Source: a virus
Taxonomy: Duplodnaviria; Caudoviricetes
Virus record (IMG/VR): IMGVR_UViG_3300024344_000046
Span: 1 to 38,998 of that record
Length of the DNA: 38,998 nt
Reading direction: 5' to 3' (one strand)
How positions within the stretch are numbered: the first letter of the stretch is position 1; the number at the start of each line of letters is the position of its first letter. Both the position numbers and the translations under genes were made by a program. The notes beneath the pieces were generated by a model. It was not told the DNA's origin and searched no databases. It was given only the letters and a program-made list of their open reading frames with translations. Positions 1 through 38,998 of this stretch are shown one piece after another.

Positions 1-2
1 CG

Positions 3-557
3 AGTGAATCTGAGCTTACTGGAGACCTGTCAGACATGCAGGTCATGAGTGTGCAGAAGGTTTTGGCAAAATTCTGCAGAAGAATCTCTAACGTTCTGCC
101 AATCAACAGAGTGACAGTAGTTGGTATTACACATCTGATGGCTAATCTCCAGAGATTTGGTAGAGGAAAAGCCAAAGTAGAAAAGTCTGGCAGTGCGCTC
201 AAGTATCAAGTAGATGTAAAGCTACATGCAAGTCACTCAACTGCTCTTATGCAAGGAGACACACAAATAGGCCAAACGGTACATTGGCAAATTACAACAT
301 CTGCGATTGGGCCTCCGGGACAGAAAGTTGAAAGCCATATTAGATACGGTAAAGGTATCTGGAAAGAGATGGAGATGGCAGACCTAATGATAGACTTTGG
401 CCTAATTTCCAAAGCTGGAGCATGGCTTAAGCTGCCAAATGGAGAAAAGATTCAAGGTAAAGTCAATTTGGCAAAATACTTGGAAGAGAATCCAGAAGAG
501 TATAATAATTTTAGAAAAGAAGTTTTCGAGATGGTAGGGATTGATTATGAAAACTAA
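3..557 (+). CDS. recA: RecA/UvsX-like recombinase, C-terminal part (5' end lies outside the window)
   Basis: Frame is open from base 3 (SESELTGDLSDMQ...). The segments 'VTVVGITHLMAN', 'SGSALKYQVDVKL', 'IRYGKGI' and 'GLISKAGAW...IQGK' match the RecA C-terminal half. The Walker A motif is not in the window. Confidence 0.8.
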   Translation, partial: SESELTGDLSDMQVMSVQKVLAKFCRRISNVLPINRVTVVGITHLMANLQRFGRGKAKVEKSGSALKYQVDVKLHASHSTALMQGDTQIGQTVHWQITTSAIGPPGQKVESHIRYGKGIWKEMEMADLMIDFGLISKAGAWLKLPNGEKIQGKVNLAKYLEENPEEYNNFRKEVFEMVGIDYEN

Positions 558-927
558 AACCATTGATACTTACGAGTGTAGAGTGTACGTAGGATCTATA
601 TATGAGGATACTAAAGTTCCTTTTTATGAAAGGAATTTGACTAAATTTATTAGCGACTACCAAGATTCTGTAGATACTACAGTGCCGCTTAGAGTCACGA
701 AAACTGCGTTTGTTTGTGGCTCAAGCTATCTTGAAGATGGCTGGGAAATAGCAGCGATCAATTATCCAAGAGCAGGAACTGATATGGAAATTATAAAGGA
801 GTTCATGGAAGGGCTAGCGGAAGGGTTGCTTGAAAGGTTCTGTCAGAAAAGGGTAACCCTCGTAACCCCTCATGTGTCTGTTATGTATGAATCAGAGGCT
901 TCATATATGCCTCAAGCAGCAAGTTAG
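547..927 (+). CDS. Hypothetical phage protein (126 aa, 'E.GW.I..INYPR...LAE.L...F.Q.RV' motif)
   Basis: ATG at 547 overlaps the end of the recA ORF. The last ~10 codons and the TAG stop lie inside structured unit U1. Confidence 0.7.
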   Translation: MKTKTIDTYECRVYVGSIYEDTKVPFYERNLTKFISDYQDSVDTTVPLRVTKTAFVCGSSYLEDGWEIAAINYPRAGTDMEIIKEFMEGLAEGLLERFCQKRVTLVTPHVSVMYESEASYMPQAAS

Positions 928-1111
928 GCTTCTTGACTGCAAATATATGATTCATCAAAAGTCGGGGCCTCTAATCAGCCTCAGAAAGTAAGTTATCTCG
1001 TTCTTAACTTTAATGGTTAGTGTTTACAAAACGAGCAGGCTTCATTCACGCCTGAGCCAGTAGGTTTATAGCCCTTCCTAGCTGCGAAGTGAATGTGGAT
1101 ACAAAAGGGCT
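895..1111 (+). ncRNA. Upstream array of three tandem structured units (U1 895-963, U2 964-1035, U3 1036-1111), each a predicted double pseudoknot
   Basis: Each unit reads: 5-bp stem, 9-nt loop, stem', AA/AG, bulged 4+4 hairpin with a TT(T)A-starting loop, AA, complement of the 9-nt loop, 5-6 nt, CAAA(A), complement of the second loop. Pairings covary between units. Expression as RNA is inferred, not shown. Confidence 0.75.
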
Positions 1112-1147
1112 TTTTATCATTCAAAACTTATTTTAAGGATTAGAATT

Positions 1148-2380
1148 ATGATTAGGAACGCTAAGTTCTGGGGGCTTGAATATAGCGCTGAATTCTCAGA
1201 AATGTTGACCCTTACAAACTCTCTTCTAAACGAAATCTCAGAATGTGTTCGTGATGAAATATCCAATGGCTCGATTGTCAACATAAACTCCGTTGGTCTT
1301 GGTCAATATGTAGAGCTGAGCGATGGAAAGGAAGTCACACAGGCCGGATATAGAGATAGAATTAGATACATCTTAGACAAGTACCCTATTGTCGAAAAGC
1401 GGAAGGGGATAGAGAGGCAGCTAGTCGGCTATGTACTTGAGAGATTTGCTGGGTACTTCAAAAGGAATGGGGAGAAGATTCCTAGAATTACCTTTAAAAA
1501 CAAAAGCCTTTATAATAAGGACAGAAACGTAGAGATAGATAAGGAGAATAAGAGGCTTATCTTCCACACAGTATTTGGAGATTATAATGTTCCGTATAAA
1601 GGATCAATAAAGTCAGATTACATTGACTCTGGAAAGTTTGGAGGAAACTTAATTGTAAAACAAAAATGTTTTGTAGTTGCCGTAGATGTTCCTTTTGTAC
1701 AGCAGTATACGCCAGAGAAGGTTCTTGGCTTTGATATTAACAAGTCTTTGCATAATTGGATTGTTTTTAATACTGGTGACGTGATCCCAGCTCCTGATGT
1801 TGTATCAGATCTAATTGATAAAATTAGGAAGTTAAATAAGACTATAAATAACTCAAAAAAAGAAGGTCTCAGAACTTCCCAAAGAGGCGCTGTGCGAAGA
1901 CAAGTTATAAATAAACACAAGCAACTTCATGCGGAGATTAAGAAGGTTTGCGAAAAAATTGTTGATGTCGTCAAGGACAACAAGTCTTTATTATGCATAG
2001 ATATGGTCAAAACTGGTCAGAGCATGGGCACGTTTGGTCAAGATAAGATTATCCCTGAACTGCAAACTCTATGTGAAAATCAGGGAGTCCCATTCATTGC
2101 TGTTCCTTGCAAAAATACATCAAGGAGGTGCTCTTCTTGTGGATATGTCCATAAGGATAACAGAAAGACGGTAGACGAGTTTAAATGTCTAAAGTGCGGC
2201 CACGAGGAGCTGTCTCATCTTAACGCAGCAAAAAACATAGCTTTTCTTGGAAATAAAATGTTTGAGGCTGGTGTCCCATGTGGAAATCACGGTAGAATAT
2301 CTGTAGAGAAACTAATAGAAAGACACGGGTCTCATCAGCACCCGAAGCAGCATGTTATGACGTTCATGTCTGCAAGTTGA
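1148..2380 (+). CDS. tnpB: TnpB/Cas12f-like RNA-guided RuvC protein with non-canonical active site (410 aa)
   Basis: RuvC-I 'KVLGFDIN', a helical region, RuvC-II-like 'LLCIDMV', 'GVPFIAVPCKNTSRRCSSCG...FKCLKCG' zinc finger, and RuvC-III-like 'SHLNAAKNIA'. Size and domain order match the IS200/IS605 TnpB-Cas12f group. Confidence 0.88.
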   Translation: MIRNAKFWGLEYSAEFSEMLTLTNSLLNEISECVRDEISNGSIVNINSVGLGQYVELSDGKEVTQAGYRDRIRYILDKYPIVEKRKGIERQLVGYVLERFAGYFKRNGEKIPRITFKNKSLYNKDRNVEIDKENKRLIFHTVFGDYNVPYKGSIKSDYIDSGKFGGNLIVKQKCFVVAVDVPFVQQYTPEKVLGFDINKSLHNWIVFNTGDVIPAPDVVSDLIDKIRKLNKTINNSKKEGLRTSQRGAVRRQVINKHKQLHAEIKKVCEKIVDVVKDNKSLLCIDMVKTGQSMGTFGQDKIIPELQTLCENQGVPFIAVPCKNTSRRCSSCGYVHKDNRKTVDEFKCLKCGHEELSHLNAAKNIAFLGNKMFEAGVPCGNHGRISVEKLIERHGSHQHPKQHVMTFMSAS

Positions 2381-2469
2381 TGAATAAGCAAAACGTCGGG
2401 GTTCCAAGACCACCTCAAGCAGTATGTTACAGTCCTCATATCTGCAAGGTCTTGCTGTTTCAAAGGGCT
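2326..2469 (+). ncRNA. Downstream array of two tandem structured units (U4 2326-2397, U5 2398-2469), same fold as U1-U3
   Basis: U4: CGGGT/ACCCG, TCATCAGC/GTTGATGA, GCAG-CATG/CATG-T-CTGC, GACGTT/AACGTC. U5: GGGGT/ACCTC, CAAGACC/GGTCTTG, GCAG-TATG/CATA-T-CTGC, AGTCCT/AGGGCT. U4 overlaps the tnpB 3' end, where TnpB omega/reRNAs normally lie. Confidence 0.75.
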
Positions 2470-2480
2470 ATGGAGTTAAT

Positions 2481-2897
2481 ATGAAGATTAGAGATTTAAA
2501 CAATGAGATTCATACGTGGAGTCTAAGCGGCTACGTTGTAGCTGCGAACGAAATGCGTCCACGCTCCAAACTTCATCTAGCGGCAAGGGAACTGCTCATA
2601 CAGCTATTCCCTACCGTTCAGGTGATGGAAGAGGTGCTTGTCCCCCTGACAAGATATGAGAAGGGATATTTTGATTTTTATATAAACACTCTTAAGTTGG
2701 TTGTAGAAGTTCATGGACAACAACACTACAAATTTAACTCTCTATTCCACAGCTCTGCACAGGATTTTGTAAATCAGAAGAAAAAAGATCGGCGAAAGCA
2801 GGAGTGGTGCGAGTATAATAACATTACATACGTTGAGTTACCTTATAACGAGGATACAGATAAGTGGAAGCTGCGAATACAGCAAAGGAACGACTAG
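2481..2897 (+). CDS. Vsr/DUF559-like PD-(D/E)XK endonuclease
   Basis: 'FDFYINTLKLVVEVHGQQHY...D..K..WC..NNI.YVEL.Y' pattern. Start placed at ATG 2481 (GGAG at 2472-2475) rather than 2424, which lies inside U5. Confidence 0.75.
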   Translation: MKIRDLNNEIHTWSLSGYVVAANEMRPRSKLHLAARELLIQLFPTVQVMEEVLVPLTRYEKGYFDFYINTLKLVVEVHGQQHYKFNSLFHSSAQDFVNQKKKDRRKQEWCEYNNITYVELPYNEDTDKWKLRIQQRND

Positions 2898-3352
2898 AGC
2901 AAATTGACTCTGTACTGGACGAGTATGAGGGGAAGCTAGGCATAGGCGGCTACTCCGAAGACTTTCATGACCAGTCTGTGAAGAACTACATGTCGATGCC
3001 TAGACAACAGATGGAAAAGCTCACAGTAGAGGAGTGCGCAGAAGCAGCATTACTACTAGGCGGCTTCTCGTTCTATTTGCAAAGATCATACAATAGAGAG
3101 ATAGCTCGTGTAAACTGGGCCTCGTCTAACCTTAAGAAAATGGTATCTGGAAGAGAGTCGCAGTATAAAGGTTCTTGGGACAGCCAATACTATCAAGCTG
3201 TTAAAGAAGATGGATATGCTAAAAAACTGGATAGCATTAAGGTATATGCTCAACAGAGAGCAGACAGGCTAACTTACTTAGCTAGCTCAGTTAAAAACCT
3301 TAGTGACCTATACATTAACTTACAGAGAGCGAAGATAAATAGACATGGATAA
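2864..3352 (+). CDS. Hypothetical alpha-helical protein (possibly a UvsY-like recombination mediator)
   Basis: 162-aa helical/coiled-coil-like ORF that overlaps both neighbours. The function is guessed only from size and position between recA and the helicase. Confidence 0.5.
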   Translation: MEAANTAKERLEQIDSVLDEYEGKLGIGGYSEDFHDQSVKNYMSMPRQQMEKLTVEECAEAALLLGGFSFYLQRSYNREIARVNWASSNLKKMVSGRESQYKGSWDSQYYQAVKEDGYAKKLDSIKVYAQQRADRLTYLASSVKNLSDLYINLQRAKINRHG

Positions 3353-3740
3353 AGAAGAACTACAAAAACTGCTAAAACAGTTTAGCCAAGAAGAGATTCG
3401 AGAAGCTCTAGGCCAGAAGCCAAAGAATAAGAAGAGGCGAAGAGGCAAGGGTAAGAGAAAAAAGAACTCTCCTGCTGCTACCAACAAGAATGCTCCTGTT
3501 AATAAATTTGACGATATGATGCAGAGTATAAGCCTTACCGCAGATGAGAGAAAAGAGCTAGCCGATGCAGAAGCGTCTGACAAAATGGCAAAGCCAAATC
3601 CAAATAGAGGCAAGAGAAACGCTGTAAAGAAACAGAAATTTAGATGTGCCTCATGTGGGAAAGACTTTGAAATGTTTCCCTCACAAGTATACAATAGAGA
3701 AAGATGGAAGTGTAACCGTTGCGTAACAGGTGGCAGATAG
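3345..3740 (+). CDS. Basic hypothetical protein with C-terminal zinc ribbon
   Basis: Lys/Arg tract 'KPKNKKRRRGKGKRKK' and 'CASC...CNRC'. Confidence 0.7.
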   Translation: MDKEELQKLLKQFSQEEIREALGQKPKNKKRRRGKGKRKKNSPAATNKNAPVNKFDDMMQSISLTADERKELADAEASDKMAKPNPNRGKRNAVKKQKFRCASCGKDFEMFPSQVYNRERWKCNRCVTGGR

Positions 3741-5181
3741 TATGTTAAACGACTTACCAGCAGAAAGAGCTATACTAGCAGGCATATTTAGATATGGGGC
3801 TGAAGCTTATTACGATGTATCAGACATTATTAGCGAGTCGTCTTTCACGGATGAATCTAATGTAGTGCTGTATTCATGTATGAAGCATGTGCTTGAGATA
3901 GACGATTCTCGATCACTAGACGCACCAACAATGATGTCAGCGGCTAAAGAGCTGGGATTTTCAGACTTCTTCAATACGCAAGAAGTCCAACATATGTCTT
4001 CTGTCATAAAGTTTCCAGTGCTATTGGAAAACTTGAGAAAGTTTGCCGCTAAGGTTCGCAAGCTTGAAATAGCACGAATGATGTACGACCAGCTTGACAT
4101 AACCAAACAAAAGTACTTAGACATCAAGGGTGATGAACCCATAGCAAAAATACTTGGCATCGCTGAAGATGCCGTCATGGATGTGACCTCTGTTATTGCA
4201 GGAGAAGATGAGTCTCCAACACAGATGTTCGATGATGTTGAGGCACACCTAGAGGAGTTAGCAGAGGAGTCGGTCGATCAGATAGGCATATCTACAGGAT
4301 TCCCTAGATACGATTTTTCAATCGGAGGAGGGTTGAGAAAAGGTACAGTTAATGTTATTGGCGCTAGACCTAAGACTGGGAAAACTTTGCTTGCCGACAA
4401 TATGGGCATACATATTGCAAAAGAAGGAACTCCAGTATTGAATCTGGACACCGAGATGAGAAAGGAAGACCATCAACACAGGATGATGGCTATGTTGTCT
4501 GGTGTTCCAATTAATGACATTGAGACTGGAAAGTTTGCTGATGACCCAGCTAAGAAAAAGAAGGTCATGGAAGCAGCAAGAGAAATAAAGGATATTCCGT
4601 ATTACTTTAAGACTATTGGCGGCGCTTCATTTGAAGAGCAAGTTGCAATAATGAGAAGATGGATTAGTAGGGTTGTAGGATTAAATGATAAGGGTAAGGC
4701 AAACGATTGTGTTATTATATACGATTACCTTAAACTTATGGACTCAAGTGAAATCAAAGGAGATATGAAAGAATTTCAAATCCTTGGCTTCATGATAACA
4801 GCCCTACATAATCTGTCTCTTAAATACGAAGTACCTATACTTACTTTCATCCAATTGAATAGAGATGGCATAACAAAAGAGAGCACTGACACAGCTTCAG
4901 GCTCTGATAGAATCATATGGCTTTGCTCTAACTTCAGTATATATAAACATAAGTCTGATGAAGAGATAGCAAAAGATGGCCCTGAGAATGGAAACAGAAA
5001 GCTAGTGCCTCTGATTGCAAGGCATGGAGAAGGGCTTGATTATGGAGACTATATTAACGTAGAACTCACTGGCAAAATCGGTAAGGTTACTGAAGGAAAG
5101 ACTGCCTTTGAACTTGATAGTGGCGTAAGTGCTACAGAAGATGGAGAACTTTTTGATGACTCAGAAGATGTCGCATTCTAA
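3730..5181 (+). CDS. dnaB: DnaB-like replicative helicase
   Basis: N-terminal 'AERAILAGI', 'GISTGF', Walker A 'GARPKTGKT', 'LDTEM', 'IIYDYLKLM' and 'QLNR'. Confidence 0.93.
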   Translation: MADSMLNDLPAERAILAGIFRYGAEAYYDVSDIISESSFTDESNVVLYSCMKHVLEIDDSRSLDAPTMMSAAKELGFSDFFNTQEVQHMSSVIKFPVLLENLRKFAAKVRKLEIARMMYDQLDITKQKYLDIKGDEPIAKILGIAEDAVMDVTSVIAGEDESPTQMFDDVEAHLEELAEESVDQIGISTGFPRYDFSIGGGLRKGTVNVIGARPKTGKTLLADNMGIHIAKEGTPVLNLDTEMRKEDHQHRMMAMLSGVPINDIETGKFADDPAKKKKVMEAAREIKDIPYYFKTIGGASFEEQVAIMRRWISRVVGLNDKGKANDCVIIYDYLKLMDSSEIKGDMKEFQILGFMITALHNLSLKYEVPILTFIQLNRDGITKESTDTASGSDRIIWLCSNFSIYKHKSDEEIAKDGPENGNRKLVPLIARHGEGLDYGDYINVELTGKIGKVTEGKTAFELDSGVSATEDGELFDDSEDVAF

Positions 5182-6307
5182 AAAATATGATTATGCTAAG
5201 GTTAGAACTCTAGCAAAAATTGCAGGACAATACATAGACCAAATATATCAATATTTTGGACTTAGTATCTCTTATAGGAATGATATTCTTATGAAGTCTG
5301 TATGTCCTATACATGGAGGAGACAATCCAACCGCTTTGAACTTTTATCCGAACGGAGAGTTTAAGGTACACTATAAATGCAGAACCCATCAATGCGAAGA
5401 AGTGTTTGGCAATGGGATGATAGATCTAGTCAGAGGGATTCTATCTAGAGTTAATTATGGATGGGAAAAGGAAGGAGATAAGGAGGCTACTTTTAAGGAG
5501 TCTGTTGATTTCTTACTCAAGTTTCTTAAAAAGGACTTTGACTCACTCGAAGCTGATAATCATAATGTAGAAAAACTCCACTTCAACAACTTAGTGAATA
5601 CGCTTAGCTCTGAAGCTGCTAAGAAAAGCGGCATAACTCAGCAAATGTATCGAGACCGAGTGGAAGTTCCGTGCAAGTACTATCTAGACAGGGGGTTTTC
5701 TGCCAAGATTTTAGAGGACTACGACGTTGGCTATTGTACTAATCCAAGAAAGCCTATGTATCAAAGAGCAGTAGTTCCTATTTATGATAATAATCATGAA
5801 TTTATTGTTGGCTGCACAGGCAGAAGCATATTTGACAAATGTCCTAAATGCAATAACTATCATGACCCTAAAGAAAAATGTAGACATTTTCCAAAATGGA
5901 TGCACAGCAAGGGGTTCCAAAAAGAGAAATGGCTGTATAATTATTGGGTAGCCAAAGATGAGATTGCCAAGACAGGAGTTGCTATCCTTGTTGAGTCTCC
6001 CGGAAATGTATGGAGACTAGCAGAGGCAGGAATACACAACGTCGTTGCTATATTTGGAACAGCGTTCAACAACGATCAGAAAAACTTACTGGATGAGTCT
6101 GGCGCTTTATCATTAGTCTGCTTAATGGATAATGATGATGCTGGGCAAAAAGCAGCCAAGAAGATAGAAGAACAATGTGGAAGATTGTATAGGCTTTACT
6201 TCCCAAGTTTTGATGCAGCAGACATTGCAGAACTAAATGTTGATACGGTCACATCCGACATTAAACCCTTTATTGAAAATGCTATGAATATATATAAGGA
6301 AATTTGA
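5168..6307 (+). CDS. dnaG: DnaG-like DNA primase
   Basis: CHC2 zinc finger 'CPIHGGDNPT...YKCRTHQC', 'YYLDRGFS', 'RAVVPI...GRSI', and TOPRIM 'LVESPGNV...MDNDDAGQKA'. ATG at 5168 is preferred over the 5129 start. Confidence 0.9.
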   Translation: MSHSKKYDYAKVRTLAKIAGQYIDQIYQYFGLSISYRNDILMKSVCPIHGGDNPTALNFYPNGEFKVHYKCRTHQCEEVFGNGMIDLVRGILSRVNYGWEKEGDKEATFKESVDFLLKFLKKDFDSLEADNHNVEKLHFNNLVNTLSSEAAKKSGITQQMYRDRVEVPCKYYLDRGFSAKILEDYDVGYCTNPRKPMYQRAVVPIYDNNHEFIVGCTGRSIFDKCPKCNNYHDPKEKCRHFPKWMHSKGFQKEKWLYNYWVAKDEIAKTGVAILVESPGNVWRLAEAGIHNVVAIFGTAFNNDQKNLLDESGALSLVCLMDNDDAGQKAAKKIEEQCGRLYRLYFPSFDAADIAELNVDTVTSDIKPFIENAMNIYKEI

Positions 6308-6529
6308 ATGAGCTCTTATAAAGAAAATGCGATAGACTACCTTTACAATAAGGCCTTCTCTGATAGAGACAAGGCATTGGCATCGCTTTCGATTTTACTA
6401 GATCACCCAGCTGGAATCGGAGATCACTCTACAGGTGATCTTTATGAAAACCTTGATGAGGCTCTTAGCACATTAGCTGACGCAGAAGATAGAATAGAAA
6501 TTTTAGAACAATATTATAGTAGGGATTAG
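6308..6529 (+). CDS. Small helical phage protein ('PAGIGDH' motif)
   Basis: 73-aa ORF that exactly fills the gap between the primase and kinase genes. Confidence 0.7.
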   Translation: MSSYKENAIDYLYNKAFSDRDKALASLSILLDHPAGIGDHSTGDLYENLDEALSTLADAEDRIEILEQYYSRD

Positions 6530-6530
6530 T

Positions 6531-7307
6531 ATGACTCAAATATTAGGATTTGCCGGCAAGAAGCAAAGTGGTAAAAATACTGCTTGCAACTACATAGTCG
6601 CGCTGAAGATAGCTGAACTTGGCATTAGTAAGTCTACTAGACTATCTGAAAGAGGAGAGATAGAGGTAACAGATATCTTTGGAGAAAAGAAAGATGGAAA
6701 AGAATGGTTTGAATTCAGTGAAAAGAATCTGAATGTAAAAAAGCTTTTCGATGACAGTCTGGGATCATTTATTAAAATATATGGCCTTGCTGACACACTA
6801 AAAGATCTCTGTATAGACATACTTGGCTTAGAGTACGGTCAAGCATACGGAACAGATGAGCAAAAGAACTCTCCTACAGATCTATATTGGGGAGATATAC
6901 CTTATAGAGATGCAAAAAATAATATTAAAAGTAAGAAAATGACAGCTAGAGAGGTCTTACAGTATGTCGGAACAGACATATTTAGGACACTTGATCCAGA
7001 CATCTGGATAAAAAGCTTACTAAGAAAAATCAAGAAAGATAATCCTGAAGTAGCACTAGTCTGCGACGTGAGGTTTGAGAATGAGATTGTCAAGCTTCAA
7101 GAAGCAGGTGGATTTATAGTAGGATTGACTAGAGATCCATATGAAAAATCTGATACTCACTCTAGTGAGAAAGAGATAGAAGGTTGCCTTAACCTTTGTG
7201 ATGCTGTTGTTGACAATAAGGATATTACTGTAGCAAAGCAAATAAAAATGATTGGTGATGCTATCAGTCACTTACCCAATGTAGTACCTATAATGGAGCA
7301 ACAATGA
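6531..7307 (+). CDS. Deoxynucleoside monophosphate kinase (phage type)
   Basis: N-terminal P-loop 'GFAGKKQSGKNT', 'ADTLKD', 'TAREVLQYVGTDIFR', 'DVRFENE' and 'HSSE'. Confidence 0.88.
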   Translation: MTQILGFAGKKQSGKNTACNYIVALKIAELGISKSTRLSERGEIEVTDIFGEKKDGKEWFEFSEKNLNVKKLFDDSLGSFIKIYGLADTLKDLCIDILGLEYGQAYGTDEQKNSPTDLYWGDIPYRDAKNNIKSKKMTAREVLQYVGTDIFRTLDPDIWIKSLLRKIKKDNPEVALVCDVRFENEIVKLQEAGGFIVGLTRDPYEKSDTHSSEKEIEGCLNLCDAVVDNKDITVAKQIKMIGDAISHLPNVVPIMEQQ

Positions 7308-8341
7308 GCATACCTATCGTATACTTTAGAAGCAGTTCTTTCAACTCTCATAGAATGTGTCCCATGCAATATTACATGGAGTACAACTTAGGCTGGAGGG
7401 GCGCTTCTGGAAAGAAAGCGGATAAAGGAACTATTGTTCATAAGGTTCTTGAGCTGTGCGCCCTTGCAAAGAAAGCGCTGCAGGATGGTCATGCAGTTTT
7501 TGAAGATCATGAAATTGGAGAGATAGAAACTTCTAACTACGACCCAGAATATCTAGATCAAATTATTGATACAGTATATGAATATTACACTTCTAGAACT
7601 ACACATCATGATTGGAAACCTCTAGACTTGAAGCATTGCCGGAAATGGGTCTGGAAAATATTTGATGATGACGATGGCTTTTTTGATCCTAAGAATAGAA
7701 ATGTTGTGGAAGCTGAGCCGCACTTTGATTTTGAAATAGAAGAAGACTGGGCCAAGTACGAGTATGAGCTTTCTGATGGAAGTATATTGAAAGGCCATCT
7801 AGCACTAAAGGGTACTATTGACTTAATCACCGACGTTGGCGATGGAGTCTATGAGATAATTGACTGGAAGACTGGGAGAAGGCTTGACTGGGCTACAGGA
7901 AAAGAGAAGACTCATGCTAAGCTAGAAAAAGACCCTCAGCTTAGAATGTACCATCTAGCTTGTAAGAAGCTATATCCTCATGTAGAAACCTTCTTAGTGA
8001 CTATTCATTTTATGAATGATGGCGGTCCTTTTACTCTACACTTTCAAGATAGCGATATACCTGAGACTTTGGAAATGATAAGGGCTAAGTTTGAAAAAAT
8101 AAAAGATACTAACATGCCCGAACTTAGGAAGTCTTGGAAATGCTCAAAGCTGTGTTCTGCTGGCAAGACCACCTATGAAGGCACGCATGTAGATCCGATG
8201 TATAATATGTTCGGTGCAGCTCTTACAAAGTGCGAACAAACAAAAACAATGATAAAGGAAAACGGTATTGAGTGGGTAACAGGGAACTGTATGGCTCCAG
8301 ATCACACAATAGGCAAGTATAAGGCTCCCGGCGAAGTATGA
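7304..8341 (+). CDS. Cas4/RecB-like PD-(D/E)XK exonuclease
   Basis: 'CPMQYY', 'GTIVHKVLE', 'GTIDL', 'IIDWKTG', 'QLRMYHLA', and C-terminal cysteines ('KCSKLC') consistent with an Fe-S site. Confidence 0.85.
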   Translation: MSIPIVYFRSSSFNSHRMCPMQYYMEYNLGWRGASGKKADKGTIVHKVLELCALAKKALQDGHAVFEDHEIGEIETSNYDPEYLDQIIDTVYEYYTSRTTHHDWKPLDLKHCRKWVWKIFDDDDGFFDPKNRNVVEAEPHFDFEIEEDWAKYEYELSDGSILKGHLALKGTIDLITDVGDGVYEIIDWKTGRRLDWATGKEKTHAKLEKDPQLRMYHLACKKLYPHVETFLVTIHFMNDGGPFTLHFQDSDIPETLEMIRAKFEKIKDTNMPELRKSWKCSKLCSAGKTTYEGTHVDPMYNMFGAALTKCEQTKTMIKENGIEWVTGNCMAPDHTIGKYKAPGEV

Positions 8342-8883
8342 TAAAACTACCTTTTGATGACGCTATGATAGAGAGAGCTAGAGAGAAGGCAATGTCTCTA
8401 GGCTCTATTAATAACTCTATACTTAGAGGCGGTGGAAATATAGCCGGCTACTTAGGAGAAGAGGCTTTAGCTCCTTATGTTAACGCAGACATCGTTAGTA
8501 ACAATAGGGGCTTGGATAAATACAATCATGACCTTCTTCTAGAATGTGGACATAGACTTGAGGTAAAGACAAAGAGAAGAACAGTCTCTCCGAGACCACA
8601 TTATGATGTATCAATAGCCGAAACAAGCAAGCATCAGAAACCAGACCTATATGGCTTTATAAGCTTAGAGTTTGACAGATGCACCAAAAGTCATCCTAAA
8701 AAATACTATGGCCTAAAAAACATATGGTTGTGCGGCTTTATGGGATCTTTTGAGTACTGGGAAAGAGCTTCTCTCTGGGAAAGTGGGAGAATAGATAAAA
8801 CAAATAGCTTCAAGACTCATGTTAACATGTATAATTTACCTATAAGAGAACTATACGATACCATTTGGGAATTGACAAGATGA
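8338..8883 (+). CDS. Hypothetical protein with restriction-endonuclease-like PD-(D/E)XK motifs
   Basis: 'GYLGEEAL...HDLLLECGHRLEVKTK' gives the E...D...ExK arrangement. Confidence 0.6.
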   Translation: MIKLPFDDAMIERAREKAMSLGSINNSILRGGGNIAGYLGEEALAPYVNADIVSNNRGLDKYNHDLLLECGHRLEVKTKRRTVSPRPHYDVSIAETSKHQKPDLYGFISLEFDRCTKSHPKKYYGLKNIWLCGFMGSFEYWERASLWESGRIDKTNSFKTHVNMYNLPIRELYDTIWELTR

Positions 8884-10757
8884 AATACGTGCCGCTACAT
8901 GTCCATAGCGAATATTCACTTTTAGATGGACTGTCACAAACAAAACATATTGCAAAGAGACTAGAAGAGATAGAAGTTGATGCTTGTGCATTGACAGATC
9001 ACGGTACGGTAAGCGGAGCGATTGACTTCCATAAGACCATATCCAACGGCTTCAAGCCAATCCTTGGATGTGAGTTCTATGTCAGCAATAGAGATGCGAC
9101 GATCAAAGAGCCAGATAACTCGAAGCTTGCACACCAAGTTGTTATCGCAAAAGATTTGAAGGGATGGAAGAACCTACTTTCGATGGTATCAATATCCAAC
9201 AAGGTAGACCACTTTTATCATAAGCCTAGAGTTGGCGTCGATTACTTCATGGAGCTTGCATCAAAAGCAGATGGCTCTCTCGTCTCATTCAGTGGTCATC
9301 TAGGGTCTCGTCTCGCAAACGCTGTGGTAGATAACCCAAACTGGCAAAGTGATGGAATCAGAGAAGCAGAAAGGCTGCAAGACGCATTTGGCAAGGGCAA
9401 TTTCTATATAGAAATCCAGTTGATAGACTCTCTTATAAATGAAAAAGCAAAAGAAGTTGCCCAAAAGCTAAGGGAAATTTCTAATCTTACTAAAATTCCT
9501 TGTGTAGCAACGCCAGATGCGCACTACTGTAGACGTGAAGATGCCCATGACCAGAGAGTGTTACTATGTACATCTATGAGAAAGAGCATCGGACAAGTTC
9601 AATCTGAGCTTAAGCAGGGCAAGTCTCGTTCTCTAGGAACATTCTTTAATTCAAACAACTATCACATTCCTAGCTATGAAGACATGAGAGAGTTCCACAC
9701 TGAGGAGGAACTACAGCACACAATCGACATAGCTAACATGTGTACACAGTACGACATTCTAGGACCTCCAAATCCGCCGGTATTTGCTTGTCCGAACGGT
9801 ATGTCTCCGAATGATTATCTAAGGGAGCTGTGTAGAGAAGGATGGTCTAGCAAGATGAGCCATGTCGAAAAGGGTTCTCTATTTAGTGAGTATGGAGATA
9901 GAGTCAATAAAGAAATTAAAATTTTTACTGAAACTAACCTGTCAAGTTACTTCTTAATTGTTAGGGATATCTTAAAGTATGCTGAGTCAAGAGGATATCT
10001 CACAGGGCCGGGAAGAGGTAGTGCTGCTGGATGTATGGTTTCTTACCTTATGGACATTACAAAGATTGATCCAATGCCGCATGACTTAATCTTTGAAAGA
10101 TTCTATAATGCTGGACGTAATGCTGGCGGAAGAGTATCAATGCCTGATATTGATATTGACGTACCTAAACAATCAAGAAATGATATTATAGACTACATCA
10201 AGCAAAAGTATGGTGAAGACAATGTAGCTCAGATTGTTACATTCCAAACTCTCAAGGGTCGTGCTGCACTAAAAAGAGTTATGGCAGCTAGAGGAAACAT
10301 TGGTTTTAGTGAGCAGAATGCTATAACGTCTCATATTCTAGATGAAGCAAAAATTTCGGATGAGTTACAGGACATGAAGGATGAGCTAGGAACTGCATCT
10401 GTGATAACTTGGGCTCTTGAGAACAAGAAGGACAAACTCAAAGAGTGGTGTTATGTAGATGATAATGGCAATTTGCAAGGTAAGTTTGCTAAGATCTTTG
10501 AGCAAGCAATTAGGTTGGAAGACACGAAGATTATTCAATCTAAGCATGCAGCTGGCGTTGTAGTATCTCCTCAGCCGATATATGATGTTTGCCCAATGGT
10601 CATAGACAAAGAGGGAAAAGGGCAACTAGCAGGCTTTGAAGGACCATCATGCGAAGATGCTGGACTTCTTAAGCTAGACGTTTTGGGAATTAAAATGCTA
10701 GATAAGATTATGGAAATGCCAGAAATTATAAAGAATACTTATAAGGTACAAGTATAA
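8880..10757 (+). CDS. dnaE: DNA polymerase III alpha subunit, N-terminal half (PHP + palm)
   Basis: 'LHVHSEYSLLDG', 'ALTDHG', 'PILGCE', 'TPDAHY', 'GPGRGSAAG', 'FERF', 'MPDIDID', 'HAAGVV' and 'GLLKLDVLG'. The ORF stops shortly after the last motif. ATG at 8880 overlaps the upstream stop (ATGA). Confidence 0.93.
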   Translation: MKYVPLHVHSEYSLLDGLSQTKHIAKRLEEIEVDACALTDHGTVSGAIDFHKTISNGFKPILGCEFYVSNRDATIKEPDNSKLAHQVVIAKDLKGWKNLLSMVSISNKVDHFYHKPRVGVDYFMELASKADGSLVSFSGHLGSRLANAVVDNPNWQSDGIREAERLQDAFGKGNFYIEIQLIDSLINEKAKEVAQKLREISNLTKIPCVATPDAHYCRREDAHDQRVLLCTSMRKSIGQVQSELKQGKSRSLGTFFNSNNYHIPSYEDMREFHTEEELQHTIDIANMCTQYDILGPPNPPVFACPNGMSPNDYLRELCREGWSSKMSHVEKGSLFSEYGDRVNKEIKIFTETNLSSYFLIVRDILKYAESRGYLTGPGRGSAAGCMVSYLMDITKIDPMPHDLIFERFYNAGRNAGGRVSMPDIDIDVPKQSRNDIIDYIKQKYGEDNVAQIVTFQTLKGRAALKRVMAARGNIGFSEQNAITSHILDEAKISDELQDMKDELGTASVITWALENKKDKLKEWCYVDDNGNLQGKFAKIFEQAIRLEDTKIIQSKHAAGVVVSPQPIYDVCPMVIDKEGKGQLAGFEGPSCEDAGLLKLDVLGIKMLDKIMEMPEIIKNTYKVQV

Positions 10758-10758
10758 T

Positions 10759-10875
10759 ATGGTAGTATGGAAATACTGTGAAGTTTGTGGTAAAGTTGTA
10801 GATGAGTATCAAAAACGATGCTCTGAATGTAGCGCTGAAATAGATTGGGAAGAAAAAGAAGATGATAAACAATAG
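10759..10875 (+). CDS. 38-aa zinc-ribbon microprotein (absent from the ORF track)
   Basis: MVVWKYCEVCGKVVDEYQKRCSECSAEIDWEEKEDDKQ*, with CxxC-x10-CxxC. It starts 1 nt after the dnaE-N stop and overlaps the next gene. Confidence 0.7.
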   Translation: MVVWKYCEVCGKVVDEYQKRCSECSAEIDWEEKEDDKQ

Positions 10876-11539
10876 ATGGATTATAGTGTTTGACCTAGAA
10901 ACCGATGGGACTGATCCGTATAGTTGTAATCCTGTTGAGCTTGCGGCTGTCCCTGTTGATCCCAGAACATTAGAGATCAAAGAGGCACAGGCTTTTAGGG
11001 TCACAATCAAGCCAGACGGTATTGATGACGAGGAGTACTTTACAAAGGCTCGTCAAGACACAATCGCTTGGCATGCTAAAACAAGAGGTGTTGAATCGGA
11101 AGACATCATAGAGGATTGGAAGAATGGGCAGACTGAGAAAGTTGCTTGGAAGAACTTTATGTCTTATTGTTCTAAGTATGAGGTAGATAAGAGGCCGGGA
11201 CAATGGTACACTGAACCTATCCCTGCTGGATACAATATCATTGGCTTTGATCTACCTATTCTAAAAAGGTTATCAGAAAAACACAAGACTAAGATGCCTC
11301 TATCCACAGTCACAAAAATTGATATGATGGATATTCTTTTTACTTGGTTTGAAAATCTAGATGAGCCCAACAGTATGAAGCTTGATACTTTTAGGGACTT
11401 CTTTGGATTAAAGGCAAGTGCTCAAGCACACGAAGCTCTATCAGATACAATTGACGAAGCTAAACTGATGGTTAAGTTTTTAAAGTTTCATAGAAAACAA
11501 GCAAGTGTAAGTAAATTTAAAGGTGCGTTTAGCAAATGA
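10862..11539 (+). CDS. dnaQ: DEDDh 3'-5' exonuclease (DnaQ/epsilon-like)
   Basis: ExoI 'IVFDLETDG', ExoII 'GYNIIGFDLPIL' and ExoIII 'AHEALSD'. Confidence 0.85.
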   Translation: MINNRWIIVFDLETDGTDPYSCNPVELAAVPVDPRTLEIKEAQAFRVTIKPDGIDDEEYFTKARQDTIAWHAKTRGVESEDIIEDWKNGQTEKVAWKNFMSYCSKYEVDKRPGQWYTEPIPAGYNIIGFDLPILKRLSEKHKTKMPLSTVTKIDMMDILFTWFENLDEPNSMKLDTFRDFFGLKASAQAHEALSDTIDEAKLMVKFLKFHRKQASVSKFKGAFSK

Positions 11540-13173
11540 TAAATCTAGATTGCGGATGTCAGTTTGAACAAGACGATGAAGGTAGGATTATCTTCGGCAC
11601 TGACATAACAAAAATGAATATGGACTGCCCTAAAACTTGGGACTTAATATGCGAAGGAAATACGAAAGGTGTCTTTCAGCTTGAGTCTCAGCTTGGAAGA
11701 TCTCTAGCAAAGCAAGCTAAACCAAGAAACATCGAAGAGCTGTCAGACCTAATCGCTATTATGCGTCCGGGATGTCTTGAGGCTGTAGTCAAAGGAAAGA
11801 CTCTTACGATGCACTATATCGACAGGAAGCACAAGGTTGACGCTGTCGAGTACTTCCATGAAGCTTTAGAGCCGATTCTTAAGAGCACTTACGGCATTCT
11901 TGTCTTCCAAGAACAAGCTATTCTTATTGCACAGCAAATAGCTGGCTTTGACTTGCAGGAAGCTGATATCCTTCGTAAGGCAATCGGTAAGAAGAAGGCT
12001 AGTGTCATGGCAGAAGTCAAGAAGTCTTTCATAGAAAAGTCTGAGGCAAAAGGTATTGTCACTAGAGAGGAAGCTGAGGAGATATTCTCTTGGATTGAAA
12101 AGTCTCAAAGATATTCTTTTAATAAATCTCATTCTGTCAGCTATGCCTATAATGCATATCTCACAGCATATGCTAAAGCTCACTTCCCACATGAATTCTT
12201 TACTTCTTACCTAAAGCATGCAGTTGGAAAGCCAGACACATTTATTGAAGTTCAAGAACTTGTTAACAACGCAAAGATAATGGGCATCAACACAATGCCT
12301 CCTAGTATTATTCACATGAATGAAGAGTTCGAGCTTATTGAACAACATCCAAGATATGGTCTTACAAACGTAAAAGGAGTGGGTTCATCTGTATTTAAAA
12401 AGATGGTGAATTACATGGAGACTGAGGGAATAGATCCTAAAGCCTGCGACTGGTCTTGCTTTTTGATCTTAGTATCCCCCAAGGTTAATAAGAAGGCCTT
12501 TGAGAGCCTCATACTAGCCGGAGCGTTCGATTGTTTTAAAATTCCTAGATCTAAGATGCAGCATAATTTTAATGTAATTAAAGAGTTTAGCAAGAGGGAG
12601 ATCTCTTGGTTAATTGATTATAAAAAACAGAACTACGAGCTGAGCACAGAGCAATGTATACAGGCTATGATAGATGCATCTCAAGGCAAAGATAAGAATA
12701 GACCAATCTTTAGAAGAGACAGATGTCCTATCGTTGAAGACTTGCTTCGATCATACAATGATCCCGGATATGAACTATTTGATTCTGCGTCTTGGCTTGC
12801 GAAACAAGAACAAGAACTGCTTGGTATAGCTTTAACATGCAACAAAGTAGATGAGTACAATACAGATAGGGCTAACTGCACCTGTAAGGAGTTTATTGAC
12901 GGCTTCGAAAGTCAGTATGGCCCTGTGATAGCAGTCCAGATAGAATCTGTAAGAGAATGGAAGATCAAGAAAGGGAAGGCCAAAGGCAAGAGTATGGGGT
13001 TCATAACAGCTGGTGATACTAGCTGTATCCTAGACAACATTACTGCCTTCTCTGATGAATGGGAAAAGTATAAGAACTTGCTCTACGAAGGCAACACTGT
13101 TCTTCTAAGAGGAAGCAGAGACAAAAATAGAGGAAGTTTTTTGGTAAAAAGAGTTGAACAGCTAACAAGTTAG
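11536..13173 (+). CDS. dnaE: DNA polymerase III alpha subunit, C-terminal half (fingers, HhH, OB fold)
   Basis: 'GNTKGVFQLES', 'AIMRPG', 'TYGILVFQEQ', 'ADILRKAIGKK', 'YSFNKSHSVSY', 'YGLTNVKGVG', 'LILAGAFD' and an OB-like C-terminus. Confidence 0.93.
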   Translation: MINLDCGCQFEQDDEGRIIFGTDITKMNMDCPKTWDLICEGNTKGVFQLESQLGRSLAKQAKPRNIEELSDLIAIMRPGCLEAVVKGKTLTMHYIDRKHKVDAVEYFHEALEPILKSTYGILVFQEQAILIAQQIAGFDLQEADILRKAIGKKKASVMAEVKKSFIEKSEAKGIVTREEAEEIFSWIEKSQRYSFNKSHSVSYAYNAYLTAYAKAHFPHEFFTSYLKHAVGKPDTFIEVQELVNNAKIMGINTMPPSIIHMNEEFELIEQHPRYGLTNVKGVGSSVFKKMVNYMETEGIDPKACDWSCFLILVSPKVNKKAFESLILAGAFDCFKIPRSKMQHNFNVIKEFSKREISWLIDYKKQNYELSTEQCIQAMIDASQGKDKNRPIFRRDRCPIVEDLLRSYNDPGYELFDSASWLAKQEQELLGIALTCNKVDEYNTDRANCTCKEFIDGFESQYGPVIAVQIESVREWKIKKGKAKGKSMGFITAGDTSCILDNITAFSDEWEKYKNLLYEGNTVLLRGSRDKNRGSFLVKRVEQLTS

Positions 13174-13200
13174 TTTGAAAAGGACGATATAATATATTAT

Positions 13201-13647
13201 ATGGATGATTTAATAGAAAAGAACATGGGACTTGTTGTCTCTGTTGTGAACTCTTTCAATCCTAAGAGTAACACAGAGAAGGAAGATTATATACAAGCTG
13301 GCAGGATAGGACTTTGGAAAGCTCTAGAAAAGCATGATCCAGAGAAATCAGCTCTGTCTACCTTTGCTTGGAATCCGATACGATGGGAAATAATCAAGGA
13401 AATAAAAGCGATTAAATCTAATAGATATTTTTCTATCTCAGATGAAAAAACTCCTTACTATATTACTAAGGATACCCTTTGGGAACATTGTCCTGACAGC
13501 CTTTCTGTAGAGGAATCTGAGCTAATAGATCTTAGGAAAATGGGATATACTCTACAAGAAATAGCTGACATATTGGGTAGAGGAAGATCCTATGTTAAAA
13601 GAGTCGTATATCGTGCTATACAAAAGATAAGAGAGTGTAATGAGTAA
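13201..13647 (+). CDS. Small sigma-70-family factor (regions 2 and 4)
   Basis: Region 2 'LIEKNMGLV...EDYIQAGRIGLWKALEKHDP...STFA' and region 4 HTH 'GYTLQEIADILG'. Confidence 0.85.
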   Translation: MDDLIEKNMGLVVSVVNSFNPKSNTEKEDYIQAGRIGLWKALEKHDPEKSALSTFAWNPIRWEIIKEIKAIKSNRYFSISDEKTPYYITKDTLWEHCPDSLSVEESELIDLRKMGYTLQEIADILGRGRSYVKRVVYRAIQKIRECNE

Positions 13648-15286
13648 GAAAAGAGTATTATTTGTTAGTGAGTCTCATCACTTGGCATCTGGGTTTGGAA
13701 CATATGCTAAGCAGGTTCTACCCAGACTAGCAGCGACCAATAAATATCATCTTGCTGAATTCGCGTCCTACGGAGATATTAATAGAATAGGGGACGTTCC
13801 TTGGGACTACTACAGCAACACCCCAATCACAGAAGAAGAAAAGAATCTATATAATAGCCAGCAAGCAAATGCGTTTGGCATATGGAGATTCAATAGAGTA
13901 GTGTTGGACTTTAAGCCTGACATCGTTCTAACCTATAGAGATCCTTGGATGGACGAGTGGATAAAAGAGTCTCCTCTAAGAAAGTACTTCCATTGGCTAT
14001 GGATGCCTACTGTTGACTCTTACCCCCAGAAGAGAAAATGGCTAGAGACATTCAAGTCGTGCGATGCTGTACTAGCATACTCGGAGTTTGGGGAAAAAGT
14101 GCTAGACAGGCAATCTGGAGGAACGATTAATACAATAGGTTGTGCCTCTCCAGCGATAGATCCAAAAGTCTACAAGCCCGTACAAGACAAGAAGAAGCAT
14201 AAGTCGTCGTATGGACTTCCTGAAGATTGCTTTATAACTGGCACAGTTATGAGAAATCAGACGCGGAAACTCTTCATAGAGCTTATGAAATCTTTTAGAA
14301 TGTTTCTAGACAATGCTCCGAAAGAGATAGCAGAGAAATCATTTTTATATCTGCACACAAGCTATCCAGAAAAGGGCGGCTGGGATATAGAAGATGGAAT
14401 AATGAGCAATGGACTTTCTAATAATGTCCTTTGCACGTATGTTTGCAGGGGATGTTCTCACTGGGAGCCGTCTAGATATAAAGGTCCAGTGAAAAAATGT
14501 AGCAAATGCGGACAAAGAAATGCATTCATGCCCAATGTTGGTCACGGGATAAGCATAGAGGAGCTCATAAATGTATACAATTTATTTGACCTATATGTAC
14601 AGTATGCTATCTGTGAAGGGTTTGGTATGCCACAAGTGGAGGCAGCTTGCTGCGGAGTCCCTGTAGCAGCTGTTGACTACAGCGCTATGGAAGACGTTGT
14701 GAGACATACTAATGGATATCCTATAAGAATTAAAAAGATGTTTAGGGAGCTCAATACTAACGCAGAGAGAGCTTATCCAGACAACGAGCACTTGGCAGAG
14801 ATATTACAACATCATTTTTCTCATGATGACAACTATAGAAAAGAGAGGTCTTCTCAGGCTAGGGAAGGAGCAATGAGAAGATATGACTGGGATGCAACAG
14901 CTAAAGTATGGGAAAATTATATAGACTCTTATAAGCCTATAGCAGAGCAAGGAAAGTGGGATCTGCCTATAGAGCAGTCAGATATTCCTGATCAAATTCC
15001 TCAAGGAATGTCTTACGAACACTTTGTAAAATGGTGCTTTGCAGAGCTAATAAGAAGCCCAGAAAGAGTTAACTCATATGATGCACAAAAATACCTTGCT
15101 AGCCTAGACTTTGGATGCTTTATAGATGGATCATATGGGCCTCAATTAGAACCATTCAATGTTGATATTATGTTTAATATATTCAAGACAAGAGCTCAAG
15201 ACAAAAATATACTAGAACAGCTGAGGACAGGTGTCTTGGAAGCTGCCCCAATGACATTCTTGAAAAAAGGAAGAATGGATGATTAA
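13640..15286 (+). CDS. GT4-family (GT-B) glycosyltransferase
   Basis: 'RVLFVSE...SGFG', 'KPDIV', 'VMRNQTRK', and the signature 'EGFGMPQVEAACCGVPV', followed by 'RYDWD..A..W'. Confidence 0.9.
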   Translation: MSKKRVLFVSESHHLASGFGTYAKQVLPRLAATNKYHLAEFASYGDINRIGDVPWDYYSNTPITEEEKNLYNSQQANAFGIWRFNRVVLDFKPDIVLTYRDPWMDEWIKESPLRKYFHWLWMPTVDSYPQKRKWLETFKSCDAVLAYSEFGEKVLDRQSGGTINTIGCASPAIDPKVYKPVQDKKKHKSSYGLPEDCFITGTVMRNQTRKLFIELMKSFRMFLDNAPKEIAEKSFLYLHTSYPEKGGWDIEDGIMSNGLSNNVLCTYVCRGCSHWEPSRYKGPVKKCSKCGQRNAFMPNVGHGISIEELINVYNLFDLYVQYAICEGFGMPQVEAACCGVPVAAVDYSAMEDVVRHTNGYPIRIKKMFRELNTNAERAYPDNEHLAEILQHHFSHDDNYRKERSSQAREGAMRRYDWDATAKVWENYIDSYKPIAEQGKWDLPIEQSDIPDQIPQGMSYEHFVKWCFAELIRSPERVNSYDAQKYLASLDFGCFIDGSYGPQLEPFNVDIMFNIFKTRAQDKNILEQLRTGVLEAAPMTFLKKGRMDD

Positions 15287-16277
15287 GTCAGTTACAATAT
15301 CGCCCTATGAGAGCAACTCAGAAATTGGAGTTAAGTCTAGGTCTTTAGTCAAAGACCTGTCTTCCTGCGAGAATATTAATAACACAAATTGTTCTATCTA
15401 TGACAGGCAAGTTGAGGTTAGTGGTATACACGAATTACCAATCGAGAATCCAGACTTATGCATACAGTATGTCAATTATGAAAACTTTGTTAAAACAAAA
15501 TATACGAATGTTGGAATATTTGAGCCTACACTAAAAGGAGTCATAGAACAAGAAAATTTTCTTAGACTTCTAGACAAGATAGTTGTCCGAAGTCACTCTC
15601 AGAAAAAGACTATACCAAAGCCGTTGAGAAAAAATGTCTTGGTTGCTAGGCCAACAGTAGCTAAAGCCCCTAGACAATCTAGCATGAAGCACATAACAAA
15701 AAACACATGCTTTCTTACTTCTTCATTGGGCGAGTACACTAATTTAGAAGTTGTTATTCGTGCGTATCTAAGTTCGTTTACATCAAGCGACAATGTCGTA
15801 CTTAACGTACTATCAGACTCTCCCCAAGAACTAGTGTCATTTATAAACACGATTAAAGAGGGTATCAATGTCTTTACCAAAGTAGATTTATACCCAACTA
15901 TAGCGATATATAATGATAATAGTGTTTACGAAAAGTCGAATTGTTTCATAGATGCGACTATGGATTATTCAATATCACTGCCAACCATGATCTCAACATC
16001 TTATGCAAGTCCTATAATCACTTGTAACCACGACGGTATATTCGAGTGGCTTGATGAAAAGTATTGCTACTTAGTTAAGTCATCTGAAGGTAGAAGGTCC
16101 TCACATCTTATTGGGAATATTCCTAACGAGCTACACTTAGCTGAAACCATGAAGAGAGTTGTAAACAATAAGAAAGAGTTTAGGAATAAGCAAGAGATGA
16201 TGATAAGATCAGGCTATAAAAGTTTTTACTACAAACATAATAAAAGTGTTGGAGATGTAATATGTTCCATGTGCTAG
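15279..16277 (+). CDS. Degenerate GT-B glycosyltransferase-like protein
   Basis: 'VIRAYLSSFTSSDNVVL', 'CFID...SLP.......PIIT....G..E' and 'L.ETMKRV' resemble a GT-B C-terminal domain, but the ExFG...E motif is absent. Confidence 0.5.
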   Translation: MIKSVTISPYESNSEIGVKSRSLVKDLSSCENINNTNCSIYDRQVEVSGIHELPIENPDLCIQYVNYENFVKTKYTNVGIFEPTLKGVIEQENFLRLLDKIVVRSHSQKKTIPKPLRKNVLVARPTVAKAPRQSSMKHITKNTCFLTSSLGEYTNLEVVIRAYLSSFTSSDNVVLNVLSDSPQELVSFINTIKEGINVFTKVDLYPTIAIYNDNSVYEKSNCFIDATMDYSISLPTMISTSYASPIITCNHDGIFEWLDEKYCYLVKSSEGRRSSHLIGNIPNELHLAETMKRVVNNKKEFRNKQEMMIRSGYKSFYYKHNKSVGDVICSMC

Positions 16278-17128
16278 ATAGACTAAACAAAAGAACGAAT
16301 ACAAAAGTATGCAATATACTTCTATTCCAAAGCGGCTATGAGGAATACTGCAAGGAGCTTTGCGATATTGAGGATGTTAATATATATGTACATAGTCCAA
16401 GCAGTTGGGGTTTGCCACTAGAGTCTTGCCCTTCCAACCTTTTATTTATACAACAAACATCATCGCCTATGGTTGGTACGTTTGACAAAATGATTTGTGT
16501 TGGAACTGCCGAAGAGATGAAGATGGCAAAACAGCTTCAGCAAAGATTTGGTATAGATCTAATATGCGTTCATAACAGTAGTGAGCAAAATTATTGCCCA
16601 AGACCATTTACTTTTAATGTAAAGGAAAAAGTTGAATACTCTTCACAGGTAGAGGTCTCTATGCTTCCATTTTTTGGAAGAGAGGGGAGCATCACTATAC
16701 CTCCTGTATACAAAGATACTCCGTCTGAAAACAAGAATGAATCTGTTTGTATTTTTCAACATGCCCCAGCTAATATAATTGCAGCTTTTTCTTCGGCATC
16801 CAAAGTTCAAACATTGTTGGAATTCAACCCTGACAACTTAGTATCATCTAAGGTATTTTTAGATACTATCGTAGGGCTGACACCACACCTTATAAAGGCG
16901 CTGACCTTTGGCTGCATACCAGTCTTACCCTACTCGGTAGAAGCAGAAAGGCTGTTGGGTGATAAGGGATACTTTTATAATGGTTATGAAGACTTGTCAG
17001 AATTAATTCAAGAGGCTATGTCAAGTAATATTTCACAATATGAGATCAGAGATTTAGCCTCAAAGTGCTTCACAAGCAAAGAAGATTTTATTAATAAATG
17101 GGAATATGTTTTAGGAAGAAGTTCGTAA
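16262..17128 (+). CDS. Degenerate glycosyltransferase-like protein
   Basis: 'SKVFLDT...LIKALTFGCIPV' and the terminal 'F...DFINKWEYVL' resemble a GT-B C-terminal domain. Confidence 0.5.
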   Translation: MFHVLDRLNKRTNTKVCNILLFQSGYEEYCKELCDIEDVNIYVHSPSSWGLPLESCPSNLLFIQQTSSPMVGTFDKMICVGTAEEMKMAKQLQQRFGIDLICVHNSSEQNYCPRPFTFNVKEKVEYSSQVEVSMLPFFGREGSITIPPVYKDTPSENKNESVCIFQHAPANIIAAFSSASKVQTLLEFNPDNLVSSKVFLDTIVGLTPHLIKALTFGCIPVLPYSVEAERLLGDKGYFYNGYEDLSELIQEAMSSNISQYEIRDLASKCFTSKEDFINKWEYVLGRSS

Positions 17129-17129
17129 T

Positions 17130-17546
17130 ATGAGACTATTTGTTTTCTGCGATGAGAATCGCCCAGTTGTTCCGGGAACCCTATCGGATGTTGATATTTG
17201 TCAAAATGCGGATATCTCAGAAAAGCCAGACTACTTTTATTCAAGTATAGAGGCATATGGATTTTTAGAGACATCTCCGTATGACGATTCTTTGCAGCAG
17301 CTTATGAACAAAGTTGGAAAAAGTGGAACACTAAAAGTTCAAGGAATAGACATTTATCAGGCTATAAACAATATGACCAGAGGAGAAATTACATCAAATG
17401 ACTTTTCTTCGCTGGTCGTTAGGAATAAATCTAGGTGTGTTAGCCTGCATGAACTAACAGCAAGAGTGTCTGACAACCAAGAGTTTCAAATTCAATATGC
17501 CGGATTATCCGGTTTTCACTACATCTTAGAGGCAAAAAGAATATGA
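17130..17546 (+). CDS. Hypothetical protein, weakly resembling the C-terminal part of a class I methyltransferase
   Basis: 'SSIEAYGFLE...L.....K..G.L.V.G.D...Y.LEAKR' pattern, with no GxG SAM-binding motif. Confidence 0.4.
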   Translation: MRLFVFCDENRPVVPGTLSDVDICQNADISEKPDYFYSSIEAYGFLETSPYDDSLQQLMNKVGKSGTLKVQGIDIYQAINNMTRGEITSNDFSSLVVRNKSRCVSLHELTARVSDNQEFQIQYAGLSGFHYILEAKRI

Positions 17547-18358
17547 TAAATCAAGTACATACAAGTTGTAAAGATTGTGCTTTCTCTGTGTATTCGGACA
17601 AGACACAAACAGGATGCTCTGCTGGCATGCTAGACAAATATAAGAATGCAGGCGCTGAAGTTGTAGAAGTTTATGATGATAGCGATAAAGAATTTTTTGT
17701 TATAAACAATAAACTATGCACGCATCACAGAGACAAAGAATGGGCTAAGCAGTATACAAAGTCTGAACTAATGAATATTGTAGAATCTCAGACGAAGAGC
17801 CCATATCAAGTTATGTTGCTCTTGCATCAAGACTCTACACTAGATGACTTGGATTTAACACTAGAGTCACTAGTAAAGCAGTTCAATCCTCCGAATATTG
17901 TTTCTGTTATAAGTATGAAGAAAACTGAGTCCATCTATAAACTTAACATGGAAATAGAGGCAATCTTAAAAAAGCATGAGGATAAGGTAGACTGGAGAAT
18001 ACAAAATATTTTAGATGTCGAGACAACAGATCGGCAAGCTATTGACTTAGCTGTGGATGGAACCTACTTTAAATATGCTTTCCCTTACTATATCGTGTTC
18101 TCTTGTGGTTTTCAAGTGCCCGAGGATTTTACGCAAGAGATACACGAGTCTATAATCATTGATGCCAAGCAGCCTGTATACTGCCATCCTGTAGATGAAA
18201 GTCTAAACGGAATGTTAGTCAATAGACTTCTCCATAGAAAACATACCGGCAATGCATTCAATGTACATATAGAAGATAAGCTCCTTGAGTTCGAAGAGGA
18301 TGCTGAAAACTATATCTATAAGATAGAAGAGATATGTCCGAGCATGATCCAAAAGTAG
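17543..18358 (+). CDS. Hypothetical protein with N-terminal Cys cluster and a possible degenerate GT-A domain
   Basis: 'TSCKDC...GC...LCTHHR' followed by 'L..TLESLVKQ..PP..V'. Confidence 0.5.
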   Translation: MINQVHTSCKDCAFSVYSDKTQTGCSAGMLDKYKNAGAEVVEVYDDSDKEFFVINNKLCTHHRDKEWAKQYTKSELMNIVESQTKSPYQVMLLLHQDSTLDDLDLTLESLVKQFNPPNIVSVISMKKTESIYKLNMEIEAILKKHEDKVDWRIQNILDVETTDRQAIDLAVDGTYFKYAFPYYIVFSCGFQVPEDFTQEIHESIIIDAKQPVYCHPVDESLNGMLVNRLLHRKHTGNAFNVHIEDKLLEFEEDAENYIYKIEEICPSMIQK

Positions 18359-18717
18359 TATTTACATATGCTAAAATGAAACAACCAGAGCAAGACTATG
18401 ATAATTTTGAAGGCTGGATAAATGTGGATGGACGATCAAGTTTTCAAAATGAGATATATTCTATAGATACTGACATATTTGGTATAGTTCCTAAAGGTCT
18501 AGACTTTGCGCACAGTAAAGTTGTAAAGATGATAGTGGATATATTCCAACAGATTGACGGATTAAAATACCTTGTGTCTGAAGAGGCATATGATTCCAAG
18601 AAAGCTTTTTTTATGAATAAAAGATTAGCCGACAAAGATGGAAACGGTATACACTTTAACTTTTCAGAAGAAAAAGATGTTGTGACTGCAAAGGGACTGT
18701 TTAAATCAGATGGCTAA
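18334..18717 (+). CDS. Hypothetical protein
   Basis: 127-aa ORF that overlaps both neighbours in the operon. Confidence 0.6.
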   Translation: MSEHDPKVVFTYAKMKQPEQDYDNFEGWINVDGRSSFQNEIYSIDTDIFGIVPKGLDFAHSKVVKMIVDIFQQIDGLKYLVSEEAYDSKKAFFMNKRLADKDGNGIHFNFSEEKDVVTAKGLFKSDG

Positions 18718-19411
18718 ACATAAAATAAAAGCAGAGGAAAAGGATACCCTTACTGTTATCATACCTGCAGCGGGAGAGGGTCGTAGAATGAAGAGCTATG
18801 GCCCCAAGTCTCTTATCGAATTAGGTAAAAGCAATATATTGCAAAGACAAATTAGAATAGTAGAAAAAGTTTTAGGATCAGTAGAGTTTATAATAGTAGC
18901 AGGATTTGAATGTGATAAGCTCATGGATTCATGCCCAGAGTACTTCATAAAGCTTGAAAATGAAAATTACTCGATTACGAATGTCTCTAGAAGCCTGTCT
19001 ATCGCTCTAAGATCAGTCAAGACCGAAAGAGTGCTGATAATCTATGGCGATCTTGTCTTCAATGAGCAAGCGTTATCAAAAATGGATTTTTCAACTAGCT
19101 CTACGTCAGCAAGCCTTGACCAAGAAAGGAATAATGAAGTAGGATGCATATTCGATAATGAAAAAAATATAGTAAACATGATGTACGATTTAGAAACAAA
19201 ATGGAATCAGATAATATACCTACAAGGCAGAGAACTAGAAATATTCAAGAAAGAGTGCCAGAACAGAAGCAACAAGAAAAAATTTGGCTTCGAAATAATA
19301 AATAAGGTTGTTGATGCTGGTGGAAAAATAAAATGCATAGTTGACAAATCAATAAGTGTTGTTGACATAGACACGTCCAAGGATCTAATAAGAGCGAATA
19401 ATATAAAATGA
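18710..19411 (+). CDS. NTP-transferase-family nucleotidyltransferase (LicC/GlmU-like)
   Basis: 'IIPAAGEGRRMKSYGPKSL', 'IIYGDLVF' and 'VDIDTSKDL'. Confidence 0.88.
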   Translation: MAKHKIKAEEKDTLTVIIPAAGEGRRMKSYGPKSLIELGKSNILQRQIRIVEKVLGSVEFIIVAGFECDKLMDSCPEYFIKLENENYSITNVSRSLSIALRSVKTERVLIIYGDLVFNEQALSKMDFSTSSTSASLDQERNNEVGCIFDNEKNIVNMMYDLETKWNQIIYLQGRELEIFKKECQNRSNKKKFGFEIINKVVDAGGKIKCIVDKSISVVDIDTSKDLIRANNIK

Positions 19412-20226
19412 TTGTTATAGAAGAAAGCGGCCCACTATCAAAGATAATAGGCAATACACTTGTAGCATCTAATATAAATGTAATTGGATGGAAAAGTTCT
19501 GTAATCCCTCTATATAGAATGCTTGAGGACAAAAAACCTGATCTGCTAATATATGGCCCTGAAGCCAGTATACAGGGAATGCAATATATGAAACAGAGGT
19601 TCCCATCAACTGTAGTGGCTTATTTGGGAGATCATCCAGCGGACGAATGCCTGTCTGACATTGTCATTGGAGAATCAGAACTCAGATCATCAATTGATCT
19701 TCCCACTAATATATATGACATAACAAATGTACTTAGAGGGAATAAAAAGCCATATATGGAGTGTGAGCTGGCAACTTTCACTGAGTCAATTACACAAGCT
19801 AAACTAGAATCAAACTCAGACTTATTCCAAGAGCTTATATCAATCAGAACTAGATTTTTTGGTAGTCAAAAACTAGATACCCATGCATACTTGGGATCAA
19901 TAACCGATCAGGAGAGGGCTGATATCGTCAAGTCTTGCAGCATTTATGTCGATATGACAGGAGACTATTGGCACAAATCGGTTATGATGAGAACAGTTCC
20001 AATTGTCTTCACTAATGATACGTTGCCGGGAGTCAACACCTTTAATGATATAGAAAGTTTGCATAAGGCAATACAGGAGACAAAAAAAGGCAACTATAAT
20101 ATTAAAGAAGCAAGAGAGTCGATAGTGAATAATAGCGGGTTTAATTTTTGTTACAATCTTTTTTCCGCTTTAGGAGCACAAGAAGCGGCAGCATCAATAC
20201 TAAAAGCTAAGGAGGAAGTATCATGA
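19408..20226 (+). CDS. Hypothetical protein, possibly a degenerate glycosyltransferase
   Basis: 'KKPDLLI' and 'YLGSI...ERADIVKS..I' loosely resemble GT-B segments. Confidence 0.45.
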   Translation: MIVIEESGPLSKIIGNTLVASNINVIGWKSSVIPLYRMLEDKKPDLLIYGPEASIQGMQYMKQRFPSTVVAYLGDHPADECLSDIVIGESELRSSIDLPTNIYDITNVLRGNKKPYMECELATFTESITQAKLESNSDLFQELISIRTRFFGSQKLDTHAYLGSITDQERADIVKSCSIYVDMTGDYWHKSVMMRTVPIVFTNDTLPGVNTFNDIESLHKAIQETKKGNYNIKEARESIVNNSGFNFCYNLFSALGAQEAAASILKAKEEVS

Positions 20227-20633
20227 TAGGAATAGTTTGTGAAAATATGGCAAGTATAGATGTAGATGAATTTTGTAAAAACAATGTGACAATATTCTCA
20301 AACTCACGATCAGACTCAGATAACCCTAATATGTCGCTATACTCAAAATATATGGCTTATGATTTTGAAGGCGTACTGATGTCTGTCACATTGCAAGATG
20401 CAATAACTACACTAGAGAATAGCATATGTGGTAAGAAGGTTTTCTGGGTATGCTCTATAGACTGGCACAAATATAGTTCACTGCTATACTCAGATATTAT
20501 CAAAGTCTTTTTCAATAAAGATGTTAAAATAGTTGCTCGCACAAAAGAAATATATGATGTTTTAGAAGCTTTTGTAAGAAAGCCAGATGGGATTATGGAA
20601 TCTATCAACGCAGACAAGATATTGGAGATTTGA
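20223..20633 (+). CDS. Hypothetical protein
   Basis: 136-aa ORF coupled to the upstream gene by an ATGA overlap. Confidence 0.6.
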   Translation: MIGIVCENMASIDVDEFCKNNVTIFSNSRSDSDNPNMSLYSKYMAYDFEGVLMSVTLQDAITTLENSICGKKVFWVCSIDWHKYSSLLYSDIIKVFFNKDVKIVARTKEIYDVLEAFVRKPDGIMESINADKILEI

Positions 20634-20634
20634 A

Positions 20635-21420
20635 ATGAATTATAGCTCTCTAAATGATAAAGAAAAGAAAAAAGTTCTCAAGCAGAAGTACATAAAAGAA
20701 AGGCTTAGCTTTGCTGAAATAGCAAAAGAGTTTGGAACCTATGCTAATAAGCTCAGAAGAGATGCCTCTAAGCTAGGTATTGAAATAAGAACTAGAAGCC
20801 AAGCTGCCAAAATTGCTTTAGAGTGTGGAAGGTCAGAACATCCTACTCAGGGAAAAGGACACACGGAAGAAACAAAGCTTAAAATAAGTGAAAGCCAAGG
20901 AAAGGTGTGGGATTCTCTAGATGATCAAGAAAGACTTGTCCGATCTCAGATAGGAAAGGTTTCTTGGGAAAGCAAATCTGAAAGTGAAAAGAGAGAACTT
21001 CTAGAAAAAGGAAGTCAGGCAATTAGAGAAGCTTCAAGAATAGGATCTAAGATGGAGCGATATCTACTATATGAGCTTACCCAACTAGGATATGATGTTC
21101 AGTTCCATAGAGAACATCTGCTGAGAAATCAAAGACTGGAAATAGACTTATATGTTAATGATACTTCAACAGCTATAGAAGTAGACGGCCCTTCACATTT
21201 TGAGCCCGTGTGGGGAGAGGAAAATTTAGAAAGAAATAAGAGGTCAGATCGTCAAAAAACGGGTCTAATTATATCAGAGGGAATGGTTCTAATAAGAATC
21301 AAACAGGACAAGAGGAGCTCTCAAAGGTACTTTAGAAGAGTATTGGAACAGGTTGTTCAAGAGCTAGAAAAGATAACTAAAGAGTTTCCAAAGGAAGATC
21401 AGAGGTATATAGAGATATGA
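20635..21420 (+). CDS. Homing-endonuclease-like protein: HTH + NUMOD3 + Vsr/DUF559-like nuclease domain
   Basis: HTH 'LSFAEIAKEFGT', NUMOD3-like 'GKGHTEETKLKISES', and nuclease 'EIDLYV...AIEVDGPSHF...D..K'. ATG at 20635 is preferred. Confidence 0.75.
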   Translation: MNYSSLNDKEKKKVLKQKYIKERLSFAEIAKEFGTYANKLRRDASKLGIEIRTRSQAAKIALECGRSEHPTQGKGHTEETKLKISESQGKVWDSLDDQERLVRSQIGKVSWESKSESEKRELLEKGSQAIREASRIGSKMERYLLYELTQLGYDVQFHREHLLRNQRLEIDLYVNDTSTAIEVDGPSHFEPVWGEENLERNKRSDRQKTGLIISEGMVLIRIKQDKRSSQRYFRRVLEQVVQELEKITKEFPKEDQRYIEI

Positions 21421-22175
21421 GTAAAGCAAAAAGTAAAGCTAAAGTTGAAAAAGCGGATTTCGAAGACATCGTAGATGTAATTGAGGAAGAGCTTGATGAA
21501 GAGGCAGAAGAGGTAGTATATACTCCTTCTGACCCTGAGTGGAGTGAGTATGTTCTTGATCAAATGCATGACAGCGAACTCAAGCAGGGAAATCCCACTG
21601 TAGATGGACTACGTAGAGTTACTGAAAGAGTTTACGGAGAAATCGTAAGCTCCACAAGTGAAATATTCAACTATGATACTTCTAGAGGAGTATGCACAGT
21701 TAAGCATACTTTGTCGATCCAAAAATACTCTACAGACGTTATAATAACTGTAGATGGTTGTGTCGATGTTAAGTTTCAAAACATTCCACACCCTTTCAAC
21801 CAACACCTTGTTTCTACAGCAGATACCCGAGCTGAAGGCAAAGCCTTACGAAGAGCTCTTAAACTAAGGGTCGTGACTGCTGAGGAAGTCCAGCAAACAT
21901 CAGAAGATGATGTGCTAGCTGCTCAGGAAAATATAACTGACCAGCAGATACTGGCTATCAATCAGATGTGTAAGCGACTGGATATTAATTTGGTTGAGGG
22001 TGTCAAGAGTGTTTGTCCTAACGCTGACTCAATCAGAGATTCTAGTAACCTCCAAGGCAGAATGCTGTTAAGTACTTTATCTGAGTACCAAAGAAGTCCA
22101 GCATCAATTCCTGAAAACTTGAAGGGTTACGATTCCGAATGGAGAGAAACATTTGATACCGGAGGTAAAAAGTAA
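21417..22175 (+). CDS. Putative single-strand annealing protein (Rad52/Sak/Erf-like)
   Basis: Acidic N-terminus, a helix-beta-helix core ending 'TADTRAEGKALRRALKL..VTAEE', and a C-terminal 'ITDQQI' helical module. The family assignment is by resemblance only. Confidence 0.45.
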   Translation: MSKAKSKAKVEKADFEDIVDVIEEELDEEAEEVVYTPSDPEWSEYVLDQMHDSELKQGNPTVDGLRRVTERVYGEIVSSTSEIFNYDTSRGVCTVKHTLSIQKYSTDVIITVDGCVDVKFQNIPHPFNQHLVSTADTRAEGKALRRALKLRVVTAEEVQQTSEDDVLAAQENITDQQILAINQMCKRLDINLVEGVKSVCPNADSIRDSSNLQGRMLLSTLSEYQRSPASIPENLKGYDSEWRETFDTGGKK

Positions 22176-22561
22176 TGAAAGCTAACGTCAGAGCAACGCC
22201 CGACTTGACTTTTCAAGTTGACGCGGAAACTGAAGAAGAACTTTTTAAACAAGTTGCTAGAGTTCAGGAAGTTTTTCAGCATCAGTCATGTGGTAAATGC
22301 TCTTCACCAAATGTGAAGTTTGTTTGTCGTCATGACAGCTCAGAAAATGACTGGCTTGAGGTGGTCTGCAAAGATTGTCGAGCTAAAGTTATATTCGGAC
22401 GCACGAAGAAGGGTGGTCAGATCTATCCAAAGATCAGATGGGATCAGCTTTCTGAGAAGCAGAAAGAGCAAAGAGTCAATGAAAAGGCTTATGCTGATAA
22501 GAACCGAGGATTTCTACCTCAGAGGGGATGGTTTGTATACAAGCCACCAGCCTCTAAGTAG
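22175..22561 (+). CDS. Hypothetical zinc-ribbon protein
   Basis: 'CGKC...CKDC'. Coupled to the upstream gene by TAATG and last gene of the + strand block. Confidence 0.7.
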   Translation: MKANVRATPDLTFQVDAETEEELFKQVARVQEVFQHQSCGKCSSPNVKFVCRHDSSENDWLEVVCKDCRAKVIFGRTKKGGQIYPKIRWDQLSEKQKEQRVNEKAYADKNRGFLPQRGWFVYKPPASK

Positions 22562-22588
22562 ATATCTAAGGCAGTTTTTTAAAACTGG

Positions 22589-22613
22589 AGGGGGTTATAT
22601 ACCCCCTTTTTTT
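22589..22613 (+). terminator. Rho-independent terminator at the convergence of the two gene blocks
   Basis: AGGGGGT-TATAT-ACCCCCT hairpin followed by a T-tract. Confidence 0.85.
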
Positions 22614-22899
22614 ATTCGTTAGTGTTATCTTCTTTATACTTGTTGAAATAAGGGAAGAGTCCATTCAAAAACTTCTTCCTTGCTCCACAACCACAGCCTC
22701 CAGAATCTACATTGAATATTCTTTCTACTCTTTCTGAGGTTATACCTATCTTGCCTAGAACTTTCTCTATGGTATCTCCAAGTCCTCCTTTAGCATCTGC
22801 TGCATGAGAGACATATTGATCGACTCCTTCTTTTTTGAATTCGTCTATCACTTTATCTGCCAACTGTTCATCAGATAGGTTATCTATATTTTCAGACAT
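22612..22899 (-). CDS. Small protein with 'GLGD.I...GI...GCGC..RK...N..F.Y' domain
   Basis: The start MSENIDN at 22899 overlaps the upstream paralogue's stop, and the motif is shared with 22892-23350. Confidence 0.7.
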   Translation of the reverse strand: MSENIDNLSDEQLADKVIDEFKKEGVDQYVSHAADAKGGLGDTIEKVLGKIGITSERVERIFNVDSGGCGCGARKKFLNGLFPYFNKYKEDNTNE

Positions 22900-23350
22900 T
22901 CTTTTCTTCCTTATTATAAGAAAATATTTTATTAAACCATTTTTTTCTTTCGCTACATCCACATCCTTGAGCTCCTAGAATGCTCTGTATCTTATCTTTG
23001 TTGATTCCAAATTTATTAAGAACCTTTTCTATTGTATCTCCTAAGCCTTCTGAAATTTTTTCAATCTCGACTCCTTGATCTTTGAGCTCAGATATTGCCA
23101 AGTCTGCATCAGAATGTAGTTTTTGAAATTTTCGCTGCCTTTGGTTCCTCTGTCTTTTAACTTCTCTGTCATGGACACCTCTGTTGCGAGCAGTTTCCAA
23201 GAAGTACTCTCGATATCTAGCGTCTGTCTTGCAGAAGTTGTGCAGCCTGTCATCCATCCTCATTGCAAGTAAGGGGCAAAATCCTGCCGACTCACACTCA
23301 CATTCGTATCCTTCACTTGCCATCTTTTCATAGTCATAGTCTTGTTCCAT
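22892..23350 (-). CDS. Protein with N-terminal Cys cluster and C-terminal 'GLGD...CGC' domain
   Basis: 'CECESAGFCP...H.FC' followed by 'GLGDTIEKVLNKFGI...GCGCSERKKWFNKIFSY'. Confidence 0.75.
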   Translation of the reverse strand: MEQDYDYEKMASEGYECECESAGFCPLLAMRMDDRLHNFCKTDARYREYFLETARNRGVHDREVKRQRNQRQRKFQKLHSDADLAISELKDQGVEIEKISEGLGDTIEKVLNKFGINKDKIQSILGAQGCGCSERKKWFNKIFSYNKEEKNV

Positions 23351-23360
23351 TTATAGATCC

Positions 23361-24191
23361 TTATGATATAACTGCTGTTAAATCTACGGTGTTGCTAACA
23401 CCATCTTCTTCACCATTCATGCATGGTCCGCAATTCCAGTAGAGATCATTCGCTTCAAAAGTTAATATGAATGGATCGCATCTTGAACTAACAAGAACAA
23501 ATTCATTGAACAAGTCAGTATCACTACTGGCCTCAACATTTGTATAACCCGGCAATATCTGTGTCTTAGGCTGAGTCCCTTCTATATATCCAGAAGGACA
23601 GTGGCAATACTTATCTGTTTCCACAGGGTGAAATTGCATCGTTAGTACATAATTGCAGGTGTGACATTCTCCAGTGCTTCCGGCTTTGGTCGCTTGAGTA
23701 TGCGCTCCGCAACAACATAGAGCAATATCTGCCTTAGCTCCGGGACAAGGCCCTCCTTCGTCTCCAACAATTCCAGAGAAAATGTGATCCTTTTTTCCAT
23801 ATTTTTCATATGCTTGTACAGTCCCTGTCTGTCCTAAAGAATCAGGCGTATAGCAAGTTCCTCCTCCAACTGCAGGATTATCCCCGCTACAAATGCTTAT
23901 TCCATCACTGGCAGTTAGGGTAATGGTCTCAGCAACGCCACCAGCTGCGCAGCTTGCAGTCAAGGTTAGAGTAACTGTCCTACCATCTCCAGTAGCAGGA
24001 CATGGACAACATGTTTGTGGAAAACAAGGCACACCTCCTTCACCGGGATTGGCTCCGTAAAGATTGTTATTGCCTGACGTGCAAACTCCACTGCAGCTAT
24101 TGCCTGCAGAATCAGCCTGATTTCCTAAGAACCCACACACGCAACATTCATTGTTGCCATCAGGTCCTACTGCTACAAATCTACTAGTCAT
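23361..24191 (-). CDS. Cys/Gly-rich putative virion or fibre-associated protein
   Basis: 276 aa with many Cys clusters (CCVC, CCPC, CCC), directly downstream of the fibre-like gene. Confidence 0.65.
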   Translation of the reverse strand: MTSRFVAVGPDGNNECCVCGFLGNQADSAGNSCSGVCTSGNNNLYGANPGEGGVPCFPQTCCPCPATGDGRTVTLTLTASCAAGGVAETITLTASDGISICSGDNPAVGGGTCYTPDSLGQTGTVQAYEKYGKKDHIFSGIVGDEGGPCPGAKADIALCCCGAHTQATKAGSTGECHTCNYVLTMQFHPVETDKYCHCPSGYIEGTQPKTQILPGYTNVEASSDTDLFNEFVLVSSRCDPFILTFEANDLYWNCGPCMNGEEDGVSNTVDLTAVIS

Positions 24192-24206
24192 TTATTTTCC
24201 TTTTAA

Positions 24207-27200
24207 TTAACAAGCATCGCCCTCGGCAACACTCTTAAGTAGTCCACAAGAGTTGAATGTTAGGGTTGTATATTTAATATCAAAGCCATTTCCTTGGCAA
24301 CATATATCTTTCACAAGCTGAACTGTCTGGTCACCGGCTGGATCACTGTTAGTTGGATCAAGTTTGATTTCCACTTTACCATTGGCTGGATTTTCTACTG
24401 TTAATCCACACTTAAAGTCTAACTCACATGAATGGTCATCTCCTACCCTAACTCCATTGTCTCGAACTGTGAGCACCTTCTGTATGGTTGTGGTACATCC
24501 AACGTTAGTCATTTTAAGCCCGTCTGCAAACTGCAGGGTCGTGAAGTCAAACGGCCCTTGAGCGCTACTGCAATTTCCAGCGATTCCCTGAACCTTCTGG
24601 TCCAGCCCCTTGACCGTTGCTACACAGCCCGCAACAGAAACTCCAATATTATCAGTGAACGCTAGCTTTTTGAAGTCAGTCTCACCTACAGCTGCATCCC
24701 CGATACAGTTTGTCACAGCGGCATTTGGAACCGAGGAGATTTTCTGGTCAAGCCCCTTGACGGTTGCTACGCAATCAGCAACTTCGACCCCGATGTTGTT
24801 AGAAAAAGTAAGCTTCTTAAAATCTGTCTCAGCAACATTGGTCAGCCCACAAATGTTGTCAGTTTGTGTGCTCTCAACCTTCTGGTCAAGCCCCTTAATC
24901 GTTGCTACACAGTCAGCAACAGAAACTCCAATATTATCAGTGAACGCTAGCTTTTTGAAGTCAGTCTCACCTACAGCTGCATCCCCGATACAGTTTGTCA
25001 CAGCGGCATTTGGAACGGAGGAAATTTTCTGGTCAAGCCCCTTGACGGTTGCTACGCAATCAGCAACTTCGACCCCGATGTTGTTAGAAAAAGTAAGCTT
25101 CTTAAAATCTGTCTCAGCAACATTGGTCAGCCCGCAGATATTGTCAGTTGATGTGCTCTCAACCTTCTGATCAAGCCCCTTGACGGTTGCCGTACAGCCG
25201 TCAACTGAGACACCGATGTTGTTAGCAAAAGTAAGCTTTGAAAAGTCTTTCTCAGCAACATTGGTCAGTCCGCAAATATTGTCAGTTTCTGTGCTCTGAA
25301 CCTTCTGATCAAGTCCCTTAATTGTTGCTACACAGCCCGCAACAGCAACACCAATATTGTCAGTGAATGCTAGTTTTTTGAAGTCAGTATCGGCTACATC
25401 TGCCCCCTGTGCCATACAGTTTGTGACAGCAGTATTTCTGGTGGAAGAGATTTTCTGATCAAGGGCTTTAATAGTCCACTCACAGTTAGATCTAGTGGCG
25501 ATAAGATTGTCACTGAACAGTATCTTAGTTGCATCAAATTCTGAAGCCGCAGCACCACCACAGTCAGCACTGACCCAGTCTCCTTGAACATGAAGAAGCG
25601 GAGCGGATACGGTTGTTCCAGCGAGCTGCAGCCCTTCTCCAAGAGTAAGACACGCAATCTCCGTGCATGAAGTTGTAGAAGCGGTATAATCGCAATAGCT
25701 AGTATCTTTATATTGAGGAGCAGTTCCGTCTATATAGTTACCACTTATGGTTATCTTGCCGCAATCTCCTGCAGCTTTAGTGACACTTATTCCAGCTATA
25801 CCTTCAATATCTGGTGCGCAACCGCTAATTGTGTAATCTTTACAGTCTCCATTACTGCTCGATGTTATCGTTACTGTCCCTGCTTGCGTAAATGTGTCTT
25901 GACAGCCGCTTATCGTCACTACCTGATTACAATAGTCCCCAACGTCTGTGATACTTACTCCTCCTTGAGCAACGAAAGAAGGCTTACAGCCGGATGCATC
26001 AACAGTGTATGTCTTACATCCTGCAGAAGTAGATTCATTTACTGTGACATTTGTTCCTCCTGCAATTACTGGATTACAGCCACTGACTGTATATACATTA
26101 CCAACATTGGTAACAGAAATATCTCCTGCTCCAGCAACACTAGTTATACAGTCGGTATTAAGGGACAAATCAAATCTCGAACAATCTCCTACGCTTTGCT
26201 CATTGACTATTATACAGCTGTCAGTTGAAGCGACAGTATTGCGACAACCATCAAACTCTATTTTATATCCACATTCTCCACTAGGAGTAACATTAATCCC
26301 GTCACCGCCAGCAAGCTCTGTCGTGCAGCCACTTACTATGTACCCGCAATCACCGTTAGGAGTAACTGTGATATTACCTTGTCCTGATAGGCTTGTCTCA
26401 CATCCGCTTATAGTGTATTCTTTACATTCTCCCTGAGCAGTTGAGGTAACAGTAACTGAGCCAACTCCAGTAAAGCTGTCTTGACAGCCGCTAACCGTAT
26501 AAGTTTTACAACCTCCTGCTGTAGAAACTGTAACAGTATTTGATCCTGCTCCGGCAACAACAGGGTCACATCCACTAACTATATACCCGCACTCACCATC
26601 TGTGGTGACAGTGATATCTCCTTGTCCAGAAACGGTCGTCTGGCAACCACTGATAACATGGTCACAGCCATCGGAAGTTACAGTGATTCCACCTTGACCA
26701 GAGAATGTATGTTCACACCCACTGATAATATAACCACACTCTCCACTTTCGACAGCTGTTATTGAGCCTTGCCCTGTAATAGCGGTTCTGTGACCACTTA
26801 CAGTATATGTTCTCTCATTTCCATTTATAGCTGGTCCAGTGACGCTTGCACATCCAGTTGCTTTTACGATAGTAATCGTATCTGTGGCGGGAGCACCAGA
26901 AACCACAAAATCACAACCGGCACCTTTTGTGACTGTGACAGTTCCTTCTCCAGTGATAGTGGGACAAGATGCCTCAGCGGATTCGGTGCTTATAGTAAAT
27001 GAGCCGCAACCATTGTCAGTAACGCTTAATCCGAGTCCCGGTATAATATTAGTAAAGTACTCTCCAGAGAACTTATGCATAGTCTCTAGCTTAAGACCAC
27101 TTCCGTCGCATCCTGCGTCCCGAGAATAAGGAACTCCCTTTAACCCAGAGCCTATCTGTAGAGAGTTGTAAGGAACATATGTATCTGCTTCATCAGATTG

Positions 27201-28160
27201 ATTATAGCAGCCAGATAATCTATTTACATTTATGCATGATGTAGATGTTAAAGGGTAGTACTTGCAATCTTTAGTATCATAAAAAGTAAAGAATTGTTCG
27301 CCCGAAGTAATGGTGCTGCCAAAAGATGGGTTGTCTACAGTAATGGTTGGGTCACTTTCTTCGGAACCATTAGAGTCATAAACTGTATTAATGTTATTGG
27401 GCACTGCTGCACCAGCACTACCTGCATCTATGTCTAACTCGGCAGTAGCCTTGATAATTCTAAAAGTATTTGGAACAGTCCAGACTTTCCTAGATCTGTC
27501 ATATCTTAAGTCAAGAGGAGCAACAGGCCAAGTCTCCCTACTTTCTAGCATATTATCTATAAACTTGTCTTTAAGATTGCTAGATGTAAATGTCCCAGCC
27601 CTTGCGTCATTAACTGTATCTGCCTTGTTGGGAATAGGCTTGCCCTGCATATCATATCCCCAACCCTGAATAATCAGAGGGCCTCTAAGAGCCATAGGCC
27701 TTAAGTTAGTTGGAGTGGCTCCACCTAAATTAGGAATATTCTGACCGCTGGCCGAAGTCCCATTAAAAAGTATCGTCCCATCATAATGGTTGGTCGTATC
27801 AGAATAAGGAGCACTAAAAGTGAATGGATTCAATGTGCCAATATTTACCGTAGGTGGTGTGTACTCATTGATAGGAGGATCTACATGGTTTGTAAAAGTA
27901 GGCCTACACTCAGTTCCGGCACTATTTGGCATGACTGGTAACTTAGTTGATGATGTGCCTAACTGAAAAGGCGTCACTAATCCGTCCCAGCTAACTCCGC
28001 CCTGATTAACAAAGTTCCCGGACGCGGCAGACATTACCTCCTGCGCGCTAGCAGCTGCGGCAAAAGTCGCCTTAGCATCAGTATCAACCTGATGTATTTG
28101 CCCTAAAATTAAGGGCTTTGGAGCACTGCTATTTCTTCTTGAGCTGTCTTGATAACCCAT
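24207..28160 (-). CDS. Cys-rich repetitive tail-fibre-like protein (1317 aa)
   Basis: Non-repetitive N-terminal domain followed by two families of Thr/Gly/Val/Cys-rich beta-type repeats, located in the structural block. Confidence 0.7.
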   Translation of the reverse strand: MGYQDSSRRNSSAPKPLILGQIHQVDTDAKATFAAAASAQEVMSAASGNFVNQGGVSWDGLVTPFQLGTSSTKLPVMPNSAGTECRPTFTNHVDPPINEYTPPTVNIGTLNPFTFSAPYSDTTNHYDGTILFNGTSASGQNIPNLGGATPTNLRPMALRGPLIIQGWGYDMQGKPIPNKADTVNDARAGTFTSSNLKDKFIDNMLESRETWPVAPLDLRYDRSRKVWTVPNTFRIIKATAELDIDAGSAGAAVPNNINTVYDSNGSEESDPTITVDNPSFGSTITSGEQFFTFYDTKDCKYYPLTSTSCINVNRLSGCYNQSDEADTYVPYNSLQIGSGLKGVPYSRDAGCDGSGLKLETMHKFSGEYFTNIIPGLGLSVTDNGCGSFTISTESAEASCPTITGEGTVTVTKGAGCDFVVSGAPATDTITIVKATGCASVTGPAINGNERTYTVSGHRTAITGQGSITAVESGECGYIISGCEHTFSGQGGITVTSDGCDHVISGCQTTVSGQGDITVTTDGECGYIVSGCDPVVAGAGSNTVTVSTAGGCKTYTVSGCQDSFTGVGSVTVTSTAQGECKEYTISGCETSLSGQGNITVTPNGDCGYIVSGCTTELAGGDGINVTPSGECGYKIEFDGCRNTVASTDSCIIVNEQSVGDCSRFDLSLNTDCITSVAGAGDISVTNVGNVYTVSGCNPVIAGGTNVTVNESTSAGCKTYTVDASGCKPSFVAQGGVSITDVGDYCNQVVTISGCQDTFTQAGTVTITSSSNGDCKDYTISGCAPDIEGIAGISVTKAAGDCGKITISGNYIDGTAPQYKDTSYCDYTASTTSCTEIACLTLGEGLQLAGTTVSAPLLHVQGDWVSADCGGAAASEFDATKILFSDNLIATRSNCEWTIKALDQKISSTRNTAVTNCMAQGADVADTDFKKLAFTDNIGVAVAGCVATIKGLDQKVQSTETDNICGLTNVAEKDFSKLTFANNIGVSVDGCTATVKGLDQKVESTSTDNICGLTNVAETDFKKLTFSNNIGVEVADCVATVKGLDQKISSVPNAAVTNCIGDAAVGETDFKKLAFTDNIGVSVADCVATIKGLDQKVESTQTDNICGLTNVAETDFKKLTFSNNIGVEVADCVATVKGLDQKISSVPNAAVTNCIGDAAVGETDFKKLAFTDNIGVSVAGCVATVKGLDQKVQGIAGNCSSAQGPFDFTTLQFADGLKMTNVGCTTTIQKVLTVRDNGVRVGDDHSCELDFKCGLTVENPANGKVEIKLDPTNSDPAGDQTVQLVKDICCQGNGFDIKYTTLTFNSCGLLKSVAEGDAC
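24590..25460 (-). repeat. Six tandem 46-50 aa repeats (order A-B-B-A-B-A) including a near-identical 285-bp duplication
   Basis: Units follow 'DQK...C...DF.KL.F..NIGV.V..C.AT.KGL'. The string GCAACAGAAACTCCAATATTATCAGTGAACG occurs at 24631 and 24916. Confidence 0.9.
25740..27060 (-). repeat. Degenerate ~25-30 aa repeats 'G.G.I/VTV...G.C..Y.I/VSGC'
   Basis: Roughly 14-15 copies are visible in the translation, e.g. 'GQGDITVTTDGECGYIVSGC' and 'GQGNITVTPNGDCGYIVSGC'. Confidence 0.8.
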
Positions 28161-28165
28161 AGTAC

Positions 28166-30748
28166 CTAAGATCCCCTATTGTTCATAAATCTAGAGCGTT
28201 GGACATACATGTCCATAAATGCCATTTTTCTTCTCTGTTTAGCTTGCGTTACCCTATTCTTAGCGGCCTGTTTTATCCTTTCAGTATTGAGTTTAGATAG
28301 CCTTCCAAAGTTTGGAGTGAATGTGGTAAGTTCATAAGTGGTATTGATACCTCCTTCTCCTATATTAACTGCAACACTAGTTATGTTAGGTCCAAAAGAA
28401 CCAGTAGAAGATGTCAGAGGTATATAATAATAAAAATGCGACGTAAGTCCTAAAACCCAAGTATATTGTGTTAGGGCGAAGTTGTTGAAAGTGGTGTTGG
28501 TGGATCTAAGCTCTGATCCTATTCTGTGTTCTGGATAACCGGGCCAATTCACAGAGCCTCTCTCTCCCACTTGCATAAATGTTAACCCATCTTGGCTCTG
28601 GCTATTTGCCACAGTGGTCATAGCTGAGGAACCGCCATAGTTCCAAGGGGATAAATCATCATTAGGCTTCATGTTAACTGGACCCGGTGGACCTTGAAAT
28701 GCAAAAGGGCCGTATTTTGTGTAATTACTTCGCATAGGCACTTCAATATTTGTCGGATAATACCTTTTCTTAGCAAGACCAAATGCGACATCAGAACCAT
28801 TAAAGACAAACTTCTTTACTTTGGCTTGGAGGCCTGCAAGAAGTCTGCCTTCGGCTCTTCCTACAAGAATAGTCCCTGCATAGTCATCTCCAGTCCCAGC
28901 CTCTTGCGTTTTAGCCTCTACAGGTGAAGCTAGTGTAACTACAGTCTTAACTCCAGTTACAAAATTAGAGTCTGCGTTAGCCCTGACATATAAATAAGTT
29001 CCATCACTTATAACCTCTCCTGCCTGAACGAAACCTGTAGTCGCACTAAAGCGTGCTCCTCCTGATACCATAGCTGTATCGCTTGTAAATGGGTCCATAT
29101 AAACACTAGGCTTTGTTAATCCAAGCCAAGTTGATCCATCTTCAATCCAAGCCTCTCCAGCCGGAAGAGCAGAGTAATAGTTCTTCTTGGCCTCTGTGTT
29201 ATAGTAAGTCTCAGCATCTGTTTCTATAAGAACCTTTTTTCCATAATACTCGTTTGCAAAGCTTTGTATAAAAGTATGGACTTTATTTATATCAGACTGT
29301 AGAAGATTAGGATTTCCGGGAGGATTAAAATCAAAGCCTCCTCCGCCGGGCATATTGCCAAGACCATTATTAACCGCATCTGCTTCAACATCTGCAGCTG
29401 CAGCAACTGCCGCATCCTTAAATGGATTATTATAACCTCTTGTATAGAGCCATTGGCCTGTTGTGGTGCCATTATATCCATTGAAAGAAGTACAATAGGC
29501 TTTCCAGTCGTCTATTCCTTTTAGAGCTGCCCTCATTTCAATCTCATCCACATACACAAAGTTCGTACTGAGAGGAACACTTAAAGTTGTGTTGAGTTTT
29601 CTAAAGTCCATTCTCACATTAAAAATAGAGCCATACTCAGCTGGCACATTAGTGTTAGTCGTTGTGTATGTTATTGCATTTCCATCCTCATCCAGTCCCC
29701 ACCAAGGAACTATCGAGGTAGTGCTAAAAAAGGTCTGGTAGTTAGCACCTGTTGCTAATGAAGATGTCGGCTCATTTCTAAGTTCCCGACCAACATTCTT
29801 TGATATTACATTATCCCTAGTGTCTAAGAACTCTTGTATCCTACCCATAGTAGGCTGTTCGCGCCTTTGTTGAGTTTTTACCTTTATAACTTTTTGTTTT
29901 TGTTGTGTAATAAACATTTCTATATAGTAGTCACAGCCGGCATCTGCACAAACCTGAGATATTAACTCCATAACCGTCATAGAGTCTGCACCTAATCTGT
30001 AGATGGAAGGAGCAAAAGGAATATCATGTAGGTCTAAGAAATATCCTGTAAACCACCCATTCCCACCAAAGCTAGTCTTCAGAGTGCCCTCATAAGAGTC
30101 GGTAGTAGATTTAATTAAACCAAACTTAGCTCCTGCAGTATTGACTCCATTCCAGTCATGAGCCCTAAATGCTATGGCTCCATGTGGGCCAAAAGAAGGG
30201 TCTTTCTCTCCACTTAACATAGTGCCTGTAGCAAGCTTGACTAGTGACCAAGGAACCCCTTGATCGTTAAAGTCTGACTTTCCAAAACCATGCCCTTCAA
30301 GATATCCAAAGACATTAAGCACATTGTAAAGACCTCCTACACTACCATTGTTTTCATTAAGTATGAGTTGTGTATTTTGCAGTATGAATCTAGGATCAGA
30401 TATATTTACAGTATACTGGTTAAGTCCCGAAGTATCATCTCTCTTATTCCAGCTCTGAACAATTCCTGCAAATTCAAAATCTGCCACTCTAAAATAAACT
30501 GGAGCTCCTACAGCAGGCCTATATTTTTCGAAACCGGGATCTGCCTGCGTCCAAGTTGCTTGATGTCCCGGATAGTCATAATAGATCTTATCGCCCGGAC
30601 AAGGATCTTCTGTAAGCTCTACCGTCAAGTTCGTCTGTTGCTCATTCCACCCAACAGTGCAAGTGAAAGATTTTACACTACAGCCTAGAAATAGAGTCTG
30701 CTTGAAAGGCCCTACTATATTCTCTCCATAATCACAAACATTCGGCAT
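28166..30748 (-). CDS. Putative virion structural protein (tail hub/baseplate-like), 860 aa
   Basis: Beta-rich N-terminus ('F.GIVQSW...Y.V.I.DPR.IL') and position two genes after the tape-measure-like gene. The function is inferred from context. Confidence 0.5.
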   Translation of the reverse strand: MPNVCDYGENIVGPFKQTLFLGCSVKSFTCTVGWNEQQTNLTVELTEDPCPGDKIYYDYPGHQATWTQADPGFEKYRPAVGAPVYFRVADFEFAGIVQSWNKRDDTSGLNQYTVNISDPRFILQNTQLILNENNGSVGGLYNVLNVFGYLEGHGFGKSDFNDQGVPWSLVKLATGTMLSGEKDPSFGPHGAIAFRAHDWNGVNTAGAKFGLIKSTTDSYEGTLKTSFGGNGWFTGYFLDLHDIPFAPSIYRLGADSMTVMELISQVCADAGCDYYIEMFITQQKQKVIKVKTQQRREQPTMGRIQEFLDTRDNVISKNVGRELRNEPTSSLATGANYQTFFSTTSIVPWWGLDEDGNAITYTTTNTNVPAEYGSIFNVRMDFRKLNTTLSVPLSTNFVYVDEIEMRAALKGIDDWKAYCTSFNGYNGTTTGQWLYTRGYNNPFKDAAVAAAADVEADAVNNGLGNMPGGGGFDFNPPGNPNLLQSDINKVHTFIQSFANEYYGKKVLIETDAETYYNTEAKKNYYSALPAGEAWIEDGSTWLGLTKPSVYMDPFTSDTAMVSGGARFSATTGFVQAGEVISDGTYLYVRANADSNFVTGVKTVVTLASPVEAKTQEAGTGDDYAGTILVGRAEGRLLAGLQAKVKKFVFNGSDVAFGLAKKRYYPTNIEVPMRSNYTKYGPFAFQGPPGPVNMKPNDDLSPWNYGGSSAMTTVANSQSQDGLTFMQVGERGSVNWPGYPEHRIGSELRSTNTTFNNFALTQYTWVLGLTSHFYYYIPLTSSTGSFGPNITSVAVNIGEGGINTTYELTTFTPNFGRLSKLNTERIKQAAKNRVTQAKQRRKMAFMDMYVQRSRFMNNRGS

Positions 30749-30758
30749 ATATCAAATC

Positions 30759-32375
30759 CTAGCTAGATGGGCAAGAAGTATAGATCCAGCTACATTGCCT
30801 TGTATACTTCCCTGTTTTAACATCAAATGTCTCACTATCTGCAGTTCTAAATACCGTATTATCATTACCACTTATAGCTTCCTCTAGTTTATTCACAACA
30901 ACATCATATTGAGGAGAAGGGGAATTATCAAAATAATTATCTCCTGTTGCACATCCAGTGTATGGAGGCACCGCTGCAGAAATGCTCAAGTCCTGTGTAA
31001 ATGCAGTCTTAGTTCCTATGTCTTGGAGTAATGGGCCAGCAGCTCTTCCTAAGATCTTTATCTCTGCAAACACATCTGTAGGTCTTTTCTTAGTAACATT
31101 TATTGTTTCAGATATAACACCAGTAACGCAATGGTCTGGTCTATTATCAAACGAAACATTATAAGTAATAGTCCCCTCTTCTATATTATAGCCATATGAC
31201 TCAGAAATTGGCTTCTTATTGAAAGGAGTTCCTATAACTCCAGAAAAAGTTTCTGGTATAGCTCCACTATAAGCCATTGCTGCTCTAGTTGAGAATATAC
31301 CGTTGTCAAGACAGTATCTAGTATAAGTTCTAGCTATATCAAAAGCACCACTATCTGATAAAAGGGCAAAAGAGCCATCTCCTAGTTTATAAGTAGGATA
31401 GCCCTGAACAGTGCCATCCATAGTAACGCTTGTTATACCATCTTGGTTGGCTTTTTCTACATTCAAACTAAATGCATCATTGACCGGAAACTCGCCCAAA
31501 GGAACAAAGCCACTCTTGGGGCCGTCAGTGACTCCACTTGGTAGATTTGATATTCCAGCAGGAACTCCAGCAGAAACACTATTAGGCATTCCTGTTGCAA
31601 CAGCTATAAATGTATCATCAACTGACACAGATGCGGCTGTCTCATCTTGATTAACAGATCTTTCGGTTAAATATGTCCTATATCCATAATTCACATTAGT
31701 TCCTAAACTAAGCAAATTATTAACCTCTACATTTTGTAACTCTAAGGTAGCTACTCCAGTTATATAATTAATAGCATTTGTAAGGCCAGATATACACAAT
31801 GCTGAGCCATCACCGAGCTCTCCGGTAGATATTGTCTGGCCTACAGCACTAACTGACCTTGAGATTTCAAGTACTGGAGGAAACTCAACCCCATAAAATT
31901 TAGTCGGCTTTTTAACATAACTAAAAGAATAGTTTGTCTGTGCATCTTCAAGATTTAAACCTGTTCCTAAGTAATCTTGAGTTCCGCTTATGCTAGATGC
32001 TGCAAAGCCTAAAGATACGGAGTAGTTAGCTCTTTTTGTATAATAGTCAGGACTGGAAATACTGATAGAATTAACTAAAGGTCTTCCAGATATAACAGTG
32101 CCTGAACAACTCTCATCTCCTAGAAACTCAGCAATAAACTCTCTATAGTTACCTGTGAATGCAGAGTGTAGATCTTCTTGTGCTCTAAAAACCTCAAGAG
32201 CTCCTCCATCCCCTACCGCTTCAGGGATTAATGTTCCCTCAAGATTTATTGTATAAACACCGCCTATTATATTTCCGTTATTTTTAATAGCATAAGTTTC
32301 TCTCTCATAAGAGACATCTGGCGCAGGCTTGAACTGATAATCGCCATACGTTACATTTACTCCAGTTATTGCCAT
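30759..32375 (-). CDS. Putative virion structural protein (distal tail/baseplate-like), 538 aa
   Basis: Ser/Thr/Gly-rich, beta-strand-like ORF immediately downstream of the tape-measure-like gene. Confidence 0.5.
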   Translation of the reverse strand: MAITGVNVTYGDYQFKPAPDVSYERETYAIKNNGNIIGGVYTINLEGTLIPEAVGDGGALEVFRAQEDLHSAFTGNYREFIAEFLGDESCSGTVISGRPLVNSISISSPDYYTKRANYSVSLGFAASSISGTQDYLGTGLNLEDAQTNYSFSYVKKPTKFYGVEFPPVLEISRSVSAVGQTISTGELGDGSALCISGLTNAINYITGVATLELQNVEVNNLLSLGTNVNYGYRTYLTERSVNQDETAASVSVDDTFIAVATGMPNSVSAGVPAGISNLPSGVTDGPKSGFVPLGEFPVNDAFSLNVEKANQDGITSVTMDGTVQGYPTYKLGDGSFALLSDSGAFDIARTYTRYCLDNGIFSTRAAMAYSGAIPETFSGVIGTPFNKKPISESYGYNIEEGTITYNVSFDNRPDHCVTGVISETINVTKKRPTDVFAEIKILGRAAGPLLQDIGTKTAFTQDLSISAAVPPYTGCATGDNYFDNSPSPQYDVVVNKLEEAISGNDNTVFRTADSETFDVKTGKYTRQCSWIYTSCPSS

Positions 32376-32385
32376 TGTCTATTCC

Positions 32386-35300
32386 TTATCTGAATGATGG
32401 TTGTTGAGGAGCTGGACTTGGTGAGTCTAAGGTACTGTTAGTAGGTTGGGAAGAACCCATTCCCGGCATTTCTGCTACCTTAGCTGCAACAGCATCTGCC
32501 ACAACTGTCTTTATAGCTTCTAATATATTTCCTTGATCAAGCCTTACATCGACAGCTTGAATTTTCACTCCATCTTTAATCGAAGCAAATGCTGTGGTAA
32601 GAGAACTCATAGCAGTGACTGCTTCTGGGCCTACAATAGGTGCTTGCCCACCTGCCGCTGCAGGGTCAGTGTACTGCATTCCTCCAACAGAAGGGTTCTT
32701 GAAGAAATCGTCCGGGAGGTAATGGGACATCGACCCAATAGCACCTTCTGCTCTTACCCTTTGTTCTGGAGTCATTCCTCCAGCAGACGGATCAACATAG
32801 GAGCTTCCAGCTCTTCCCGGTGTCTTTCCTCCAGTTACATCAAACGGCTGCTTGCCAAAACCTCCAAATGGATCGGTAACTGGGTTTCCGAACTGGTCAA
32901 CTTGAGACATTGCTCCCTCAGTTCCCATGATCTGCCCTTGTGCTTTTTGGCCGGGCATCATACCAGTCTTTATATATTCTTGAACTTGGTCTTTTTTAAG
33001 CTTACCCGAGCGAAGCATATTTCTAGCTTGATTTATACGCTCTCTTTTTCCTAGTAATCTTTCCTGAGTATTTTGTAGAGTGGCCTTATCACTATATCTG
33101 CCCTGAGCCTCTTTTCCTTTGTCAGTCAAAGCGCCAGTCATGGGGTCTATTTGTCCAGACTTTAACTGTTGCTGTCTTCTAAACTCTATAGCTGTAGAAA
33201 CTTCTTGATTCGTAAGCCTACTACCTAGATAACTGTCTTTCTTCAATACATCAAAGCCAATTTTATCTGGATCGTAGCCCTTAAAGCTTCTTATCTTGCC
33301 TTGAGGAATCAAACCTTGAGCCTCATACGCAGCATTGCCCATCCTACGTTCTGCTTTTGATGCTCCTGCACCACTTGCATCAGTTAGCAATCCAGTTCCC
33401 TCAAACTCGCCAGCTTTTATAGCGTCCGCTAGTCTAAGCTTAGAGTTACTTATACCAAACCTTGACTCAACTCTACCTACAGGTCTTCCTCCAAGCTCTT
33501 TGTTAAGCCTAATCCTTCTTTCCATTTCAGTTTCATTTTCATTCGCTCTTCCTTTATAAGTAGATTTATACTGAGGTCCGGTATCGGCTAATTGAGAAGT
33601 AAGTTCTGGTTGGGCAAGCCTAGCTTCAGCTTCCGCTTTGTCCTTCTTCGCTTGTTCTAACATAGCTTTTCTTCTGCCTGATACGCTTGCGGCAAAAGTT
33701 GTTGTTCTATAAGTTTCAAGCTCACCAGTAGTTCCACCATCTTTATTTCTTAGGCGACCAGCTGCCTCTTCTCCAAATCCAGCAGCGCCTGTGAGAGAGA
33801 CAGTTGAGCCTTTTGCTTTCTCAATATAGGATCTATGAGTAGCCAGATCCTGCCGAAGTTTATCGGATAAGCCTTGTCCTTCAGGTCCAGCCGCTGAAAG
33901 TCTCTTAAATATGTCTTCATCACTGCCCTTGAGACTTATTCCTCTACTCTTTGCAAATTCAGAGACCTTGCCTCTAGTTTTATTAAGATTATCAAGATGG
34001 ATATCTGATGTGGCAATGTTCTGTAAGTGGTCTAGCTCCTCTAAGTCTAAAGAGGAAGCCGTTCCAGTATCCCGCATAGATTGTAGTTGACCACGCCTTT
34101 TGTCTCGCGAAGCTCTATCTCTATAAGCTGCTGTGTTAGCGTCTCCAGCAATAATTGTTGAGTCAGCTTGGGCTAATTTTTTCCTTGCCTCGTCTCTTTC
34201 TATCTTGTCTTTAGCTCTTTGCTCTATATCATGACGAACACGAACAGCTTCACTTGGACTTTTAGTCGGATCAAATTGTTCCTTAAGTTTTCCATCCTTG
34301 TCAGTAAAAGGATCTGGAAATGCGTCTGATGCAGCTTCCATAGCGAATGGGTCTACATTCTTAATTCCTTTTTCCGTTGATTCCTTGAACATTCCCTCAG
34401 TCTGTACTCCGAGATCCTTTAAGCTTTTCTTGACTGCCGCCGGTTCGATAGTGGGAGCTATCGGCAATGCAATAGCGTCATGAATAGCGGCACCAATAGC
34501 ACTTGCTTGAGAGCTTTTCCTCATCTTGCCGGGTTCAATATTCTGGAAGCCACCGCCACCTAGCCCTTTAAGCTTCTTTATTTTTTCTTTATCAAGCTCT
34601 GAGCCCTGAAGTGTTTTCATTACTTTTTTAAGTTCTTTAGGAGCAGGTTTTCTCACAGGGTCTATGGAGTTCTTCTCTATATCGTCCAATGTCACATTTG
34701 AAACGTCTACTATCAGCTCTTCTCTTGTTTTTGGTTTCCCGCGCGTTGGCCCAGCAACAGGGGCTGTCGTGAACAGATTTCCACTAGCAATAGACTCAGC
34801 ATCTCCTAAAGGCCTTCCTCCTCTTGTGGCCTTCAATCTTTCATTTTCTGCTTCTATGTTAGCCCTAGCTCTATCTTTAGCTGCCTTTCTATCTGCTTCG
34901 TATGCTTCTTCCTGAGCCTTAATAGCATCTTTCTGGGTGCTCGCAAGTTTGGCTCTAATGCCAAGTAATCTCTTTTCTTCTTTCTCTATGGCGTTAAAGT
35001 CGCTTGCACTCGTAACCAGATTCTTTAATTCATCAAGCCTTTCAAGTTCCCCAGATATTCCTGTGTCTATTTTATCTCTTACGTTTTGATCCGATAAATC
35101 AGCACCTGCAAAACTAGCACCAAAGTTACCGAATGCTGTAGTTCCTCTGTTGCCAGCCAAGGTGACTTCTCTGGCTGTTCCTCCACGAGCAAGCATATCA
35201 TTGACTTCTGTTCCCATGAATTCAGACACATCTCTCTTCTCGACACTGTCCGCTTTTCTAAGTTCTTCTGCAGAAAATGCTGCAAGCTGCATTTGGATTC

Positions 35301-38300
35301 TTAAATCATCAACAGCAGTATTCAGCCTATCCATCTCAGTAACGGCCTGCTTGCGAACTCTATCTTCCATAACATTCAGAGCATCTTTCTGCTGCTGACC
35401 TATTGCTGCCGCTTCGTCTTTCTTTCTATCTATAGCAGCTCCTTGATCTACTCCAGCAAAGAAGCCTTGTGCATTTATTCCTAATTGCCCCAGACCTTGT
35501 ATTGCTACTCCTCTTGCCTGAACTGACGCTTGTGTTTTGAGCTTGGCTATTTCTTCCTGAGTCTTGCCTCCCGCAGTCAATATAGGATCAAGCTGACCGC
35601 TGAGAAGTTTGCTCATCTGCCCAGTTGTTAATTCTCCGCCTGTTTCTAGCAACTCAACAGCACGGAAATCATCCCTAATCGCCTTTCTATCTTCAGCAGC
35701 ACCTTTGAAATCACCTCTGTTAATTTTCTCTTGAATTCCTTGGAGTCTTTCAAAAGTGCCTTTCAACGAGTCTTGCTCCGCAAGCTGTTTAGATTGCAAG
35801 TCTGCTATCTCTGATTCAATAGCTGCCAACCTTGTTGTGTCATCAGCTAAAGTACTTAAAGCTCCTGTTGTATCTTCGAGTGCTCCTTTAACTGTTGCTA
35901 ACTGACCGATAAGCTCTGTATTGGTTCCCTGTCCGGGCTGAGCAAGTTGAGCCTCTATGCGAGCTTTTTCTTGTTGTAAGCTTGTCTGTCTAGCCTGCAG
36001 TTCACCTACATTTGCTGTAGCTACTCCACCGGCTACGACCCTACCACCTATGCTAACTGCCTGACCTGTTTGTCTAGCTATACTTTGGTTTAAATCAGCC
36101 TGAGCTTCAGCTAGTCCGCCTTTTCTAGTTCCAGTTACTTCTCCAACTCTCTTATCTATGTCGTCTCGTTTTTTATCAAAATCTCTAAGCTTTAACTGCA
36201 CATCTCTTTGAAGCTTGGCAATATCCGCTGACCTTTGTGCAATCTCCCTTGCTGCGTCGAACTGAGCTGACAGCTGGTCAATTATTTCCTGTGTAGCTCC
36301 TCCAAACTGTTCTACTATATCTCCGGTATTACCAAGAGCAGCTCTAATAGCATCTATCCCGCCTTCTCCTTGTCGCGCTTGTGTTAGAGTAGCCTCCATC
36401 TGCTTCATGAATGCATCCAGCACTGGCCCTTCAGCACCAGCAGCTTGTGCTCTTTCTCTAATAGTGTCAAGCATCTGCTGATTCGTTCCTAACTGCCCAC
36501 CTCTAGCTGTAACATCTTCTGTAATAGCGTTTAGAGAGTCCTTCAATACATCAGGTAATGCTGCGGCAAAGCCCGGAACCCCTTCAAGTCCTTCCAGCGT
36601 GCCTGATGCTCCAGTCCCACCAACTGATTCTATCTCTGCAAATCCAGCCCTTATAGCGTCCGTAACTCCGCCTTGCTCAAGACCCTGTATGTCTAAGTTT
36701 TCAAAAGGATTGACAACCTCATCCAAACTAAAATCAGCTTCACCACTAAGCAGCGAACCTACTCTCTTTTCAGCATTAGAAACAAATACATCGAACGAGT
36801 TAAGAGTTTGCTCCATAGCGTTTGTTAGTTTTTGAAGTGCCGTTACCATGCCATCCATAGCTTTTCCACTGGCTTCCAGTAGATTATTCACAACAGCTTG
36901 AGATATTGACTGCTCAGTCAAAGCCACAGAGTTTGCCATAGCTTGCTGAGTTAATCTGTTAAATTGTCTCTGTACTCCTGAATAGGCTGGGCCTGCTCTT
37001 CCTAGTAAGCTATTTCCTGATGCCAGAGCCTGATTGAATGCATCTATGTCTCCAGACGCTGCAGCTTGTTGTACCCTTTTGATCGCTCCCGATAGAGCTG
37101 CCGCATCTTGTTTTCCAAGTGTTTCTAGAGCTCCTTGAGTTGCCGCAAACAGCTGGTTTCCAAGATCAATACGTATTGTTGCAGCCGCTTTCTTTCCAGC
37201 TTCTCCAAGCAGTCCTAAGTCAAGAGCCTTCTGTATTTCTGTAAAGTTCTTCTGTGCTTTCTTTGGATCACTGGTATCTATTTTACTTAAGAATGCTTGT
37301 AATTCTTCGATCTTACCTTTAGAATCATTAGAAGCAAGTATGATAGTATCTGTTACGCTTCCTAATACATTCGCTAATGCAGCGGCACTTTGTTCTGCTA
37401 TTTTAGGATCAAAATTCTTAAGGGCTTCTGCAAATCCTCTACCCTCTATGACAAGCTCGCCTGCTGCTACGTCTTGGTCTATCTCCCTTTGACTCTTTTC
37501 TTGACTATCAAACGTCATTCCAGCTCTAGACAAGAAGTCCATGATTGGATCTTTACTTCCTGCTCTTTGAAGCAATTCTCTCTGGGAGCCGCTTTCGATA
37601 GAGTCTACACCACCACCACCTCGAAACGCTCCTCCTGAGAAGAAGCTAAAAATGCTGCTGATGCCTTCACCCACTCGCATGAATTGTGCTCTTTCTGCGT
37701 CTCCTCCCATAAAACCAACGCCCCTTGCACTCTCAAAGTCGCCGCCCGCAGAGGAAAGCCTATTGAACATTTCAACATTCTTTCTATTGGCCTTGTCAAT
37801 ATCATCAGCGGTTACAAATGCATCATTAGCTAGTTTATGAAGAGCTTCTCCTGCTTCTTTTGATGCATCATTAAGACCAGCTATAGCGTCAAATCTTATT
37901 TTGTCAGCAGCCGCATTTGCTTGGCCTATAGCTTTACCAGCAAAAATACCTATTCCACCACCTATCGCTGCTCCTACTGGGCCACCGAGAATGAAACCTA
38001 ACGCAGCGCCCGCAGAACCTCCAGCAACACCTCCTTTAATTGCTCCTCGTTGTCTAGCTCCTTCAGCAGTTTCAAGCCTACTTCCTTTTATCTGTTGAGC
38101 ACCAATCGTTTCAAGGTTCTGTACTCCTGTAGCAAATTCAGAAATTGGACCGGCAAGAGCAACTCCAACTGCACCAGCTATGGCAGGACCAAGTGCAGCC
38201 ATTCCAAATCCAGTTCCTCTCATCGACATCCTGCCCAAACCTCTTAGCTTGCCGCCTCCCGTTACACTACCTCCTGCTCTTGACAACGAAGTTCCTAAAC

Positions 38301-38998
38301 CTCTTCCGCCAGAAAGATTCTTCCTAAAGATTCCTCTTGATCTTGTTCCAACGCCCGCTTTTTTCGGTCCTCCACCGCCCATACCCATGAACATAGGGGC
38401 AGCAAACAATAAAGAAGTCCCAATACTCATAAGGGCTGAGGTCATTGCTTGACCTTTTTCCTCAACTCCTGCTGCAGTGTCGCTCATAGCATCTATAAGC
38501 ATAGGGCCGGTCATCGCTAGCTCCATAGCGATCATCGCGAAGCCCATACCCTTCATGCCTCCCATACCTCCTGCGCCTGCTCCTGCTGCGCCTCGCTTAT
38601 TGGTAGGAGTCCTTTGCTTCTTTTGTTGCTGTTGCTGTTTTTTCTGCTGCTGTTGTTGTTGTTTGTTCTGCTTTTGTGATTGCTGCTGCTGTTGCCTTTG
38701 TTGTTGCTGCTGTTGCCTTTGTTGTTGCTGCTGTTGCCTTTGTTGTTGCTGTTGTTTTTGTGGCTGTGCTGCTTGCTGTTGAGCGTTAAGTACCTGCTGC
38801 TGAGCAAAAGCATGTCCAGCTGGTTTGACTGTAGTAGGTGCTAGCTGAAGGCCTGAAGTGGTGACGCCTCCGCCTCGATTGCCTACTCCGATGTTAAGGT
38901 TATTTCTTGGAGGTGCTCCGGGAAGCGGTAATCTGCCTTGTGGGACAGAACCTCGATTGCCTACTCCGATGTTAAGGTTATTTCTTGGAGGTGCTCCG
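32386..38998 (-). CDS. Tape-measure-like giant protein, partial (more than 2200 aa; start lies outside the window)
   Basis: The frame of the 2059-aa ORF stays open from 38565 to the window end (GAPPRNNLNIGVGNRG...QQQ...). It has long Ala/Gln/Leu-rich helical stretches and Gly/Ala-rich hydrophobic segments ('GAALGFILGGPVGAAIGGGIGIFAG'). Confidence 0.7.
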   Translation of the reverse strand, partial: GAPPRNNLNIGVGNRGSVPQGRLPLPGAPPRNNLNIGVGNRGGGVTTSGLQLAPTTVKPAGHAFAQQQVLNAQQQAAQPQKQQQQQRQQQQQQRQQQQQQRQQQQQSQKQNKQQQQQQKKQQQQQKKQRTPTNKRGAAGAGAGGMGGMKGMGFAMIAMELAMTGPMLIDAMSDTAAGVEEKGQAMTSALMSIGTSLLFAAPMFMGMGGGGPKKAGVGTRSRGIFRKNLSGGRGLGTSLSRAGGSVTGGGKLRGLGRMSMRGTGFGMAALGPAIAGAVGVALAGPISEFATGVQNLETIGAQQIKGSRLETAEGARQRGAIKGGVAGGSAGAALGFILGGPVGAAIGGGIGIFAGKAIGQANAAADKIRFDAIAGLNDASKEAGEALHKLANDAFVTADDIDKANRKNVEMFNRLSSAGGDFESARGVGFMGGDAERAQFMRVGEGISSIFSFFSGGAFRGGGGVDSIESGSQRELLQRAGSKDPIMDFLSRAGMTFDSQEKSQREIDQDVAAGELVIEGRGFAEALKNFDPKIAEQSAAALANVLGSVTDTIILASNDSKGKIEELQAFLSKIDTSDPKKAQKNFTEIQKALDLGLLGEAGKKAAATIRIDLGNQLFAATQGALETLGKQDAAALSGAIKRVQQAAASGDIDAFNQALASGNSLLGRAGPAYSGVQRQFNRLTQQAMANSVALTEQSISQAVVNNLLEASGKAMDGMVTALQKLTNAMEQTLNSFDVFVSNAEKRVGSLLSGEADFSLDEVVNPFENLDIQGLEQGGVTDAIRAGFAEIESVGGTGASGTLEGLEGVPGFAAALPDVLKDSLNAITEDVTARGGQLGTNQQMLDTIRERAQAAGAEGPVLDAFMKQMEATLTQARQGEGGIDAIRAALGNTGDIVEQFGGATQEIIDQLSAQFDAAREIAQRSADIAKLQRDVQLKLRDFDKKRDDIDKRVGEVTGTRKGGLAEAQADLNQSIARQTGQAVSIGGRVVAGGVATANVGELQARQTSLQQEKARIEAQLAQPGQGTNTELIGQLATVKGALEDTTGALSTLADDTTRLAAIESEIADLQSKQLAEQDSLKGTFERLQGIQEKINRGDFKGAAEDRKAIRDDFRAVELLETGGELTTGQMSKLLSGQLDPILTAGGKTQEEIAKLKTQASVQARGVAIQGLGQLGINAQGFFAGVDQGAAIDRKKDEAAAIGQQQKDALNVMEDRVRKQAVTEMDRLNTAVDDLRIQMQLAAFSAEELRKADSVEKRDVSEFMGTEVNDMLARGGTAREVTLAGNRGTTAFGNFGASFAGADLSDQNVRDKIDTGISGELERLDELKNLVTSASDFNAIEKEEKRLLGIRAKLASTQKDAIKAQEEAYEADRKAAKDRARANIEAENERLKATRGGRPLGDAESIASGNLFTTAPVAGPTRGKPKTREELIVDVSNVTLDDIEKNSIDPVRKPAPKELKKVMKTLQGSELDKEKIKKLKGLGGGGFQNIEPGKMRKSSQASAIGAAIHDAIALPIAPTIEPAAVKKSLKDLGVQTEGMFKESTEKGIKNVDPFAMEAASDAFPDPFTDKDGKLKEQFDPTKSPSEAVRVRHDIEQRAKDKIERDEARKKLAQADSTIIAGDANTAAYRDRASRDKRRGQLQSMRDTGTASSLDLEELDHLQNIATSDIHLDNLNKTRGKVSEFAKSRGISLKGSDEDIFKRLSAAGPEGQGLSDKLRQDLATHRSYIEKAKGSTVSLTGAAGFGEEAAGRLRNKDGGTTGELETYRTTTFAASVSGRRKAMLEQAKKDKAEAEARLAQPELTSQLADTGPQYKSTYKGRANENETEMERRIRLNKELGGRPVGRVESRFGISNSKLRLADAIKAGEFEGTGLLTDASGAGASKAERRMGNAAYEAQGLIPQGKIRSFKGYDPDKIGFDVLKKDSYLGSRLTNQEVSTAIEFRRQQQLKSGQIDPMTGALTDKGKEAQGRYSDKATLQNTQERLLGKRERINQARNMLRSGKLKKDQVQEYIKTGMMPGQKAQGQIMGTEGAMSQVDQFGNPVTDPFGGFGKQPFDVTGGKTPGRAGSSYVDPSAGGMTPEQRVRAEGAIGSMSHYLPDDFFKNPSVGGMQYTDPAAAGGQAPIVGPEAVTAMSSLTTAFASIKDGVKIQAVDVRLDQGNILEAIKTVVADAVAAKVAEMPGMGSSQPTNSTLDSPSPAPQQPSFR
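38617..38805 (-). repeat. CAG/CAA-rich poly-glutamine tract containing three exact 21-nt tandem units
   Basis: TGCTGCTGTTGCCTTTGTTGT at 38684, 38705 and 38726 encodes (QQQQQQR)n on the - strand. Confidence 0.9.
38873..38998. repeat. Exact 48-bp direct repeat with 78-nt period (in-frame peptide repeat GAPPRNNLNIGVGNRG)
   Basis: CCTCGATTGCCTACTCCGATGTTAAGGTTATTTCTTGGAGGTGCTCCG at 38873-38920 and 38951-38998. The second copy reaches the window edge. Confidence 0.9.

Follow-up and report, generated by a model that had tools for sequence, protein, structure and literature searches.

In this work, a TnpB-like gene of a marine phage (Duplodnaviria; Caudoviricetes) was found to have repeated structured RNA units on either side, each holding a strictly six-nucleotide segment, and the DNA of this phage was depleted of sites spelled by its own hexamers behind a short motif. 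We consider it rather likely that the effector and its units form an RNA-programmed, restriction-like DNA nuclease that recognizes the motif together with the hexamer (8–9 bp). The locus apparently belongs to an undescribed hexamer-guided system. The window, i.e., the whole stretch of DNA analyzed, is 38,998 nt long, and the features of the locus are as follows.

902..963, + strand: RNA unit 1, hexamer at 950-955
971..1035, + strand: RNA unit 2, hexamer at 1021-1026
1043..1111, + strand: RNA unit 3, hexamer at 1096-1101
1148..2380, + strand: effector with predicted TnpB/Cas12f fold, 410 aa, C4 zinc finger, RuvC residues D196/D285/H357
1733..1735, + strand: D196, RuvC-I Asp, codon GAT (150/150 representatives)
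2000..2002, + strand: D285, Asp at the RuvC-II Glu position, codon GAT (149/150)
2042..2044, + strand: D299 in the family motif GTFGQD, candidate fourth acid or helix cap (D/E in 127/150)
2216..2218, + strand: H357, RuvC-III position, codon CAT (H 62, D 61, Q 24 of 150)
2333..2397, + strand: RNA unit 4, hexamer at 2383-2388; overlaps the ORF at its 3' end
2405..2469, + strand: RNA unit 5, hexamer at 2455-2460
L311:880-952, − strand: sixth, stand-alone unit of the window phage, ~0.9 kb upstream of window position 1

The effector gene and its RuvC positions

The ORF runs without interruption over 410 aa. The AlphaFold model of its product (mean pLDDT 88) has TnpB and Cas12f as best matches, with a Z score of 17.0 against 8h1j (rmsd 7.6, 333 aligned residues) and 16.9 against 8dzj (rmsd 8.2, 346 aligned). 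The top Foldseek matches are Cas12f proteins (9I8Y, 9NZS, 8DZJ), and the Pfam match is Cas12f1-like_TNB. The NCBIfam model guided_TnpB gives the effector 66 bits, which is below its cut-off of 100, and in the Atlas the protein falls among viral 'hypothetical' clusters. All four zinc-finger Cys are present, and they are kept in 146–148 of the 150 representatives described below. The TnpB-like identity, the intact zinc finger, and the uninterrupted ORF of the original prediction were thus all borne out.

The same prediction had read the RuvC triad as D/D/H in place of the canonical D/E/D, and residues 196, 285, and 357 are indeed D, D, and H (codons GAT, GAT, and CAT). By sequence/profile alignment, these residues appear to sit where TnpB and Cas12f have D, E, and D. 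D196 lies opposite the 'GVD' of the canonical D/E/D protein P0061, D285 opposite its RuvC-II Glu region ('IQLEEL'), and H357 opposite the RuvC-III Asp of Cas12f ('NADFNAS/NADYNAA'), in agreement with the predicted loss of the catalytic Glu and the predicted His at the RuvC-III Asp position. In the model, D196 and D285 are placed at strand ends, and H357 opens the last long helix. Residue counts were taken over the best 150 of 190 family representatives (50% identity, E 1e-30). D196 is present in 150 and D285 in 149 of them (61/61 and 60/61 in a smaller set of homologues), and position 357 is occupied by H in 62, D in 61, Q in 24, and G in 2, with one gap. Of D285 and H357, the former is conserved among homologues and the latter is not, and His as a family signature was ruled out. 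As many as 86 of the 88 substitutions of D at position 357 are H or Q, and a rough FastTree tree requires at least 12 changes between D and non-D. The motif GTFGQD stands after D285, and its residue 299 is D or E in 127/150. Among near relatives, the RuvC/zinc-finger part (residues 281–375) is 91–96% identical, compared with 40–63% at the N-terminus (residues 1–60). The D/D RuvC core is thus a family-wide trait, and the third position exchanges D, H, and Q repeatedly. Since the E-to-D change is fixed in 149/150 homologues, the D/D/H pattern is not decay; recent decay of this copy alone, with close homologues retaining E/D, was not seen and is ruled out.

An Asp after the fourth strand and a His in the last helix also form the arrangement of Argonautes, which we take to be equivalent by position to that of the effector. 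Active Argonaute tetrads are D/E/D/H or D/E/D/D in the accessible part of one report (PMC10772731). A TnpB branch with a RuvC-III D-to-H change is described in the available sections of the PNAS 2023 TnpB census, which also contain virus-enriched rearranged branches and name RIIr-4, a viral branch whose RuvC-II is altered, once with no motif given; RIIr-4 is absent from one of its supplementary files (PMC10691335). On the other hand, the accessible part of another study states that any change of the TnpB DED motif abolishes cutting (bioRxiv 2023.11.30.569447).

The window belongs to a large phage with recA, helicase, primase, polymerase, and tape measure genes, and the effector gene lies in the replication module, with recA on one side and the helicase/primase genes on the other. 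Its site between recA and a DUF559-like gene is fixed in relatives down to 32% identity, and in more distant phages recA adjoins the DUF559-like gene with nothing in between. At this one site, the phages L035, L036, L037, and L041 carry alleles that are just 32–35% identical (45% for the L041 fragment) and have their own downstream scaffolds, and their neighboring genes are 82–92% identical between phages. No transposase occurs among the neighbor genes of the effector, and the search of prokaryotic genomes gave one match in 80 candidate stretches, a 3.4-kb MAG contig. The effector gene is domesticated and viral.

RNA units with a hypervariable hexamer

Five units of ~65 nt accompany the effector gene in the window, three upstream and two downstream. 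They share one plan: a 7–8-bp closing stem (P1), an inner stem (P2), a G, six unpaired bases, CAA, and finally a strand pairing back into the P2 loop. The scaffold is thus pseudoknotted and closes on both sides of the strictly 6-nt segment. The + strand was fixed because of G-U pairs in the units. A pairing-based finder made 442 unit calls in 213 kb of flanks vs 2 in 134 kb of ORF interior, and it located units at 109 of 132 related loci, which are nearly all viral and partly redundant, with no unit call at the other 23. The D/D/D members L117, L120, L122, L124, and G027 (L268) have no recognizable unit in their flanks, and other distant D/D/D members were read by eye as having different scaffolds with the same 6-nt slot. 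The 6-nt register fits 280 of 297 distinct units, and each hexamer position carries 1.90–2.01 bits. Covariation was measured on 61 units selected by pairing (the window's five and 56 chosen for diversity from 195). In this set, 92% of the cells of P1, P2, and the pseudoknot are paired, the covariation is 0.82 compared with 0.19 after shuffling, and both sides have changed in 16 of the 17 pairs. The pseudoknot is also kept in 64 matches to a pseudoknot-free model, some of which are training members (88.7% paired, 0.68 vs 0.16). These clamped 6-nt guide units are the defining feature of the locus, and they had been missed in the original prediction.

Rfam gave no match beyond E 3.4 for window positions 700–2700. 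A search for a CRISPR array by repeats (positions 1–9000) and by model (whole window) returned the five units alone, and a scan for sigma-70 promoters and terminators stayed at chance level. One RNA run yielded three 151-nt contigs of depth 2–3 that are uninformative on transcription, and the 216-nt skip seen there coincides with a DNA deletion in L052, a 99%-identical strain. This strain has lost the three upstream units (window 918–1135), and the deletion recurs in a contig of run X20.

Units were observed in other arrangements as well. At L050 (5370–5600), a single scaffold precedes a mini-array built of ~26-nt units; every unit holds a 6-nt spacer and the pseudoknot strand, which is a CRISPR-like split of the same RNA. 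In the flanks of L028-L033 and in the genomes G002, G003, G008, and G010, units are, by eye, interleaved with tRNA-like genes and also lie dispersed one by one, tens of kb away from the protein gene. G022 (L305, L306) has five units and no protein match in 97 kb, in a record estimated to be 61% complete.

The hexamers change far faster than four-fold (neutral) sites. In the 17 closest of 259 pairs, which are not independent, identity is 0.97 at the four-fold sites of the downstream gene vs 0.46 in the hexamers, and where four-fold identity is 0.81 the hexamer identity is 0.33, i.e., near random. In contigs of two runs that are 95–99% like the window, 4/6 and 5/6 of the changes fall inside hexamers, and the scaffolds are nearly unchanged. 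Among units 1–5 of the near clade, at least five hexamers recur in differing unit slots of differing phages, and certain alleles look displaced by one or two bases. Masking of restriction sites was ruled out as the role of the hexamers, with four palindromes among 281 hexamers vs ~4 expected.

Avoidance of motif and hexamer in the encoding genomes

If a motif followed by the hexamer is harmful, the encoding genome should be without such sites. A family-wide target motif was ruled out, as the pooled test of 12 genomes and 65 hexamers showed no depletion and the motifs vary by genome. In a genome-by-genome scan, 5 of 19 genomes reached 25/1,000 or better, i.e., 3/8 of those with D at position 357, 2/6 with H, and 0/4 with Q; G022, whose type is unknown, did not. 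Many of these 19 genomes have just 100–200 hexamer matches. The scan omits G004 and G007 (one and two hexamers), G018 and G020 (two hexamers each, 8–9 hits), G019 (units same as in G015), G027 (in which no unit was recognized), G021, and one doubtful hexamer of G009.

The strongest depletion was found in the complete D/D/D genome G026 (204,906 bp), where GC followed by the hexamer occurs 0 times vs 31.8 expected for seven of the eight units, with zero on each strand, and 0 of 100,000 random sets give seven zeros in eight at that expectation. The result depends on setting aside the exception unit, which has a divergent scaffold and for which eight GC sites were counted vs 3.9 expected. Single-mismatch sites are near expectation (513 vs 600 over six positions), and the GC+hexamer sites of this genome occur at the expected rate in eight other genomes. 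A replication fixed in advance failed as written (43/100 for six G026 hexamers, 58/100 for three G024 hexamers); the zeros of G026 include both units outside the six-hexamer list fixed beforehand. In the D/D/D genome G010, AGn with the hexamer occurs 7 times vs 30.2 expected, for full 6/6 matches only, and G at −2 was seen 40 times vs 86.3 expected (0/5,500 random sets).

For the window phage, the test covered 61 kb (the window, its G001 extension, and L311) and 11 hexamers, namely six of its own and five from the 99%-identical strains L002 and L052. AGT with the hexamer occurs 0 times vs 9.4 expected on both strands (4/10,000 random sets), and the looser ASK 7 times vs 28.1 expected (10/10,000), which corresponds to about p 0.01–0.02 when 20 tests are allowed for. 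The motif picked on the five strain alleles holds for the six own hexamers (3 vs 13.0 expected, p 0.001); a motif scan with the six own hexamers alone was not significant (137/1,000). Neither mismatched or reversed hexamers nor 38 hexamers of relatives (82 vs 88) are depleted in the window phage, and five related phages contain 21 AGT sites for its hexamers vs 22.7 expected. The other near-clade genomes, which had been held out, lend weak support for ASK (28 vs 41.6, p 0.017) and none for AGK (21 vs 24.6, p 0.27). Thus, the 5' motif of the window protein is probably AGT, loosely ASK, which together with the hexamer makes ~9 bp.

In the His-type genome G025, WnC occurs 0 times vs 11.1 expected (14/1,000) after the register had been moved one base post hoc, which makes the prediction that this genome shows nothing doubtful. 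The complete Gln-type genome G002, with 450 hexamer matches, shows no depletion for motifs up to 3 nt. Candidate motifs of G002, G003, G005, G006, and G012 failed with the hexamers of relatives, and a motif 3' of the hexamer was not significant in any of 18 genomes (best 58/500). The depletion lies 5' of the hexamer, is confined to full six-base matches, and is found on either strand, which is what the logic of TnpB predicts for a guide cut down to its seed. The hexamers are very probably DNA-targeting guides, and because the own DNA is depleted of the sites they spell, the system probably works as a restriction enzyme programmed by RNA.

Proposed mechanism, alternatives, and known systems

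We hypothesize that each unit is transcribed as a ~65-nt RNA and bound by the effector, which would read the motif, open the DNA, and let the six guide bases pair with it. The metals may then be held by D196, D285, and H357 in a geometry resembling that of RNase H and Argonaute, and the DNA would be cut; that the His variant of the window phage is able to cut seems to us reasonably likely. Self would be spared through the absence of sites in the own genome and not through modification, and any site-bearing DNA in the cell (co-infecting relatives, plasmids, the host chromosome) would be cut. We would give even chances to rival phages being the main target, in which case phage–phage competition could keep the guides changing. 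Because sites are absent in self and present elsewhere, a small divergence would make relatives cuttable and favor new guides and motif specificities, and such selection fits both the fast N-terminus and the allele swaps. No Cas1-Cas2 would be needed for new guides, since point mutation can arrive at any of the 4096 hexamers. In its broadest form, the proposal is that of a virus-specific class in which a TnpB-fold D/D/(D,H,Q) nuclease with clamped hexamer guides, reprogrammed by mutation alone, cuts co-infecting relatives and has its own genome purged of the 8–9-bp sites, with L050 as an independent start of a CRISPR-like array of 6-nt spacers; the case for and against this class is evenly balanced.

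The original prediction left the choice between a dead RNA-guided binder and a nuclease of altered chemistry. The latter is favored because of the two invariant Asp, the conserved RuvC/zinc-finger part, the D/H/Q exchange, and the self-avoidance in the His-type window phage; the binder is the less favored of the two. It would mean that the His and Gln variants are dead or weak DNA binders that use the same guides and motif as roadblocks or repressors similar to TldR, and that only D/D/D members cut. Two of three triad positions are changed, which satisfies the TldR screening rule (at least two changes in the DED motif), and a motif with a seed of ~6 nt is enough for TldR binding, both according to the accessible part of the same study (bioRxiv 2023.11.30.569447). 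Tight binding alone could produce avoidance, which is seen in 0/4 Gln-type and only 2/6 His-type genomes. However, D196 and D285 are invariant (150/150 and 149/150), the zinc finger and the RuvC-III helix are retained, D is replaced by H or Q in 86/88 cases, and neither strand of the His-type window phage contains an AGT site, so we regard such a binder as unlikely. Fragmentation of the host chromosome or plasmids during infection, by an active hexamer-guided nuclease that does not chiefly fight phages, would suit the position of the gene within the replication module, where recA and the helicase/primase genes surround it, and by arithmetic a bacterial chromosome should contain an 8–9-bp site tens of times for each guide. 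Such a target is quite improbable as the chief one, as it leaves the 32–35% allele swaps and the change of hexamers beyond the pace of four-fold sites unexplained, because any hexamer would serve against a chromosome.

Cleavage of RNA has even less in its favor. The D/D/H triad resembles the chemistry of RNase H and Argonaute, and arrayed units would need processing, yet the depletion depends on a motif located 5' of the hexamer and is present on both DNA strands, and the 3' flanks are without signal in 18 genomes. It is therefore very improbable that the effector is an RNase for processing or binding its own units or that the hexamers address RNA targets, and the processing of an own RNA array suggested in the original prediction gained no support from any test. 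Finally, the gene could be a decaying TnpB next to neutral repeats, with hexamers as unconstrained loops and depletions by chance. This would agree with the lack of significant depletion in 14/19 genomes and with the loss of three upstream units in a 99%-identical strain, but it has to face the invariant Asp pair, the strict segment length, hexamers that outrun neutral sites, and the G026 pattern that 0/100,000 random sets match, and it seems to us hardly credible.

The restriction-like nuclease that we prefer has several known counterparts. The TnpB of IS200/IS605 with its omegaRNA (ISDra2 8H1J, ISFba1 8IAZ) is of like size and has the same WED-REC-RuvC-zinc-finger fold, an RNA unit that overlaps the ORF at its 3' end, a scaffold with a pseudoknot, and a 5' target-adjacent motif, which for our effector is read from self-avoidance only. 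Unlike this TnpB, which has D/E/D, the family here has D/D/(D,H,Q), and the effector has a fixed genomic site and no neighboring transposase. Instead of a single omegaRNA with a free 3' guide, there are several units per genome with an internal 6-nt segment closed 3' by the pseudoknot strand. TnpB guides are about 15–20 nt long. Cas12f (type V-F) shares the best Foldseek matches, the Pfam domain Cas12f1-like_TNB, and a RuvC-III context of the NA(D)xNAA type, but the locus here is without a CRISPR repeat-spacer array or a separate tracrRNA, and the equivalent of its spacer is 6 nt; the distant member L050, with a scaffold and a mini-array of 6-nt spacers, differs in this respect from the other loci. 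TldR and sigma-associated dCas12f are likewise non-mobile TnpB derivatives with two triad changes (E-to-D and D-to-H in our case). In contrast to the decay of TldR, with its deteriorated site and often lost zinc finger or RuvC-III, the effector keeps two Asp and four Cys, and whereas TldR guides are fixed on a promoter, the guides here are hypervariable and their target sites are purged from the own genome.

TIGR-Tas and VIPR, as far as the accessible parts of their reports describe them, are also virus-encoded, with arrayed short internal variable segments and no acquisition genes nearby. The former has a Nop-domain protein, places two 9-nt spacers in each 36-nt unit, and uses no motif (PMC12045711), and the latter a RAMP-related protein, Vipr, with alternating GGY/NN, proposed to act against competing phages (10.64898/2026.04.26.720920). 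The protein here is different from both, and it would use one contiguous hexamer with a putative protein-read motif. A survey whose available text states that only intact DED proteins near CRISPR arrays were kept (bioRxiv 2026.03.27.714800) also belongs to this background. In the literature searched, which left most subscription papers and the bioRxiv supplements outside its scope, no description of such a hexamer-guided TnpB-like system was found.

Type II restriction endonucleases have a short specificity and find many sites in foreign DNA. In comparison, the specificity here would be set by RNA, and self-protection appears to be the absence of sites and not methylation. If the proposal is true, no natural RNA guide for DNA found in the literature searched is shorter than the hexamer, and purging of the own sites, with no methylase and no spacer acquisition, is a third route to self/non-self discrimination. 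It would also mean that a TnpB scaffold can cut with Asp at RuvC-II and His at RuvC-III, and thus that screens relying on the DED motif wrongly count active enzymes as dead. A programmable 8–9-bp cutter would serve as a reagent. The prediction is directly testable with an RNA of ~65 nt and the 410-aa protein, with AGT/ASK as the motif for the window protein and GC for the G026 protein.

Three other regions of the window drew attention. At 8865–13173, a DNA polymerase III alpha-like enzyme is split over two ORFs that enclose an exonuclease gene; at 13201–15286, a phage sigma factor and a glycosyltransferase are followed by a row of unannotated ORFs; and at 24588–25181, an ORF of 1317 aa contains an internal duplication of ~309 bp with 95% identity.
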